Positions 1 to 64,000 of a stretch of DNA of 64,000 nucleotides are shown here, piece after piece. The stretch lies in contig OY970175.1 of NCBI GenBank assembly GCA_963707865.1, positions 208,748 to 272,747 of the forward strand, read 5' to 3'. The DNA is from an uncultured bacterium. Lineage in GTDB: Bacteria; Patescibacteriota; Minisyncoccia; UBA6257; 2-01-FULL-56-20. A program made the position numbers and the translations under genes. The first letter of the stretch is position 1; each line of letters begins with the position of its first letter. The notes under the pieces were generated by a model that worked only from the letters and a program-made list of their open reading frames with translations, made no database searches and was not told the origin of the DNA.

Positions 1-589
1 GGATCCCGAAGAAGTGCGGCGCTCGTTCGGCATCGTGTTCCAGGACCCAAGCTTGGATGACGAACTGACCGCGAAGGAAAACATGGAATTCCATGGGATT
101 CTGTATAATGTTCCTGCGAAATTGCGCAAAGAGCGTGTTGAGCAGCTCATGAAGTTTGTTGAGCTGTGGGATCGGCGCGATAGTTTGGTCAAGGAATTTT
201 CCGGCGGCATGAAGCGGCGGTTGGAAATCGCGCGCGGTCTTCTACACCACCCAAAAGTGATATTTTTGGACGAGCCGACGCTCGGCCTTGATCCGCAGAC
301 GCGCAACCACATGTGGAGCTATCTACAGGATTTGAACAAAAAGGAAGGTATCACGGTTTTCTTCACGACGCACTATATGGAAGAAGCGGCGCGCATCGCA
401 GAGCGTATCGCGATTATTGACCACGGTGAGATTGTCGCGACCGGAAGCGCGCAGGAGCTCATGAAGCAGACGGGAACCCCTTCGCTTGAGGATGCATTCT
501 TGAAACTGACCGGCAACGTGATCCGCGAAGAGGAATCAAGCGCGGTTGACCGCTTGCGCACCCGTGCCCGCAGATGGGGGCGTCGATAG
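1..589 (+). CDS. ABC transporter ATP-binding protein (5'-partial; begins upstream of window)
   Basis: ABC signature/Walker B region 'LSGGMKRRLEIARGLLHHPKVIFLDEPTLGLDP', H-loop 'FTTHYMEE'; reading frame open from base 1. Confidence 0.85.
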   Translation, partial: DPEEVRRSFGIVFQDPSLDDELTAKENMEFHGILYNVPAKLRKERVEQLMKFVELWDRRDSLVKEFSGGMKRRLEIARGLLHHPKVIFLDEPTLGLDPQTRNHMWSYLQDLNKKEGITVFFTTHYMEEAARIAERIAIIDHGEIVATGSAQELMKQTGTPSLEDAFLKLTGNVIREEESSAVDRLRTRARRWGRR

Positions 590-616
590 TGAACCTGGTA
601 AGAAAATTATAAAAAA

Positions 617-1363
617 ATGAAAACAATCTACATAATGTGGCTCCGCGAATTGAAGCGATATTTCCGTTCAAAGTCGCGGATGATCGGTTCGCTCGGGCAG
701 CCGATTCTTTTCCTGCTCGCGCTCGGTTACGGCCTCGGCTCCGTTTTCCAGGCCGCGGGCGAAGGGAGTTATTTCCAGTTTTTGGTGCCCGGCATCGTTG
801 GCATGAGCATCATTTTCACCGCGATTTTTTCCGGCATCCAGCTCATTTGGGACCGGCAGTTCGGATTTTTGAAAGAGACGCTTGTGGCACCCGTGTCGCG
901 GCTGAACATCATGATCGGCCGCACGCTCGGCGGCGCGACCGTCGCGACATTCCAGGGGATCATCGTTTTCTTGATCTCCATGGCGTTCGGTTTCCGCCCG
1001 GATAATTGGTGGCTGGTCCCTGTCGCAATTATCTTTATGCTTCTCGTTGCGCTGCTTTTCACCGCGCTCGGCACCGGCATTGCGTCACTCCTTGAGGACA
1101 TGCAGGGCTTCCAACTCATCATGAACTTCCTTGTCATGCCTTTGTTCTTCCTGTCGGGAGCGCTCTTCCCGCTCTCCGGCCTGCCGGCCATCCTTGCCGG
1201 CCTCACGACGATTGATCCGCTCTCTTATGGTATTGACTCCTTCCGCGCGCTCCTCGTGAATACCACTCATTTCGGTCTCGGCATTGACTTCATTGTGCTT
1301 GCCGCAGTCACGATCGTGTTCTTGGGAGTCGGGAGTTATCTGTTCTCAAAGATTGAGGTATAA
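617..1363 (+). CDS. ABC-2 family transporter permease
   Basis: Immediately downstream of the ABC ATPase; ~6 predicted TM helices; ABC-2 type permease-like hydrophobic profile. Confidence 0.75.
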   Translation: MKTIYIMWLRELKRYFRSKSRMIGSLGQPILFLLALGYGLGSVFQAAGEGSYFQFLVPGIVGMSIIFTAIFSGIQLIWDRQFGFLKETLVAPVSRLNIMIGRTLGGATVATFQGIIVFLISMAFGFRPDNWWLVPVAIIFMLLVALLFTALGTGIASLLEDMQGFQLIMNFLVMPLFFLSGALFPLSGLPAILAGLTTIDPLSYGIDSFRALLVNTTHFGLGIDFIVLAAVTIVFLGVGSYLFSKIEV

Positions 1364-1370
1364 TTGAGAG

Positions 1371-2084
1371 ATGAAAGTGGAATGGAACAAAGTGACGTGG
1401 TATTCCAAGATCATCGCGCTTATTCTTTTTGTGGCGCTTCCCTTCATTGGATTTTGTTACGGTATCCGGTACGGGATGATCCTCCAGGGATCGCGCGATA
1501 TCGCGGCGCTCACACGCGAGAACGCCGCTACGAGCGTGAATTACTACGAAAACGTCTCCGCGTGGCAGATTGGCAATAGGACGGACGCCGGATTCTCCAT
1601 TGCATATCCGATTGATTTTGATACGAACGATATTTATGCAACGACGCTGTCCACTGACTGGCGGTTTGGCGTGGACGCGTCGCAGCAGGGCGTTCTTGCA
1701 TTCACGCTTGTGATCCCACGGGCTTTTGAGCCACAGACAAACTTTGCCGATGCAAAACTCACCGTGGGATATAGCGCGAACGGCGTTGCGGTTGCGCAGT
1801 GCCTTGTGCCGGGTCCGGCATCCGGCCCTTCAAACGCAACCTCCAGTACTGTGATAAATAATATCCAGTTTACCGTGCTCCATTTCACGGATGCGGGCGC
1901 AGGCAATTATTACGAAACGACAAGTTACCGGACGGTCCAGTCAGGGAAGTGCTGGGCAGTGGAATATACCATTCATTCGTCACAGATCGCGAACTATCCG
2001 GAATCCTACGGGTTGCATTCATTTGATCGAGCGATGGTCGCGGGCGTCCTTGACCGGATCGTGGGCACTTTCGCCTTTCGGTAA
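1371..2084 (+). CDS. Membrane-anchored hypothetical protein with conserved N-terminal motif M-x-x-EWNKVTWYS followed by a TM helix
   Basis: N-terminus 'MKVEWNKVTWYSKIIALILFVALPFIGF' is paralogous to N-terminus of ORF 47075..47443(-) 'MTIEWNKVTWYSRTLTIVVFIATFFIGF'; RBS-like gagag upstream. Confidence 0.6.
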   Translation: MKVEWNKVTWYSKIIALILFVALPFIGFCYGIRYGMILQGSRDIAALTRENAATSVNYYENVSAWQIGNRTDAGFSIAYPIDFDTNDIYATTLSTDWRFGVDASQQGVLAFTLVIPRAFEPQTNFADAKLTVGYSANGVAVAQCLVPGPASGPSNATSSTVINNIQFTVLHFTDAGAGNYYETTSYRTVQSGKCWAVEYTIHSSQIANYPESYGLHSFDRAMVAGVLDRIVGTFAFR

Positions 2085-2096
2085 AACAATGCTTCT

Positions 2097-2780
2097 ATGA
2101 AAAAAATAGGGCCTGTCGCCGTAATTATAGTGTTGATACTCGTAATCGCGTTTGGGGTCGGCCAGTTTTTTGCGCTTCCGGTTCAATCTCCGGCGGTGCC
2201 CTCTTCGCCCGGGGCGAATACCTCAACGCTCGCGCTTAGAACGCAAGTAATCACCTATATGCCTGCGACGCCCGCGAGTTCAACTCCAGTACAAGAAGGT
2301 TCATGCTGGACGAGTTCCATCGCGGCGCCTTTTCGGAGGGATGCGTGGCGGTGCGCGGTGGGGAATTCCATAAGCGATCCCTGTTTCCAAATTCCCGGAG
2401 GCACGAACCTTCTTTGCGGTGCAAATCCGGCGGTCCCCGATGCCACTTCTTCATTCGTTTTGAAGCTTACGAAATCACTTCCTGCGCCGGACAATATTCA
2501 AGGTTCCGTTCCCGCGAACTGGGCGTGGCTTATAAAGCTTGCGGACGGGACAGTGTGTTCTCCCTTCACTGGTACGTTCCCCATCGCGGAGGGCGGCGTT
2601 TCTGCGAGCTACGGTTGTGCTCCGAGAATTCCTGGCGGCGAAGGAGTCCTGATTTTTAACGATTTGAACGCCAGCACGAGCAAGTGGACGGCGGAGGTGG
2701 GAACGCTCTCTACCGTTACCTCTGGCTTGCCGACCGTGGTGGGAGAAACGACGGTACCAGTGGACAAAGTATGGCAGTAA
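2097..2780 (+). CDS. Hypothetical secreted/membrane-anchored Cys-containing protein
   Basis: N-terminal TM/signal 'MKKIGPVAVIIVLILVIAFGV'; co-directional and tightly spaced with upstream genes. Confidence 0.5.
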   Translation: MKKIGPVAVIIVLILVIAFGVGQFFALPVQSPAVPSSPGANTSTLALRTQVITYMPATPASSTPVQEGSCWTSSIAAPFRRDAWRCAVGNSISDPCFQIPGGTNLLCGANPAVPDATSSFVLKLTKSLPAPDNIQGSVPANWAWLIKLADGTVCSPFTGTFPIAEGGVSASYGCAPRIPGGEGVLIFNDLNASTSKWTAEVGTLSTVTSGLPTVVGETTVPVDKVWQ

Positions 2781-2792
2781 CGCTAACACAAG

Positions 2793-2810
2793 CCCCCGCC
2801 GGAGCGGGGG
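2793..2810. terminator. GC-rich hairpin (CCCCCGC-cgga-GCGGGGG) between convergent genes
   Basis: Perfect 7-bp inverted repeat with tetraloop between stop of 2097..2780(+) and stop of giant minus-strand gene; weak U-tract. Confidence 0.35.
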
Positions 2811-2838
2811 TCTGTGTGCCGCGTTTTACGCGCGCCCG

Positions 2839-5800
2839 TTACTGTGAGCAGAGTTGATTCAGAACTGATCGGGTCGCGGAACCTACATAACCATTGCCGG
2901 AAGTGAGGCCGTTCGGTGTGAGAATCTCATCAGCAAAGATGTTCTGGAAGATGATGACCGCATTCTTCGTGGCATCACCGAAGTAGGTGCTCTCATTGCC
3001 CGGTGAGCCCGCGCCGCTCTTTGCCACTTGCGTGAGGTTGCTCATATTCAGGACCGTCTGCAGCGACTTCACGTCAGCATCGTTCGTGCCCTGGTGCAGG
3101 TTCTTGTTGAACTGGGCCGAGCAGGAAGCGTCTTTGAGCTGTTGCGTGACTAGTTTTTTCTCAAGCGCGATCAGTTGCTGCGTCAAGCTCTGGAGAAGCT
3201 GGAGGAGTGTCCCTGGATTCGTCGTTGAAGCACCCAAGACCTGGCCACCGCCATTGCCCGTTGTGATCGTCGGTGGGTAGTAGCCACCGCTGCCACCGCC
3301 ACCACCACCGGAAGTCACGATCATGCTATTGCTGCTGGAATTACCGGAGGGTGGCGTCACACTGCCAGTAGTCGTCACGGCCATTTCATCTCCCACGCTC
3401 TCCGGCGAGCCTTGCGAAACAGAGCGGAGATAGTAGGTGGTACCCGGCGTGAGACCGGAAGCCGTCACGCTGTGGTCGGTTGTCGTTGCAGTGTCTTCGC
3501 TGGTGGAGCTCGCGTAGCCGTAGTTCGGCGCGTCTCCGAGCGTCGCATGTGAGACCGTGTCGTAGATCACGCGGCTCGTCGCCGGGTGGTCGGTCGTCCA
3601 CGTAAGCGTGATGGATGTGTCAGCGGCGTTTGTAGAAGTTTCATTTGAGATTACGGGTGCAGGAGGTACGAATGTTTCCGTGATGGCGCAGCTCACCGAA
3701 CCGCCTGCTATGATGCCGCTCCCGTCGTTGCAGTTACCGCTCGTCCCTGCGGAGTAGTTCGCAAGCGACGGGGGATTCACATGGAATGGGGTGTTCGCGT
3801 CAATCGTGACCGCTGTGCCGGACGCATCACCCGCGAAGGTGGACGTCGGGCTCGGGTGGCCGGCGATCACCGTGACCATGAAGTCAGAGGAGGTCGCGCT
3901 GCCGCCCGCAGAGTTATCAACAACGAGCGAGACGTTCAGGGTGCTCGTCGGCGTTGGAGGCAGTTGTGTGTACGTTATGGTGCAGCTGTACGAACTGCTT
4001 GCAGCCACCGTGCCGCTACAATCTCCCAAGGCACCGACGGTGTAGTCGTCCACCGCCGCGCCTGCAACCAAGAACACATCACCGTCATTCAAGGTCACTG
4101 GTCCTGCATATGGAGCGGTCGTACTGTTGACTGTGACCGAAGCCCCTGCTCCGAGAGGAGTCTCCGGAACGGTCACTGTGAGGGTTGAGGTGGCAAAGGA
4201 TCCGCCGCCACCGCCACCGCCACCACCACCACCGCCACCTGACGTGCCTTGTGTGTACGTTATGGTGCAGCTGTACGAACTGCTTGCAGCCACCGTGCCG
4301 CTACAATCTCCCAAGGCACCGACGGTGTAACCGTCCACCGCCGCGCCTGCAACCAAGAACACATCACCGTCATTCAAGGTCACCGGTCCTGCATATGGAG
4401 CGGTCGTACTGTTGACTGTGACCGAAGCCCCTGCTCCGAGAGGAGTCTCCGGAACGGTCACTGTGAGGGTTGAGGTGACGATTGGGTTCTCGCTGGGTGA
4501 GATGTTCACCTCCGTGCCATCATTCGCATTTGTCTGAATAGGAACATTGTAATGACTGTCGGTCACCGAGACATCAGATCCATTCGCGATCTCGAACTGG
4601 AAGTTCTTGCCCGGAGAACCGGCCACATCTGCGAACACTTGAACACTATTAACTCCGGTGATTAACGTGGCGGGAGTTCCTGATGCATCAAAGAAAGCGG
4701 TGTTGTCTTGGGCCACTGAAGTGAGCGTCTGTCCCACCTGCGTGCCATCAACTATCAGTTTCACGTTCTGAAGATCGCCGCTACTTGCGGAGCCGACCAC
4801 GCTGAAGCGAATGCTGTTTAAGAGGACGGGGCTGTTATAGACGGAGAAGTCCCACGCGCCGACAAGGTCATTCGTAGTGTTCACATTCAATGTGTCCCCG
4901 ATGGCAGACGAGGCGATCGTCAACTCTGCAAGCGATGGGTTCTCGTATGCCGACGCGTGAACCGTCAAGATATAGCTTGAACTCGCTATATTGCTTTGCA
5001 CGTTGTTGCCATTCACCGAGACGCTGACCGTTGAGCTGCCAACGTCGCCTATTTGCGGAGTGCCGCTCACCGTTGCGGTGTCGCCGGCGGTCGTCGAGGT
5101 TGCCCATGCCGGCAAGCCCGTGATCTGCCAGGTCAAGGTATCTACTGGGTCGGTCGAGGTTGCAACGATGGTTGCACTGTACGGGGTATCTGCGGTCGCC
5201 GTGTCAGGCGTGAGACCCGAGACGATCGTGATCGTTGGCGCAGCGTTCACCGAGATTGAGAAGTCCTGAGTCGTCGGGGTACTTGCCGGGTTCGCGCCCG
5301 TTGCGACCAAGCTTACCGTCGAGGAGCCAAGATTGATTACTCCTGGCGTACCGGAGATGGTCGCCGTGTCGCCGTTCGCGACAAACGATGTGATCCATGC
5401 AGGCAGCGGCGTTGAAGTGCTCAGAGTCAGGGTATCCGCCGGATTGGTTGAGGTGGCGGTGATCGTCGTCGCGTAGAGGACGCCAACCGTCGCGTCAGGA
5501 AGCGGCGAAGTTGTGACAAACGAGATTGCCGGAGCGGTGCTCACTGTGATCGTATCGATCAGAGAACCGACACTCGCGGCGTTCGAGGTGCTCGTTGCGT
5601 TCACATTCAGAATAATCGGGTCGGTCGTGGTCGGGGTGCCTGTGACGGTGAGCGTTGTCTCTGTTGAAGTGCTCGTGAAGCCGTCAGGCAGACCGGTTAT
5701 ATCGAAGACGAAAGTGTCCGTCGCATTGCTGTCGCTTGCCGTGAAGGTTTGGCTAAACGGCACGCCTACTTGAGCCACGTCAGGCGATGAGGTCGCGATC

Positions 5801-6191
5801 GTGACTGCGGGGGCATCGCTCACCGTGAGCGGATAGGTCTGCGTTACGGTGGTTGAAGCATTCGTCTCGTTTGTCGCAGTCACCGAGACCGTTGTTGAGG
5901 TCGCGGTCGTCGGAGTGCCGGAGATCGTGAGTGTGTTACCCGCTGGGATGCTCGCTATGCCATCCGGCAAACCGCTCACCGTCCAGTCAAAGACGCCGGG
6001 GTCGGTGGAAGAGACTGTGAGGGTCGCGCCCGCGTAGGGGACACCTACCGTCGCCGTGTCAGGCACCAAACCCGTGATCGTTACATCCGCGGAGTTCACG
6101 GTGATCACATAGGTCTGTGTCGTTGAAGCGCTGAATTGGTTGGAACCAGTCACAGTTACGTCGAAGGATCCCTGTTCAGCAATTGTAGGTG
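2839..6191 (-). CDS. Giant Thr/Ser-rich cell-surface protein with Ig-like repeat modules, poly-Gly linkers and C-terminal peptidoglycan-binding (PG_binding_1-like) domain; 5' end interrupted by IS3-family insertion
   Basis: Long minus-strand ORF (track 2839..6360). C-terminus has 'DADVKSLQTVLN...YFGDATKNAVIIFQN...G..G' matching the PG_binding_1 pattern. Repetitive 'TVTGTPTT/ATSTDP' modules. The ORF-track N-terminus (6192..6360) is read-through into the IS and is not genuine. Confidence 0.7.
3283..3311. repeat. GCC/ACC trinucleotide microsatellite encoding Gly run (GGGGGGSGG) inside the surface-protein gene
   Basis: gccaccgctgccaccgccaccaccaccgg. Confidence 0.7.
3965..4478. repeat. Near-identical tandem duplication (~230 bp x2) separated by a (GCC/ACC)n poly-Gly-coding tract (4203..4240) inside the surface-protein gene
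   Basis: Segments ~3965..4193 and ~4246..4478 are almost identical at nucleotide level (e.g. 'gaccgaagcccctgctccgagaggagtctccggaacggtcactgtgagggttgaggtg' at 4136 and 4421). The protein shows module 'TVPETPLGAGASVTVNSTTAPYAGPVTLNDGDVFLVAGAAVD(G/D)YTVGALGDCSGTVAASSSYSCTITYTQ' twice, joined by GTSGGGGGGGGGGGGGS. Confidence 0.85.
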
Positions 6192-6246
6192 TGACCTGGA
6201 CCCCATATATTAGACACAAAGGTCGAAAAGCATTTACCATTGTGTC

Positions 6247-6510
6247 ATGAGCAACAAAACAGGGCATCGGGTGCCGCAAGAAGTGAAGGCGGACATCCTC
6301 CGCCGCGTGAAGGAAGAAGGCGTTTCGGTCGCCCAGGCGGCCAAGGACCACGGCCTGCACGAGTCCACCATCTACAACTGGCTGGGCACCGGAGCTGTGG
6401 GCACTCCTTCGTGGGGCGAGTTCTCACGCCTGCAGAAGCAGAACAAAGAATTGTTTGAGGTGGTGGGCGAGCTCACCGTGAAGCTCTCCCAGGCCCAAAA
6501 AAAGTATTGA
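6247..6510 (+). CDS. IS3-family transposase OrfA (HTH DNA-binding subunit)
   Basis: 'VSVAQAAKDHGLHESTIYNWL' HTH; leucine-zipper-like C-terminus; ends at the A_AAA_AAG slippery heptamer (6498..6504). Confidence 0.85.
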   Translation: MSNKTGHRVPQEVKADILRRVKEEGVSVAQAAKDHGLHESTIYNWLGTGAVGTPSWGEFSRLQKQNKELFEVVGELTVKLSQAQKKY

Positions 6511-7289
6511 GCGAGAGGAGAAACAAGTCCGCCCTGGCAAAAGCCATGGGCGTTTCGCGAGCGAGCCTCTACTACGTGGCGAAACAACACGGGAAGGACT
6601 GGGCGCTCAAGATCCGGATGGAAGAGGTGCTGCAAGAACACCCCTCGTACGGATCGCGCCGCTTGGCTATCGCCCTTGGCATGAACCGCAAACGGACAAA
6701 GCGGGTGATGCGACTGTTCGGCGTGAGACCCTACCGCAGGAGAGGCAGGAAATATCGGAAATCAAAGGCAAAACGTACGTATCCGAACCTGCTCCTCGGC
6801 GTCTGCCCCTCGTATGCGAACCATGTCTGGGCGGCGGATTTCACGGAGATGGTCCAGCACGGCAAAAAGGTGTACGTGGCGACGATCATCGATCTCTTCA
6901 CGCGGCAGACGATGGGCCTTCACGTCGGAACGCGGAAAGGCGCGGCGCTCGTGATCCATGCATTGGCGAACGCCTTGTTCCACCACCCGCGGCCCACGAT
7001 CTTCCACTCGGACAACGGGAGAGAATATGAGGCAAAAGCGTTCATCGCGCTCCTTGAGGAATGGGGCATCACGATTTCACGGTCACGGCCGGGATGCCCG
7101 TGGGAGAACGGCTACCAGGAATCGTTCTACGACAAATTCAAAGTGGATTTCGGCGATCCAAACCGGTTCAGAACCTTGGGCGAGCTCGTGGCCGCGATCT
7201 ACCGCACGGTCTGGGAATACAACCATACCCGGATCCACTCCGCGCTCAAGATGCCGCCCGCGGTGTTTGCCGAGAAAATGGCGGCATGA
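6507..7289 (+). CDS. IS3-family transposase OrfB (DDE/rve integrase catalytic domain), expressed by -1 programmed frameshift from orfA
   Basis: rve-domain motifs 'WAADFTEM...YVATIIDLFTR', 'HSDNGREY', 'PWENGYQESFY'; in -1 frame relative to orfA overlapping at A_AAA_AAG. Confidence 0.85.
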   Translation: MSERRNKSALAKAMGVSRASLYYVAKQHGKDWALKIRMEEVLQEHPSYGSRRLAIALGMNRKRTKRVMRLFGVRPYRRRGRKYRKSKAKRTYPNLLLGVCPSYANHVWAADFTEMVQHGKKVYVATIIDLFTRQTMGLHVGTRKGAALVIHALANALFHHPRPTIFHSDNGREYEAKAFIALLEEWGITISRSRPGCPWENGYQESFYDKFKVDFGDPNRFRTLGELVAAIYRTVWEYNHTRIHSALKMPPAVFAEKMAA

Positions 7290-7328
7290 GGCAACAAAAA
7301 ACGGCGCAAAAAATCGCCGAACTACTGT

Positions 7329-7640
7329 CTAAAGAAAGGGGTCCTTTACAATGGCCGTGATCTGGCCCTGGATCGTGCTGGACAGGCTGCTCTTTTCGTC
7401 CGCGCTCAGACGTACCATGTCGTTCACGCGAGTGCCGAGCGCATTGAGCGCATTGAGCCGCCGCGTGATCTCTTGGTCCGCGCGGTTTTTCGCGCGCGCG
7501 ATAAGATTGGCAAGCCTTGTCGCGGCGCTCGTTCCAATCCCGGTCCCGCTTGAAGAGGCAGTTTGCGCAAGTGCGGGAAGTGCCGCGCCTGCCGTAAGCA
7601 GCGCCGTAAGCATCATTCCTGCGATAAATTTCTTATTCAT
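7329..7640 (-). CDS. Small secreted protein with signal peptide; stop codon lies inside the IS3 right inverted repeat (possible N-terminal fragment of the IS-disrupted surface-protein gene)
   Basis: 'MNKKFIAGMMLTALLTAGAALPALAQ' Sec signal; ORF terminates at TAG 7329..7331 within the IS terminal repeat (7326..7350). Confidence 0.45.
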   Translation of the reverse strand: MNKKFIAGMMLTALLTAGAALPALAQTASSSGTGIGTSAATRLANLIARAKNRADQEITRRLNALNALGTRVNDMVRLSADEKSSLSSTIQGQITAIVKDPFL

Positions 7641-7646
7641 GTTAGT

Positions 7647-7943
7647 TTAGAGCGATTGCTGGCTGACCGGCTGATCGTTCAATCCCTGGGCAATGTTTGC
7701 GGAGTCGGAAGCAAGGCCGTTCAATTCACCGTCTATTTGCGCGAGATCTTGGTTCAGATCGGCATTGGAATTGCCGCTCGTAAGCACGGGACCGCTCGTT
7801 GTCGTCGGTGCCGTTGGTTGCGGCGCGGAGGGAGCATATGCCGTGGAAGGGCTGCTGCTTTGGCTTCCCATCCACCACCAAACGCCGCCCACGATGAGAA
7901 CGAGAACTACCACGATAATGATAATCTTTGCTGTGTTTGACAT
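7647..7943 (-). CDS. Small membrane protein (single TM, Pro/Ser/Thr-rich extracellular tail)
   Basis: 'MSNTAKIIIIVVVLVLIVGGVWWWM' TM then low-complexity region; start chosen at internal Met (ORF track gives 7647..8021). Confidence 0.45.
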   Translation of the reverse strand: MSNTAKIIIIVVVLVLIVGGVWWWMGSQSSSPSTAYAPSAPQPTAPTTTSGPVLTSGNSNADLNQDLAQIDGELNGLASDSANIAQGLNDQPVSQQSL

Positions 7944-8040
7944 TGTTATTGACCTCTTGTCCGATTGTTTATCGACCTTTGCGCACTCCTCTATTATATA
8001 TACGTTTTTCTTTGAGGTCATGTTGCGTTATAATCACAGC

Positions 8041-9408
8041 ATGGATGCCGTACAAGGCATTTTGAATGCGGCGGGCCAAGTGTTTTGGTACGCGTGGTGG
8101 ATATGGATTCCCCTCGTTTTGTTCCCGCTTTTTGAGTCCACGTGGCTTTTTTGGCGGCAGCAGGTTTTCAAGCGCGAATTGGAATTCGTGCATTTGGAGA
8201 TCCGCATCCCGCGCGAGACGAAGAGAAGCCCGCGGGCGATGGAGCAGGTGCTCATGTCTATCCATAACCTTCGCAATGCACCGGCAGACCCGGAGGAAAA
8301 ATGGTGGGACGGTGAGGTCACGCGCTGGTACGCGCTGGAGTTGGTGAGCATTGGCGGAGAGATTCATCTGTACCTACGCGCGTGGAGAAAGCAAAAGGAG
8401 ATCATCCAGGCGGCGTTCTTTGCCCATTACCCCGATGTGGAGATCGTGGAAGTGGATGATTACATTGACCGGCTGCCTGCGAGCGTGGGAGAGATGTACA
8501 AGAGCGGTTACGACCTTTGGGGATCAGAGTTTACCCTTGCGCGTGAACCCGCGTATCCCATCAGGAGCTACGTGGATTTTGAATCACCGGACGAGGAAAA
8601 GCAGTTTGATCCCATGTCCACCTTCCTTGAGGTTCTCGGCAAGGTGAAGCGCGAGGAGATTTTGTGCGTTCAGTATCTCATCGTGCCGGCGAGCATGGAT
8701 TGGAGAGACAAGTATCAGTCCTTGGTTGAATCATTGCGCACGAGGAATCAGAAGATTGGTGCGGCGGGAGGAGCGAAGCACACCCTTGGGATGGAATTCC
8801 CGCACATCCTTCCCACGTTCCCGGTGAAAACGAGCGGAGAAGGTGAGGATGGCCTGCGCGTCCTTGGAAAGGCAATCATGACGCGGACGCCGGGCGAGAC
8901 CGATGTCCTCAAGGCAGTGGAAGAGAACCTTTCCTTCCCGCCGTTTAACACCCTTATTCGATTCGTCTATTTCTCGCCGAAGGAACTGTATTTTGACACG
9001 CTGCCGCGCCGCGGATTGACCGGCGCATTCAACCAATATGCCGCCGCTAACCTTAATTGGTTTACGCGGAACGAGGAAATCAGCACGAGGGTTAAGTTTT
9101 GGGACTTTCCGTACCTCTTTCCGAATGCGCGCCTTGATCGCAGAAAGAGCCGCGTGCTTGCGGACTATCGCGCGCGGGAAATCCCGCCGGAGACCTCAAT
9201 GGGAAAGGTTATCCGCTCAAAATTTTTGCACTGGGAGCACTCCCGCATGTTTCTCTTGAGCACGCGGTCGCTTGCGACGCTTTTTCATCCGCCGACCTAC
9301 CGCGTGATCACGGCGCCGCACATCAAACGGGTGGTGAGCAGGAAGGCAGGCGCGCCGGCTGGCCTTGCGATCTACGGCGGGGAAGAGGAGATGGAGAAAT
9401 TCAAATAA
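8041..9408 (+). CDS. Hypothetical membrane-anchored protein; first gene of the T4CP-like ATPase cluster
   Basis: N-terminal TM 'FWYAWWIWIPLVLFPLF'; translationally coupled to following genes (ATG overlaps stop at 9408). Start could be 8020 or 8041; ORF track gives 7693. Confidence 0.6.
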   Translation: MDAVQGILNAAGQVFWYAWWIWIPLVLFPLFESTWLFWRQQVFKRELEFVHLEIRIPRETKRSPRAMEQVLMSIHNLRNAPADPEEKWWDGEVTRWYALELVSIGGEIHLYLRAWRKQKEIIQAAFFAHYPDVEIVEVDDYIDRLPASVGEMYKSGYDLWGSEFTLAREPAYPIRSYVDFESPDEEKQFDPMSTFLEVLGKVKREEILCVQYLIVPASMDWRDKYQSLVESLRTRNQKIGAAGGAKHTLGMEFPHILPTFPVKTSGEGEDGLRVLGKAIMTRTPGETDVLKAVEENLSFPPFNTLIRFVYFSPKELYFDTLPRRGLTGAFNQYAAANLNWFTRNEEISTRVKFWDFPYLFPNARLDRRKSRVLADYRAREIPPETSMGKVIRSKFLHWEHSRMFLLSTRSLATLFHPPTYRVITAPHIKRVVSRKAGAPAGLAIYGGEEEMEKFK

Positions 9409-9878
9409 TGGCGATTATCATAATCATCAAGTGGATCTGCATTGTGATTACGATACTGCTTGGCGGGGGTTTTATCTTCGCGTTATATAAGGGCTGGTCG
9501 TATCACCCGCATTATGAATTGGAAAAACGGAAGGCAAAGAAAATACTTACTCTGCGCGATGCGGTGACGAAGGAACACTGGGAAACCATCGTGAGGACAT
9601 TCTCGCTTGGAACGCCGGAGGCCGCGCGGACGGCCGTCATTGAGGCGGATACGCTCGTGGATACGGTGCTCAAAAGCATGGAGATTCCCGGCCAGCACCT
9701 TGCCGACCGGCTGTCCAACTTGGAGCCGGAGGAGGTTGCATCGCTTGATCGGGTATGGCGGGCGCACCGCACGCGGAACGATCTTGTGCACACGCCGGGA
9801 TTTGCACTGACCGAGAAGGAGGCGCAGAAGACGCTCGAGGACTACGAGGCTTTTCTCAAAGATCTGGGAGTGTTATAA
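9408..9878 (+). CDS. Small membrane protein (one N-terminal TM helix)
   Basis: 'MAIIIIIKWICIVITILLGGGFIFALY'; TAATG overlap with upstream gene; 8 bp before downstream ATPase gene. Confidence 0.55.
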   Translation: MAIIIIIKWICIVITILLGGGFIFALYKGWSYHPHYELEKRKAKKILTLRDAVTKEHWETIVRTFSLGTPEAARTAVIEADTLVDTVLKSMEIPGQHLADRLSNLEPEEVASLDRVWRAHRTRNDLVHTPGFALTEKEAQKTLEDYEAFLKDLGVL

Positions 9879-9885
9879 CCACGCT

Positions 9886-11376
9886 ATGCCAAGAGCGGGA
9901 AAGATACAAATTATCAGATACGCGCCGCCGCCGCCCGAACTGCCAATTTACGGGCAGGTGGATCCGGCAGAGGTTTCTTTTATCGGCCGCACGAACTATG
10001 TGGCCCAGCTTGAAGAAAAAAAGTTTGTGTTCGGCATCAAGCGGCACGACCGGCGGCGCCACTTTTATATCGTCGGCAAAAGCGGCGTGGGGAAATCCAA
10101 GCTGCTTGAGCTCCTTATTCGCCAGGACATTGCATACGGCCACGGGATATGCCTTATGGATCCGCACGGCGATGTGATCGAGGCTGTCATGGATTTTGTT
10201 CCGGAGAATCGCGTGAACGACGTGGTGATCATAGACCCTACCGATATGGGCTACCCGGCTTCATTTAACCCGCTGCAGAACGTGGATCCCAGTTTTAAGC
10301 ACCAGCTTGCGCAAGGATTGATTGAAGTGATGGAGAAGCAATTCGGCGCGAACTGGACGCCGCGCCTGGAGCACGTGTTTCGCTTCACTGTACTCGCACT
10401 CCTTGATTATCCGCACGCCACGATGCGGGGGATGATCTCCATGCTTACGGACCGCAACTACCGGCAGAAGGTGGTGGAATATATAGAGGACGACATAGTC
10501 AAACGCTTCTGGGCAATCGAGTTCGCCGACTGGTCGGAAAAATTTGATACGGACGCGATTATCCCGCTTGTGAACAAACTCGGCCAGTTCCTCTCCGACC
10601 CGCTTTTGCGCAACATTTTCGGCCAGAAAGAGAACAGAATCAATCTTGAGGAATTGATGGAACAGAAAAAATTGATTTTTATTAATCTTTCCAAAGGACG
10701 CCTGGGCGAAGAAAATTCCAGTTTTTTGGGCGCGATGTTCATCACGAAAATCAAGCAGGCAGGCATGGCGCGCGCTTCCATACCCGAAAAGGACCGCCAC
10801 GATTTTTATCTTTATGTGGACGAGTTTCACAATCTTGTTACAGAAACGTTTGAGAACATTCTCTCCGAGGCGCGGAAATACGCGCTGTGTCTTACGATCA
10901 CGCATCAATACATGGGCCAGCTCTTGCCGCGCGTGCAAGCGGCGGTACTCGGGAATGTGGGGAGCATCATAATCTTCCGCGTCGGCGGCGAGGACGCGGT
11001 GCACCTGAAGCCAGAAATGGCGCCGATCTTTGACGTGAAAGACATGATCAACCTCGGTACGCAGGAATTCTTCATCAAAATGATGATTGACGGTGAAAGC
11101 TACGATCCCTTTTCCGCGGAGACGCTTAAGGTGCTGCCGCCGCCGCATCGCTCGTTCCGTAAGGAGATTCTGGAACAGTCCCGGAAGAAATATACCATCC
11201 CCGCCGACGCCGCGAAGAAGCTTATTCAAGAAGAGGAGGCCACCATTCTCCGCAGCGCCCAGGAAAAAGCTATTATTGAAGGCAAGGCGAGGGGCAGCGG
11301 GGCGGGCACGGCGGGCGCCGGCGGCGGAGCTAAAGAAGAAGCGGCCGTAGACAAGACCCCCGAGCCTTTGATATAA
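9886..11376 (+). CDS. TraD/VirD4/TrwB-like (type IV secretion coupling-protein family / HerA-FtsK superfamily) P-loop ATPase
   Basis: Walker A 'GKSGVGKS', 'MDPHGD', Walker B 'LYVDEFHNL', 'ITHQYMGQL'; low-complexity Gly/Ala C-terminal tail. Confidence 0.8.
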   Translation: MPRAGKIQIIRYAPPPPELPIYGQVDPAEVSFIGRTNYVAQLEEKKFVFGIKRHDRRRHFYIVGKSGVGKSKLLELLIRQDIAYGHGICLMDPHGDVIEAVMDFVPENRVNDVVIIDPTDMGYPASFNPLQNVDPSFKHQLAQGLIEVMEKQFGANWTPRLEHVFRFTVLALLDYPHATMRGMISMLTDRNYRQKVVEYIEDDIVKRFWAIEFADWSEKFDTDAIIPLVNKLGQFLSDPLLRNIFGQKENRINLEELMEQKKLIFINLSKGRLGEENSSFLGAMFITKIKQAGMARASIPEKDRHDFYLYVDEFHNLVTETFENILSEARKYALCLTITHQYMGQLLPRVQAAVLGNVGSIIIFRVGGEDAVHLKPEMAPIFDVKDMINLGTQEFFIKMMIDGESYDPFSAETLKVLPPPHRSFRKEILEQSRKKYTIPADAAKKLIQEEEATILRSAQEKAIIEGKARGSGAGTAGAGGGAKEEAAVDKTPEPLI

Positions 11377-11383
11377 TATAGGT

Positions 11384-11563
11384 ATGTTCGTGCACCCTGT
11401 CTTTTTTGTCATAGGCATTATTTTGGTTATTTATCTCATAGCGACTGATTTCCATGCGCATCGGCGCATCAAACATTTGGAAAAAACCGTGAGGAAGCTC
11501 GAGGGCATAAACGGGGTGGAACATTCAAAACCTCGCTGGGAGAAGAAGGAGGATCTCTCATAG
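11384..11563 (+). CDS. Possible small membrane protein (59 aa)
   Basis: ATG 11384 eight nt after ATPase stop; 'MFVHPVFFVIGIILVIYLIATDF' TM; not in ORF track (<60 aa). Confidence 0.3.
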   Translation: MFVHPVFFVIGIILVIYLIATDFHAHRRIKHLEKTVRKLEGINGVEHSKPRWEKKEDLS

Positions 11564-11613
11564 CCATAGCGCGCGCGACCAACACCCCGCATTAAAAAAT
11601 TATTAAAAACTGT

Positions 11614-11643
11614 TTGACAGTGCTGGCTGACCTGCACTATAAT
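11614..11643 (+). promoter_or_regulatory. Near-consensus sigma70-type promoter (TTGACA-18 nt-TATAAT) with A/T-rich UP-like element
   Basis: TTGACA 11614..11619, 18-nt spacer, TATAAT 11638..11643; upstream 'attaaaaaattattaaaaac'. Confidence 0.55.
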
Positions 11644-11651
11644 GAGAACGA

Positions 11652-12101
11652 TTATTGGGATTTCCCACCGATCCCCGCCTCGCAAGAGGCGGGGTGAATA
11701 TTTTTAAGGCCATAGGTGGTCGAGAGTGCGTCGGTGACTTTTGCGAACGATTCATCACTCAACGTTGTCAGCCTTTTTACAAGTCGCTTGCTATCAAAGG
11801 TTCTTATCTGGCTCAAAATTGCTGTATTAGTTTTGCCGCCCTGAGTTATCGGAAAATACCATCTGCCTTCTTTTGCCCGACTCGTGAGCGGGATGCCGAG
11901 AAATGAATTCGCGTTGAATTTTTTGAATATGATGACGGGGCGCGTGAACCGTTTGCCTTTGCCGTAAATCTCCACGCCGATGTTTATACCAATACTGCAC
12001 CACCAGATTTCGCCTTCCTTGAAAAGCGTTTTTGATGGCGCGCCGTGCAGTATTACTGCTGTTCGCCACCAGCCGATGAGTGTAAGAAAATATTGCAGCA
12101 T
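11652..12101 (-). CDS. PemK/MazF-family toxin-like endoribonuclease (orphan; no adjacent antitoxin ORF evident)
   Basis: Kid/PemK-like motifs 'GEIWW', 'GxExxGKxRFTRPVII', 'IPLTS', 'QIRTFDSKRL...L..L'; true start uncertain. Confidence 0.6.
   Translation of the reverse strand: MLQYFLTLIGWWRTAVILHGAPSKTLFKEGEIWWCSIGINIGVEIYGKGKRFTRPVIIFKKFNANSFLGIPLTSRAKEGRWYFPITQGGKTNTAILSQIRTFDSKRLVKRLTTLSDESFAKVTDALSTTYGLKNIHPASCEAGIGGKSQ
11673..11706 (+). terminator. Intrinsic terminator hairpin (9-bp GC stem, GCAA tetraloop) followed by T-rich tract, ~30 nt downstream of the promoter's predicted start
   Basis: CCCCGCCTC-gcaa-GAGGCGGGG then 'tgaatattttt'; U-tract only on plus strand. Confidence 0.55.
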
Positions 12102-12171
12102 ATCGCCACGTTACCACATCGCCCATTAAAATTTCATAAAATACAGGGCCTAAAAGAGGTATACTATTTAT

Positions 12172-13962
12172 ATGACAAGCGAGACCAAAATTTGCCAAAA
12201 TTGCAAGCAATCCTTCGCGATTGAGCCCGAGGATTTTGCGTTCTATGAGAAAATAAGAGTTCCGCCGCCGACATGGTGCCCGGAATGCCGGCTCGTGCGA
12301 AGACTGTTGTTTTTCAATGAGCGGACGATCTATAAACGCCCTTGCGCCCTTTGCGGGAAGGATTTTATGTCTCTTTTTCCCAAAGAGTCGCCATATACGG
12401 TGTATTGCGATGCTTGCTGGTGGTCTGACAAATGGGATCCGCTCTCTTACGGCAAGGAAGTGGATTTTTCGCGGCCGTTTCTTGAACAACTTCATGAACT
12501 CTTCCGGCAAGTGCCGCAAATCGGGCGGAACGTCATCACGTCCACGTTCGTAAACAGCGACTATTGCAACGCCGCGTCGTATCTCAAAAATTGCTATCTT
12601 ATTTTTAATTCCGACTACGACGAGGACTGTATGTTCAGCACCTATTTGGAACGGAGCAAGAGTTCGTTCGACCTTTATATGTGCGACCATTGCGAGCGGT
12701 GTTATGAGGGAAGCAACCTTTTGAAGGACTTCAATGTCCGGTGGTCGGACAACTGCAACGAATGCATAGACGTTTCTTTCTCCAAAAATTGCATTGGTTG
12801 TTCCCATTGTTTCGGCTGTGTGAACCTCCACCGCAAGCAGTATCACATCTGGAATCAGTCGTACTCAAAAGAGGAATATTTCAAAGAGACTGCGAAGTAC
12901 GATATTGGTTCGTTTCGTGCGGTGGAGGAGTTCAAGAAGCGGAGCCGCGAACTTTCCCTGCGCTATCCAAAAAAGTTTGCCGAAGGGTTCCATAATGAAA
13001 ACGTAAGCGGGGATTATGTGTATAACTCAAAAAATACGTTCTGGAGCGACGAAGTGGGCGATTGCCGCGATTGCAAATTCTGCCAGTTTCTTTTCCTTTT
13101 CCCGACGAGCGATGCCTACGATTACACCATGTGGGGCATCGCGGAGCGGATATATGAATGCATGGGGGCAGGCGGGGGCGCGCGAGACGTGAAGTTTTGC
13201 ACCAACACATGGACCGAGCATATGAATGTGGAATATTCCAGGGACGTGTTTCTCGCAAGCAGCGACCTCTTTGGTTGCATAGCACCCAAGAAGTACCGGT
13301 TTTGCATTTTGAACAAACAATATTCCGAGGGCGAGTACCGCGCGCTTCGCGGAAAAGTGATCGCCCACATGGACGCCATGCCGTATGTGGATAGAAAGGG
13401 ACGTGTCTATAAATACGGTGAATTCTTTCCGCCGGAATTGTCGCCGTTCGGCTACAACGAAACAATTGCCCAAGCGCACCGCCCCCTCACAAAAGACGAT
13501 ACAGAGAAAGCCGGATTTCTCTGGCACCATCTGGAAGCGACCACCTATCAGCCGACCGTGCGCGCGGAAGAGCTCCCTGACAATATCAAAGAAGTTGCCG
13601 ATTCGATTCTGACCGAAGTGATTGAGTGCGCGCATAAAGGAAATTGCATCGATCAATGTCCCGGCGCTTTCCGAATCACACCCCAAGAGCTTGCATTCTA
13701 CCGGCAATCGCTCATACCGCTGCCGCGCCTGTGCCACAATTGCCGCCATTACGCCCGCCTTTTTTATCACAATCCGATTCTGCGTTTGTTCAAAAGGAAA
13801 TGTCAGTGTGGCGGTAGCGACTCGGCAAATGGAGTTTATAAAAACGCAGCGACGCATTTCCACGGCACCGCGTCCTGCCCCAACGGGTTTGAAACCTCCT
13901 ATGCCCCCGATCGTTCTGAGATCGTGTATTGCGAGCAGTGCTACAACGCGGAGGTGGTGTAG
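12172..13962 (+). CDS. Cys-rich multi-zinc-ribbon repeat protein of unknown function (paralog 1)
   Basis: N-terminal 'CQNCK...PPPTWCPECR' and 'CALCGK...YCDACW' ribbons; many CxxC/NC repeats; C-terminal ribbon 'LCHNCR'. N-terminal ~80 aa and nucleotide sequence closely match ORF starting 62886. Confidence 0.8.
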   Translation: MTSETKICQNCKQSFAIEPEDFAFYEKIRVPPPTWCPECRLVRRLLFFNERTIYKRPCALCGKDFMSLFPKESPYTVYCDACWWSDKWDPLSYGKEVDFSRPFLEQLHELFRQVPQIGRNVITSTFVNSDYCNAASYLKNCYLIFNSDYDEDCMFSTYLERSKSSFDLYMCDHCERCYEGSNLLKDFNVRWSDNCNECIDVSFSKNCIGCSHCFGCVNLHRKQYHIWNQSYSKEEYFKETAKYDIGSFRAVEEFKKRSRELSLRYPKKFAEGFHNENVSGDYVYNSKNTFWSDEVGDCRDCKFCQFLFLFPTSDAYDYTMWGIAERIYECMGAGGGARDVKFCTNTWTEHMNVEYSRDVFLASSDLFGCIAPKKYRFCILNKQYSEGEYRALRGKVIAHMDAMPYVDRKGRVYKYGEFFPPELSPFGYNETIAQAHRPLTKDDTEKAGFLWHHLEATTYQPTVRAEELPDNIKEVADSILTEVIECAHKGNCIDQCPGAFRITPQELAFYRQSLIPLPRLCHNCRHYARLFYHNPILRLFKRKCQCGGSDSANGVYKNAATHFHGTASCPNGFETSYAPDRSEIVYCEQCYNAEVV

Positions 13963-13987
13963 CGAAGAAGGCCCGATAATTGTTGTT

Positions 13988-14938
13988 TCATGTCCGTACA
14001 TTTGTCCCCTCGATAGATTGAAGATATTCGACCGGCGTCTTTCCGGCAAGGGCAAGGTGAGGACAGATGGTATTGTACCAGGCACAGTAAGCGGCCTGTT
14101 TTTGTTTTGCCTCGGCCACGGTGCGGAACGCCACCTTGTTCCAGAACCGTTCCCGGTCGTTGCGGTGGGAACGTTCCACCTTGCCGTTCTGCGCGGGATG
14201 CCCGGGAGCGATGAGATAGTGGACCATCTTCTGTTTTGCGCAGGCGAGGTCGAACGGATGCAACCGCGGCTTCATGGGGTCAGCTGATTTCGGATATCCT
14301 ATGTAGCGATTCGTAAAGATGGATCCGTTGTCGGTCTTCACCGCACGGATGCGGAACGGTGCGGCCGCAATGACCCTTTCGAGAAACAGGATCGCGGTTC
14401 TCGTGGATTGTTCCTGGGTTACCCACAGATGCCGCCACCGGGTGCAGCAGTCGATCGCGGTGAACTGGTAGAGCCAGTTGCCCTTGAATTTCCTCACGTA
14501 GACGACGTCGATCTCCACCATCTCGCCGGGGAACGTGGCCGTCGGTTTCCACTTTTCCTTGGGCGTGAGACGCTTCTTCGTACGCGAGAGGCCTTCACGC
14601 TTCAATACTTTTGCAATGCCGCGTGCCGAGAGCCGCATGCCTTCGCGGGCGAGGAGGTGTACGAGCACGTCCGGACCGAGATCGGTCTCCGTTCTCATAG
14701 TCCGGATCTTTTTCACGATATCTCGCGAAAACTGTTTTGGGTGTGCGTGCGGCCTGCGCGATCTGGGCACGAGGGCGCTCGCCCCGCCACTGCGATATGC
14801 CGCCACCCAACGCTTCAGCGTACGGTATGAAAATGGTGCGTGGGCAGCAATGGCCTTGATGCTCATCTCTTTTTCAAGATGCGGCCTGATCCACCGCATT
14901 CGTTCCTCCGCTGCGTCTTTGGCAAGTGTTTGTGGCAT
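13988..14938 (-). CDS. IS481-family DDE transposase
   Basis: 'FTAIDCCTRW', 'VKTDNGSIF', 'PGHPAQNGKVERSH' rve/IS481 motifs; start taken at 'MPQTLAKD' (ORF track extends to 15073). Confidence 0.85.
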   Translation of the reverse strand: MPQTLAKDAAEERMRWIRPHLEKEMSIKAIAAHAPFSYRTLKRWVAAYRSGGASALVPRSRRPHAHPKQFSRDIVKKIRTMRTETDLGPDVLVHLLAREGMRLSARGIAKVLKREGLSRTKKRLTPKEKWKPTATFPGEMVEIDVVYVRKFKGNWLYQFTAIDCCTRWRHLWVTQEQSTRTAILFLERVIAAAPFRIRAVKTDNGSIFTNRYIGYPKSADPMKPRLHPFDLACAKQKMVHYLIAPGHPAQNGKVERSHRNDRERFWNKVAFRTVAEAKQKQAAYCAWYNTICPHLALAGKTPVEYLQSIEGTNVRT

Positions 14939-14980
14939 ATTCCCCAGCTTACGCTTCGAGGGGCCATATGTATGTGCAGA
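13992..14980 (-). mobile_element. IS481-family insertion sequence (copy A)
   Basis: Imperfect terminal inverted repeats 'TGTCCGTACATTTGTCCCCTCGA' (13992..14014) and 'TCGAGGGGCCATATGTATGTGCAGA' (14956..14980), ~18/23 matching; single DDE transposase inside. Confidence 0.8.
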
Positions 14981-15033
14981 GTACCTTGTTGACTGGCGAA
15001 ATCGCAGGAATCGTGGTATAATAGGAACAGAAC

Positions 15034-17022
15034 ATGGAGGAAGTTCCGGATAAAAACGTAATATATTTCGCACGAACCGATTTTCGCAATCAAGATCGGC
15101 TTTTTGGTATTAAGCGGAGCGACCGGCGCCAGCATATGTATGTCATAGGAAAAACCGGTACCGGCAAAAGCGCGCTCCTCAACAATATGGCCGTGCAGGA
15201 TATCGCGAACGGCGAGGGGCTTTGCGTGGTGGACCCGCATGGTGAGCTCGTGGAGGGGCTTATGAAAAGGATCCCGGAGGAACGGATGAAGGATGTCATC
15301 TATTTCAATCCGGCAGATACGGATTTTCACATCGGCTTCAACGTGCTGGAGCTGCCCGACCCAAAGTACAAGCACCTTGTGGCATCGGGACTCATGGGAA
15401 TTTTCACAAAGATTTGGGCGGGCGTCTGGTCGCCGCGCATGGAATACATTTTGAATAATTGCGTGCTCGCGCTCTTGGATACTCCGGGTTCCACGCTCCT
15501 CGGCATCCCTCGGCTTCTGACCGACAAAGATTACCGGCAGAAGATCATCGCGAACATAAAAGACCCCGTCGTGAAGGCGTTTTGGATCCACGAATTTGAA
15601 GGGTGGCAGGACCGGTTCAGGAACGAGGCCATCGCGCCGATACAGAACAAGGTGGGCCAATTCCTTTCCACCGCGCTTATCCGCAACATCGTCGGCCAAT
15701 CAAAGAGTACTGTGGACATTTTTGACGTGATGAACGAGGGAAAAATCTTCCTTGTGAATGTTTCCAAGGGTCGCATCGGGGAGGACAATTCTGCGCTCCT
15801 GGGCGCGATGCTTATCACGAAGATCCAGCTTTCGGCAATGGAGCGCGTGCGCGTCCCCGAGGACGAACGTGTGGACTTTTATCTTTATGTGGACGAGTTC
15901 CAGAACTTCGCCACGGATTCCTTCGCGGGCATCCTTTCCGAAGCGCGGAAGTACCGCCTGGATCTTATTCTCGCGCACCAATATATCGGCCAGCTCATCA
16001 CCGACACTTCGACGAGGGTGCGCGACGCGATCTTTGGTAACGTGGGAACAATGGTCACGTTCCGGGTGGGTGCTACCGATGCGGAGTTCCTGGAGAACGA
16101 GTTCACGCCTGAGTTCGTGATAGAAGACATCGTAAATCTTCCGAATTATTCCATCTATCTGAAGCTTATGGTGGACGGCGTGACGGCGCGCCCATTTTCC
16201 GCGGCCACGCTCCCCCCGCTTCAGGTGAAAACTTCCGCGATGGTAGAATCCGAGATCATCAGGATGTCACAGAAGCGCTACGCCCGGCCGCGCGAGGTCG
16301 TAGAGGAAGAGATCAATCGCTGGAGCGGCGTGATGGGACCGCCTGCGGCTACCAGTGCGGAAAAGAAAGGCGGAGATACGACGAGGTACGAAGCCGTATG
16401 TTCTTCATGCGGCAAGATGACGACGTTGCCGTTCGAGCCGACGCCGGGCCGGCCGGTGTATTGCCGCGATTGTTTGAAGAAAATAGAAGCAGGCGAACTT
16501 CAACCGATACGGGTGCCGCGCGCGTCAGTCGTACGCACGAGACCGCAGAAAAAATACGCAGATGATTTGAGTTATCTCGGCATTGAGTTCCCGGAGCAGG
16601 GAGCGCCGGCCGAGCTGCAGCCGGCGACGAGAAGGGCGCCGGTACCGGTGCGTCCCATGGGTTCCATGGATGGAAGGGGAGGGGCAGGAGCACCAATTTC
16701 CGGTTACGGGCCAAAAGCGGCCATGCCAACCTCTGTACCGGCCGCTGCGCCAGCCGCGCCGCCATCCGCCGAGCCGGCGGGGCGGACGCTTTCGCTATCT
16801 GAATTGAAATCGGCGGATCGGAGACCGAAGCTGAAGAAATCGCAACAACACGAGGAGATCAACATTTCCGAACTTCGGGAGGCAATCAAGGCATCATTGA
16901 GCGCAGATATCGGTGCGGGCTCCGCGCAGGCCGCCGAGGCGGAAAAAAGCGTCAGCGCTGACACCGATAAACGGGATGGCGAAGAAGACGGCAGCGACGA
17001 GGAGCGTGTGCGCCGCATTTGA
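15034..17022 (+). CDS. TraD/VirD4-like P-loop ATPase paralog with C-terminal CxxC-x17-CxxC zinc ribbon and long low-complexity acidic/Ala-Pro tail
   Basis: Walker A 'GKTGTGKS', 'VDPHGE', Walker B 'LYVDEFQNF', 'AHQYIGQL'; 'CSSCGKMTTLPFEPTPGRPVYCRDC'. Confidence 0.8.
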   Translation: MEEVPDKNVIYFARTDFRNQDRLFGIKRSDRRQHMYVIGKTGTGKSALLNNMAVQDIANGEGLCVVDPHGELVEGLMKRIPEERMKDVIYFNPADTDFHIGFNVLELPDPKYKHLVASGLMGIFTKIWAGVWSPRMEYILNNCVLALLDTPGSTLLGIPRLLTDKDYRQKIIANIKDPVVKAFWIHEFEGWQDRFRNEAIAPIQNKVGQFLSTALIRNIVGQSKSTVDIFDVMNEGKIFLVNVSKGRIGEDNSALLGAMLITKIQLSAMERVRVPEDERVDFYLYVDEFQNFATDSFAGILSEARKYRLDLILAHQYIGQLITDTSTRVRDAIFGNVGTMVTFRVGATDAEFLENEFTPEFVIEDIVNLPNYSIYLKLMVDGVTARPFSAATLPPLQVKTSAMVESEIIRMSQKRYARPREVVEEEINRWSGVMGPPAATSAEKKGGDTTRYEAVCSSCGKMTTLPFEPTPGRPVYCRDCLKKIEAGELQPIRVPRASVVRTRPQKKYADDLSYLGIEFPEQGAPAELQPATRRAPVPVRPMGSMDGRGGAGAPISGYGPKAAMPTSVPAAAPAAPPSAEPAGRTLSLSELKSADRRPKLKKSQQHEEINISELREAIKASLSADIGAGSAQAAEAEKSVSADTDKRDGEEDGSDEERVRRI

Positions 17023-17152
17023 CATTTATGATCAACGGAGTATGCTGAAAAAAATGAAACATTTCGCCCCAAAGTTTTACTTTTGGTTTAGCACGCAACC
17101 TCTCTCGAAGAAGGGGCACTTTGTTTAACCGCTCACGCACGATTTCCCAACA

Positions 17153-17188
17153 AACAACCTCTTCTTCGGAAGAGGTTGTTTCGTTCTG
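17153..17188 (+). terminator. Strong hairpin (12-bp perfect stem AACAACCTCTTC/GAAGAGGTTGTT, TTCG loop) with T-rich tail
   Basis: Perfect inverted repeat downstream of ATPase paralog gene. Confidence 0.5.
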
Positions 17189-17245
17189 ACGGTCCATCTT
17201 CCGAAATGTTCGTTGTCATAAAAATAAATCCTGGAGGAAATTGCC

Positions 17246-17500
17246 ATGAATATGGTAGAGATTACGAAGATAGCGGAGACGTGGGTGGAAAGCATACCAA
17301 ACGAGAGACGGCCATCAGCATGTGACTCTCTACAAAGATTCTTTCCGGTGACGCGGGAACAAAAAGCCTATGCGATGAAAGGGAGCGGATTTCCTTTGCC
17401 GGAATGCATTACGACAAAGGAAACTTCGGAAGGGGATTTTCTGCGATTTTGGACCGCAGCCCGAAAGATCCTTGAGAACGGCAACAGCGGTGGTTCATGA
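17246..17500 (+). CDS. Hypothetical protein (84 aa)
   Basis: ORF with RBS-like 'ggagga' upstream; followed by hairpin terminator. Confidence 0.4.
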   Translation: MNMVEITKIAETWVESIPNERRPSACDSLQRFFPVTREQKAYAMKGSGFPLPECITTKETSEGDFLRFWTAARKILENGNSGGS

Positions 17501-17512
17501 GAAACGTTTAAC

Positions 17513-17562
17513 CCCTGGCGCATGCAAGTGCACGATTGCACACCGCGCCAGGGGAGTTTTAT
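17513..17562 (+). terminator. Hairpin CCCCTGGCGC...GCGCCAGGGG followed by 'agttttattta'
   Basis: 10-bp inverted repeat with large loop, T-rich tail. Confidence 0.4.
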
Positions 17563-17610
17563 TTATGGGTGTATAATAGTGATAAAAGGTCGAAAACATA
17601 GACCACTTAC

Positions 17611-17901
17611 ATGGCGAAACAGGTCATTAAAAAGGGCGGGAAGCGCGAGCCGTTTCGGGCCGAAAAGTTGAAGAAGTCCATCCGCATGGCGTGTAAGGAT
17701 GCTCACTTGGGGTCGGTGCGTGCGAAGAGAGTAGTGACGAAAGTTGCCGGACCCGTCCTGCGCTTTGCGGCGAAACGGAAAGCGGTCAAGGTTGCGACGT
17801 TGCGGAAGAAAGTACTCGCAGGGTTGCGAAAGGTGGAGCCAGGCGCAGCGAAGGCATGGCTGCAGTACGAACGCCGGTATCGAGCCCGCAGGCGTCGGTA
17901 A
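17611..17901 (+). CDS. Small highly basic (Lys/Arg/Ala-rich) protein, possible nucleic-acid-binding
   Basis: 'MAKQVIKKGGKREPFRAEKLKK...RRYRARRRR'; preceded by TATAAT (17572..17577) and followed by canonical terminator. Confidence 0.5.
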   Translation: MAKQVIKKGGKREPFRAEKLKKSIRMACKDAHLGSVRAKRVVTKVAGPVLRFAAKRKAVKVATLRKKVLAGLRKVEPGAAKAWLQYERRYRARRRR

Positions 17902-17922
17902 TGGTCGTGCGACGGGTGCACC

Positions 17923-17951
17923 AAAAAACGGCGCCCATGCGCCGTTTTTTT
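17923..17951. terminator. Canonical bidirectional rho-independent terminator (AAAAAACGGCGC-ccat-GCGCCGTTTTTTT)
   Basis: A-tract, perfect GC stem, T-tract; between convergent genes 17611(+) and 17962..18843(-). Confidence 0.7.
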
Positions 17952-17961
17952 GATGGGACTT

Positions 17962-18843
17962 TTATTGCTCAAACCTGCTCCTAAAAAGATTCTGCAGATT
18001 TTGCAGTCGCCCAAAGAGTTGGTTCAAGCGGTTGCTGAATCCGTTTATACTGGAGCTCGTTATGCCGTTTTCGCTTTCGTTCCCGTTGTTCCCGCTACCT
18101 TCGTTCTTGCCGTTCTCTTTTCCCTTGCCGCCCAAAGGGCCATTGGGATTGCCGGATGGCGGTCCGGTCCGCAGAACGGTGATGCTGTAGTCCCGTACCA
18201 CATCCGCGTTCACGACTAGCGGGGAGCTTGTAGCAACCTGACCCGTAACGCCAAGCTGGTCGCCAGCTAAGAGCTGGCTCAAGCTGAACGTTCCGCCGCT
18301 ATTGCCTCCGCGGAGATAGAAATCCGGTCTTCGCCCGTTCGTGGAGCTTGAGACGTTCACTGTGTAGGTGATGCCCCACACTGTGCCCGTAAAGGAATTA
18401 CTGCCCACGCTTTGCACGATGAGATCGCGCGCAAGGAAGTTGCCGTTTGGACCAATTTGGAGCTGGGGCGAAAGATTGACCGAAACGTGTGTCGTTGTGG
18501 ACGATGTGCTGAAGTAGGTGATGGTCCCCGAGCATGAGCCGTTGGCCACGCTTGAAGAAGCATCCGTCACCCGCACCGATGCACTATAGGTGCTATTCGC
18601 CCCGTACGTTGCTGTGGTTGAGGTACTCGTGCTGCTCGCTACGCCCGCATCGCCCGACCAAAGGTAGGCGTAGGGAGCGACGCCGCCGCTCGCAGACGCC
18701 AACCAGGTTATGGTGTTGTTGGATACCGAAGCCGCGCACGTCGCTTGGAGCGCAGCCGTTTGGGCGCTCGCGAGGGATACGCCGACAATGATCGCAGCGA
18801 ACATAACAGTACCTGCCACGCCAATAATTAGTTTGTTGTTCAT
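17962..18843 (-). CDS. Secreted Ser/Thr/Gly-rich protein
   Basis: Signal peptide 'MNNKLIIGVAGTVMFAAIIVGVSLASAQ'; low-complexity extracellular-type composition. Confidence 0.6.
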   Translation of the reverse strand: MNNKLIIGVAGTVMFAAIIVGVSLASAQTAALQATCAASVSNNTITWLASASGGVAPYAYLWSGDAGVASSTSTSTTATYGANSTYSASVRVTDASSSVANGSCSGTITYFSTSSTTTHVSVNLSPQLQIGPNGNFLARDLIVQSVGSNSFTGTVWGITYTVNVSSSTNGRRPDFYLRGGNSGGTFSLSQLLAGDQLGVTGQVATSSPLVVNADVVRDYSITVLRTGPPSGNPNGPLGGKGKENGKNEGSGNNGNESENGITSSSINGFSNRLNQLFGRLQNLQNLFRSRFEQ

Positions 18844-18908
18844 GCAATTGAATATAAATCGACCTTTCCGTCTTGATTATACGGAGGTCCCGTTGATTAG
18901 TTACGTCC

Positions 18909-19268
18909 TTAACCGGTCAGTGGACCCACTTTTTCCTCTTCGTCTTTGTTCTCGCGGAATCCGCCGGCCTGGATACTCCACAGTTTTTGGTAAAGGCCGC
19001 CCTGTGTGAGAAGGTCGCGATGGTTGCCGTGGGCGACAACCTTCCCGTTCTCAATGACCACAATGCGGTCCATCTTCATGATGGTGGAAAGGCGATGGGC
19101 GATTACAATGACAGTCTTTCCTTTCATGAGCGTTTGGAGGGCATCCTGAATAAGGGCTTCGGATTCAGAGTCCAAACTTGACGTTGCCTCGTCCAAGACG
19201 AGGATAGGCGCGTTTTTGAGGATCGCACGGGCGATAGCCACCCTTTGGCGTTCGCCGCCAAAGCGCAC
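18909..19268 (-). pseudogene. Truncated ABC exporter ATP-binding protein (C-terminal ~120 aa only: signature, Walker B, H-loop)
   Basis: '[35 protein letters not shown]...VIAHRLSTI' (MsbA-like exporter NBD C-terminus). The frame is closed by a stop at 19281..19283; the Walker A region and the TMD are absent. The truncation point coincides with the low-GC island boundary. Confidence 0.7.
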
Positions 19269-19370
19269 AAACGGGACTCTCTAGGGCATTTGGGACTCGT
19301 TCGGTTTGACTAACATTACCCCTTACCAATGCCTTTGACTAAATTGAAAAATAGTTGTAAGGTTTAAAAT

Positions 19371-19742
19371 ATGCCTAAAATAATCACAAAACCTACGAGA
19401 ATCGAAGAAAATGGCGATAAAATCAAAATCGTTGAAGAGTATATTGGATTAGCCAATAGTAAGGATAAAAACGTTAGCATTGCTCATATGCGTGCCCCTA
19501 CGGGCTGGAAAGACCTCGGACAATGCCCAGAGTTTGATGAATTTACTATTGTTTTAAATGGTGTCTTACAGGTCGAATTTAAAGGGGGATCAATCGATAT
19601 TAAAGCTGGTCAAGCCGCGATAATGCACAAAGGCGAATGGGTTCGTTATAGCAGTTCGGACCCAGATGGGGTGGAATATATTTCTGTATGTATGCCAGCT
19701 TTTTCTCCTCAGAAGGTTCATAAAGATATTTTAATGCATTAG
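19371..19742 (+). CDS. Cupin-domain small protein
   Basis: ~120 aa beta-barrel-type sequence 'GEWVRYSSSDPDGVEYISVCMP'; first gene of island. Confidence 0.55.
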   Translation: MPKIITKPTRIEENGDKIKIVEEYIGLANSKDKNVSIAHMRAPTGWKDLGQCPEFDEFTIVLNGVLQVEFKGGSIDIKAGQAAIMHKGEWVRYSSSDPDGVEYISVCMPAFSPQKVHKDILMH

Positions 19743-19798
19743 CGTTAAGATAAAATGATAAAATCGGCGAGAATAGAAATAATTTTTACTTAATTTAT

Positions 19799-20878
19799 AT
19801 GTCTAAAAAATTAGAAACAATTTCATGGATTATAAACAGCAGGTGTAATTTGGAATGTTTGCATTGTTATACTAAATCTATCCAAGGCAAAGAACTAAGG
19901 CCGGATTACTCTGAAAAAGATATAGCACTGATGGCAAAAAATATTGGTAGTGTAAATCCTAAGGTTGTTATTATTTCCGGCGGAGAACCCTTAATAGATA
20001 AAGACTTGCTAATTTTTTTAAGAGAGGCCCGCAAAATCGCTTCTGAAGAGTTATGGCTTTGCACTAATGGAATGTTGCTTTCTGATGAATTTGTGGAACT
20101 CTTGAAGAAAAAAGGTGTAAACGGCATAACCTTGAGTCTGCGTCATCCAAATCCGATAAAAGAAGCAGAAATTTCTCAAAATAACGGGATTCATGGAAGG
20201 GTATTGAAAGCTATAAAAAAAATAGAGCGGGCAGGCATACGTGTCGTGCTTGAAATGACGATAATGAAATCAAATTGTGATAGCATTGATGATTTTATAG
20301 ACTTATGCGCTTGCAACAAAGTGGACACTATAATGTTTAAAAGATTTAGACCGATTGGCCGAGGAGAAGAAAATAATTTGGCATTATCAAAAACAAAAAA
20401 TAAACAAGTATTGCACCACATTTTTTTAAGGGCGAAAAGCAATCCAAAGCTAAATATAAGAGTGCATGATCCGTTGTATAGTTTAGAAATTTATGAGCAC
20501 TTTAAAAATAACAAAATAAAAACTAATGTTCCAGATTTTGATTTTTGTTCAAATATACAAACAGATGAAAATGAATCTCAGCGTTATTGGGGTTGCAGTG
20601 CAGGAATAGAATGGGTAGGCATAGACCCCCTTGGAAACGTCAGTCCATGTCCGCTTTTGTTGTATACGGGATTGGTTATCGGCAACATAAGAGAGAATAA
20701 ATTGTCAGAAATAATGAAAACATCTCCTGTCATAAAAGCATTGGAAGATGGCTATGAAAATGGGAAGTGCTCAAAGCGCAAGATTTGTGGCGGATGCCGG
20801 TCGCACGCCGCTGCAACAGGAAAGGGGTATCTTTCAAAAGATCCTATGTGTTTGCAAGAATGCGCAGAATGTTTTTAG
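19799..20878 (+). CDS. Radical SAM enzyme with C-terminal SPASM domain
   Basis: 'CNLECLHCY' CxxxCxxC; 'SGGEPL'; C-terminal Cys cluster 'CSAG...CP...CGGCRSHA...C..C'. Confidence 0.85.
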   Translation: MSKKLETISWIINSRCNLECLHCYTKSIQGKELRPDYSEKDIALMAKNIGSVNPKVVIISGGEPLIDKDLLIFLREARKIASEELWLCTNGMLLSDEFVELLKKKGVNGITLSLRHPNPIKEAEISQNNGIHGRVLKAIKKIERAGIRVVLEMTIMKSNCDSIDDFIDLCACNKVDTIMFKRFRPIGRGEENNLALSKTKNKQVLHHIFLRAKSNPKLNIRVHDPLYSLEIYEHFKNNKIKTNVPDFDFCSNIQTDENESQRYWGCSAGIEWVGIDPLGNVSPCPLLLYTGLVIGNIRENKLSEIMKTSPVIKALEDGYENGKCSKRKICGGCRSHAAATGKGYLSKDPMCLQECAECF

Positions 20879-20911
20879 TTAAACTGAACCTTATTTACCC
20901 TTGTTTATTAT

Positions 20912-22606
20912 ATGAAAAAAGAAATTGCCTCTCTTATAAAAGAAAAATTAAAATCAATAACAGATATAGATATAAATGAAGAAGAATTAGTCGGTAAAAT
21001 TGAAATACCACCCAATAAAGAATTGGGTGATTTTGCATTCCCATGTTTTTTTGTTGCTAAAAAGGTATCTATGAGTCCCCACACCTTAGCTCTTAAATTA
21101 AAAGAACTGTTTGCTGACGTTAGCGAGTTCAATGAGGTCAAGGTAATTGGTCCATATTTAAATTTATTTGTAGATAAGGTCAATTTTACTAAAAGAGTTT
21201 TGTCAGAAATTGATCAAAATTTTTCAACTACAATTTCTGATGCAAGTAAAAGAATTGTCATAGAATTTCCATCGCCAAATACTAATAAACCATTACATCT
21301 TGGACATTTAAGAAATATGGCAATAGGCGAATCACTAGCCAGAATATTGGAAAGTAATGGCAACAAGGTGTTTAGAGTTAATTTGTTTAACGATAGAGGG
21401 ATTCATATTTGTAAGTCGATGTTGGCTTATAAAAAATTTGGGGGGAATAAGGAACCAGACAAAAAACCAGATCATTTTGTTGGCGACTATTATATAAAAT
21501 TTAACGATCTCGCAAAAGAAAATGATAACTATAATAAAGAGGCGCAAGAAATGCTTCTTCAATGGGAAAGCGGTAATGAGGAGGTTAGATCTCTTTGGAG
21601 AAAAATGAACGCATGGGCGTATCAAGGACTTAAACAAACGTTCGAATTGTTCGGTATCAAGCATGATAAATATTATTATGAAAGTGAAATATTTAATCAC
21701 GCTAAAGAACTTGTTTTGGAAGGACTAAGATCGGGCGTTTTTAAAAAACGAGATGATGGTGCTGTAATTATGGACTTAACCGAAGATGGACTAGACGAAA
21801 AGGTGCTCTTGCGGCCAGATGGTACCACGGTTTACATGACCCAAGATTTATATCTGATAAAATTAAAAGATATGGATTATAACCCGGATAAATCCATTTA
21901 CATTGTTGGGAACGAACAAGATTATCACTTTAAAGTGCTATTCCTTATAGTAAAAAAAATGGGCTGGAAACAACAATTAAAGCATTTATCATATGGAATA
22001 GTAGCACTGCCAGAAGGTAGAATGAAATCACGGGAAGGCAATGTTGTGAACGCCGATGATTTAATAGAAACGGTTACACAGCTTGCAAAGAAAGAATGTG
22101 TTGATCGCAATAAGAATATCAGTAAAGATGAGCTAGAATATAGAAGTAAAAAAATCGCATTAGCCGCCATAAAATATACCCTACTTAAACCTAATATATT
22201 TAACGATATGGTTTTTGATCCCAAGAAGTCAATTAGCTTTGACGGAGATACTGGACCATATTTACTTTATTCTTATGCGCGCGCCTCTTCTATACTAGAA
22301 AAAAGCGAGACTGAAAACAAAAACCAATCCCAAGATATAAAGAGAATAGATGTTTATGAACACGAACTAGTTAAAAAAATTAGTAATTTCCATGAAATAA
22401 TAAAAAGTGCAGCAGATGAATTAAATCCTTCAATTGTTGCTCATTATTCCTTTGATTTAGCTAAAACATTTAATGAGTTTTATCACGCCTGTCCCGTACT
22501 AAAATCTGACAATGAGGATATTAGAATAAAATTAGTTAAGGCATTTTATGTCATCTTTAAAAAATCCCTTTATTTATTAGGTATAGATGCATTGGAAAAA
22601 ATGTAA
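20912..22606 (+). CDS. argS: Arginyl-tRNA synthetase (class I aaRS), full length, encoded inside the AT-rich island
   Basis: HIGH motif 'PLHLGHLRN', KMSK-type 'RMKSREGN', C-terminal anticodon-binding DALR-like region; 564 aa. Confidence 0.85.
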   Translation: MKKEIASLIKEKLKSITDIDINEEELVGKIEIPPNKELGDFAFPCFFVAKKVSMSPHTLALKLKELFADVSEFNEVKVIGPYLNLFVDKVNFTKRVLSEIDQNFSTTISDASKRIVIEFPSPNTNKPLHLGHLRNMAIGESLARILESNGNKVFRVNLFNDRGIHICKSMLAYKKFGGNKEPDKKPDHFVGDYYIKFNDLAKENDNYNKEAQEMLLQWESGNEEVRSLWRKMNAWAYQGLKQTFELFGIKHDKYYYESEIFNHAKELVLEGLRSGVFKKRDDGAVIMDLTEDGLDEKVLLRPDGTTVYMTQDLYLIKLKDMDYNPDKSIYIVGNEQDYHFKVLFLIVKKMGWKQQLKHLSYGIVALPEGRMKSREGNVVNADDLIETVTQLAKKECVDRNKNISKDELEYRSKKIALAAIKYTLLKPNIFNDMVFDPKKSISFDGDTGPYLLYSYARASSILEKSETENKNQSQDIKRIDVYEHELVKKISNFHEIIKSAADELNPSIVAHYSFDLAKTFNEFYHACPVLKSDNEDIRIKLVKAFYVIFKKSLYLLGIDALEKM

Positions 22607-22615
22607 AATTGATTT

Positions 22616-23680
22616 ATGCCTCATTGTAAAAAAAATTGTATTAGCTTATTCGTTACAAATCAATGCAATTTATCCTGCCGGTATTGTTATTGTGAGAAAA
22701 AATCGGAAAAGCAGTCTATCAATATTGATTTTGCTAAAGCGGGCATTAACGATTTTTATTTAAATTTCGGCCATATTTATTTGCGCCTTTTCGGTGATGG
22801 AGAGCCAACTTTAGAATTTAAAAAAATTAAGTCCATTATTTCGTTTGCAAGAAAAAAAGATAAAAATGCCATAATCGAATTACAAACCAATGGCTTTTTC
22901 CCTAAAAAAATTGCCGATTATATAACTAAAAACATAGATATTGTTTGGATATCTTGTGATGGAGTACCAGAAATTCAAAATTATTATAGGCCCACTATAA
23001 ATAATACCCCGACAAGCACGATTGTCGAAAAAAATATCCGTTATTTAACTAAAAAAATTAGGACGCTAGGAATCAGAATTACCATTGGCAATAAAAATGT
23101 AAAACGACAAAAAGAAATCATCGACTATTTCAAAGATCTAGGAGTAAAATATATCTATACGGATCTATTATTTAAGCCAATAAAAAATAAATTGGGTGTT
23201 GAAGGCACGAGTCCTTTAAATTATGCCAAGCAATTTATTGTTGCTAAAAAATATGCCGAACGAAACAATATTTTTTACGGCTCTTTTTTTGAAATAAATT
23301 TTGATGGTAAAACTGATATTCACTGCAGAGCATGCAATCCATCACCTCACCTAACTTCTGATGGGTATGTTACCTGCTGTGATATGGCTTATAACGGAAC
23401 GACCTTTCCCGTTATGGTATACGGAAAATACGATCCTAAAACCAAATCAATTGTTTATTACGAAGATAAAATAAAGGTAATTCAATCGAGGCGAGTTGAC
23501 AATATTCAAGAATGTAAAAATTGCGAAATTAGATATAACTGTGCTGGGGGTTGTTTGGGCGAAGCTCTTAATGAATCGGGATCCATTTTTAGTATTAAAA
23601 AAGAAAATTGCAGAGCAATTAAATTTCTCGCCAAGCGATTGCCTTTAAATAAAAAAAAATTACCAGTTTTTCATCCATAA
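22616..23680 (+). CDS. Radical SAM enzyme with SPASM domain
   Basis: 'CNLSCRYCY'; 'FGDGEPTL'; C-terminal 'CKNCEIRYNCAGGCLGEA...C'. Confidence 0.85.
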   Translation: MPHCKKNCISLFVTNQCNLSCRYCYCEKKSEKQSINIDFAKAGINDFYLNFGHIYLRLFGDGEPTLEFKKIKSIISFARKKDKNAIIELQTNGFFPKKIADYITKNIDIVWISCDGVPEIQNYYRPTINNTPTSTIVEKNIRYLTKKIRTLGIRITIGNKNVKRQKEIIDYFKDLGVKYIYTDLLFKPIKNKLGVEGTSPLNYAKQFIVAKKYAERNNIFYGSFFEINFDGKTDIHCRACNPSPHLTSDGYVTCCDMAYNGTTFPVMVYGKYDPKTKSIVYYEDKIKVIQSRRVDNIQECKNCEIRYNCAGGCLGEALNESGSIFSIKKENCRAIKFLAKRLPLNKKKLPVFHP

Positions 23681-23689
23681 TTTAAAGTA

Positions 23690-24589
23690 ATGAGAATATT
23701 GTATTTAGTAGCAACAAATAAATGTACCCTATCATGTAGCTATTGTTTTTATAATACGGGCCTTTCTAAAAAAAGTTTATCTGATATAAAAACAGAAAAA
23801 ATCTTAGGAAAAGTAAAGTCGCTCTCAAAATATTTTGATCATGTTATTTTTACTGGCGGAGAGGCATTGCTTATAAAGGATATATTTTTACTAGCTTCAG
23901 AGTTTAAAAAGAATAAAGTTAAAACAAGCATTATAACTAACGGAACTCTATTAACTCATGATATTTGTAACAAAATATCTTCTGTATTTGATAAGGTGTC
24001 CCTTTCTTTAGATTCTCTTGATTCAAAACTAAATGATCTAACTAGGGGAAAATCTTCTATTGTAAGAAATGGGTTGAATAATTTGTTAAACGTTAGGTCA
24101 GAAAGCCTTGAGATTGAAATAATACAGACAATTACGGCTGTAAATTATGAATCCATTGATGAGATGATAAAGTTTTGTAATGAAAAAAACATAAAACTTT
24201 GGCTTCCGCCAGTAGATTTAAATTATAATAACCCGTTTTCTCTTAAAAGATTAAATGCTGTTCAAGTGGATAAGTTAAAAAAAAATTTTAAAAGATGGAT
24301 TAAGTTTAAGTCCGGCAATGATAAAAAAGAACAAATTGCTTTAAGCGACTTTTTGAATAATATAGAAAGTTTATTGCAAGACAAATCGATACAGATTCCT
24401 TGCAAGATGGGAGTTGAAAATTTTGTGTTAGATCCTGATGGTAACATATATGCGTGTTTTTTTAGGAAAGATCTATTTTTTGGTAACTTATATAAAGATA
24501 AATTATCGCAAATAATGAAAAAAATTCCTGGAAAAGACATATTAAGCAATTGTGTTAGTTTGGGTTGTTTATCTTGTACAGATTTTTAA
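23690..24589 (+). CDS. Radical SAM enzyme (SPASM/twitch-like C-terminal Cys cluster)
   Basis: 'CTLSCSYCF'; 'FTGGEALL'; C-terminal 'CKMG...C...CVSLGCLSC'. Confidence 0.8.
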   Translation: MRILYLVATNKCTLSCSYCFYNTGLSKKSLSDIKTEKILGKVKSLSKYFDHVIFTGGEALLIKDIFLLASEFKKNKVKTSIITNGTLLTHDICNKISSVFDKVSLSLDSLDSKLNDLTRGKSSIVRNGLNNLLNVRSESLEIEIIQTITAVNYESIDEMIKFCNEKNIKLWLPPVDLNYNNPFSLKRLNAVQVDKLKKNFKRWIKFKSGNDKKEQIALSDFLNNIESLLQDKSIQIPCKMGVENFVLDPDGNIYACFFRKDLFFGNLYKDKLSQIMKKIPGKDILSNCVSLGCLSCTDF

Positions 24590-24598
24590 ATGAAAAAG

Positions 24599-24629
24599 GA
24601 TACCCAAGGACTGTAAAGGCGTGGGTATC
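24599..24629. terminator. Hairpin (GATACCCA...TGGGTATC) between convergent island genes
   Basis: 8-bp inverted repeat between 23690..24589(+) and 24660..25538(-). Confidence 0.4.
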
Positions 24630-24659
24630 TATATCCAACTCCGTGATAAATTTGTTTTT

Positions 24660-25538
24660 TTAACTATACTTTTCTATTTTTTTAAGATCTTTTTCTCGAT
24701 TTTGTGCAATCAAAATCTCTTTTAGTGTTGCGTTAAAGTTATCAAATAGGTTATTTTGAGTTAGTATTTCATTTTTATTTTTTTCGTTAGCAGTTATTAT
24801 TACTTCACCGTTTGGTCTAACGATTATTTCCGGGTTGACAGTGTCGTTTGCTTCGCGGGTAACTTTTATTTTTCCTGAAAATTTTTTCTTTAGTTTATCT
24901 ACTTTTTCATTAAAGTCAGATGTTTCAATTAGCATTGTATCTAAGATGGGATCGCTTTCTCCCTTTCCCAATCTTCGAATTTGGTATAGTTTCCAGATAC
25001 TTTCGTTTTCTCTTATTCTTTTTTCATAGTTTAGTTTTAGCAAGAGGTTTCCTATGTTTTCCAAGTCATCAAAGTTTTGTTTAAATACGCAGGTCCCGAT
25101 TTTTAGTTTTATTTGAGGATATTTTTCAAGTATGTACTTTATTGAACTTATTGATCTTTCAAATCCTCTTTTGCCACGCCGGAAATCTATTTCTGGGCTT
25201 GATGCTTCAAGTGAGATCGCGATTGTGTTTAGGTATAGAGCTACCTTCGGCATTAGTTTAATCAGATTCGCGCCGTTTGTTTGCAAAACAATGTCTAAGC
25301 CCAGTTCTTTTTTGGCATATTTTATGAATTCGTATATTTTTGGGACCAAGGTAGGTTCTCCTCCAGTTAGTATTATTTTGGTGAGTCCAAATAATCTTAG
25401 TTTTTTTATAGCCTGTTTAAAATCATTTAGAGGTCTGTTTTCGATTTCTATTGGTGGCCCCCAACAGCCTGGGCAGTTTGCATCGCAACTACTTGTTACC
25501 TCTAAGTGAACGACAGGAGTTATAGTTAATTTTTGCAT
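24660..25538 (-). CDS. Radical SAM enzyme (no obvious SPASM domain)
   Basis: 'CDANCPGCW' CxxxCxxC; 'TGGEPTL'. Confidence 0.8.
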   Translation of the reverse strand: MQKLTITPVVHLEVTSSCDANCPGCWGPPIEIENRPLNDFKQAIKKLRLFGLTKIILTGGEPTLVPKIYEFIKYAKKELGLDIVLQTNGANLIKLMPKVALYLNTIAISLEASSPEIDFRRGKRGFERSISSIKYILEKYPQIKLKIGTCVFKQNFDDLENIGNLLLKLNYEKRIRENESIWKLYQIRRLGKGESDPILDTMLIETSDFNEKVDKLKKKFSGKIKVTREANDTVNPEIIVRPNGEVIITANEKNKNEILTQNNLFDNFNATLKEILIAQNREKDLKKIEKYS

Positions 25539-25578
25539 AAATAATTAGTAAATTTATAAATATTTAATTTTGTTGGTT

Positions 25579-26247
25579 TCATTTGCAATATTTTTTTGAG
25601 TAATTGTTTATTTTTTTTAAAATGTCTGGGTTTATTGTATAGTGTTGAGCATATTTTTGAATTAGACGGCGGGAGTTTGTAATTGAGTAGAAAGGTATCT
25701 TAAAATCTTCGCGTATTGATTTTTCAACTGTTTTTCCGTCACTCCTTGTTTCTAATCGGTTGGTGATTGAAATAACTGCTTGAATTTTTACGTTGAGTTT
25801 TAGCAATAGTTTTATGCACTTTCTTAAAGAATTCCCCGTTGTTACATCATCTTCGATTAAAACAAATTTTAGATTTTTCGGTACTGGCGTTACTGAGTAG
25901 TGCGTTTCTTTTGCTTGATATTTTTTCGGGTGTGATCGAAGTACTATTTGTGGAACTGTTGAAGGTTTTTTGTAATTTATTAGTGTATTTAAAACAATAG
26001 CTATTGGTGTTCCGGTTTCGGGGACCCCTAAGTAAGCATCTGGCTTTAAATTATTCTTTTTTGTGTAGGCATAGATATGCCTACACAATTTTTTCAAAGA
26101 TTCGGAGTTTTTCATGCTGTTTCTGATGTCCACATCATAATAGCTGATTCTTCCAGACTTAAGTTTGATTGGTTTTTTATTTATTATTAAGCAATCGTTA
26201 TCTAAGAGAAACTTTTCAAATTTTTCTAGTTCGAACATAATTACCAT
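25579..26247 (-). CDS. Type I phosphoribosyltransferase, orotate-PRTase (PyrE)-like paralog
   Basis: 'LKSGRISYYDVD' (compare chromosomal PyrE 'LVSGRFSPWYANW') and PRPP-binding 'VLIEDDVTTGNSL'. Confidence 0.7.
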   Translation of the reverse strand: MVIMFELEKFEKFLLDNDCLIINKKPIKLKSGRISYYDVDIRNSMKNSESLKKLCRHIYAYTKKNNLKPDAYLGVPETGTPIAIVLNTLINYKKPSTVPQIVLRSHPKKYQAKETHYSVTPVPKNLKFVLIEDDVTTGNSLRKCIKLLLKLNVKIQAVISITNRLETRSDGKTVEKSIREDFKIPFYSITNSRRLIQKYAQHYTINPDILKKINNYSKKYCK

Positions 26248-26750
26248 TTATGAATGATTGTAAGGGAATTTACCTTTATTTATTGATAGATGTTTTGCAA
26301 GATATCTGATTGCTTTATGGAACTTCTGTAATATTACAATTTTATATTATCTTTTTATTTTTGTCAAATTAAAATTCAGCTCAACCTAAGGTTTTAAAAT
26401 TTTACTGAACATACTACCGCCTGGAAGGCGGCAGGTTCACCGAGCGGCCGTCAATTTGAAATTGACTGTTGTCTTCCACCGGTTCGCCCTCTTGCTCCTT
26501 GATGTAGTCCCTGTCGAAAGATGTTTCTGAAGAGAAGGTGAGTAAAACAATAACGAAATCGATTGGGCCACTATTAATCGAAGGGCCAGTGCTTTTCGAC
26601 CGCTTTCCGAAGAATGTCGCGTGTCTCTTGCCTTCCGCCAAGTTTTTCAATCTTATGAGAGAACCCTCTCCGATGAAGAAGTGAACGGAATAATGAACGA
26701 AGTAATTGCAGCGCTGGAAGGAAAGGGGTAGGAGGTGAGAAAGTAGCCAA

Positions 26751-26993
26751 TCACCCTTTAATTTCTATGGCTCTTCTTGGGCAGCTTCTCTCTGCCATCT
26801 TTAGACAGACCATAAACTTTTTGTTTGATGTGAGTGCGGGAGGCACGGTTCTACGAACCTTAATTCCATTTTCGCCATAGGAAAAGACTTCGGGGCATAT
26901 GCTTACGCACGTACCGCACTGAGCGCACTTGCGTTTGTGATAGACAATTTTCATTTGCTGTTGGCTTTGTTGCTTCTCGCCTGATAACGACAT
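26751..26993 (-). CDS. Single-cluster 4Fe-4S ferredoxin
   Basis: 'CAQCGTCVSICP' ... 'CP'; true start may be internal Met (MKIVYHKRKC). Confidence 0.65.
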   Translation of the reverse strand: MSLSGEKQQSQQQMKIVYHKRKCAQCGTCVSICPEVFSYGENGIKVRRTVPPALTSNKKFMVCLKMAERSCPRRAIEIKG

Positions 26994-27052
26994 TTTAAAA
27001 TGGAATCGTGCTATTGTATAGGATGAAAATAGTTCAACGCATGGCTGGCATG

Positions 27053-27970
27053 TTAAAGCACCGAGCGGAGAAGCGCCATCCGGACGTAGACGCCGTTCTT
27101 GGTCTGCCGGAAGTATGCCGCCCGCACGTCGTCATCCACTTCCTTTGCGATCTCATTCACGCGGGGCAGGGGATGCACGATGATGGCCTCCTTCTTTAGT
27201 ACGCGAAGCACTCCGCTGTCTATCGTGTATGAATCTTTTACCTTGTTATATTCTGCTTCCGATTGGAACCGTTCTTTTTGCACCCGCGTGACCGAAAGCA
27301 CATCGGTCTTCCCCGCGATTGTTTTGATATCCGCTGATTCCTCCAGTGGGATATTGTGCTCTTTGAGATATGCGACATATTCGTCGGGAAGCCGCAACTG
27401 CGGCGGCGTGACGCAATACACGCGCACGTTGCGGAAAAGGGGAAGAAGAAACGCGGTGGAGTGAACCGTGCGGCTGTAGCGCAGGTCGCCGACGAAGGTG
27501 ATCACAAGGTCATCCAATCTTCCGAGTTCCTTCTGGATGGTGTAGAGATCAAGGAGCGCCTGCGTGGGGTGTTCCTTGCTGCCATCGCCCGCGTTTATGA
27601 CAGGCACGGGTGAGGTGGATGCCATCCGTTCTGCGGCGCCCGCTTCGGGATGGCGAACGATGATTACGTTTGCATAGCCGCCGACCACGTGCGCCGTATC
27701 CTCCAGTGTTTCGCCTTTCTTCGCGGAAGAGAATTCCCCGGCGCTTTCGGCGGAGATGACATTGCCGCCGAGCTTGTACATCGCGGTTTCAAACGAGAAC
27801 CGAGTGCGCGTGCTCGGTTCGTAGAATATAGTAGCTGCAATCTTTCCGGCACATTCCGCAGAGAGCTTCCCTTCCTTGTCCCGCCCTTCCATTTCTCCCG
27901 CGGTCCGGAAGAGCTCTTCAAGAAGCGGTCGATCAAGGAATTGTTTTGCGCTTAAAATGTGCTTCATCAA
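27053..27970 (-). CDS. pyrB: Aspartate carbamoyltransferase catalytic subunit
   Basis: 'STRTRFSFE', 'HPTQALLDLYT', 'HPLPRVNEI'. Confidence 0.9.
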   Translation of the reverse strand: MMKHILSAKQFLDRPLLEELFRTAGEMEGRDKEGKLSAECAGKIAATIFYEPSTRTRFSFETAMYKLGGNVISAESAGEFSSAKKGETLEDTAHVVGGYANVIIVRHPEAGAAERMASTSPVPVINAGDGSKEHPTQALLDLYTIQKELGRLDDLVITFVGDLRYSRTVHSTAFLLPLFRNVRVYCVTPPQLRLPDEYVAYLKEHNIPLEESADIKTIAGKTDVLSVTRVQKERFQSEAEYNKVKDSYTIDSGVLRVLKKEAIIVHPLPRVNEIAKEVDDDVRAAYFRQTKNGVYVRMALLRSVL

Positions 27971-29223
27971 GAATTATTATATACCTTTCCGCCGACGATG
28001 TTGTGGATGACGCTGCCCGGGAACCTCATGCCCTCAAACGGCGACCAGCCGCACTTTGTTTTTAGATCTTCCTGTCGGACCGTCATGGGGAGGTCCGGAT
28101 TTATAATGGTGAATGAACCATAGTAGCCCTCCGCGATCACACCGAATCCCTTTCCATATTTTTTCGGGAGGTAGGGATTTACGAAATTGCCCGGGTTGAA
28201 CGCGGAAACGCGGGCGATGTCCTGTGGTGTGAATTTGTGCTCGCGCATGAGCCACGCCGTGAAGGGACCGTAGGTATCAAGATGCGGCATGCCGGAAGTG
28301 CCTTTCATTTTTTCTTCTTTTGTGTGCGGCGCATGATCGGTTGCAAGAAAATCAATGCCGCCCGTGCGCAGAAGCTCAATGAGCGCGTTTCGATCTGCGG
28401 GATTCGTACGCAGGGCCGGGTTTACCTGGAGCCAACGCCGCTTCTCGTCGCTCACCGACGCAGCGTCAAAATAAAGATGGTGCGGCGCGATCTCGCAGGT
28501 TACCGACACGCCGCGCTGTTTCGCCTCAATGATCTTCCGCACGGCGGAAAGCGTGGATGCATGGCATATTTTCCCCGCAAGATCGTATTTTTGAATGAGG
28601 GCGAGCGCAAAATCAACGGCGATGATTTCTGCCTCGGGCGAGCGGCGCAGTTCGTGCGTCGATTCGTGTTCGTGCGCCTTGAGCGCCGCGGGATCTTCGC
28701 AGTGGAAGCTAATATTTTGGCCGCGATAGTGCGCGAGGGACGCCTCCAACTCCTCTTGTGACGTAAAAAAGAGATCTCCCACCGACGGTCCCATGAAGAC
28801 CTTGTAGGGGACAGGGAACGAGAGCGGTTTTGTCTTTGGTCCAATGCCACCGTAGAGGACGACGGGCACAAGCGATCGCCCGGCAATCTTTTCCTTTTCG
28901 CGGTAACGTTCATCCGTTACGGGCGCCACGGGATTGTTCGGCATTTCGGCGAAGAACGTAACGCCGCCACGGATCGCCGCCTCTGATGCCGTTCGGAAGG
29001 TCTCTTTGTATGATTGCGTGCCGCCCGCGTCCTCGCGCGCATGCACGTGGATGTCGCCGAAGCCGGGGAAAATGAGGCAGCCCGTGGTGTCTATTTCCGA
29101 TTTTGATGGGCCCCGTGCACGGCTCACGTGCTCTATCAATCCTGTTGCGCGGTTCACGTCCACCCGCCCATCAAATTCTCCGTCGTGATTAATGAATTTT
29201 CCGTCCAAAACAAGCGCGTTCAT
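27967..29223 (-). CDS. pyrC: Dihydroorotase
   Basis: 'DIHVHAREDAGG', 'DHAPH'; overlaps pyrB by 4 nt. Confidence 0.9.
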   Translation of the reverse strand: MNALVLDGKFINHDGEFDGRVDVNRATGLIEHVSRARGPSKSEIDTTGCLIFPGFGDIHVHAREDAGGTQSYKETFRTASEAAIRGGVTFFAEMPNNPVAPVTDERYREKEKIAGRSLVPVVLYGGIGPKTKPLSFPVPYKVFMGPSVGDLFFTSQEELEASLAHYRGQNISFHCEDPAALKAHEHESTHELRRSPEAEIIAVDFALALIQKYDLAGKICHASTLSAVRKIIEAKQRGVSVTCEIAPHHLYFDAASVSDEKRRWLQVNPALRTNPADRNALIELLRTGGIDFLATDHAPHTKEEKMKGTSGMPHLDTYGPFTAWLMREHKFTPQDIARVSAFNPGNFVNPYLPKKYGKGFGVIAEGYYGSFTIINPDLPMTVRQEDLKTKCGWSPFEGMRFPGSVIHNIVGGKVYNNS

Positions 29224-30305
29224 TTGTTTTTTATGCCGACCGCTTCTTTGATAGACGAAAGGCCGTCCCGTTCAAGAAGTTTCACAAGGCCTTTTTTGAT
29301 TTTCTTTACAAGCCCCGGTCCTTCATAAACAAGGCCGGTATAGAGTTCCACAAGCGAGGCTCCCGCCTGTATTTTCTCATACGCATCCTCTGCCGAAAAG
29401 ATGCCGCCCACGCCCACGAGCGGAATGGTTCCGTGAGATCTTTTATAAAGATAGCGGATGATCTCGTTCGCGCGCTCCTGGAGGGGGCGCCCGCTTAATC
29501 CGCCGGCACCAAGGGCAGCCACTGCTGCCTCCGGGGTTCCAAGATTGACGCGGGCAACTGTCGTATTTGTCGCGATGATGCCGCTCGTGCCGGTTTCGCG
29601 GACGATGTCCACAACGTCGTCCAGCTGCCCCTCCGTGAGATCAGGCGCAATCTTCAAAAGGATCGGTTTTTGATTTTTCGCATCGCGGTTAAGTTTTTGC
29701 AGTACTTTCAAAAGTTTCATAAGGGCATCTTTTTCCTGCAATGCGCGAAGGCCCGGCGTATTGGGGGAGCTGACATTCACTGCGATGTAGTCGGCGAGGG
29801 GGGAAAGTGCGCGGAAGCATGTTTCGTAATCATCCACTGCGTTTTCGTTTGGCGTGACTTTGTTTTTGCCGATGTTCACACCAAGCACGCAGTCCCGTTT
29901 TCCCGCGCATGCCATAAGATTGTTTTTCGCCGTCTCAACGCCGTTCCCATTGAATCCCATCCGGTTGATGATCGCCCCATCTTTGGGAAGACGGAAAAGG
30001 CGCGGCTTGGGATTGCCCGCTTGGGGCCGCGGCGTGATGGTACCTACTTCAACGAATCCAAAGCCGAGCGCGGAGAGTGCGGGAACGATCTCGGCATTCT
30101 TGTCAAACCCTGCGGCAAGGCCGACGGGATTTTTGAACGAGAGACCAAAAACGTTCATACGGAGCCGCTCGTCCTCAAATGCGTAGAGAGACCTCAAAAT
30201 TTCGCGAAAAGGGGAATATCCGAAACCTCTTCCGAGTGCGTGGGCCCTCATATGCGACACTTCGGCATCCGGCAGAAAAAGGAATGGCCTCACGAGCTTA
30301 TACAT
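29220..30305 (-). CDS. pyrD: Dihydroorotate dehydrogenase
   Basis: 'GFDKNAEIVPALSALGFGFVEVGTITPRPQAGNPKPRLFRL'; FMN-binding C-terminus. Confidence 0.9.
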   Translation of the reverse strand: MYKLVRPFLFLPDAEVSHMRAHALGRGFGYSPFREILRSLYAFEDERLRMNVFGLSFKNPVGLAAGFDKNAEIVPALSALGFGFVEVGTITPRPQAGNPKPRLFRLPKDGAIINRMGFNGNGVETAKNNLMACAGKRDCVLGVNIGKNKVTPNENAVDDYETCFRALSPLADYIAVNVSSPNTPGLRALQEKDALMKLLKVLQKLNRDAKNQKPILLKIAPDLTEGQLDDVVDIVRETGTSGIIATNTTVARVNLGTPEAAVAALGAGGLSGRPLQERANEIIRYLYKRSHGTIPLVGVGGIFSAEDAYEKIQAGASLVELYTGLVYEGPGLVKKIKKGLVKLLERDGLSSIKEAVGIKNK

Positions 30306-30319
30306 GGGACAAGTGGATG

Positions 30320-31117
30320 TTATCGGAACGCATTGATGGCGTCCTTTAATTGCTTAGTTTCCCGTGCGGGATCTTTTGCAAAGATGATACCGCGGGAGGA
30401 GTTCACGATCATGCCTTTCTTCTTGGTGTTCAAGCCCGCCCTTACCATCTTTTCAATATCGCCGCCCTGGGGGCCCACGCCGGGCACGAGGAAGGTCATA
30501 TCTCCCATTAGCTTTCGGAGTGCCGCCATCTCTTCCGGATATGTCGCGCCCACGACGAGCAGGCAATTCCCGCTTTCGTTCCATTCGTCCCGTACCTTTT
30601 CCGCGATGATTTGCCACAACGGTTTCCCACCGATTGTGAGGTCCTGCACCTCGCGCGCCCCGGGGTTGGAAGTGCGGCAAAGGATAATGCACCCTTTGTC
30701 TTTTCGCTTAAGAAATGGCGCGAGCGGTTCCTTTCCGAGATAAGGAGAGAGCGTAACGGCATCAAAGCCGAACCAGTCAAAGAGCTCCCTTGCATACTGT
30801 TCGTTCGTGTTTACGGTGTCTCCGCGCTTGGCGTCGCAAATGGTCACGATATCAGGATAGTTTTTTTGTATATATTCCATGGTGAGCTTCAGTTCGCTCA
30901 TTCCCTCCTCGCCGCGAGATTCGTAAAATGCGATGTTCGGTTTGTAGGCGGCAACGTCCTGATGGGTAAGGTCAATAATATATTTGTTGAACGCAAACTG
31001 CGGGAATTTTTCCTTGTGGAAGGAGGCAGGGATCTGCTCAAAATCGGAATCCAACCCGACGCAGACAAGCGATTGCGCCGCGTCCGCGCGAAGGTTGTAC
31101 TTTTGAACCATATTCAT
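30320..31117 (-). CDS. pyrF: Orotidine 5'-phosphate decarboxylase (long, type 2 form)
   Basis: 'ICDAKRGD' and overall ODCase fold length. Confidence 0.85.
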   Translation of the reverse strand: MNMVQKYNLRADAAQSLVCVGLDSDFEQIPASFHKEKFPQFAFNKYIIDLTHQDVAAYKPNIAFYESRGEEGMSELKLTMEYIQKNYPDIVTICDAKRGDTVNTNEQYARELFDWFGFDAVTLSPYLGKEPLAPFLKRKDKGCIILCRTSNPGAREVQDLTIGGKPLWQIIAEKVRDEWNESGNCLLVVGATYPEEMAALRKLMGDMTFLVPGVGPQGGDIEKMVRAGLNTKKKGMIVNSSRGIIFAKDPARETKQLKDAINAFR

Positions 31118-31129
31118 GGAGTTGAGCGG

Positions 31130-31822
31130 TTAAAATTTCAGCGGCTGCTCGCCATATTTTTCAAATGCATTTTCCAGTTCCTTTTTTATAAAATCGCTCG
31201 GCTGGAGTTTGCGGAGCAGCTTGGGCAAAAACGCTTTTGCGTCCGTAAGGGCGTAATAGGGAATATTTTTTTCTTTGAGCGCCTGGGCGACCGTGGCGCC
31301 GTCGTCGCGCTTTTCGTTGCGGTGGGTAAGTGCGATGGCGGCGACAATGTTTACTTTTGCCTCAAGCAGGTCGTCCGCGGTTTTGAGCAGCGAGCCGCCA
31401 GTGGTGACGGCATCCTCCAAAACAATAGTTTTCCCCGAGGGAACGCCGACAAAGTGCCGGTCCTTGACTTCGCCGTGATCCTTCGGCTTGCCGCGGCCCA
31501 TTGCAAGCGGATACGACCGGGTTTTGTAATCCGGTTGCCCTTTCGCCCATTTGTATTGCGTGAGGACCCCGAGCTTCGTCGCGCCCTCCGGGACTCCGTA
31601 AAAACAATCGGGCGAGAGTCCCAAATCTTCCACAAAAGCGATCACGTAATCGGTGAGCTCGTCCATGGAGCGCACATCTCCGGCGACCGTCCGCCAGTTT
31701 GCATACCACGGAGAAAACCGCCCTGATACCAATTTGATCGGTGTCTCGTAAAATCCAGCCACGTCGTGCTCTAACATGAAGGCTTCAAACGCTTGTTGGT
31801 CAAAGTTGCGTCCACGGTCCAT
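31130..31822 (-). CDS. pyrE: Orotate phosphoribosyltransferase
   Basis: 'LVSGRFSPWY', 'IVLEDAVTTGGSL'; start at 'MDRGRNF' (ORF track extends to 31972). Confidence 0.85.
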   Translation of the reverse strand: MDRGRNFDQQAFEAFMLEHDVAGFYETPIKLVSGRFSPWYANWRTVAGDVRSMDELTDYVIAFVEDLGLSPDCFYGVPEGATKLGVLTQYKWAKGQPDYKTRSYPLAMGRGKPKDHGEVKDRHFVGVPSGKTIVLEDAVTTGGSLLKTADDLLEAKVNIVAAIALTHRNEKRDDGATVAQALKEKNIPYYALTDAKAFLPKLLRKLQPSDFIKKELENAFEKYGEQPLKF

Positions 31823-32220
31823 TGAACTAAGTATACAAAACTGGCGTAATTGCAAAAAGTTAGCACCAGGTGTAGTTTGCTTACAGGGGGTGTGCCATGA
31901 CAAGAGAAGAACGGAAAAAAGAGCAGCAAGTTGAGGCAAGGTTGCGGGAGCAACGCAGGGTAATGGAAGCATATTCTCAAGCAGTGGCCAATGGGGATTT
32001 CGCGAAAACCAAAGAGCTTGTTACGAAAGGTCTTGGGATAGGAATTTCACTTGGGCGTCTCCGATGAGATCTCAAGACTTTTACCTCGCCTTGGAATGCT
32101 CCCGAGTGGAAGGGCGGGCAATGGATATTTTCTCCACCTGCACCGCCCTCCAAACCTGAATTCACAAACACGTTGCGGATTGAGGTTTGGAAAGAATCGC
32201 ACAGAGAGAGTCGTCTTGGC

Positions 32221-35200
32221 TTATTTCTGTTTTCTCGTCCCAAGATACTCCTGCCAGGAGCGGATTGCGATGTCGCGGAGGCCGTAGGTCACACGGGCGC
32301 GAACAAAAGCTCTCGCAAGCTGGAGGTCGGTGAAGAGAGGAATATTGGTGTCCACGGCGGCGCGGCGGATGAGGTAGCCGTCGGTCCGCCGCAGGCGCGA
32401 TTCCTTGGAGTGATTTTCGTGATTGCTCACATTTACGACAAAAGCAATCTTTTTTTTCTGGATAAGTGCGAGCGCGTTCGGACTTTTCCCTTCGCTTACC
32501 TTATATATCCGCGTCGCACGGATGCCGCGATGATTGAGAAACTCGGTGGTGCCCTGGGTGGCATACAGGGTGAAACCATTTGTGGCGAGGGCCTTTGCCG
32601 ATTCCAGAAACTCCCTCTTATTGGACCCTCCGCCGAGCGAGACGAACGCGCTTTCCGCTTCGCTCAAGGGCATGCTCGCCGCGACGGAGGTAAGCAGCGC
32701 CTCTTCGAGATCGCGACCGAAGCAGGCAACCTCGCCAGTGGAGGCCATTTCCACATGGAGGACCGGGTCGGAACCCGGGAGACGGCCAAAGGAAAACTGC
32801 GGCGACTTTACGACTGCGTATTTGGGATAGTGAAGAGTGATGCTACGCGCATGCCCGTAGAATGCGTCCACGATCATGTCGGCAAAATTCACGCCGCTTG
32901 CTTTGCTGATGAAGGGAAACGTGCGGGATGCCCGTGCGTTGAGCTCTATCACGTATACTTTATTGTCTTTCACGAGACATTGCAGGTTGAAGGGGCCGGT
33001 GATGCGGAGCGCGCGGGCGAGTTTTACGGAAACGGTTTGGATCTCATTCGCGGTCTTTGCGTACACCTTCTGCGGCGGATAGACGATGGTGGCGTCGCCG
33101 GAGTGGACGCCCGCGTTCTCAATATGCTCGGCGATCGCGGAAACTTTGATAATTCCGTTCTGCGCGACCGCATCAAATTCTATTTCTTTTGCGCCGAGGA
33201 TGAATTTGGAGATTGTCACCGGGTGGTCATGGTTCAAAAGGATTGCGCGTTCCACGAATTGCTTGAGCTCCGCCGCGTCGGCACACACGCGCATGGCGCT
33301 TCCCGAGAGCACGTACGAGGGCCGGACAAGCACGGGATAGCCGACTTTCTCAGCGAAATGCGCGGCAGCTTTCACGGTAGTGAAGGTGTCCCACTCCGGC
33401 TGGGCGATTTTTAGCGAATCAAGCAGCGCCGAGAATTTGCTGCGATCTTCGGCGCGATCAATATCATGCGGGTTGGTGCCCATGATTGGCACATGGAGCG
33501 CCGATAATTTCTGAACAATATTATTAGGCGCCTGGCCGCCGACCGAAACCACGACCCCCGCCGCACGTTCAAATTCGTAAATGTCTGCAACCGATTCCAA
33601 GCTCACGTTTTCAAAATAGAGACGGTCGGAAATGTCGTAATCAGTGGAGACCGTCTCGGGATTGCAGTTTACGATCACTGCCCGCTTATCGTGTTTTTTG
33701 AGTGCGAGGGCAGTGTGCACTGCCGACCAGTCAAACTCTACCGAGGAGCCGATGTGATAAGGCCCCGAGCCAAGTACCATAACGCTCTTTTTGCCGAGTG
33801 GTGCGACGTCGTTGTGAAAACCATTATAAGTGAGATAGAGGTAGTTCGTCCGCGCGGGAACTTCGCCCGCGAGCGTGTCAATCTGAAACACCGACGGCAC
33901 GACGCGGAACCTTTTTCTCACCGCGCGGATCTGCATTTCGGCAGCTCCGCGAAGGTGGCCGATGCGCGAGTCGGAAAAGCCGAACTGTTTCGCGCGGAGA
34001 AGCTTGTCCTTCGTGAGCCCTCCGCCTTTTATTTCCTTTTCCGTCCGGACGATGTTCTGAATGCGATAAAGGAACCAGGGATCAATGCCCGTCAATTGGT
34101 AAATAGTTTTCGGTGAGATCCCGGCGCGAAGTCCCGCTGCGATCGCAAAGAGCCGGTGGGGGGTAGGTATCTTAAGGCGCCGCACGAGAGGGACGCTTGC
34201 TTCGCCCGGCACTTCGTCCGTCACGCCTTGGAGGTGAAGGTGGAGCATGCGGACTGCTTTTTGAATAGCCTCCTCAAATGTCCGCCCGATCGCCATCACT
34301 TCGCCCACCGATTTCATGGCACTCGTGATGGTCTCCTCGGCGCGCGCGAACTTGCTTATGTCCCAGCGGGGGATCTTCACGACCACATAGTCCAGCGCCG
34401 GTTCAAAGAACGACTGCGTCACTTTCGTGATCTGGTTCGGTATGTTGTGAAGAGCGTGGCCCAGGGCGAGCTTCGCCGCAACGTAGGCGAGGGGATAGCC
34501 GGTCGCCTTTGAGGCAAGCGCGGAAGACCGCGAGAGCCGCGCATTCACTTCAATCACATAGTAATCAAGCGATCCGTTCTTTGGTTTTGGATTCAGCGCA
34601 AACTGGACGTTGCACTCGCCGACGATCCCCAGGCTTTTCACGATTTTGATTGATGCCGCGCGCAGCTCGTGATACTCGGTGTTCGTAAGCGTCTGGCTCG
34701 GTGCGATGACGATGGAATCGCCGGTATGGATGCCCAAAGGATCCATGTTTTCCATATTGCAGACCGTAACGCAGTTATCATATTTGTCGCGCACCACTTC
34801 GTATTCAATTTCTTTATAATGATGCAGATATTTTTCAACCAGCACCTGCGGTGAGAGGGCAAGCGCTCCCGAAACAATGGTGCGGAGTTCTCGGCTGTTT
34901 TTTGCGACGCCGGACTTCTGTCCTCCGAGCGCGAAGGCTGCTCGCACCATAACCGGGAAGCCGACGGCTTTCGCGATATTTTCCGCTTCGCGGATACTCG
35001 TCGCTGCGCCTGAAGGTGGCACGGGGATGTTTATCCTTTTTAAATGATCGGCAAACTTTTTTCGGTCTTCCGTAAGGATGATGCTTTTAAGGGGCGAGCC
35101 CAGCACTTCAATGCCGTATTTTTTGAGGATGCCGCGCTCGCCAAGGCGCACGCCGCAGTTCAGGGCCGTTTGCCCGCCAAATGCGAGCGCGATGCCTTGC

Positions 35201-35454
35201 GGACGTTCTTTCTTGATTATTTTTTCCACGAAATAATCCGTGACTGGCAGGAAATAAATTTTGTCCGCGAGGAGCGGCGAGGTCTGGATCGTCGCAATGT
35301 TGGGATTCACGAGCACGGTCACAAGCCCCGCTTCCTTGAATGCTTTCATTGCCTGTGAGCCGGAGTAGTCAAATTCGCCCGCTTCGCCGATCTTGAGCGC
35401 GCCGGAGCCGAGTACCAGGACCTTCTTGATTTTCTTCTGATTTGTGCGCGCCAT
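32221..35454 (-). CDS. carB: Carbamoyl-phosphate synthase large subunit
   Basis: Two ATP-grasp repeats, 'VLVLGSGALKIGEAGEFDYSGSQA', MGS-like C-terminus; start at 'MARTNQKK'. Confidence 0.95.
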   Translation of the reverse strand: MARTNQKKIKKVLVLGSGALKIGEAGEFDYSGSQAMKAFKEAGLVTVLVNPNIATIQTSPLLADKIYFLPVTDYFVEKIIKKERPQGIALAFGGQTALNCGVRLGERGILKKYGIEVLGSPLKSIILTEDRKKFADHLKRINIPVPPSGAATSIREAENIAKAVGFPVMVRAAFALGGQKSGVAKNSRELRTIVSGALALSPQVLVEKYLHHYKEIEYEVVRDKYDNCVTVCNMENMDPLGIHTGDSIVIAPSQTLTNTEYHELRAASIKIVKSLGIVGECNVQFALNPKPKNGSLDYYVIEVNARLSRSSALASKATGYPLAYVAAKLALGHALHNIPNQITKVTQSFFEPALDYVVVKIPRWDISKFARAEETITSAMKSVGEVMAIGRTFEEAIQKAVRMLHLHLQGVTDEVPGEASVPLVRRLKIPTPHRLFAIAAGLRAGISPKTIYQLTGIDPWFLYRIQNIVRTEKEIKGGGLTKDKLLRAKQFGFSDSRIGHLRGAAEMQIRAVRKRFRVVPSVFQIDTLAGEVPARTNYLYLTYNGFHNDVAPLGKKSVMVLGSGPYHIGSSVEFDWSAVHTALALKKHDKRAVIVNCNPETVSTDYDISDRLYFENVSLESVADIYEFERAAGVVVSVGGQAPNNIVQKLSALHVPIMGTNPHDIDRAEDRSKFSALLDSLKIAQPEWDTFTTVKAAAHFAEKVGYPVLVRPSYVLSGSAMRVCADAAELKQFVERAILLNHDHPVTISKFILGAKEIEFDAVAQNGIIKVSAIAEHIENAGVHSGDATIVYPPQKVYAKTANEIQTVSVKLARALRITGPFNLQCLVKDNKVYVIELNARASRTFPFISKASGVNFADMIVDAFYGHARSITLHYPKYAVVKSPQFSFGRLPGSDPVLHVEMASTGEVACFGRDLEEALLTSVAASMPLSEAESAFVSLGGGSNKREFLESAKALATNGFTLYATQGTTEFLNHRGIRATRIYKVSEGKSPNALALIQKKKIAFVVNVSNHENHSKESRLRRTDGYLIRRAAVDTNIPLFTDLQLARAFVRARVTYGLRDIAIRSWQEYLGTRKQK

Positions 35455-35461
35455 GTTTTGG

Positions 35462-36511
35462 TTATCGTTGGCGGACATGTTCCAGGAAGTAATCAAAAAT
35501 CCAGCCCGTATCCAATGGACCCGGGCTTGCTTCTGGATGAAACTGTACGGACATAAAGGGCAAGCGCTCGTGGATCAGGCCCTCGTTTGTGCGGTCGTTC
35601 GCGTTCACGAACCACGGGCGGAAGCCGCGCGGGATCCTTTTCACGGCAAAGCCATGATTCTGGGTCGTGAGATACGAGCGGTTGGTGCCCACAAGCCGGC
35701 ATGGCTGGTTCTGGCCCCGGTGCCCGAACTTGAGCTTGTAGGTGGTACCGCCGGCGGCGAGTGCCAAGATTTGGTTGCCGAGGCAGATGCCCAGCATCGG
35801 CACTTTTCGGAGAAGCGCCTCGTGGACGTTCGCGATAGTGGCGCGGGCCATCATAGGATCGCCCGGGCCGTTTGAGATCACAATAGCGTCAAAGGCGGGC
35901 GCACCCTTTTTAAAGATCGGATAATTCCACGGCACGGTCGTAACCCGCACGCCGCGCGCGAGCAGATTGCGACGGATATTTTCCTTCGCGCCGCAATCAA
36001 CGAGCGCAATCGTTCGTTTGCCATTGCCTTCACGAAGGACTGTCTTTATAGAAACCTCGTTCACGAGGTTCCGCCGATTTGGATCCTCAAACGGAACGTT
36101 TTTTCCGTCGATCAAAATTTTCCCGATCATCGCGCCTTCTCCCCGTAACTTTTCTGCAAGCGCACGAGTGTCTTTTATCTCAAGCGCGGGCACCCCCTCG
36201 CGCCGAAGCCATTCGCCCAAGGTCATCATGCTTGTGGGATGCGACGGCGTATCAACATACTGTGATACTACGACGCCCGCCACCTGAACCCTTTTCGATT
36301 CCCAGTGTGTTTTGTCCGGCACACCGTAGTTTCCAAGCAGGGGATAGGTGAAAATAAGAATCTGACCCGCATAGGACGGGTCAGTGAGCGATTCCGGATA
36401 TCCGACCATGCCGGTCGTAAAAACAATTTCACCGGCAATGGAAATGGGCTTGCCGAAACTTGCCCCCTCAAAAACTATGCCGTCTTTGAAAACGAGTTTT
36501 CCGCGCTTCAT
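35462..36511 (-). CDS. carA: Carbamoyl-phosphate synthase small (glutaminase) subunit
   Basis: Class I GATase 'GICLGNQILA', 'FHPE'. Confidence 0.9.
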   Translation of the reverse strand: MKRGKLVFKDGIVFEGASFGKPISIAGEIVFTTGMVGYPESLTDPSYAGQILIFTYPLLGNYGVPDKTHWESKRVQVAGVVVSQYVDTPSHPTSMMTLGEWLRREGVPALEIKDTRALAEKLRGEGAMIGKILIDGKNVPFEDPNRRNLVNEVSIKTVLREGNGKRTIALVDCGAKENIRRNLLARGVRVTTVPWNYPIFKKGAPAFDAIVISNGPGDPMMARATIANVHEALLRKVPMLGICLGNQILALAAGGTTYKLKFGHRGQNQPCRLVGTNRSYLTTQNHGFAVKRIPRGFRPWFVNANDRTNEGLIHERLPFMSVQFHPEASPGPLDTGWIFDYFLEHVRQR

Positions 36512-36627
36512 ATAAATGGGCCATCAGCCCGTTCGTACTATTGTAGCAAATGGAGCTAAGCGCCGCTATGCCGGGGGCGTTGCCGGAGCGTTGAAACGCC
36601 TGCAGTGCGCACAAGCGGCAGTCGCTA

Positions 36628-37677
36628 TCATGACGCAACGTATTTCCCTTCGCGCGCAAGAGCCGTTTCCCGTATCCGTGCCGCAAATATTTTCTGGGCT
36701 TTTTCCTTGTCGGTGTCTTTGCCCACCCATGCGTCCATTGCGGGATCCTGCAAGACGCGGCTGTAGGAAAAAGAAAGTTGCCATGGATATTCTCCCGTCT
36801 TTGCCATTGCATTCAGAACAATCGCATTCAAATTCTCGGTTGCTTCGCGAGGGGATTGGCCTCCCGAGAGGAAGACAATGCCGGGAACTTCGGCCGGTAC
36901 CGAGGCCTTGAACGCGCGAAGTGTGGCATCCGCTACTTCCTGCGGCGTCGCGTGTACAGCCGATTCTTTCCCCGGGAGCGCCATACTGCTTTTTAGGATC
37001 ATGCCCTGGAGGGAGACGCGATACTTTTTGAGTGCGGCAAAGACCGTCGTGAGCGTTCGTACGATGGTCGCTTCGGATTGGGCGAGGGTGTGGACGCCCT
37101 CAATCAACACTTCTGGCTCCACGATGGGCACGAGCCCCGCTTCCTCCGAAAGCGCGGCATATTGCGCGACGAGATACGCATTCGCTTCAAGGCATTCTGC
37201 GGTGGGAATTCCATTCCCGATCTTTATAACTGCGCGCCACTTCGTGAACCGCGCACCCATTGCCGTGTATTCCTGAAGCCGCTCTGCAAGTCCCTCCAAC
37301 CCCTCCGTCACTTTCTCTTCGGGAGAGTTTGGAAGCGTGACCATCCCTTTGTCCACCTTGATCCCGACCGCGATGCCGCGCTTCGCGAGAACCTCGCGCA
37401 AGGGAGTGCCATCAGAAGCGTTTTGCCGGATGGTTTCGTCGTAGAGAATTACGCCGCCAAGGCCCTTCTCAATTTCCGGCGCGGTAAAGAGAAGTTCGCG
37501 CCATCGCCGCCGCATTTCTTCGTTTTGCGGGATGTTGCGCGCGGCAAGGCGCTTGTCGGCAGTGCCCGTACTCTCGTCCGCCGCAAGGATGCCTTTCCCT
37601 GGCGCAAGGAGGTGCGACACGGTTTCTTGAAGTGAGCGGGTGTCCATGTACTCAAGTATATCAAAGATAGCCCTCAA
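36628..37677 (-). CDS. fba: Fructose-bisphosphate aldolase, class I
   Basis: 'GKGILAADESTGT', 'IVLEP...' class I FBA pattern; start may be 37647 (MDTRSL). Confidence 0.85.
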   Translation of the reverse strand: MRAIFDILEYMDTRSLQETVSHLLAPGKGILAADESTGTADKRLAARNIPQNEEMRRRWRELLFTAPEIEKGLGGVILYDETIRQNASDGTPLREVLAKRGIAVGIKVDKGMVTLPNSPEEKVTEGLEGLAERLQEYTAMGARFTKWRAVIKIGNGIPTAECLEANAYLVAQYAALSEEAGLVPIVEPEVLIEGVHTLAQSEATIVRTLTTVFAALKKYRVSLQGMILKSSMALPGKESAVHATPQEVADATLRAFKASVPAEVPGIVFLSGGQSPREATENLNAIVLNAMAKTGEYPWQLSFSYSRVLQDPAMDAWVGKDTDKEKAQKIFAARIRETALAREGKYVAS

Positions 37678-37796
37678 AGAAATCAGCCGCTCATCGCCGC
37701 TACCATCGCTGCTACCTAGCTTTATTTAGCGCTGTGTCGAACCATGCGGCCGCCCCCTTGCCCTCCGACGCATTGACCCTCCTCAAATTTTTTGTC

Positions 37797-37830
37797 TTGA
37801 CTTGAGTAAACCGGCGGTGAGACGTATAAT
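37797..37830 (+). promoter_or_regulatory. Candidate promoter of cold-shock gene (TTGACT ... TATAAT), long 5' UTR
   Basis: TTGACT 37797..37802 and TATAAT 37825..37830 but spacer 22 nt (non-optimal); ~170-nt leader before csp ATG. Confidence 0.3.
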
Positions 37831-37998
37831 GAAAATGATAAAGAAATGAGAGGCGGCAAAAAAACAAAAATCAAGCGCAATCGGAAAGCGCGGCCAAAGT
37901 TTAATAGTCGGATTGTTTTCCCATCAGAAAGAAGGAGATGATACAGGAACTAAGAGATCTAGTCGAATTTCTAGTGTAGAAAACAAAATAACAAAAAC

Positions 37999-38196
37999 AT
38001 GAAAGGAACTATCAAAAGACTTACGGAGAAGGGGTTCGGATTTATTGCTCGCGAAGGCGAGACAAAAGACCTCTTCTTTCACTCGAACGAGTTGAGGGGC
38101 GTTACCTTCGATGAACTTAAGGTTGGCGATGCCGTCACCTTCGAGGTCGCCCAGAGCGACAAGGGCCCGAACGCCACGAACGTTACGCGCGCATAA
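37999..38196 (+). CDS. cspA: Cold-shock protein (CspA family)
   Basis: 'KGFGFI' RNP1 and 'DLFFH' RNP2-like motifs; 65 aa. Confidence 0.9.
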   Translation: MKGTIKRLTEKGFGFIAREGETKDLFFHSNELRGVTFDELKVGDAVTFEVAQSDKGPNATNVTRA

Positions 38197-38235
38197 CGCA
38201 TTGGTTTTACAAAAGACCGCCGCAGAGAACCGGCG

Positions 38236-38263
38236 GTTTTTTTAGTATCCGCAATTAAGTGGT
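38236..38263. terminator. Rho-independent terminator (ACCGCCG-loop-CGGCGGT + T6)
   Basis: Perfect 7-bp GC stem followed by TTTTTT, 40 nt after csp stop. Confidence 0.65.
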
Positions 38264-38274
38264 AGCATTAGGAC

Positions 38275-38546
38275 CTCCGTCCTCGTTCCGTTCAGTGGCC
38301 GATCTTATTCTTCCAATCAACTCTTCGGTTGAGGTGCTAGGATCGTATTCCACATTCAGATCCTCGGCGATGGACCTTAACTTCTCCAATGCTCCCGGGC
38401 TGCCGTTCGTCGCGAGGGATTGAAGATATTCAAAATCAGGCTGGCCGTGCTCGTTGAGCTAGTCTTCCCTTTCTTCAACCGCTCCCTCGCTCGATGCGTT
38501 AGCCTTATCCGTAAAATCCTTGTTATAACCGTCGCTTTGTGCCATA
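38275..38546 (-). pseudogene. Small Rho_N/SAP-like domain protein gene with an in-frame TAG (38460..38462) after codon 28
   Basis: 'MAQSDGYNKDFTDKANASSEGAVEERED*LNEHGQPDFEYLQSLATNGSPGALEKLRSIAEDLNVEYDPSTSTEELIGRIRSA...' is one frame that continues 68 codons past the amber stop. Confidence 0.35.
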
Positions 38547-38877
38547 GAGCTCAATTATACCCCTTTCGATAATAAAAGAATCTCTTGCCCCCATATGCAC
38601 TTATCCTACCAGAGTTGGCTGTGTGACCCAGTTGCGGAACGCCCAGATGTCAACCTTTGAGGGATTCTTTGAGGGTCGGGTTTGGAAATTTTTTGACCCG
38701 TCCCAGTTAAAGGCATTTCGGGCAATAATTGGATAAAGAGCGGAATTGAGAGATAGGCAAGAACCACAAGGTAAAGGAGCCAGATCGGAGAATCCTGATG
38801 AGATACTTTGAGATATAAAATAAGGGGTCGATTTACCGCCACGTTGACATAATAGGGGGAGGGAGTATTATGGGGAT

Positions 38878-39150
38878 ATGGATGCAAAGATAAAAAGGCG
38901 AAGCCTGCATCGCGCCAAAATCCTTGAGGGGCAGATGAAGGGGCTTACCAAGACCATTGAAAGCGAGAAATACTGCGTTGACCTCTTGCTGCAATCGCTC
39001 TCTATCCAGCAATCGTTGAAAAGCCTCAGCGGCTTGCTTCTTGAGAACCACATTCGAACGCATGTGAAACATCAGCTCCGCAATCCGAAACAAGAAGACA
39101 AAGCGGTCGCGGAGCTCCTTAAAATCTTCACCCTCTCAAATAAGTTATGA
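38878..39150 (+). CDS. csoR: CsoR/RcnR-family metal-sensing transcriptional repressor
   Basis: 'KYCVDLLLQ' and His residues in the DUF156 pattern; 90 aa. Confidence 0.7.
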   Translation: MDAKIKRRSLHRAKILEGQMKGLTKTIESEKYCVDLLLQSLSIQQSLKSLSGLLLENHIRTHVKHQLRNPKQEDKAVAELLKIFTLSNKL

Positions 39151-39563
39151 ACAAGGTCGCCGTTCAAATAATGTTCCCAATCATCATCATGGCCGTCGTC
39201 GCGACGGCGATCTTCGGCTTCTCGGTGATGAGCGAGCCGGGGCACATGATGGCAGGATGTTTCGGGTCTGTGCCCGGCGGGAGCTGCTCGATGCTTTCCC
39301 CGATCGAACATTTCGCGGCGCACCTCCATGCGTTTCAGAGCATCTCCACGGCGGTGGTTCAGGCATCTTCGCTGCTTGCTGCTCTTCTCCTTCTCACGCT
39401 TGCGGCGCTTTTCTTGGCCATCAAACAGATCGCCGATCCGCAAAGAGATTTCGCCGTGCGACAGAGGGATGATTTCATATCGCCCCAACACCTTCAGCTT
39501 GTGCGATGGATCGCGCTTCATGAAAAGAGTGACCCGTCCTTTGCCCGTGCCATGAATAGTTAG
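39147..39563 (+). CDS. Membrane protein with Cys motifs (GCFGSVPGGSC), likely metal-related
   Basis: Two TM segments; overlaps csoR stop (ATGA). Confidence 0.5.
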   Translation: MNKVAVQIMFPIIIMAVVATAIFGFSVMSEPGHMMAGCFGSVPGGSCSMLSPIEHFAAHLHAFQSISTAVVQASSLLAALLLLTLAALFLAIKQIADPQRDFAVRQRDDFISPQHLQLVRWIALHEKSDPSFARAMNS

Positions 39564-39642
39564 CGAAAACCCTTCGCTTCTTGTTCATGGCATAAACCGC
39601 TCGCACGCGGTTTTTTCGTCCGTAAATTCATCACACAAAGCA

Positions 39643-40137
39643 ATGAATACAAAAACAATCATTATTATCGTCCTCATCGCCGTCGCCGTGCTCGGATTCA
39701 TGGTATGGGGATACGGCAGAATGGCCGGGCCGACGCAGGCCCAGCTCAGCGAAAAGAGCTCGCTTACCGCAGCCGAGACATTCCACGACTTTGGCACGAT
39801 CTCAATGGCGAACGGCAAGGTGGATCACATGTTCCAGATAACGAATCCGACTGGCGGGGACATCACGATCAACAACCTCCAGACATCGTGCATGTGCACG
39901 ACGGCCTACATCGTGGACGGCAGTTCTAAAGAAGGCCCGTTCGGCATGCCTGGCATGGGGGGCGCGACGGCAGCCAACGATGTCATTCCCGCCCACGGCA
40001 CGCAGAGCATTGACGTCGTCTTTGATCCTGCGGCCCACGGCCCCGCTGGCGTGGGAAACATTGATCGTTTTATCTATGCGACCGAAGAGAACGGCGGGAC
40101 GCTCCAACTTGAAATCAAAGCAGTCGTGACCCCATAG
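39643..40137 (+). CDS. DUF1573-like membrane-anchored protein
   Basis: N-terminal TM; 'FQITNPTGGDITINNLQTSCMCTTA' resembles DUF1573 consensus. Confidence 0.55.
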   Translation: MNTKTIIIIVLIAVAVLGFMVWGYGRMAGPTQAQLSEKSSLTAAETFHDFGTISMANGKVDHMFQITNPTGGDITINNLQTSCMCTTAYIVDGSSKEGPFGMPGMGGATAANDVIPAHGTQSIDVVFDPAAHGPAGVGNIDRFIYATEENGGTLQLEIKAVVTP

Positions 40138-40142
40138 CCCCC

Positions 40143-40922
40143 ATGAAACGATTTCTCATAACATTGGGGACTGTTGCCCTTGCGATCGCGGGCATCGTAT
40201 TCCTCCAGCACAGCCCGTTCGTCAGTTCGTTCCTTTGGAATGTGAGCAACAAGGGCTCGTGGCTTCTGCCGCTCGTTCTCGTGGCAGCGCTCCTCGACAG
40301 CGTACACCCGTGCTCGTTCTCGATCCTCCTCATCACGATTGCGTTCCTCTTCGGGATGCAGATGGAACGGAAGAAAATCCTACAGATCGGCGGCGTCTAC
40401 ATCGCGGGCATCTTCGCGGCATACTTCCTGATCGGCCTCGGCATCCTTCACGCGCTTGTGCTCTTCAACGTACCGCATTTCATGGGCAAGCTCGGCGCGG
40501 TGCTGCTCATTGCCTTCGGCTTGATTAATATCGTGAATGAGTTCTTTCCGCAGTTCCCGATAAAACTCCAACTGCCCGCCGCCGCGCATCGGAGCATGGC
40601 CAAGCTCATGAACCGGGCATCAGTTCTCGCGGCGTTCGGGTTGGGACTCCTTGTAGGCGCGTGCCAGTTCCCGTGCATGGGCGGGCCATACCTTATGGTC
40701 ATCGGACTCCTGCACGACAAAATGACCTACTTCGCCGGATTCGGATATCTTGCGCTTTATAACCTTATCCTCATCCTCCCGCTCATCGTCGTGCTCTGGA
40801 TCGCGTCGGACAAGATTGTCGTCCTCAAGGCGCAGGAATGGAAAAAGGAAAAAACAAAGGGCGTGAGATTGTGGGCCGGGATCATCATGATCATTCTCGG
40901 TTTCTTCATCTTCTGGCTCTAA
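40143..40922 (+). CDS. ccdA: CcdA/DsbD-family thiol-disulfide transmembrane protein
   Basis: Six TM helices; 'DSVHPCSFSIL' and second TM Cys 'GACQFPCMG'. Confidence 0.7.
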   Translation: MKRFLITLGTVALAIAGIVFLQHSPFVSSFLWNVSNKGSWLLPLVLVAALLDSVHPCSFSILLITIAFLFGMQMERKKILQIGGVYIAGIFAAYFLIGLGILHALVLFNVPHFMGKLGAVLLIAFGLINIVNEFFPQFPIKLQLPAAAHRSMAKLMNRASVLAAFGLGLLVGACQFPCMGGPYLMVIGLLHDKMTYFAGFGYLALYNLILILPLIVVLWIASDKIVVLKAQEWKKEKTKGVRLWAGIIMIILGFFIFWL

Positions 40923-40934
40923 CCAACAAAAACC

Positions 40935-41426
40935 ATGGATAAAAAACCAACATTAGAGGAGTTTCTCGGTAAGGTAGAATCCTTCAAAGAAAAGGCGGGC
41001 GTGGATCTTTCGACGACGGAAGACCTGAGCATCGCCGTCATGAACCTCGTGAGCTTAGAAGAGCATTTCTTCTTCACGGCTGCCAAAACCAAGAAGGACG
41101 AATACTTCGATACGGTCCAAGAGATTCGCGCGTTAAGAAAAGAGTTCCTTGCGCAGCTCATGCCGAATAACGAAGGCGAAACGTGGTGCATTGCAAAGCA
41201 TCTTTTGGCAGCGACGATGCGCCTTACCGAGGTCGGCAACAAACTGCAATCCGAAGGAGAAAAGAAAAAGGCAAAGCAGACTTTCGAGGGGGCATATAAA
41301 GTGTATTCGCTTTTCTGGGCGCTCAAGTTGAAGTTGATCAAAGGTCAAAATATAAAGGAGGCGGCAAAGAGCAGCTCAACGGTTGAGGATCTGGTGAACA
41401 AGCTCGCCGATTGCTGCGATGAATAA
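40935..41426 (+). CDS. Hypothetical protein (163 aa)
   Basis: ORF in operon context. Confidence 0.45.
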   Translation: MDKKPTLEEFLGKVESFKEKAGVDLSTTEDLSIAVMNLVSLEEHFFFTAAKTKKDEYFDTVQEIRALRKEFLAQLMPNNEGETWCIAKHLLAATMRLTEVGNKLQSEGEKKKAKQTFEGAYKVYSLFWALKLKLIKGQNIKEAAKSSSTVEDLVNKLADCCDE

Positions 41427-42357
41427 CATGGAAAACGAAAATCAGACGGAAATCAAAAGCAGCGGCAACGGCATCATTATCGGCAGCGCGATGATCGCCG
41501 CCGCGCTCCTTATCTTTTCCGGCGTCCAGCTGTATATCGCGAGGATCTCTCCGAGATCCGTAACGGCGGAAACTGCTGCCGTCCCGGCGAATCAAAACAT
41601 CAACGCGTTGCAGGAGGAAGTGATACCGGCGAATGGCATCGTCTTGCCCGTTACGTGGGGCGATCTCGGAAAACAGATGGTTCAAGCGGGAGTCATCGAT
41701 GAAGCGCAGTTCGCGGTGCTCTACGCGGAGCGGGGCGGACTACCGCAGGACATGAAAGCGCTGCTCGATTCGCCGAATAACGGGCAGATCACAATAACAT
41801 CGCAGAACTCCGGCATTCTCCTCAATCTCTTGTGGGCGTTGGGCCTCGGCAACAAGAACCCGATTCTTGAAAGCGGGCCGATGCAGAACCCGCAATACGG
41901 CGGCGCGGGGAACTTCGCCTCGACGGGCGGGTGGACGCTCGCTCAGGGCAAAGCGATGGCCCACTACGACGCGCACCAGTTCGTGACGCTCACGCCAAGC
42001 GAGCAGTCGCTCGTGGAAAGCGTCGCGAAGAACATCTACCGTCCGTGCTGCGGCAACTCGGTGTATTTCCCCGATTGTAACCACGGCATGGCGATGCTCG
42101 GCCTGCTTGAACTCATGGCTTCGCAGGGCGCGTCGGAGGACCAGATGTACGAAACCGCGCTCGCGGTGAACTCATATTGGTTCCCCGACAACTACCTGAC
42201 CATAGCGCAATACTTGCAGGGCAAAGGCATTGATTGGAAAACGGTAAATCCAAAAGACATTTTGGCAGCCAACTTCTCAAGCGCACAGGGATACTCGCAG
42301 ATCGTCGCGCAAACGCAGCCCGTGCAGAACAAATCGTCGGGCGGATGCGGGGTATAA
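41419..42357 (+). CDS. Membrane-anchored hypothetical protein with Cys motif (RPCCGNSVYFPDCNHG)
   Basis: N-terminal TM; stop overlaps start of P-type ATPase (TAATG). Confidence 0.5.
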   Translation: MNNMENENQTEIKSSGNGIIIGSAMIAAALLIFSGVQLYIARISPRSVTAETAAVPANQNINALQEEVIPANGIVLPVTWGDLGKQMVQAGVIDEAQFAVLYAERGGLPQDMKALLDSPNNGQITITSQNSGILLNLLWALGLGNKNPILESGPMQNPQYGGAGNFASTGGWTLAQGKAMAHYDAHQFVTLTPSEQSLVESVAKNIYRPCCGNSVYFPDCNHGMAMLGLLELMASQGASEDQMYETALAVNSYWFPDNYLTIAQYLQGKGIDWKTVNPKDILAANFSSAQGYSQIVAQTQPVQNKSSGGCGV

Positions 42358-44489
42358 TGAAACCCATGGACCATATGAACCGCGAAAACGCGAAAACATA
42401 TACCTGCCCGATGCACCAGGGAGTAGTTCAGGACCATCCCGGGCTGTGCCCCGAATGTGGAATGAACCTTATTCCCGCAAAGCCCCAAAAATCAAAGATG
42501 CAGATTGATCACGGCGGGCATGGCACCGCATCCTTCGACAAACACGAAGGCCACAGCACGAACATCTTCAGAACGAAGTTCTGGGTGAGTTTGGTGTTGA
42601 GTATCCCGCTCGTGCTGTATTCGGACATGACGCAGGCGATTTTCCATTGGAGCGCGCCCGCGTTCCCGGGATTGGTCTACATACAGTTCGTCCTCGCCTC
42701 AATCGTTTTCCTCTACGGCGGATGGGTTTTCATTGCAAGCGCGTGGCGCGAACTTAAGGCGCACTTGCCCGGCATGATGACACTGATCGCGCTTGCGATC
42801 ACGACGGCATATGCGTGGAGCGTCTACGCCGTTCTTGCGAGCCGGAGCGATACGCTCTTTTGGGAGCTTGCCACGTTGATTACGATCATGCTTCTTGGGC
42901 ATTGGATTGAGATGCGGGCGGTGGGCGGTGCCCAGAGCGCATTGAAAGAACTCTCGAAACTCCTGCCGGACACGGCGGAGGTCGTGCGGGGAGACCGCAC
43001 GGAGGTTGTCCCACTCGCCGAACTTCGCGAAGGCGATATCGTCCTCGTGAAGCCGGGCGGAAAGATCGCTGCGGATGGCGAAATCGTTGAAGGCGAATCA
43101 TCTGTTGATGAGTCGCTCGCGACGGGTGAATCGAAACCGGTTACGAAACAAAAAGGAAGCGCGGTTATCGCTGGCACGGTGAACGGCGACGGAGCACTCA
43201 AAATAAAAGTGACGAAGATCGGAGAGCATACGTTCCTTGCGGGGGTGATGCGGCTTGTCGCCGAAGCGCAATCATCGAAGTCGCGCCTGCAGGTGCTTTC
43301 TGACCGCGCGGCGTTCTACCTTACGCTGGTCGCCGTTGGGGCGGGCGTTATTACGGTCATCGCGTGGATCGCGGCGGGAGGCGGGACCGCATTCGCCATT
43401 GAACGGCTTGTCGCGGTCCTCGTGATCGCGTGTCCGCACGCTCTGGGACTCGCCGTGCCGCTCGTTGCATCCATCTCCACGACCAAGGCCGCCAAGAATG
43501 GGTTCCTCGTGAAACAGCGGCTTGCCCTCGAGGCCGCGCGGAACGTTGACGTGGTTCTTTTTGACAAGACAGGTACGCTCACGAAAGGCGAATACGGCGT
43601 AACGGATGTATGGCCGATCGGCGTGAAAGACAAACACGAGGTTATTCAGCTTGCCGCATCGGTTGATGCGTATTCCGAGCATCCGGTCGCGAAGGCCATC
43701 GTCGCCTATGCGCGTGCTGAAAACATTCCGCTTGCCGATATCAAGGACTTCGCGCGGATCCCCGGCAAGGGTTCGCAGGCGCGGATAGGCGAGGCGGTAG
43801 TCGTCATTGGAGGCGCGGGCGTGGTTGAAGGGAAAAATGTTTCGTTGCCTGGCGAGATTGCAGCGGAACACAAAAAGGGCAAGACGATCATCTATGTGCT
43901 TCGCGACGGTACGCTTGTGGGTGTACTTGCCCTTGCGGACATCATTCGTGACGAATCGCGCGAGGCGATCAAAACGCTGAAAGGCATGGGAGTTGACGTC
44001 GCCATGATCACGGGCGACGCGGACGATGTGGCAGCGTGGGTGGCGGGGGAGTTGGGTATAAAAGAGTATTTTGCGCGAGTTTTGCCTAGTGAGAAATCGG
44101 AAAAGGTAAAATTACTGCAGTCAAAAGGAAAACGAGTCGCGATGGTGGGGGATGGAATAAATGACGCGCCCGCGCTCACACAGGCGGAGCTTGGTATCGC
44201 AATCGGCGCAGGGACGAATGTGGCGATCGAATCAGCCGGTATTATTCTTGTAAAGAATGATCCGAGGGACATCCCAAAGATCATTACACTTTCGCGCCTT
44301 ACCTACGCGAAGATGATGCAAAATCTCTTCTGGGCCGCAGGTTACAACGTGGTCGCCATCCCGCTTGCTGCGGGAGTACTTGCTTCGCGCGGCGTATTGC
44401 TTTCACCCGCCTTGGGAGCAGTCTTCATGTCCCTGAGCACGGTGATCGTTGCCGCGAATGCGATGCTATTGCGCCGAAAGGAATTATAA
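42357..44489 (+). CDS. P1B-type heavy-metal (copper) translocating ATPase, CPH-motif subclass
   Basis: N-terminal 'CPMHQGVVQDHPGLCPECGM' metal-binding domain, 'CPH' in TM6, 'DKTGTLT', 'GDGINDAP'. Confidence 0.9.
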   Translation: MKPMDHMNRENAKTYTCPMHQGVVQDHPGLCPECGMNLIPAKPQKSKMQIDHGGHGTASFDKHEGHSTNIFRTKFWVSLVLSIPLVLYSDMTQAIFHWSAPAFPGLVYIQFVLASIVFLYGGWVFIASAWRELKAHLPGMMTLIALAITTAYAWSVYAVLASRSDTLFWELATLITIMLLGHWIEMRAVGGAQSALKELSKLLPDTAEVVRGDRTEVVPLAELREGDIVLVKPGGKIAADGEIVEGESSVDESLATGESKPVTKQKGSAVIAGTVNGDGALKIKVTKIGEHTFLAGVMRLVAEAQSSKSRLQVLSDRAAFYLTLVAVGAGVITVIAWIAAGGGTAFAIERLVAVLVIACPHALGLAVPLVASISTTKAAKNGFLVKQRLALEAARNVDVVLFDKTGTLTKGEYGVTDVWPIGVKDKHEVIQLAASVDAYSEHPVAKAIVAYARAENIPLADIKDFARIPGKGSQARIGEAVVVIGGAGVVEGKNVSLPGEIAAEHKKGKTIIYVLRDGTLVGVLALADIIRDESREAIKTLKGMGVDVAMITGDADDVAAWVAGELGIKEYFARVLPSEKSEKVKLLQSKGKRVAMVGDGINDAPALTQAELGIAIGAGTNVAIESAGIILVKNDPRDIPKIITLSRLTYAKMMQNLFWAAGYNVVAIPLAAGVLASRGVLLSPALGAVFMSLSTVIVAANAMLLRRKEL

Positions 44490-44602
44490 AATCTATGCCT
44501 AGTTCTAAGTCCAGAACCCGTACCGGATTTTAAATTTAGAACCGACGATTGAGAGGACAGTAAAATGACGCTCTCCGGTCTCCCACGATACTGCGCTGAC
44601 TG

Positions 44603-44628
44603 TGGCTGCGGGGTTTGGATTCGAACCG
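44603..44628 (-). repeat. Degenerate 3'-end fragment of a tRNA (T-loop through acceptor-CCA), similar to the 3' end of tRNA-Gln at 48990..49060; putative att-site remnant
   Basis: Minus strand 'GGTTCGAATCCAAACCCCGCAGCCA' vs tRNA-Gln 3' end 'GGTTCGAATCCAAGCCCGGCAGCA'; no matching 5' half so not a functional tRNA. Confidence 0.5.
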
Positions 44629-44821
44629 TGTGGGTCGCCCCGTTACCCTCGGCATTTGATTTTCCTTGATTTATCTATATGCCGCGGAGTAACCCTCGCC
44701 CCTACGAAGAGAGCCGTAGTGGCGGCATATCCTCTCTCCCTCCATCGCTGGTTGTCTACCCTAGAGAAGAAGAACCGCTGAAACAATCAGCGATTTTTCT
44801 TCTATCTCGCCCTGCCCTCTT

Positions 44822-47008
44822 TCACTTCACCGTCAACGTGACGCTGGTTGTGCTCGAAAGCGAACCGCTCGTTCCTTTTATAGTAAGCACGTAAGTACCT
44901 GTAGGCGTTCTGAAACCGACATTGACCCTAAGCGTAGAAGAGGACTTGGTAGGATTCGTACTGAAGCTTACGCTTGTGCCGGAAGGAAGTCCGCTAACAG
45001 AGAGGGTTACCGATCCGGTAAATCCTCCTGCGGGGGTCACGGTAACCTTATAGCTTCCGCTTCTCCCACGAGAAACGCTAAGCGATGATGGGCTCGCCGA
45101 AAGTGAGAAGCTTTGTGCGGATTGTTTTACGAGCGTTGCTGTCGCCGTGTGTGTCAGGGCACCGCTTACGCCGGTAATAGTAATCGGATACGATCCGGGA
45201 ATTGTCGTCGAACTCACTGTTATCGACAACGCCGATGAGCTGCCACTTGCCGGGTTAGGATTGAAGCTGCCTACCGTTCCTGCGGGAAGGCCGCTTACGG
45301 ACAGCGCAACCGCCGAGCTAAATCCTCCACTCTGAGCAATGGTGATCGCATAATTCGCCGTCCCCCCTGCGGCTGGCACTGTCATCGAAGCAGGACTAAC
45401 CGAGAGGGAGAAATCAGGCGTGGAGACGATAAGAGTTGCGGTCGCCGTATGCGAGAGTAAACCACTCGTCCCAGTAATAGTCAAAAGATAGGTGTCAGTG
45501 GGCGTGGTGGAGGCGGTGCTCACTATCATAGCGGAAGAACCGGGAGCGGTCACTGATGGCGGATTGAAGCTCGCCGTGGCACCCGTCGGCAACCCGCTCA
45601 CGCTAAACGTAACCGTTCCGGTGAATCCTACTAATGGCGTGGCGGTGACGGTGTAACTGGTGCTTGTCCCCGTTAGTACTGTTTGAGAGGATGGGGTAAC
45701 GGCAACAGTGTAGTCGGGCGTAGGATAGAAAGCGGTTGTTCCTTTAGGAGTGCCTAAACCGGTTGGACCATCGTAGCCTACCTGTGCAGTACAGAGATAA
45801 CTGCCGCCACAAGAACCGTTACTCCCCGTGGTTATATCATTCAGGTTAGAAGAATTACCATAGGTATAAGGCAGTGAATTAGCCATAACGCCGCTCGGAA
45901 CTCCGTGCAAGGTATATACCGCAGCGACGAAGGGGGATGATAGGCTTGTTCCACCTACTTGGACCCAACCGCCATAGCCATAGCTATCATAGACCGCGGC
46001 ACCGGTCGCCGGATCGGCATCGGCCGAAACGTCATTTATGGTTCGATAAGCGCAAGATGGATCGTGCTGCCAGGTAGGTTTCGCTTCCTGCTGCGTACTG
46101 CAGCCGCTGCCAGTTCCGCCGTATTGATTGTTCCAAACGCTCTCACTTAGGTAGGAATTGCCACTCAGCAACAAGGTCGTTCCGCCAACTGCGGTCACGT
46201 ATTGTGAGGCCGCTGGATAGAGAGTCCCGTAACCGCTATCTCCCGCGCTGAAAGTGAAAGCGACGCCAGTCTTGTTAAAGTGGCTGTCGTAGGCTGCCTC
46301 GCCGGAGAATTCACTTCCACCCCAAGAGCCGGATACCGCGGTCGCGTTATTCGCCACAGCCGTGTCTATTGCCGTAAGTAAATCGGTGAAACTGTTTGAA
46401 TTTGCTTCAACGAGGAGGATGCTGCAGTTCTCACAAGTTGCATGAGCAATCTCAACGTCGAGCGAGATTTCAAGAGCCCAGGATGAGTTTGGTGACGGCA
46501 AAGGAGAAGTACTTCCGTTCTGGTTCATTTTTTCAAAACAAGCCGACGTAGAAGTGGCGATTGAGCCGCTACAGGTCGGCAGCTGAGAGATGCCATAGGT
46601 CGAGCTGTAGGTACTGAGATCACTCGCGATATTCGGGTCATCATAAGCGTCAACGATGGCAATTACCGGCGGCAGAGCTGAAGTGGATGATCCGGTAAGA
46701 TCGTAGGCTCCAAGAAACTGGGCTGGGCCGTAACCGATCGGCAACGCATTAGCTTTTACCCTGCCGCTTGAATCTACGACTACCCTGGCAGTACAGGCAA
46801 CATTGCCTCCCGTAGCGACATCACACACTCTTTTATTCTGCACCTGTGAAATTTCAGCGAGTTTGTCTTTGACCATTTGTTGGAATTGGTCCTGGGTGCC
46901 CCTGAACCAATCTGGTCGAGTCTCGGCATGGACGATAGAGGCGCTTCCGATCAAAGCAGCGGTGCTGATGAATACGACTGAAACTATGAATTTATTTATT
47001 CTAGTCAT
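44822..47008 (-). CDS. Secreted S53 (sedolisin/kumamolisin-like) serine peptidase with three C-terminal Ig-like repeat domains
   Basis: Signal peptide; 'AIVDAYDDPNIASDL', 'WALEISLDVE' (E..D), 'SAGDSGY', 'GGTSLSSPFVAAV' catalytic Ser; repeated ~90-aa 'SVSGLP.G...F....TGTSG.L..T' modules. Confidence 0.7.
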   Translation of the reverse strand: MTRINKFIVSVVFISTAALIGSASIVHAETRPDWFRGTQDQFQQMVKDKLAEISQVQNKRVCDVATGGNVACTARVVVDSSGRVKANALPIGYGPAQFLGAYDLTGSSTSALPPVIAIVDAYDDPNIASDLSTYSSTYGISQLPTCSGSIATSTSACFEKMNQNGSTSPLPSPNSSWALEISLDVEIAHATCENCSILLVEANSNSFTDLLTAIDTAVANNATAVSGSWGGSEFSGEAAYDSHFNKTGVAFTFSAGDSGYGTLYPAASQYVTAVGGTTLLLSGNSYLSESVWNNQYGGTGSGCSTQQEAKPTWQHDPSCAYRTINDVSADADPATGAAVYDSYGYGGWVQVGGTSLSSPFVAAVYTLHGVPSGVMANSLPYTYGNSSNLNDITTGSNGSCGGSYLCTAQVGYDGPTGLGTPKGTTAFYPTPDYTVAVTPSSQTVLTGTSTSYTVTATPLVGFTGTVTFSVSGLPTGATASFNPPSVTAPGSSAMIVSTASTTPTDTYLLTITGTSGLLSHTATATLIVSTPDFSLSVSPASMTVPAAGGTANYAITIAQSGGFSSAVALSVSGLPAGTVGSFNPNPASGSSSALSITVSSTTIPGSYPITITGVSGALTHTATATLVKQSAQSFSLSASPSSLSVSRGRSGSYKVTVTPAGGFTGSVTLSVSGLPSGTSVSFSTNPTKSSSTLRVNVGFRTPTGTYVLTIKGTSGSLSSTTSVTLTVK

Positions 47009-47074
47009 TTTGTATGTTTTTGATCGACGTTATATCAATTAACATCATAACATCTCAGGGGTTGTTCCGCAATC

Positions 47075-47443
47075 TTAGAGAGGTACCGCTTGTCCGGTAG
47101 GTACGCAAACCCTAGGTGACTGTTGACCCGCTATTATCGGCCCGGGCTGCATACACGAATAACCGGCGGGGCAACCACTATTATTCTTGCAGATCAGCAT
47201 ACCATTGTAATGGGTCGCGTTCGGCGGCGCTGTCTTGGTAGTTCCATTTTTTGAGGTCTGACTTGTACTCGCCACAGTGTTGGATGTCGATGTTGATCGC
47301 GCAGCAGTCAAGGGCAGGGCGGAATAATCTTTAGCCTGCTGATAGAGGGAGCCGAATTTGAATCCGATGAAGAACGTCGCGATAAAAACTACTATCGTGA
47401 GGGTCCTCGAGTACCACGTTACTTTATTCCATTCGATAGTCAT
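47075..47443 (-). CDS. Small membrane protein sharing N-terminal EWNKVTWYS+TM motif with ORF 1371..2084
   Basis: 'MTIEWNKVTWYSRTLTIVVFIATFFIGF'; C-terminal Cys-rich 'CKNNSGCPAGYSCM'. Confidence 0.6.
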   Translation of the reverse strand: MTIEWNKVTWYSRTLTIVVFIATFFIGFKFGSLYQQAKDYSALPLTAARSTSTSNTVASTSQTSKNGTTKTAPPNATHYNGMLICKNNSGCPAGYSCMQPGPIIAGQQSPRVCVPTGQAVPL

Positions 47444-47545
47444 CTATTTATATTAGATCTTTTTGCGACTGTATCTTATGAACTTAGATTATAGCACGAA
47501 CCATATCTGCTCCATACGTGAGCCTTTCCAAGCCTTGTAGGGTGC

Positions 47546-48907
47546 TTGACTTCCTTGACTGTGGCGGCACCCTTGTCCTTGATGAATACAAACCAAGGGT
47601 TGATGGGGGCCGCGACCCAACAAAAAGTGCCGGCTTCCATAAAGGTCAGATATTGCCTGTACGCGAGAAAAAGCAGCGAGCAGGACGAGCGTCAGGCGCT
47701 TTCCATCGAGAGTCAGGTAAAGGAGATGAAGCAGATCGCGGAACGCGAGGAACTGGATGTCGCGGAGATACGGCAGGAAAGCCATTCAGCAAAGAACTCC
47801 GGAGGACGTCCGGTGTTCAACAAAATCCTTGATGACGTGAGGAACGGCACGTTCAACGGTATCCTCACTTGGGCACCCGATCGCTTGAGCCGCAATGCTG
47901 GGGATTTGGGAAAGCTCGTTGATCTTATGGACCAAGGCCTGCTCGTGGGCATCCGTACCTTCGGGCAGAAATTTGCCAATACCCCGAACGAAAAGTTCTT
48001 GCTCATGATATTATGTTCACAGGCGAAGCTTGAAAACGACAATAAAGGTCAAAATGTGATGCGTGGCCTCCGGGCGAGGGTCGAGACCGGCCTCTGGCCG
48101 GGCAAAGCTCCGTTGGGATATCTGAACCAGATGCTGCGGGACAAGAAATGCGAAGTCATCGTGGACAAGAAGCGGGCGCCCGTCGTGAGGCTGATTTTCA
48201 AAAAAGCGGGCGAGGGCTGGAGCGGGAGAAAGATCTACCGCTGGCTGAAGGACGAGAAGCAGTTTAGAACCCGCGGCGACAAATCTCTTAGCCTGAGCGG
48301 TATCTACCGCGTTCTCACGAGCCCCTTCTTCTATGGCATGCTGGAATTTCCCAGAAAGAGCGGAAACTGGTATCAAGGGAAACATCAACCGCTCATCTCT
48401 GAGGAACTTTTCCGAAATGTGCAACTTCAGCTGAAACGCGAGGAAACGAGGAGAAAAGCAAGCGAGTTCGCTTTCACCAAACTCATTGCCTGCGGCATCT
48501 GCGGATCGCACATCATCGCCGAGCAGAAATTCGTCAAAAGAAAAGACGGCACGACCACCCGCTGTGTCTATTATGGATGTAGCAGATCAAAAGACCGTTC
48601 CTGCAAGAACCACTACATGAAAGAGGACGATTTCATGGCCAAGATCGCTGACATCATCGATGCGGTGAAGCTCAACGAACTGGGCGTCGCGATGCAGTGC
48701 GAGGAGGAGATCAAGCGGCTGAGGAACTTATCGACAGTAATGGGCGTAGAGGGGACTCACGGCATTGACCTGGAAAAGATCAATGTCAAAACCTACGCAA
48801 AGCACCTTCTCAAGAACGGCAGCTCGTCTGAAAAGAGAATTCTCCTTTCGCATCTCCGGAGCATGCTGATATACAAGAACAAAACGATTGAAGTTGCAGG
48901 TGAGTAA
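47546..48907 (+). CDS. Large serine recombinase (resolvase/invertase catalytic domain + recombinase domain + zinc ribbon)
   Basis: 'YARKSSEQDERQALSIESQ' catalytic Ser region; 'CGICGSHI...CVYYGCS' zinc ribbon; true start likely internal (~47600). Confidence 0.85.
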   Translation: MTSLTVAAPLSLMNTNQGLMGAATQQKVPASIKVRYCLYARKSSEQDERQALSIESQVKEMKQIAEREELDVAEIRQESHSAKNSGGRPVFNKILDDVRNGTFNGILTWAPDRLSRNAGDLGKLVDLMDQGLLVGIRTFGQKFANTPNEKFLLMILCSQAKLENDNKGQNVMRGLRARVETGLWPGKAPLGYLNQMLRDKKCEVIVDKKRAPVVRLIFKKAGEGWSGRKIYRWLKDEKQFRTRGDKSLSLSGIYRVLTSPFFYGMLEFPRKSGNWYQGKHQPLISEELFRNVQLQLKREETRRKASEFAFTKLIACGICGSHIIAEQKFVKRKDGTTTRCVYYGCSRSKDRSCKNHYMKEDDFMAKIADIIDAVKLNELGVAMQCEEEIKRLRNLSTVMGVEGTHGIDLEKINVKTYAKHLLKNGSSSEKRILLSHLRSMLIYKNKTIEVAGE

Positions 48908-48989
48908 TAAAAATATTTAACCAACGAGGCCCTGCGGGTCGCAAAAGAACCTCATATTACGAGAACACGCCGATAGAAAAAAGTCAATG

Positions 48990-49060
48990 CTGCCGGGCTT
49001 GGATTCGAACCAAGATGACGACTTCCAGAGAGTCGCATCCTACCATTAGATGACCCGGCA
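48990..49060 (-). tRNA. tRNA-Gln (anticodon CUG)
   Basis: Minus strand 'TGCCGGG TC ATCT AATGGTA GGAT G CGACT CTCTGGA AGTCG TCAT CTTGG TTCGAAT CCAAG CCCGGCA G'; U1-A72 pair as in bacterial tRNA-Gln; CCA not encoded. Confidence 0.85.
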
Positions 49061-49126
49061 ATGTCGCAACCGTACCACCGTGCTGCGGTTGCGTTTCCTA
49101 TAATATAACAAAAATCCCTCGGGCGT

Positions 49127-50227
49127 CTATAGATTCTCAATGATCGTGATCTCAAGCGGCACGATCGCGAAGGGCGAGTACCGCATTTCGGCGTACGCGC
49201 GGATAAGGGATTTGATGAACTTCACGAGGAATGCGGCGTCGGCGGGCGCAGCAAGTTTCTTCACTGCCGCGATCTCGTCGCGTGTGAGCTCCTTTTCAAA
49301 AATTTTATCAAGCGAAGGGTTCACTTTGAGGGAGAGCACCTTTCGCAGATAGTGGATAAGGTCTCTCGCGAACTGCACGAGGTTATATCCTTCGTCGGTG
49401 AGGAGCGAAACGTAGGCAAGCGCGCCCTTCGCATCCTTCGCGAGTATGAGTGCGGCAAGCTCATGGATTTTCTTGAGGCCGGTACGGCCCGTCACGCGTT
49501 CCACGGTCGCGAGGTCGATGTGTGTTGCGAGAGACGCGATCTGGTCCAGGAGCGAGATGGCGTCGCGGAGACTTCCTTCACCTGCCGCCGCAATGAGTTC
49601 CAGTGCCGGTTCGTCGATTCCTATTTTTTCCCCTTTCGCGATCGCCGCGAGCATTTCCATGATATGGGTTTTAGAGATCTTTTTGAAGGTGAACCGTTGT
49701 GCGCGCGAGGTGATCGTGGCCGGCAGTTTTTCGTACTCAGTCGTTGCAAGCACGATCACCGCGTGGCGCGGCGGTTCCTCCAATGTTTTCAAAAGCGCGT
49801 TGAAGGCGAAGCCAGTCAGCGAATGCGCTTCATCAATGATGTACACCTTGTGGGCGGCCGTGGCGGGGGAGGTGCGGATGCTCTCGCGCAAATTGCGGAT
49901 CTCGTCAATGCCGCGGTTGGAGGCAGCATCTATTTCAATCACGTCAAACGAGTTCTGCGTGTCTATCTCGCGGCATTCGCGACACTCATTGCACGGTTCG
50001 CCGAGTTTCGCGAACTCAGGGTCGCCCCGCCGTTTTTCGCAGTTGAGAAGCTTTGCCAAGAGCCGCGCCGTGGTCGTTTTCCCCGTCCCGCGCGGCCCGT
50101 GGAAGATATACGCTTGCCCCAAACGCCCCGCTTTCGCGGCGTTTTTGAGGATCAACATGTTCGTTTCCTGTCCGAGAACCTCGTCCAGTTTTTTGGGGCG
50201 ATACTTTCGGTAGAGCGCTTGTGCCAT
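49127..50227 (-). CDS. dnaX: DNA polymerase III subunit gamma/tau (short form)
   Basis: 'GPRGTGKTT', zinc module 'CNECRECRE', 'IIDEAHSLT', sensor-2 'GSLRDAISLLDQ'. Confidence 0.9.
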   Translation of the reverse strand: MAQALYRKYRPKKLDEVLGQETNMLILKNAAKAGRLGQAYIFHGPRGTGKTTTARLLAKLLNCEKRRGDPEFAKLGEPCNECRECREIDTQNSFDVIEIDAASNRGIDEIRNLRESIRTSPATAAHKVYIIDEAHSLTGFAFNALLKTLEEPPRHAVIVLATTEYEKLPATITSRAQRFTFKKISKTHIMEMLAAIAKGEKIGIDEPALELIAAAGEGSLRDAISLLDQIASLATHIDLATVERVTGRTGLKKIHELAALILAKDAKGALAYVSLLTDEGYNLVQFARDLIHYLRKVLSLKVNPSLDKIFEKELTRDEIAAVKKLAAPADAAFLVKFIKSLIRAYAEMRYSPFAIVPLEITIIENL

Positions 50228-50289
50228 TTACGAAAATTATAGGCAATCCCGTTGATTTCGGCAATTTTTTTCCATATGATGGAAGAGAC

Positions 50290-51702
50290 ATGAAATTGAT
50301 ATCAGGAGTCGTCTTTATTTGCGTTATTCTTGCCGCAGCATTTTTTTTATCCTTTTCTTCAAACAATGTCGCAGTGAACCCCGCGACCAGCGCCGATATC
50401 GCAGGCGTCGTGACGTCCAGAACGAACGGAACGGCGGCCCTTTCCGCAACGTCTTCAGCGTCTTCCAGCCCGCTTCTTAGAGAATCGGAGGCGCCACAAC
50501 TACCTCCCAACGTGGCCGCCGCATCGTCTGCAGGTGGGGATGACATCGCTCCCCAGCCGAAGCTCGCAAACCCTCCTTCTATAGTGAAGGGAATTTATTT
50601 GACCGCGTGGGTTGCGGGATCTCCCGGCAGGGTGCAATCAATCATCAATCTTCTTAAGAGTACCGGTCTCAATGCGGTCGTCATTGACCTCAAAGATTAT
50701 TCCGGCTACGTCTCGTACGCGATGGACGTGCCGCAGGTGAAGGCGTCCGGTGCGGAGAGCGAGATCCGCATTGCGCGTCCGAACGCGCTCATCAAAGAAC
50801 TGCACGACAACGGCATTTACGCGATCGGCCGCATCACCGATTTTCAGGATCCGATCCTTGCGAAGGCACATCCGGAGTGGGCGCTGCGCAATAAGACAAC
50901 GGGCGGCGTTTGGAAGGACAATAACGGGCTTGCGTGGATGGATCCCGCCGCGACCCCCGTGTGGGATTATCTCGCCACAATCGCGAGTGACGCCTTTGGC
51001 CGCGGCTTTGACGAAATTCAATTTGACTACATTCGTTTCGCCTCTGACGGATCGCTTGGCAATATTTCCTATCCATATTGGAATGGGAAGACGCCCATGG
51101 CGACCGTGATTGCCGACTATTTCAAATTCCTGCGCGCGCAATTCCCGAACGAAAAACTCTCCGCCGACCTCTTCGGGCTTTCAACGATCAATAACGATGA
51201 CCTTGGCATCGGCCAGGTCATCCAAAGCGCCTACGAATATTTTGATTACGTGTCGCCGATGGTTTACCCATCCCATTATGCAAGTAGATTTTTGGGATAT
51301 AAAAGCCCCGCTTCGTATCCGTACCAAGTGATCAGTTATTCGCTTACACATGCGATCGCAAAGCTTGTAGCGATGGGGAATAGCAATTCAACTATCGCGA
51401 CTGCAACGGGCACCACGACCAGCACCACTACAACCAGTACTACCGCCAGTACCACCGCAACCAGCACGAAGGCGGCAGCGCACTCGCCATTCAATCTCGG
51501 CTATATCCCGCAGACAAAGCTCCGCCCGTGGCTTCAGGATTTTGACCTGTACGGCGTGCCGTACACGCCCCAAATGGTCGCGCTTGAAAAGCATGCGGTT
51601 TACGATACGTTGGATACCACGACCACGAGCCAGTACTACGGTGGCTGGCTTCTGTGGGATGCCGCGAACAGCTACACCGCCGCGGACCTCGGGGCGGAAT
51701 AA
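50290..51702 (+). CDS. Membrane-anchored putative glycoside-hydrolase-like TIM-barrel protein (GHL/DUF4015-type)
   Basis: N-terminal TM; 'GIYLTAWVAGSP...NAVVIDLKDYSGYVSY...MDP' pattern typical of DUF4015; start at 50290 (ORF track 50221). Confidence 0.55.
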   Translation: MKLISGVVFICVILAAAFFLSFSSNNVAVNPATSADIAGVVTSRTNGTAALSATSSASSSPLLRESEAPQLPPNVAAASSAGGDDIAPQPKLANPPSIVKGIYLTAWVAGSPGRVQSIINLLKSTGLNAVVIDLKDYSGYVSYAMDVPQVKASGAESEIRIARPNALIKELHDNGIYAIGRITDFQDPILAKAHPEWALRNKTTGGVWKDNNGLAWMDPAATPVWDYLATIASDAFGRGFDEIQFDYIRFASDGSLGNISYPYWNGKTPMATVIADYFKFLRAQFPNEKLSADLFGLSTINNDDLGIGQVIQSAYEYFDYVSPMVYPSHYASRFLGYKSPASYPYQVISYSLTHAIAKLVAMGNSNSTIATATGTTTSTTTTSTTASTTATSTKAAAHSPFNLGYIPQTKLRPWLQDFDLYGVPYTPQMVALEKHAVYDTLDTTTTSQYYGGWLLWDAANSYTAADLGAE

Positions 51703-51706
51703 AGTC

Positions 51707-52456
51707 ATGCCGTACGAAATCAAAACGGAACAGTTCAGTGGACCACTTGAGAAACTTCTGGAACTTATTGAAGCCGAGAAGTTAGGGGTAAGTGAGGTGA
51801 GCCTGGCGAAGGTCACTGATGGCTTTTTGAAATACCTTGAACGGTTCCGGCAAGGCGGGGGAGAGGGCGAGGAGAAATTCCGCGTGGACTTGCGCGTCCT
51901 AGCCGACTTTATCTCTGTCGCAAGCAAGCTCATTTTTTTGAAGTCAAAGCATCTTTTGCCTGGGCTTGCGCTTATGGAGGATGAGGAAACGGACATCAAA
52001 GAATTGGAAGAACGCTTGAGGCGGTACCAGGCGCTGAAGCCGGTACTGAAACATTTCAATAAGCTTTGGCGCGAAAGCCACCGTTCCTACAGCCGGCCGT
52101 ACTTTTTGGGGCGCGGGACGGGGCTTGCCGCGGGACAGAAGGTCTTCTACCCGGGCGACAATTTGGATACGCCCACGCTCCAGGCGGGGCTTCTCAAAAT
52201 CTTTGAAATCGTAAAAACCTATGCCTTTGAAACGGAAACCATCAAAGAAAAGATCATTACGCTTGAAGAGAAGATTTCCGAAGTGCTCAACCGCGTCAAA
52301 GCCGAGGGCGACCTGCAATTCCGACGGCTTTCGGGTGAAAAATCGCGCTCGGAAATGATCGTGCTCTTCCTCGCGATTCTCCACCTCGCGCGCGAACAGC
52401 TCATCCTTCTTGAGCAAATAGATAATTTTTCTGATATAATGGTCAAGAAAAAATGA
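51707..52456 (+). CDS. scpA: Segregation and condensation protein A
   Basis: 'FSGPLEKLLELIEAEKL', C-terminal winged helix; start at MPYEIK (ORF track 51542). Confidence 0.85.
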   Translation: MPYEIKTEQFSGPLEKLLELIEAEKLGVSEVSLAKVTDGFLKYLERFRQGGGEGEEKFRVDLRVLADFISVASKLIFLKSKHLLPGLALMEDEETDIKELEERLRRYQALKPVLKHFNKLWRESHRSYSRPYFLGRGTGLAAGQKVFYPGDNLDTPTLQAGLLKIFEIVKTYAFETETIKEKIITLEEKISEVLNRVKAEGDLQFRRLSGEKSRSEMIVLFLAILHLAREQLILLEQIDNFSDIMVKKK

Positions 52457-53067
52457 GTGACGCGCCCGATCAGAAATTAGCTTCCTTGGAAGCGCTGCTT
52501 TTCATTCACGGCGAACCGCTTTCGTATAAAAAGATAGAGTCGGTATTAAATTTGAAGAAGGGCGAAGCCGAATCGCTCGCGGAGGAATTAAAAAAGCATT
52601 TGGAAACGCCGGAGCGGGGATTGCATTTGGTCGCGGATAAAGAAAAGATCCAGCTCGCGACAAAGCCCGCATTTGGCAAGCTTTTGGAGGACTTTGTGAA
52701 AGACGAGCTTACGGAAGAACTCACGCCGGCGTCGCTTGAGGCGCTTTCCATCGTGGCGTATCTCGGTCCCATCTCGCGCGCGAAATTGGAATATCTGCGC
52801 GGGGTGAATTCCATCGTGATCTTGAGAAGTTTGATGATCCGCGGGCTCATAGAGCGCCTGCCGGATCCCGAGCACCCCTCCGGATTCCTGTACCGGCCGA
52901 CGTTTGAACTTATGAAACATCTCGGCATTGCCGCAGAAAAAGACCTGCCGGAGTACGAAAGATTCCAAGAGCTTTTGAAAATCTTTGAAACGCAAAACGT
53001 GGCGGGACCGGTGCCGACCGAACCGGCATCGCCAATCTCGCCTCCGGAACAACCAACCCATGAATAA
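52453..53067 (+). CDS. scpB: Segregation and condensation protein B
   Basis: 'LEALLFIHGEPLSYKKIESVL' ... 'LEALSIVAYLGPISRAKLEYLRGV'; overlaps scpA stop. Confidence 0.85.
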   Translation: MSDAPDQKLASLEALLFIHGEPLSYKKIESVLNLKKGEAESLAEELKKHLETPERGLHLVADKEKIQLATKPAFGKLLEDFVKDELTEELTPASLEALSIVAYLGPISRAKLEYLRGVNSIVILRSLMIRGLIERLPDPEHPSGFLYRPTFELMKHLGIAAEKDLPEYERFQELLKIFETQNVAGPVPTEPASPISPPEQPTHE

Positions 53068-54103
53068 CACCTTCGCAAAATTTGCGTTTTTGGTCGTCGT
53101 GATCGGTGCGGTGCTGTTTTCAAAGATGATGTATCCGGCGGCCGCTCCCGCTGCGAACCTTGCTTCAGCGAACAATGTGATACGAGGGAACGCTTCAAGT
53201 GCGGTGCCAATGTTCATTTTGCCTTCTGCCGCCGTCACTGCCCACGGTGCGAGCGGCGTCGGTAGTGTGGGTGATGTGGAAAGCGACACCCAAGCCAAAG
53301 CGGACGTTCCCAAAATGAACACTCCCGCAGCGAACATTCCCGCGATACTTTCCGGGCAGAGCGCTCCGCCGCCTGTGCTCACGGACGCGGCATCGCTCGT
53401 CGCCGATCTTACGAGCGGGACATCGTTTGCATCGGCAAACGGCGATGCGCGGTGGCCGACCGCCTCTATCGCAAAGCTTATGACCGCGACCGTTGTGGAA
53501 GACAAACTCAATGTGGCGACCGCGACCGCGACTGCGATCACCATCACCGAAAATATGTTCGCGGCCGACGTGACCGAGCAGGCGCTCGTGGTCGGCGGCA
53601 GGTATGCGGTATCCGATTTGTTGCGCGCCATATTGCTTCCCTCGTCCAACGTCGCTGCGGAAGCGCTCGCATCGTTCTACGGCAGAGAAGCATTCCTTGC
53701 GGAGATGAACGCGCGCGCCGCGGTATGGGGAATGAACAATACCCATTTTGACGACCCCTCCGGCATTTCCGCGGGCGACGAATCCACCGCGAACGACCTT
53801 TTGAAGCTCGCAGAGAAGTTATATGCCGATTATCCGCAGATTCTTCGGATTACAAGAACTCCGCAGGCCACCATTACCGAGGAGAATTCTGGAAAGAAAA
53901 TCTTATTGAAAAGTATCAATGAGTTCGCGGGCGATGCGGATTTCGTCGGCGGGAAGACCGGCTATACCGATCAGGCGGATGGCAACCTTCTCTCGGTGTT
54001 CCGCAACGGCGGGAAGCCGCTCGTCGTCATTGTCCTGGGGAGTAGCGCTCGCTTTGACGATACGAAAGCGTTGTATGATTGGTATAAAGCAAATTTCAAG
54101 TAA
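53060..54103 (+). CDS. D-alanyl-D-alanine carboxypeptidase (S11, PBP5/6-like)
   Basis: SxxK 'SIAKLMT', SxN 'SSN', 'KTG'; N-terminal TM; start at MNNTFAKF. Confidence 0.75.
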   Translation: MNNTFAKFAFLVVVIGAVLFSKMMYPAAAPAANLASANNVIRGNASSAVPMFILPSAAVTAHGASGVGSVGDVESDTQAKADVPKMNTPAANIPAILSGQSAPPPVLTDAASLVADLTSGTSFASANGDARWPTASIAKLMTATVVEDKLNVATATATAITITENMFAADVTEQALVVGGRYAVSDLLRAILLPSSNVAAEALASFYGREAFLAEMNARAAVWGMNNTHFDDPSGISAGDESTANDLLKLAEKLYADYPQILRITRTPQATITEENSGKKILLKSINEFAGDADFVGGKTGYTDQADGNLLSVFRNGGKPLVVIVLGSSARFDDTKALYDWYKANFK

Positions 54104-54109
54104 TACTGC

Positions 54110-55168
54110 ATGAGCATACTGGTTACGCAAACAATAAGGGTTCTTGTGCTTTCGGCGATCGCATTCACGGTGGCGCTTTTTATTACGCCTGCCTGGTACC
54201 GATTTCTCAAACGGCGGCATTTTGACAAGCAGATCCGCGAGGAGGCCGACGCACCAGTGTTCTACGAATTGCACAAGAAGAAAGCCGGAACGCCGACCGG
54301 CGGCGGTGTCATTATCTGGGGCACCGTGATCGGCCTCGCTGCAATTTTCGGCATCCTAAACAGACTGTTTGACGGCCGCGTGTGGCACTATCTGAACTTC
54401 ATCAATCGTGCGGAAACCTACTTGCCACTCGCCGCACTCATGGGCGCCGCACTCCTGGGCCTACTGGACGATTGGTTGGGGGCACTACGGGCCGGCGGCG
54501 GGTCCGGCGGGGGATTAAAAGTCCGCCAGAAATCCGTTCTGTATCTCGCGATCGCGCTCGTGGGCGCATGGTGGTTCTATTTCCGTCTTGGCTGGGATGT
54601 TATCACGGTGCCCTTCCTCGGCAACTACCAGATTGGCTGGTGGTACATTCCCATTTTCATTTTCATTATTTTCGCGAGCGCGTTTTCCGCGAACGAAACG
54701 GATGGCTTGGACGGCCTTCTGGGCGGCGTGTCACTCTTCGCATTCGTCGCGCTCACGACCGTTGCTTTCGTTCTCCACCGTTACGACCTCGCGGCGTTTG
54801 GAGGAATGATGGTTGGCGCTCTCCTCGCATTCCTTTGGAACAACATTTACCCGGCGAAGTTCATCATGGGCGACACCGGCTCAATGTCTCTCGGTATCAC
54901 GATCGGCGTGATCGCAATGCTTACGAACACCGCACTCCTCCTCCCGTTCTTCGCGATCATCCTCGTCATAGAATCCCTTTCCGTCATTGTCCAGATAGCC
55001 TCAAAAAAACTCCGCGGCGGCAAAAAGATATTCCGCTCCACGCCTATCCACCACCACTTTGAAGCACTCGGTTGGCCCGAATCGCAGGTCACCATGCGCT
55101 TCTGGATCATCTCCGCTATCTTCTGCGCGCTCGGGCTCGTCATTTTCTTCCTCTCGGTGGCGACATAG
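54110..55168 (+). CDS. mraY: Phospho-N-acetylmuramoyl-pentapeptide transferase
   Basis: 'NETDGLDGL', 'MGDTGS', 10 TM helices. Confidence 0.9.
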   Translation: MSILVTQTIRVLVLSAIAFTVALFITPAWYRFLKRRHFDKQIREEADAPVFYELHKKKAGTPTGGGVIIWGTVIGLAAIFGILNRLFDGRVWHYLNFINRAETYLPLAALMGAALLGLLDDWLGALRAGGGSGGGLKVRQKSVLYLAIALVGAWWFYFRLGWDVITVPFLGNYQIGWWYIPIFIFIIFASAFSANETDGLDGLLGGVSLFAFVALTTVAFVLHRYDLAAFGGMMVGALLAFLWNNIYPAKFIMGDTGSMSLGITIGVIAMLTNTALLLPFFAIILVIESLSVIVQIASKKLRGGKKIFRSTPIHHHFEALGWPESQVTMRFWIISAIFCALGLVIFFLSVAT

Positions 55169-55188
55169 GGTGAAAGGGTGTTTTCTGT

Positions 55189-55386
55189 TTGTATGTTGAT
55201 ATAAGTGGCAGTTTATGGTATGAGGACAATGGGAAGGAGGTTCCCATGACTACTCTTTTTGGTGAGCAAAAACAGCCGCGCCGCGAAAAATGGCAACTCG
55301 TCCTCGGCATCCTATTGGCGGCAGCGATCATCGTCGGCGCTTGCCTCCTTGCAATCACACACGTTGCGCATCACGCGGCGAGGTAG
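55189..55386 (+). CDS. Possible small membrane protein
   Basis: 'WQLVLGILLAAAIIVGACLLAI' TM; weak. Confidence 0.3.
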   Translation: MYVDISGSLWYEDNGKEVPMTTLFGEQKQPRREKWQLVLGILLAAAIIVGACLLAITHVAHHAAR

Positions 55387-55512
55387 GGAAGTATCTCCGG
55401 GTTGTGGCGCCCCAATCCGGAGAAAATAATCATTAGGGCGCCTTTTAATTTTGCTGCGCTGCAACGAGACAAGTTGACACTCCGCTTTTTTCTTTGTTAT
55501 ACTGTGTTTCAT

Positions 55513-56325
55513 ATGCCAGAAGAGGCCTTGATGTATCCCTCGGAAGCTTCCCGCGAGATGATTGACGCGGGAGTTTTCTATGGACGGAAAAAGAGCAAAA
55601 CGAATCCGAAGATGCGGCAGTTTGTTCTTGCGAACCGCGCCGGGATTGAGATTATCAATCTTCAGAAAACAAGTGATGCATTGGACGTGGCGCTCGGCTT
55701 CATAAAAGAAAAAATGCGCGGGAATTGCCTTGCGCTCTTTGTGGGTACCGAGCCGGCGGCCGAGGCATCTATCGTGCGCCTCGCAAAAAAGTTTAACTTT
55801 CCCTACGTGACCTATCGCTGGGTGGGCGGCGCGATCACGAACTTCAAGATCATCGCAAAACGGATTGAATATCTCAAAAAACTGCGCAGCGATTTTGCGT
55901 CGGGCGCCCTTGAAAAGTACACCAAGAAAGAGCGGCTGGAGCTTGAACGCGAGATGAAACGTTTGGAGGAGTTGATGGGCGGCTTGGAGAACCTTTCGCG
56001 CGAGCCGGATTTTCTGATCATGGTGGATCCGATCATGCACCATACGGCGCTCCGCGAAGCGCGGCGCAAAAAGATCCCGGTCGTCGCGTTTGCGAACGTG
56101 GACGCCGATCCGGATGATATTGACTACCTCGTGCCGGGCAACGACAAGGCGAAGAAAAGCATTGAATGGTTTTTTGAGAAGGTGGAAAAGGCGATGGACG
56201 AGGGGATTGCTGTGCGGACGGCGGCGCCTCCACCGCCCGCACCTGCACCCGTTGCGGAGGCAGGAGCAACGATAGCGGCGCAGCAAGAGCCGCCCACGCC
56301 CAAACCAGAAGGGGCGAGCGTATAA
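55513..56325 (+). CDS. rpsB: 30S ribosomal protein S2
   Basis: 'MIDAGVFYGRKKSKTNPKMRQFV', 'VGTEPAA', Ala/Pro-rich C-terminal tail; start 55513 or 55531. Confidence 0.9.
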   Translation: MPEEALMYPSEASREMIDAGVFYGRKKSKTNPKMRQFVLANRAGIEIINLQKTSDALDVALGFIKEKMRGNCLALFVGTEPAAEASIVRLAKKFNFPYVTYRWVGGAITNFKIIAKRIEYLKKLRSDFASGALEKYTKKERLELEREMKRLEELMGGLENLSREPDFLIMVDPIMHHTALREARRKKIPVVAFANVDADPDDIDYLVPGNDKAKKSIEWFFEKVEKAMDEGIAVRTAAPPPPAPAPVAEAGATIAAQQEPPTPKPEGASV

Positions 56326-56333
56326 TCAAAGAT

Positions 56334-56795
56334 ATGAGCAACAAGAAAGAGGTAACCGCCGAGACGGTGCAAACCTTGCGTGAAGCGACGGGCGCGGGCG
56401 TGATGGATTGCCGCAGGGCGCTCCTTGAGGCGCACGGCGACTTTGATGCGGCGAAAAAGATCATCCAGGAAAAGGGACTTTCAAAAGTTGAGAAGCGCGC
56501 GGGCAGGGCGACTGGTGCCGGCCTCGTACATTCTTATGTACATGGCGGTCGCATCGGCGTTTTGGTGGATCTCCGCGCCGAGACGGATTTTGTGGTCCGC
56601 TCCGAGCCGTTCCAAAAGCTTATTCACGAACTTGCGATGCAGATCGCAGCCGCGGCGCCCGCGAACGTGGAGGAGCTCCTCGCGCAGCCGTACATCAAGG
56701 ATGAATCGCGCACTGTGAAGGACATCGTGAACGACGTGATCGCGAAGGTAGGGGAGAACATCACCGTAAACCAGTTCTCGCGGATTGAGGTATAA
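56334..56795 (+). CDS. tsf: Elongation factor Ts (short form)
   Basis: UBA-like N-terminus 'TVQTLREATGAGVMDCRRALLEAHGDFDAA'; 'LVHSYVHGGRIGVLV'. Confidence 0.85.
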   Translation: MSNKKEVTAETVQTLREATGAGVMDCRRALLEAHGDFDAAKKIIQEKGLSKVEKRAGRATGAGLVHSYVHGGRIGVLVDLRAETDFVVRSEPFQKLIHELAMQIAAAAPANVEELLAQPYIKDESRTVKDIVNDVIAKVGENITVNQFSRIEV

Positions 56796-56812
56796 GAGTA
56801 TAATAGAAAGCG

Positions 56813-57151
56813 ATGGCAATGTTCATTTTCACAAGCGTTTTGATGATCTCGCTTTCGGCGATGCTTTATCTTATGGTCCGCGCCCTGCCGCGGATCGTGG
56901 AAGAGCCGCCTACCGAGAAACCCGGCTTGCTTGACCGCTGGGTGCATTCCCAGCTGCCGGAAAAATTTGACGCGGCTCTGAACGGTTTTCTTTTGAAGGT
57001 CCTGCGGCGGCTGAAAGTGTTGATGCTAAAAATTGACAACGGTCTAAGCAAGCGCTTGGAAAAGGTAAAGCCGGAGGACAACGGCAAAAAGCCGAACATT
57101 GATTTTAAGGAAATTGCGGGGCAGAATAAGGAAGGCGAAAGCGCTCAATAA
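56813..57151 (+). CDS. Hypothetical membrane protein
   Basis: N-terminal TM 'MAMFIFTSVLMISLSAMLYLMV'. Confidence 0.45.
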   Translation: MAMFIFTSVLMISLSAMLYLMVRALPRIVEEPPTEKPGLLDRWVHSQLPEKFDAALNGFLLKVLRRLKVLMLKIDNGLSKRLEKVKPEDNGKKPNIDFKEIAGQNKEGESAQ

Positions 57152-57154
57152 AAC

Positions 57155-57239
57155 GCGCAGGTGACGGAGAGGCCAATCGTAGCACGCTGTAAACGTGCCG
57201 CCCTTTCGGGCTACGCAGGTTCGAATCCTGCCCTGCGCA
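57155..57239 (+). tRNA. tRNA-Tyr (anticodon GUA), type II long variable arm
   Basis: Acceptor GCGCAGG/CCTGCGC, D-loop 'GGCCAA', anticodon loop CTGTAAA, variable arm CGCCCTTTCGGGCTAC, T-arm GCAGGTTCGAATCCTGC; 85 nt. Confidence 0.85.
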
Positions 57240-57301
57240 CAAAAAAGAAAAGCCCAGCGCCAGAGCGCGGGGCTTTCGTAGGAAATCAGAAAATTGCGAA
57301 C

Positions 57302-57619
57302 CTACCGAAGGAGATAAACAATCATGCCTCCGACAAAGACCACAAGGGTTGTGCAGACGTACCCACTGCTGAAACCCATAAACCATGTTTCCCCGTTGGT
57401 ATGATAGGTGAACCAACGACGCAGATGTGTGTCGTAGTCTCGCCCGGATTCGCTCATGACCGCGTTGGCGAAGCAGATGATAATTGTTAGAAGCACCAGG
57501 AAAACTTCGAGCATCTCGTACACCCGTTCACTGAGCCGATGGGCTAAAAGCAAGGCAACTGCGGCAAGGAGACCCGCCAAAATTCCCGAGAGAGTGGGGT
57601 GTTTCTGTATCCAAGTCAT
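57302..57619 (-). CDS. Hypothetical membrane protein (3 TM)
   Basis: Hydrophobic segments; located between tRNA-Tyr and IS481 copy. Confidence 0.45.
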   Translation of the reverse strand: MTWIQKHPTLSGILAGLLAAVALLLAHRLSERVYEMLEVFLVLLTIIICFANAVMSESGRDYDTHLRRWFTYHTNGETWFMGFSSGYVCTTLVVFVGGMIVYLLR

Positions 57620-57895
57620 GACATCCTCCTTATAGGATTAAAACGCCAAAGAGCTTTGAGGTCGTCGTCTCCAGCACGATTCCTCACCTGAAATTTCTAT
57701 CCGGCGATACAAGACTCAAGTGCTACTGAACCGCAAATTCTGTTTAGAATCCGGCCACTTGGTAGAACTTTACCCTGCGAATATTATAATCCATTGGATA
57801 TCATTTGTCAAGCATAAGAAAAACAGGCCTGTTTTGGGCTAAAAGCCAAAATTGTTCGAAAATCGTCCAGGCCCGTGCACAGTCAAATGTTTTAG

Positions 57896-58885
57896 GCACA
57901 CACATATGGCGGACTAGGTTTTGAACTCGGCAAGCGCTTCGTTCGGCGTCTTGCCATTCAGGCCACAGTGTTCAAGGTTGTTGTACTCAGTATTCCACCA
58001 TCGTACCCTTTGGCGCAAATCCTTTGCCGAAGCAAATGTTGTTTCGTGGTAGAGCGTTCTCTGGTCCGACCCATGCGAGCGTTCGACCTTGCCGTTCTGC
58101 GCGGGCTTCCCCGGATCGATGAGGTAGTGCACGATGCCGCGTTCGGCGCAGAAGCGGTCCAAAGCGTGTTGATGGGCAGGCGAAAGATCCGCCCGCTTGT
58201 ACGTGCCCGTGTACCGGTTGGTGAAGGTCGCATGGTTGTCCGTCTTCACGCCGGTGATCCGATATTCAAATCGCCGGATGACATCCGCAAGAAAGAGGAG
58301 GGTGTTCTGCGTGGACTCTTCCTCGAAAATCCGGAGGTAGCGCCAGCGGGAGGCACAATCGATCGCCGTATATTGAAAATATGCACGTCCCGCAACGGTT
58401 CCCGGCACATGCTTCACGTCGATCTCCATGAGGTCGCCAGGCTTCCAGGTGGCTTTGATATATTTGTACGTGATCTTTTTGGTACGATACTTCCGCACGA
58501 GCCTTTCTGTCTTCAAGATTTTTCCGATGGTGCGCTCATGGATATGGATGCCCACCTTTTCGAGCTTCCAATGCAGTTTGAGCGCGCAGACCTTTCTCTT
58601 CTTGCGCAACGCGATGATTGCTTCCTTGATGCTGATCGGTGTTTCCTTGGGCGAGGTCTTCGGCCGGGTGGAACGCGGTTCAAGCGCTGATTCACCGCCA
58701 CGCCGGTATGCCTGCAGCCACCGCTCCAAGGTCCGCTTCCCATACGGAAACACCTTCATCACTTCGGTGGTGCTTGTGCGACCTTTTACAATGGGTTCCA
58801 CCCACCGCACCCGCTCTTGTTTGATATTCTCAGCCATATGGATCGACATTCCCCGATTGTACGGGAGTCCGCCATATGTGTGTGC
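57896..58885 (-). mobile_element. IS481-family insertion sequence (copy B, different element from copy A)
   Basis: Perfect 20-bp terminal inverted repeats 'GCACACACATATGGCGGACT' (57896..57915) / 'AGTCCGCCATATGTGTGTGC' (58866..58885). Confidence 0.85.
57914..58837 (-). CDS. IS481-family DDE transposase
   Basis: 'YTAIDCASRW', 'VKTDNHATF', 'PGKPAQNGKVERSH'. Confidence 0.85.
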   Translation of the reverse strand: MAENIKQERVRWVEPIVKGRTSTTEVMKVFPYGKRTLERWLQAYRRGGESALEPRSTRPKTSPKETPISIKEAIIALRKKRKVCALKLHWKLEKVGIHIHERTIGKILKTERLVRKYRTKKITYKYIKATWKPGDLMEIDVKHVPGTVAGRAYFQYTAIDCASRWRYLRIFEEESTQNTLLFLADVIRRFEYRITGVKTDNHATFTNRYTGTYKRADLSPAHQHALDRFCAERGIVHYLIDPGKPAQNGKVERSHGSDQRTLYHETTFASAKDLRQRVRWWNTEYNNLEHCGLNGKTPNEALAEFKT

Positions 58886-58937
58886 ACATTACCTCAAGCA
58901 TTTGCATTCTTCTCCAAATCTGTTACAGTAATTTCCA

Positions 58938-60200
58938 ATGAGGCGGCATCCGGGCCTTTTTTTGACGATTATCATTCTCGTCGCGATTGCGGCGGGATTT
59001 TTCGTCTATCCGAAGTGGATTGGTTCGCAGTGGCAGCCATGGCACCTGGGGTTGGACCTCGTGGGGGGCAGCCATTTGGTCTACCAAATTGACCTTTCAA
59101 AAGTGGCGGCAGCGGACCAGGACTCCGTCGTGCAGGGGCTCCGCGACGTGATTGAAAAACGCGTGAATCTTTTTGGTGTGAGCGAACCACAAGTATATAC
59201 CGCGCAGACGGGGAACCAGGCGCAGCTTATTATTGATCTCGCGGGCGTGAAGAATGTGAGCGATGCGATCAACCAAATCGGCCAGACGCCGCTTTTGGAT
59301 TTCCGCGAGGTGGAGCAGAACGGTTCAACCACGCAATATGTGTATACGAACCTCACCGGTGAATACGTGACGGGCGCGCAGCTGAATTTCAACCAAACGA
59401 CCGGCGCGGCGGAGGTGCAGGTCTCATTCAACGATCAGGGCGCGCAGATTTTCGCCAAGATCACGGCGGCCAACGTCGGGAAACCTTTGGCGATTTTTTT
59501 GGATAATAATCTGATTGAGGCGCCCGTGGTGCAAGAAGCGATTCCGAACGGCAAGGCGGTCATCAGCGGCAATTTCACGGTGGATAGCGCCCGCACGCTC
59601 GTGGAACGCTTCAACGCTGGCGCACTGCCTGCGCCCATTACGCTCATTAACCAGCAGACGGTAAGCCCCACGCTCGGCGCCGATTCACTGCGGAAGGTGA
59701 TTGTGGCGGGCATCGCAGGAACGCTCCTTGTAATTCTTTTCATGCTTTTTTACTACCGGCTGCTCGGCCTTTTCGCCGCATTTGCGCTCATCATTTACAT
59801 TGCGCTCACGCTCGGAGTCTTCAAAATTATTCCCATTACCTTAAGCTTGTCCGGACTTGCGGGATTTATTCTTACGATCGGCATGGCGGTAGACGCAAAT
59901 ATCCTTATTTTTGAACGTATTAAAGAAGAATTAAAGAGGGGACTGCCAAAGTCGTCCGCCATAGAAGAAGGATTCCGGCGTGCGTGGCCGTCCATCAGGG
60001 ACTCCAACACGTCCACTATCATCACCGCGATCATCCTGTATTATTTCACCTCAAGTTTCGTGCAGGGCTTCGCTTTGACGCTCCTTCTCGGTGTCATCGT
60101 AAGTTTGTTCAGCGCCATCACGACCACGCGCCTCTTCCTTCGCGCATTTTTGAAGGACACGAAACCATCGCAGCCGTCGCCCAAGCCCGCCACCACATAA
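58938..60200 (+). CDS. secD: Protein translocase subunit SecD
   Basis: Periplasmic domain followed by 6 TM; 'LPAPITLINQQTVSPTLGADSL'. Confidence 0.9.
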   Translation: MRRHPGLFLTIIILVAIAAGFFVYPKWIGSQWQPWHLGLDLVGGSHLVYQIDLSKVAAADQDSVVQGLRDVIEKRVNLFGVSEPQVYTAQTGNQAQLIIDLAGVKNVSDAINQIGQTPLLDFREVEQNGSTTQYVYTNLTGEYVTGAQLNFNQTTGAAEVQVSFNDQGAQIFAKITAANVGKPLAIFLDNNLIEAPVVQEAIPNGKAVISGNFTVDSARTLVERFNAGALPAPITLINQQTVSPTLGADSLRKVIVAGIAGTLLVILFMLFYYRLLGLFAAFALIIYIALTLGVFKIIPITLSLSGLAGFILTIGMAVDANILIFERIKEELKRGLPKSSAIEEGFRRAWPSIRDSNTSTIITAIILYYFTSSFVQGFALTLLLGVIVSLFSAITTTRLFLRAFLKDTKPSQPSPKPATT

Positions 60201-60201
60201 T

Positions 60202-61101
60202 ATGCTCAACATCGTCGGCCGCAAAAAAATTTGGTTTACGCTGTCCGGCATTCTTGTCGGCTTGGCGCTTTTGGCCATCGCATTCTACGGTTTTAAGCAA
60301 AGTGCGGAATTCTTGGGCGGCTCCCTTTGGGAATTCAAAATTCCAGCGAACCAGCCGTCACTTTCCGATGTGCAGGACTTTTTTGCGAACGATCTCACGA
60401 TCAATGGCGCGGAGATAACGCTTGACACCACAAACCAATCCTTCATCGCGCGTTTCAATATCGTAGACGAAGCGACCCACGAACGGTATTTGGGCATGCT
60501 GCAAAATAAGTGGCCGTCGTTCACCGAGTTGAGTTTCTCGTCCATCGGCCCTACGGTCGGCGCGAGCTTGAAGAAAAATGCGCTCATTGCGATCGGACTT
60601 GTCCTCGTCGGCATCTCACTCTATATTGCCTTCGCTTTCCGAAAGGCGTCGCGGCCCGTGAGTTCGTGGAAATATGGATGGGTTACGCTCCTTACACTCT
60701 TCCACGATGTTTCCATTCCGGCGGGATTACTCGCGGTGCTTGGACGCTTTAAGGGGGTGGAGATTGACACGAATTTCATCGTGGCGTTGCTTGTCGTGAT
60801 GGGCTTTTCGGTACATGACACCATCGTCGTGTTTGACCGCATCCGCGAGAATCTGATCACGCATCGCGGGAAATCCAGCTTCACCACTATTGTGAACGAC
60901 AGCGTGAATCAGACACTCGCACGGTCAATAAACACGTCCCTCACGTTGATCCTCGTGCTTCTCGCGCTCTATTTCGTGGGCCCTGCGGATCTTCGATACT
61001 TCATTCTTACTCTTCTCGTGGGGGTGACCACCGGCATCTATTCTTCCATCTTTATCGCCAGTCCCGCCCTCGTGCTTTTGAAGCCGAGGGGTGTGGATTA
61101 A
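60202..61101 (+). CDS. secF: Protein translocase subunit SecF
   Basis: 'FLGGSLWEF', 'LFHDVSIPAG', 'VVFDRIREN'. Confidence 0.9.
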   Translation: MLNIVGRKKIWFTLSGILVGLALLAIAFYGFKQSAEFLGGSLWEFKIPANQPSLSDVQDFFANDLTINGAEITLDTTNQSFIARFNIVDEATHERYLGMLQNKWPSFTELSFSSIGPTVGASLKKNALIAIGLVLVGISLYIAFAFRKASRPVSSWKYGWVTLLTLFHDVSIPAGLLAVLGRFKGVEIDTNFIVALLVVMGFSVHDTIVVFDRIRENLITHRGKSSFTTIVNDSVNQTLARSINTSLTLILVLLALYFVGPADLRYFILTLLVGVTTGIYSSIFIASPALVLLKPRGVD

Positions 61102-61139
61102 CGTGCTTGCTAAAAAGATACTGATAAGTTATAATAACC

Positions 61140-62174
61140 TTGATGACTTTGGCAGTAAAAATTGTTGATGTGGCGCTCGCGAACCTAAAGCCTCGCCAGA
61201 AAGAGGTGCTTGAGGCGCGTTTTGGTTTGGCCAAGGAGGGGGAGGGGGAAACCCTTGCCGCGATCGGTGATCGGCTAAAGGTAACGCGGGAGCGCGTGCG
61301 GCAGATAGAATCAAGCGGCATCACGCTTGCGAAAGCGAATATCTTGAAGAGTCCCGACGCGACGGCGTTCTTGGACAAAGTGAAGAAGTATCTTGCGACC
61401 CGCGGCGGCGCGGCAAAGAAACCCGACGTGCTCCAGTATGCGGCAACGCTCGCGAAGGGAGTACGCGAAAGCCAACTTGATTTTCTTGCCACGGTTTCGG
61501 GTGCGTTCAAGGTGTACCATGAAGACAACGATTTTATCCCATTTTATTATGCAGGCGACAAAGAGCTCAAAGAAACAAAAGCGTTTGTGGAAGGATGGGT
61601 AAACTTCTTGAATGCGCACAAGGAAAAAATACTCGGCGGGACGTACGCGACCCAACTCGCGAGCTTTGTGAAAACGAGGGCGATCGGCGATGCCGTTGCG
61701 GAAAATTACCTGAGCGTGGCAAAACATATCCATAAGAATCCCTACGGCGACGTAGGACTTCGCGATTGGGCGGAGATCCGTCCGATGACCGTACGCGACA
61801 AGATCTATCTTGTTTTGAAAAAGCACGGCGAGCCGCTGCACTTTGAGGATATCGCGCGCCATATCAATAAGGTGAACTTTGACGAGCAGGAAGCGCTCGC
61901 GCCGACCGTGCACAATGAACTGATCAAAGACGACCGGTTTGTTTTGGTTGGGCGCGGCATGTACGGCCTCCGCGAACACGGGTATGAGCCGGGTACCGCA
62001 CGCGAGGTGATCGCGAAAGTTTTGAAGAGTGCAGGTCCGCTCCGCCCGACGGACGTCGTGACGCATGTGAACAAGCAGCGCTTCTTCAAACCGAACACGA
62101 TCCTCATTAATTTGCAGAATCGTAACTTCTTTGAGCGGCTGCCCGACGGGAGGTACCGCGTCCGCGAAGCATAA
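61140..62174 (+). CDS. Sigma-70 region 4-like HTH DNA-binding domain protein with uncharacterized C-terminal domain
   Basis: 'QKEVLEARFGL...TLAAIGDRLKVTRERVRQIESSGI'. Confidence 0.6.
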   Translation: MMTLAVKIVDVALANLKPRQKEVLEARFGLAKEGEGETLAAIGDRLKVTRERVRQIESSGITLAKANILKSPDATAFLDKVKKYLATRGGAAKKPDVLQYAATLAKGVRESQLDFLATVSGAFKVYHEDNDFIPFYYAGDKELKETKAFVEGWVNFLNAHKEKILGGTYATQLASFVKTRAIGDAVAENYLSVAKHIHKNPYGDVGLRDWAEIRPMTVRDKIYLVLKKHGEPLHFEDIARHINKVNFDEQEALAPTVHNELIKDDRFVLVGRGMYGLREHGYEPGTAREVIAKVLKSAGPLRPTDVVTHVNKQRFFKPNTILINLQNRNFFERLPDGRYRVREA

Positions 62175-62185
62175 CGCAGCATAAC

Positions 62186-62851
62186 GTGCGGTTCCACATC
62201 CTTACGATCTTCCCTGACATCTTTGATTCCTATCTCAAGGAATCTTTTTTGAAAAAAGCGCAGGAGAAGGGGCTTATTAAAATTACGCCGCACAACCTGC
62301 GCGACTTCACGAGCGACAAGCATAGGAAGGTGGACGACCGGCCGTTCGGCGGTGGGCCGGGGATGGTTTTGAAAGTGGAACCGATCCATAAGGCGGTTTG
62401 CGCGATTGCCCAAAAGTCCCGCGTTGCCTCACGCAAGCGGCGGGTTGTTTTGTTTTCGCTCCGCGGGAAGAAACTTGACGCGAAGGTCTCGCGCCGGCTC
62501 GCAAAGTACGACGAGCTCGTTTTGATCTGCGGCCGCTACGAAGGCGTGGACGAACGGGTAGTGCAGCATATCGCCGACGAGGAGATTTCAATAGGGGATT
62601 ACGTGCTCTCCGGCGGCGAACTCCCTGCGCTCGTCCTTATGGAATCTGTGTGCCGTTTCATCCCCGGTTTTTTGGGAAAACAGGAATCACTGGAGGAGTT
62701 CAAAGGTTCTTATCCTGCATACACGCGGCCGGAGGCTTTTGTTGCGAAGGGGAATGGTGCGAAAAGGAAAGCGCAAAAGTGGAGCGTGCCGAAAGTGCTC
62801 TTGTCCGGCGACCATAAAAAGATCGCAGAGTGGCGCCGTAGGAAACAGTAA
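62186..62851 (+). CDS. trmD: tRNA (guanine37-N1)-methyltransferase
   Basis: 'ILTIFPD', 'GGGPGMV', 'CGRYEGVDERV', 'ISIGDYVLSGGELPAL'. Confidence 0.9.
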   Translation: MRFHILTIFPDIFDSYLKESFLKKAQEKGLIKITPHNLRDFTSDKHRKVDDRPFGGGPGMVLKVEPIHKAVCAIAQKSRVASRKRRVVLFSLRGKKLDAKVSRRLAKYDELVLICGRYEGVDERVVQHIADEEISIGDYVLSGGELPALVLMESVCRFIPGFLGKQESLEEFKGSYPAYTRPEAFVAKGNGAKRKAQKWSVPKVLLSGDHKKIAEWRRRKQ

Positions 62852-62885
62852 GTGGCACCCGCTCCCGTTCTGCTAGAATAAGAGC

Positions 62886-64000
62886 ATGGATCAGGAAATA
62901 CGGGTTTGCCAGAATTGCAAAAACCAGCTCGCGATTGAGCCGGAGGATTTTCAATTCTACGAGAAGATGCAGGTCCCGCCGCCGACGTGGTGCCCGGAAT
63001 GCCGGTTCATAAGGCGCCTTACGTTACGGAATGAGCGAAGTTTGTACAAGCGGAAATGCGACCTCTGCGGACAGGAAAAAATAATGCAGTTTAGTCCTCG
63101 GTCGCCCTTCACCGTCTATTGCAAAGAATGTTGGTTGAGCGATCGGTGGGACGCCTCCGCGCATGCGAAAGAATTTGATTTTTCAAAGCCCCTTTTTGCA
63201 CAGTTCTTTGAACTGTTGCGTGCTGTGCCGCGGCTCGGGATTGTCCATCAAGGAACGATCGTAGATAGTCAGTATACAAACCGCGTGAGCAATTTAAAAA
63301 ACTGCTATCTTATCTACGGCAGTAATTTTGACGAAAACTGCATGTACGGCACATGGTTTAATAACTCCAAAGATTCGATGGACGGACTCTCAGTGCAGAA
63401 ATCGGAACAATGTTATGAATGCATTGACTGCTTTGAATCACACAAGCTCCTTTACTCTCAAGAATGCACGGCATGCAGCAATTCGTACTTTCTCTTTAAC
63501 TGCCGCAACTGCGAGAGTTGCTTTGGTTGCACGAATTTGAGAAACAAGAGTTATTGCGTGTTTAACAAGCAACATACCAAAGAAGAATATCAAAAGATCG
63601 TCGCCGGATTCAATCTCGGGAGCCGAACAATGCGTGATGCGCTGAAGCTCAAGTTCCTAACAGAAAAAACAAAGTATGTTGTCCCCGCCCTCGTGGAACA
63701 CCATAGCAAGAACGTATCGGGAAACTGGATAGAGGAATCAAAAAATGTTGCCGAAGGGTTTAGCTGCCGGAAGGTTGAGGACGGAAAATACCTCTACGGA
63801 CTCGTAGAATCCAAGGATGTCATGGATTACTCCTTCTGGGGGCGCGCCACAGAACTGGTCTATGATTCAGTGAACATCGGTTATCAGGCCTCAAGTATCC
63901 GCTTCAGCAATGAAGTATGGGATCAAGTAACCGATGCGACATATGTATTCAACTGCCACAACGCCCATGACCTTTTTGGATGCGTTGGATTAAGAGGGAA
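62886..64000 (+). CDS. Cys-rich multi-zinc-ribbon repeat protein (paralog 2; 3'-partial, runs off window)
   Basis: 'MDQEIRVCQNCKNQLAIEPEDFQFYEKMQVPPPTWCPECRF...' with strong protein and DNA similarity to 12172..13962 N-terminus; open to end of window. Confidence 0.75.
   Translation, partial: MDQEIRVCQNCKNQLAIEPEDFQFYEKMQVPPPTWCPECRFIRRLTLRNERSLYKRKCDLCGQEKIMQFSPRSPFTVYCKECWLSDRWDASAHAKEFDFSKPLFAQFFELLRAVPRLGIVHQGTIVDSQYTNRVSNLKNCYLIYGSNFDENCMYGTWFNNSKDSMDGLSVQKSEQCYECIDCFESHKLLYSQECTACSNSYFLFNCRNCESCFGCTNLRNKSYCVFNKQHTKEEYQKIVAGFNLGSRTMRDALKLKFLTEKTKYVVPALVEHHSKNVSGNWIEESKNVAEGFSCRKVEDGKYLYGLVESKDVMDYSFWGRATELVYDSVNIGYQASSIRFSNEVWDQVTDATYVFNCHNAHDLFGCVGLRG

Follow-up and report, generated by a model that had tools for sequence, protein, structure and literature searches.

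Positions 44605-48988 of the window, the whole stretch of 64,000 nucleotides analysed here, are very probably a 4,384-bp integrative island in a chromosome of Patescibacteria (Minisyncoccia/Paceibacterota). The island lies immediately after the host tRNA-Gln(CUG) gene and would have been inserted there by its own large serine recombinase (LSR). We put the probability of this reading at about 0.85, a joint figure for the island, its insertion by its own LSR and the att mechanism proposed below. The first-pass annotation had bracketed an element of about 4.4 kb that included the tRNA-Gln gene; the island itself is real, while the tRNA gene is host DNA and lies outside the element. The features of the region are the following.

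44490..44604, minus strand: native flank of tRNA-Gln (B' side of attR), now parted from the tRNA by the element; homology to the relative L002
44605..44627, minus strand: 23-nt mimic of the tRNA-Gln 3' end, which runs from the T-loop to position 74 and is proposed as left half-site of attP; direct repeat of 48989-49011 with 21/23 identical positions
44628..44675, minus strand: conserved element end, the P arm, AAATCAAGGAAAATCAA...GCGACCCACAC, adjoining the mimic without a gap; conserved in nine elements
44773..44795, minus strand: terminator-like hairpin after the peptidase gene; consensus scan only
44822..47008, minus strand: predicted secreted S53 (sedolisin/kumamolisin-like) peptidase with three C-terminal repeats of about 100 aa; kumamolisin match and motifs
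47075..47443, minus strand: 122-aa protein with one predicted N-terminal transmembrane helix and a Cys-rich C-terminus; from the translation
47546-48907 (ORF; probable gene 47582..48907), plus strand: LSR, presumed integrase of the element; Resolvase, Recombinase and Zn_ribbon_recom domains
48908..48988, minus strand: conserved element end, the P' arm, ATTGACnnTTnnCTATCGGCGTGTTC...TGCGACCCGCAGGG, from the tRNA 3' end to the LSR stop codon; sister elements
48989-49011, minus strand: last 23 nt of tRNA-Gln, proposed left half-site of attB; crossover within positions 71-74 (48989-48992)
48989..49060, minus strand: host tRNA-Gln(CUG); ARAGORN, and Rfam tRNA with 54.3 bits

A tRNA-Gln site without the element, which the first-pass annotation had proposed to look for in relatives, was found in L002 (OY970382), a related complete genome whose dnaX is 92% identical to that of the window. 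L002 is collinear with window positions 48988-61261; the match runs unbroken from dnaX through the tRNA gene and ends at the tRNA 3' end. Homologues of the LSR, the peptidase and the membrane protein are absent from L002, and the sequence directly after its tRNA-Gln is the homologue of the window flank that follows the 23-nt mimic. The two flanks show the same 12-nt offset and a core with 24/30 identical positions. Their local alignment score of 35 compares with 15.7 +/- 2.2 for shuffled sequences, and none of 2000 shuffles reached 35. This comparison shows a presence/absence polymorphism with a precise empty site, and it bears out the earlier proposal of a site-specific integration at tRNA-Gln of an LSR element whose cargo is a peptidase and a small membrane protein. 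Relatives with the protease and membrane-protein genes but no recombinase at this locus had been named as evidence against such an integration; no relative carries those genes here. The whole 11 kb from the aldolase gene to tRNA-Gln differs between the window and L002.

The tRNA-Gln(CUG) gene on the minus strand is intact, as first described, and relatives without the element have the same 3' end. The second copy of its 3' part, in the same orientation, is also real, with 21/25 (or 21/23) identical positions and not the 22/25 given at first. No tRNA 5' half and no other RNA family was detected at this fragment by ARAGORN or Rfam, in agreement with its description as lacking a 5' half, and it is not part of another structured RNA as far as these searches tell. 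The 'CCA' following it had been counted as a retained feature, but carries no weight because CCA is not encoded in the tRNA genes of this lineage.

The LSR gene was correctly placed close to tRNA-Gln, its stop codon being 81 nt from tRNA position 74. Its product contains the Resolvase (PF00239, 1.2e-20, residues 38-182), Recombinase (PF07508, 3.5e-14) and Zn_ribbon_recom (PF13408, 8e-7) domains, with about 75 residues after the zinc-ribbon match, and the nucleophile motif YARKS is seen in the translation. The likely start codon is the ATG at 47582 or at 47603; a database copy with 100% identity (P0001, 434 aa) starts at 47603. Among solved structures, SPbeta integrase complexes come closest (E=6e-12, aligned residues 20-358). 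Among named NCBIfam models CcrB scores highest (E=9e-40), and assignment to the Ccr proteins was rejected with 136.8 bits against a cut-off of 900 for CcrB and 61 against 700 for CcrA. At least 8000 relatives are found at E<=1e-30. The LSR is the only recombinase found in the element, which contains no tyrosine integrase. The LSR is presumably the catalyst of the insertion.

The cargo described at first, a secreted S53 peptidase with three repeats and a small membrane protein, is likewise recovered. The peptidase matches nine PDB kumamolisin chains (E=3e-18 to 3e-16, residues 162-424) and its translation shows the motifs EISLDVE (ExxLDxE) and GGTSLSSP (GGTSxxxP). The Pfam S8/S53 model gives no match at 1e-3. 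By homology and the Ser-Glu-Asp motifs the protein belongs to family S53. Its N-terminus is signal-peptide-like, and the C-terminal repeats are matched by NF058595 in three stretches, the DNA repeats being spaced 300 nt apart. The 122-aa protein has a hydrophobic helix and no family match in Pfam or NCBIfam. No recombination directionality factor or transfer function was found in the 4.4 kb, and none of the three ORFs is phage-like in domain and homology searches, which returned no structural or packaging genes of a prophage. The composition of the element does not differ from that of its flanks. Present-day activity of the window copy can only be presumed; the copy may be fixed or inactive, since it is known from one contig only. 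Just beyond the fragment lies a CsoR...CopA copper-resistance cluster without a recombinase of its own.

The association with tRNA genes extends through the LSR family. In all 11 distinct full-length LSRs sampled at 60% identity or more, among them that of the window, a tRNA-Gln or tRNA-Ser gene follows in convergent orientation 81 nt to 2.6 kb downstream; at IMG/VR loci with 42-59% LSR identity, a downstream tRNA was present in 13 cases and convergent in all 13. Nine elements of 2.7-10.2 kb share the P arm, the mimic and the P' arm, with unrelated cargo. L132, for example, carries a diversity-generating retroelement, L133 a Mo-oxidoreductase with UDG and L136 MscL with a PhoD-like protein; among the kinds of cargo seen are surface and secreted proteins, channels, restriction-modification and helicase modules. 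The P arm is kept across the nine elements, which differ in cargo and tRNA target, and the block GCGACCCAC-RY-GGTTCGAATCC is invariant among them. The P' arm is nearly identical in all sister elements, at tRNA-Gln and tRNA-Ser alike; those of the window and L132, whose LSR is 82% identical and which also sits at tRNA-Gln, align almost base for base. A search with the P' motif returned 10 metagenome contigs, in which it abuts the 3' end of tRNA-Ser or tRNA-Gln wherever a tRNA is callable. Tyrosine integrases were not found in the sister elements. Pattern scans of IMG/VR and JGI metagenome contigs returned no contiguous attP (P arm, mimic and P') and no excised circle.

The fragment had been taken for the displaced 3' end of the host tRNA. 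In a classic tRNA-gene island of this kind the crossover would be at the T-loop, where the left edge of the repeat lies, the element would supply a new tRNA 3' end, and the fragment would be the displaced host end decayed by two substitutions. We consider this improbable, although the layout matches Islander-type islands exactly, nothing separates the fragment from the native flank, the T-loop is the starting point of the repeat in every case and the strongest attP dyad lies near the junction of P arm and mimic (centre -25, sum 84 versus 42 +/- 10). Judged from the window alone, the two substitutions could be neutral decay. The sister elements, however, already contradict such a displacement. 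L139 and L148 carry one element, 99.88% identical over 7.4 kb, beside tRNA-Ser(GCU) and tRNA-Ser(CGA), whose 3' ends show differences as far as position 70; the tRNA ends next to P' must then be host DNA, because the same element adjoins different ones. L149 and L151 also share one element, and their identity stops exactly after mimic position 74. These boundaries place the crossover within tRNA positions 71-74, at the very 3' end of the gene, as far as aligned sequences can locate it; the exact dinucleotide would lie among these four positions.

The origin of the fragment can be read from base pairing as well. In each intact tRNA the 3' part and the 5' half of the gene pair perfectly, whereas the fragments fail to pair in this way and go with the lineage of the element. 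The fragments of L136, L137, L139, L149 and L150 have 3-6 differences from the adjacent tRNA and would be mismatched with the host 5' half; those of L132, L149 and L151 all read CCTGGTGCGG, while their host tRNAs differ; and the window mimic is mismatched at A65 and C69. The mimic stays with the sister element whatever the host tRNA or flank. Because one element occurs at two tRNA-Ser genes and only the intact tRNAs match their own 5' halves, we identify the fragment from these alignments as an element-borne mimic of the tRNA 3' end and part of attP, not displaced host DNA. Still less credible is that the fragment was left behind by an earlier, unrelated integration, for example when a tyrosine-integrase island carried in the copper-resistance cluster, the LSR being an independent insertion or a resident invertase/resolvase unrelated to the repeat. 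The 11 kb unlike L002, the position of the CsoR...CopA genes without a recombinase and the fact that tRNA genes are not known as targets of serine integrases would suit it, but the P arm, mimic and P' arm co-occur with the LSR clade in nine elements from different genomes, no tyrosine integrase is present in any of these, and the LSR always adjoins the tRNA in the same convergent orientation. That the repeat is a chance resemblance through the near-universal T-loop, in a variable intergenic or gene-content hotspot, can practically be dismissed. The generic T-loop motif GGTTCGAATCC does account for 11 of the 23 repeat positions, but 10 of the remaining 12 bases match as well. No other same-strand site in the window matches the tRNA 3' end as well as the mimic does (blastn-short E=0.004; 16/25 at the next best place), and the exact 11-mer has three copies in the 64 kb, two in tRNAs and one in the fragment, which argues against chance. 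The recurrence of the architecture with its conserved adjoining arms at nine loci already refutes it.

For an insertion by the island's own LSR, which we prefer, the following mechanism is proposed. attB would comprise the final ~21-23 bp of the tRNA gene, made up of T-loop, 3' T-stem and 3' acceptor strand, and the downstream flank. attP would consist of the P arm, the element-borne 23-bp mimic and the P' arm starting with ATTGAC. Strand exchange inside tRNA positions 71-74 would leave the tRNA gene intact, so that no replacement copy is needed. In the integrated state, the tRNA would abut P' and the LSR gene at attL and the mimic would abut the old tRNA flank at attR, and this arrangement would give rise to the imperfect 23-bp direct repeat. 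With the half-sites assigned in this way, the left half-sites of attP and attB in the family are identical at 17-23 of 23 positions. Strong dyad symmetry is absent around 71-74 in the reconstructed attP, whose strongest dyads are at about -25 and +4.5.

The mimic might also be re-copied occasionally from host tRNA genes and not be a fixed protein-binding site, the element thereby carrying part of its target specification in DNA; this idea is speculative. It is hinted at by mimics that equal real tRNA 3' ends, even in compensatory variants of the acceptor (that of L137 would be a perfect pairing partner for a GGTGACG acceptor, and that of L150 equals the tRNA-Ser(CGA) end of another host), by the use of at least two different tRNA-Ser genes by one element and by an invariant palindrome at the junction of P arm and mimic. 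This palindrome could be a second exchange point. If true, re-copying would allow retargeting among tRNA isoacceptors and hosts.

The island resembles Islander-type islands of tyrosine integrases in the intact tRNA at one end, the second copy of the tRNA 3' part as a direct repeat at the far end, the integrase gene beside the tRNA, the variable cargo and the target gene that stays functional. It differs in that the enzyme is an LSR, the repeat is not a displaced host fragment, the tRNA is not rebuilt and the crossover falls in the last four positions of the gene. SCC elements are small to medium-sized islands with swappable cargo, inserted by LSRs right at the 3' end of a conserved housekeeping gene that is not inactivated, and their imperfect flanking direct repeats are much longer than the 2-bp crossover. 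The window element shares these general features with SCC (SCCmec), as well as CcrB as the best-scoring named model for its LSR; however, SCC targets rlmH/orfX with a CcrA/CcrB pair, while a single recombinase, tRNA-Gln and a Patescibacteria host are found here. The phage serine integrases (SPbeta SprA/YokA, TP901-1, A118, Bxb1 and phiC31) have the same architecture of Resolvase, Recombinase and zinc ribbon. Their targets are protein-coding or intergenic, and no more than a short core is common to attP and attB. Compared with the few shared att bases typical of them, the attP/attB similarity of 21-23 bp is unusual, as is a tRNA gene as target. In the survey of Mageeney et al. 2020 (PMC7192596), 14 of 297 S-Int islands were predicted in t(m)RNA genes, a use by S-Int that was called previously unreported and in need of proof. 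That survey gives no clade, att structure or Patescibacteria case, whereas a whole clade with conserved att arms is described here.

What is new is this whole clade of compact LSRs (~440 aa) found consistently at the 3' ends of tRNA-Ser and tRNA-Gln. It is very abundant in Patescibacteria, as the number of relatives above indicates, and stands out by its well-defined att arms, the intact tRNA and the tolerance of one element for several isoacceptor targets. Serine integrases are the main tools for the insertion of large DNA cargo and are thought to avoid tRNA genes, and the T-loop and acceptor end targeted here are conserved in nearly all organisms. The result is a directly testable attP/attB pair. 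To our knowledge, the mobile elements of ultra-small, host-dependent bacteria are almost unknown, and the LSR family is likely a major vehicle of gene exchange in them. At least one family member, the distant L154, has a terminase gene alongside, which suggests that it is a prophage.

The element lies at window positions 44605–48988, directly after an intact tRNA-Gln(CUG) gene. The first-pass annotation had noticed the association of this tRNA with a large serine recombinase (LSR), an S53 peptidase and a repeat of the tRNA 3' end, and the tRNA calls, the domain matches and an alignment of the repeats confirm the observation.

44605–44627, same orientation as the tRNA: 23-nt copy of the tRNA 3' end, from the T-loop to position 74
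between repeat and tRNA: 728-aa protein with a kumamolisin (family S53) match, E = 3e-18, residues 162–424
between repeat and tRNA: 122-aa protein with a single transmembrane helix
47546–48907, plus strand: LSR ORF (Resolvase 1.2e-20, Recombinase 3.5e-14, Zn_ribbon_recom 8e-7)
48989/48990–49060, minus strand: intact tRNA-Gln(CUG) (ARAGORN and Rfam, 54.3 bits)

The LSR ORF contains the nucleophile motif YARKS, and the 434 residues of an identical database protein (P0001) make the ATG at 47582 or 47603 its probable true start. The LSR and tRNA-Gln genes are convergent, with 81 nt between the LSR stop codon and the tRNA end. The N-terminus of the 728-aa protein resembles a signal peptide and three repeats are found at its C-terminus; no family match was found for the 122-aa protein. 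The window copy, which is known from a single contig, has a full-length LSR ORF and intact ends, here called the P arm (abutting the 23-nt fragment) and the P' arm (between the tRNA 3' end and the LSR stop). The composition profile shows no contrast between element and flanks. The direct repeats 44605–44627 and 48989–49011 have the same orientation and are identical at 21 of 23 positions; a copy of the 3' part of the tRNA is therefore present as first annotated, but not at the 22/25 originally given. Within the window the fragment is the top match of the tRNA 3' end (E = 0.004; 21/25 vs 16/25 for the second-best match), and the exact T-loop 11-mer is confined to two tRNAs and the fragment. The 'CCA' beyond the fragment, mentioned in the first-pass annotation, has no significance, since CCA is not encoded in the tRNA genes of this lineage.

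The dnaX gene adjoining the tRNA matches metagenome-assembled Patescibacteria genomes (Minisyncoccia/Paceibacterota) with up to 92% identity. Among these relatives is a complete 888-kb chromosome, OY970382 (L002), which is collinear with window 48988–61261 at ~87% DNA identity. The collinearity ends one base past the tRNA 3' end and picks up again at the aldolase gene (window 36617–37981). The unbroken synteny from dnaX through the tRNA rules out that the intact tRNA was carried by the element. The intact tRNA-Gln of L002 is directly followed by a sequence homologous, without a change of offset, to the ~110 nt that lie beyond the fragment in the window, in tRNA orientation (AGTATCGTGGgagaCCGGaGaGCGTCATTT in the window vs AGTATCGTGGcattCCGGgGtGCGTCATTT in L002). 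The local alignment of the two scores 35, compared with 15.7 +/- 2.2 for shuffled sequences (0/2000 reach 35) and 14 for the P' arm as control. The ancestral order was therefore tRNA-Gln and then this flank; in the window the two are now 4,384 bp apart. The empty tRNA-Gln site in a related genome, which the first-pass annotation proposed to look for, is thus found in L002, where the flank directly follows an intact tRNA-Gln. An empty-site junction would read tRNA-Gln joined to CACAGTCAGCGC, and a circular junction would read the terminal GC of the 23-nt fragment joined to ATTGAC. The LSR, peptidase, small-protein and neighbouring CopA ATPase genes have no homologue in any of 16 related loci. 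The anticodon stem of tRNA-Gln(CUG) has several compensated differences between the window (48989–49060) and the related loci L001, L002 and L003, and its acceptor and T arms are identical between these ~87–92% identical genomes.

At least 8000 relatives of the LSR are found at E ≤ 1e-30, overwhelmingly in Patescibacteria. Genomic context was taken for 10 of the closest relatives (60–82% identity), and a DNA-motif scan added further copies. All 11 distinct full-length LSRs, the window's included, have a convergent tRNA gene downstream.

Loci of the LSR family: tRNA target, gap from LSR stop to tRNA, element length, and cargo (Pfam names for the relatives)
Window: tRNA-Gln(CUG); 81 nt; 4.4 kb; S53 peptidase, small membrane protein
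L132: tRNA-Gln(CUG); 81 nt; 10.2 kb; bAvd with reverse transcriptase, AAA_5
L149/L151: tRNA-Gln; element length 2.7 kb; LSR 5'-truncated
L133: tRNA-Ser(GCU); 92 nt; 6.3 kb; Mo-oxidoreductase, UDG, DUF488
L137: tRNA-Ser(GCU); 0.76 kb; 7.8 kb; Fic, AEP-TOTE helicase, PIF1
L139: tRNA-Ser(GCU); 0.8 kb; 7.4 kb; Fic, AEP-TOTE helicase, PIF1
L148: tRNA-Ser(CGA); element as in L139
L153: tRNA-Ser(GCU); gap 1.6 kb
L136: tRNA-Ser(GGA); 96 nt; 5.2 kb; MscL, DUF389, PhoD-like protein
L152: tRNA-Ser(GGA); gap 0.8 kb
L154: tRNA-Ser(GGA); gap 119 nt
L140: tRNA-Ser(CGA); gap 2.5 kb
L150: tRNA-Ser(UGA); about 0.1 kb; 4.3 kb

In nine elements the ends are conserved and the cargo varies. Directly after the tRNA end, these nine share the same P' arm, ATTGACnnTTnnCTATCGGCGTGTTC...TGAGG...TGCGACCCGCAGGG, whatever the tRNA. 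The P arm, AAAATCAAGGAAAATCAAT-(about 20 nt)-GCGACCCAC-RY, directly precedes the 23-nt tRNA-3'-like segment, which always starts with GGTTCGAATCC and ends with GC. The L132 element, whose LSR is 82% identical to that of the window, occupies the orthologous tRNA-Gln of a related genome, with dnaX and DUF4015 close by; both its arms align with those of the window and its cargo is wholly different. This cargo includes a diversity-generating retroelement module, bAvd with reverse transcriptase (L132 3048–4439). More distant LSR relatives (42–59% identity) are present in 51 IMG/VR contigs, 13 of which have a tRNA within 5 kb downstream of the LSR, convergent in 13/13 cases. Trimming of provirus boundaries may contribute part of this signal, but it does not account for the uniform tRNA orientation. 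Neither tRNA 3'-end repeats within 8 kb nor the P and P' motifs were found in these loci. Second, more distant LSR genes are seen at L133 (2345–3700; 56% identity) and L136 (4591–6318; 28%), 1.5–4 kb past the far end of the elements, and the one in L136 runs across the 23-nt segment; they may be neighbouring or tandem LSR elements.

The window considered alone agrees with the classic reading, in which crossover occurred inside the tRNA, the element supplied a new 3' end and the original host end was displaced to become the fragment: the native flank continues directly from the fragment, and the T-loop is where the repeat starts. However, the sister elements contradict it. One element, 99.88% identical over 7,427 nt, abuts tRNA-Ser(GCU) in L139 and tRNA-Ser(CGA) in L148, and the two tRNA 3' ends differ at several positions, the last being position 70. 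The same element at two different tRNA 3' ends means that the 3' end adjoining P' is host DNA. Over the host tRNA, P' arm, remnant element, P arm and 23-nt segment, L149 and L151 are 99.7% identical, and their divergence begins exactly after position 74 of that segment. All intact tRNAs have acceptor and T stems free of mismatches, formed with their own 5' strands, and the fragment would not pair with those strands of the host tRNA (in the window, A65 and C69 are mismatched). The fragments of L132, L149 and L151 share CCTGGTGCGG while their host tRNA-Gln ends differ, and L133, L136, L139 and L148 carry a common tRNA-Ser(GCU)-type fragment whatever tRNA-Ser adjoins.

The fragments thus track the element lineage. 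The two pairwise comparisons and the pairing led to the rejection of a T-loop crossover with a displaced host fragment. Together with the lineage data they show that the element itself carries the 23-nt segment as a mimic of the tRNA 3' end, with the crossover placed between position 70 and the 74/75 boundary and the tRNA never split. Positions 71–72 (CA in Gln, CC in Ser) are the sole non-palindromic dinucleotide in this interval common to both target types, and GC at positions 73–74 is common to 8/9 junction pairs; either could be the crossover dinucleotide, as both fit the data. In sequence, compensated variants of the acceptor part included, the mimics look like real tRNA ends. That of L137 has three differences from the common Ser type, all toward the state of the L139 host tRNA. 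A fixed crossover at 71–74 does not account for such variants, which leaves room for occasional re-copying of mimics from host tRNAs.

If the LSR paradigm applies, a dimer of the recombinase would bind attB with tRNA positions about 52–72 as the left half-site, and attP with the mimic in this role. These positions span about 21 bp, as is usual for an LSR half-site. The outer motif, bound by the zinc-ribbon domain, would be the conserved T-loop block, and the acceptor part would be the inner motif. The acceptor part is not the same in Gln-type and Ser-type elements (about 68% identity between their LSRs), and one element tolerates 4–5 substitutions in it (L139 vs L148). The left half-sites of attP and attB are identical at 17–23 of 23 positions in the same register, which is atypical for serine integrases. 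Also atypical is the dyad-symmetry scan, with a weak attB peak at -2.5, near position 72 (z about 3), and no peak at the junction of the reconstructed attP. Present activity of the window copy is putative, with the full-length LSR ORF and intact arms in its favour; two pattern scans, of IMG/VR and JGI metagenome contigs, found no free attP or circular junction. This three-gene element might, speculatively, pass between cells as excised circles taken up by natural transformation, or be mobilised by related prophages, a terminase gene being present in L154.

P arm and mimic mirror each other imperfectly, with an invariant palindrome, CGACC-N5-GGTTCG, across their junction (window 44628–44640 with 44617–44627; the same block in L132–L150), with a dyad centre at -25 and a sum of 84 vs 42 +/- 10. 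In Ser-type elements the outer GGAGGTGG is complementary to CCGCCTCC of the mimic. GCGACCC also occurs in the P' arm (window about 48930–48945) and in the tRNA–LSR spacers of the distant relatives L110 and L117. The junction palindrome may serve for the binding of an accessory protein. The idea that P arm and mimic form a structured or tRNA-like RNA was rejected for want of support (RNAalifold -4.5 kcal/mol, no compensatory pairs); Rfam and ARAGORN found nothing there, a weak ylbH match (E = 4.2) being noise. The Ser-type P' arm starts with ATTGACAAT, the counterpart of window 48980–48988, and has a perfect palindrome, ATTG-A-CAAT, 1–9 nt past the tRNA end. This is the second-strongest dyad of the reconstructed attP (centre +4.5) and is ruled out as the crossover because attR, the mimic abutting the old tRNA flank, lacks it. 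The flanks past the mimic in L132, L149, L137 and L133 have common AATACTTTTTATC..(A/G)AGACC motifs despite different tRNAs and genomes, which may be conserved tRNA terminators or P' remnants of a related element family.

The closest functional analogue of this element is SCCmec, an island of variable cargo that an LSR inserts at the very 3' end of a housekeeping gene and that is flanked by 15–18-bp imperfect repeats. CcrB is the top-scoring named model for the window LSR; the score is 137 bits vs a cut-off of 900, which places this LSR outside the Ccr proteins. Among solved structures, SPbeta integrase complexes are the nearest. Site-specific integrative islands as a kind are already known. 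Published serine-recombinase elements have very short flanking repeats and lie mostly inside protein genes, and in a large survey att cores were shorter for serine than for tyrosine integrases, the tyrosine enzymes favouring RNA genes. Mageeney et al. (PMC7192596) placed 14/297 predicted S-Int islands in t(m)RNA genes, described this usage as not reported before and noted that 'experimental proof will be required'; in the large LSR discovery paper of Durrant et al. (PMC10083194) the word 'tRNA' occurs nowhere. In the literature library searched, neither LSRs that target tRNA genes nor elements of this kind in Patescibacteria were found described. The combination of recombinase and target, the attP mimic with terminal crossover and the prevalence in Patescibacteria appear to be new.

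The aldolase gene is separated from the flank of the element by a further ~6.5 kb (window 37982–44489). This stretch contains a cold-shock-like ORF, CsoR (38878–39150), DUF1573, a CopA-type P-type ATPase (42234–44489) and several unknown ORFs; it has no recombinase, and no second tRNA-like fragment was found at the far end of this copper cluster. The whole stretch is missing from L002, where pilin-like, zinc-ribbon and cohesin-like genes occupy 6.9 kb in the same place. Since L002 differs here too, the region downstream of tRNA-Gln is a two-layer variable hotspot. On the other side, dnaX and the tRNA are immediate neighbours in the window, L002, L008 and L015, and a type IV pilus cluster of ~7.6 kb (PilB, PilC and pilins) separates the two in L001 (9453–16893), L003, L007, L016 and L132. 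Its patchy occurrence in close relatives suggests that this side of the tRNA has undergone rearrangement or loss as well.
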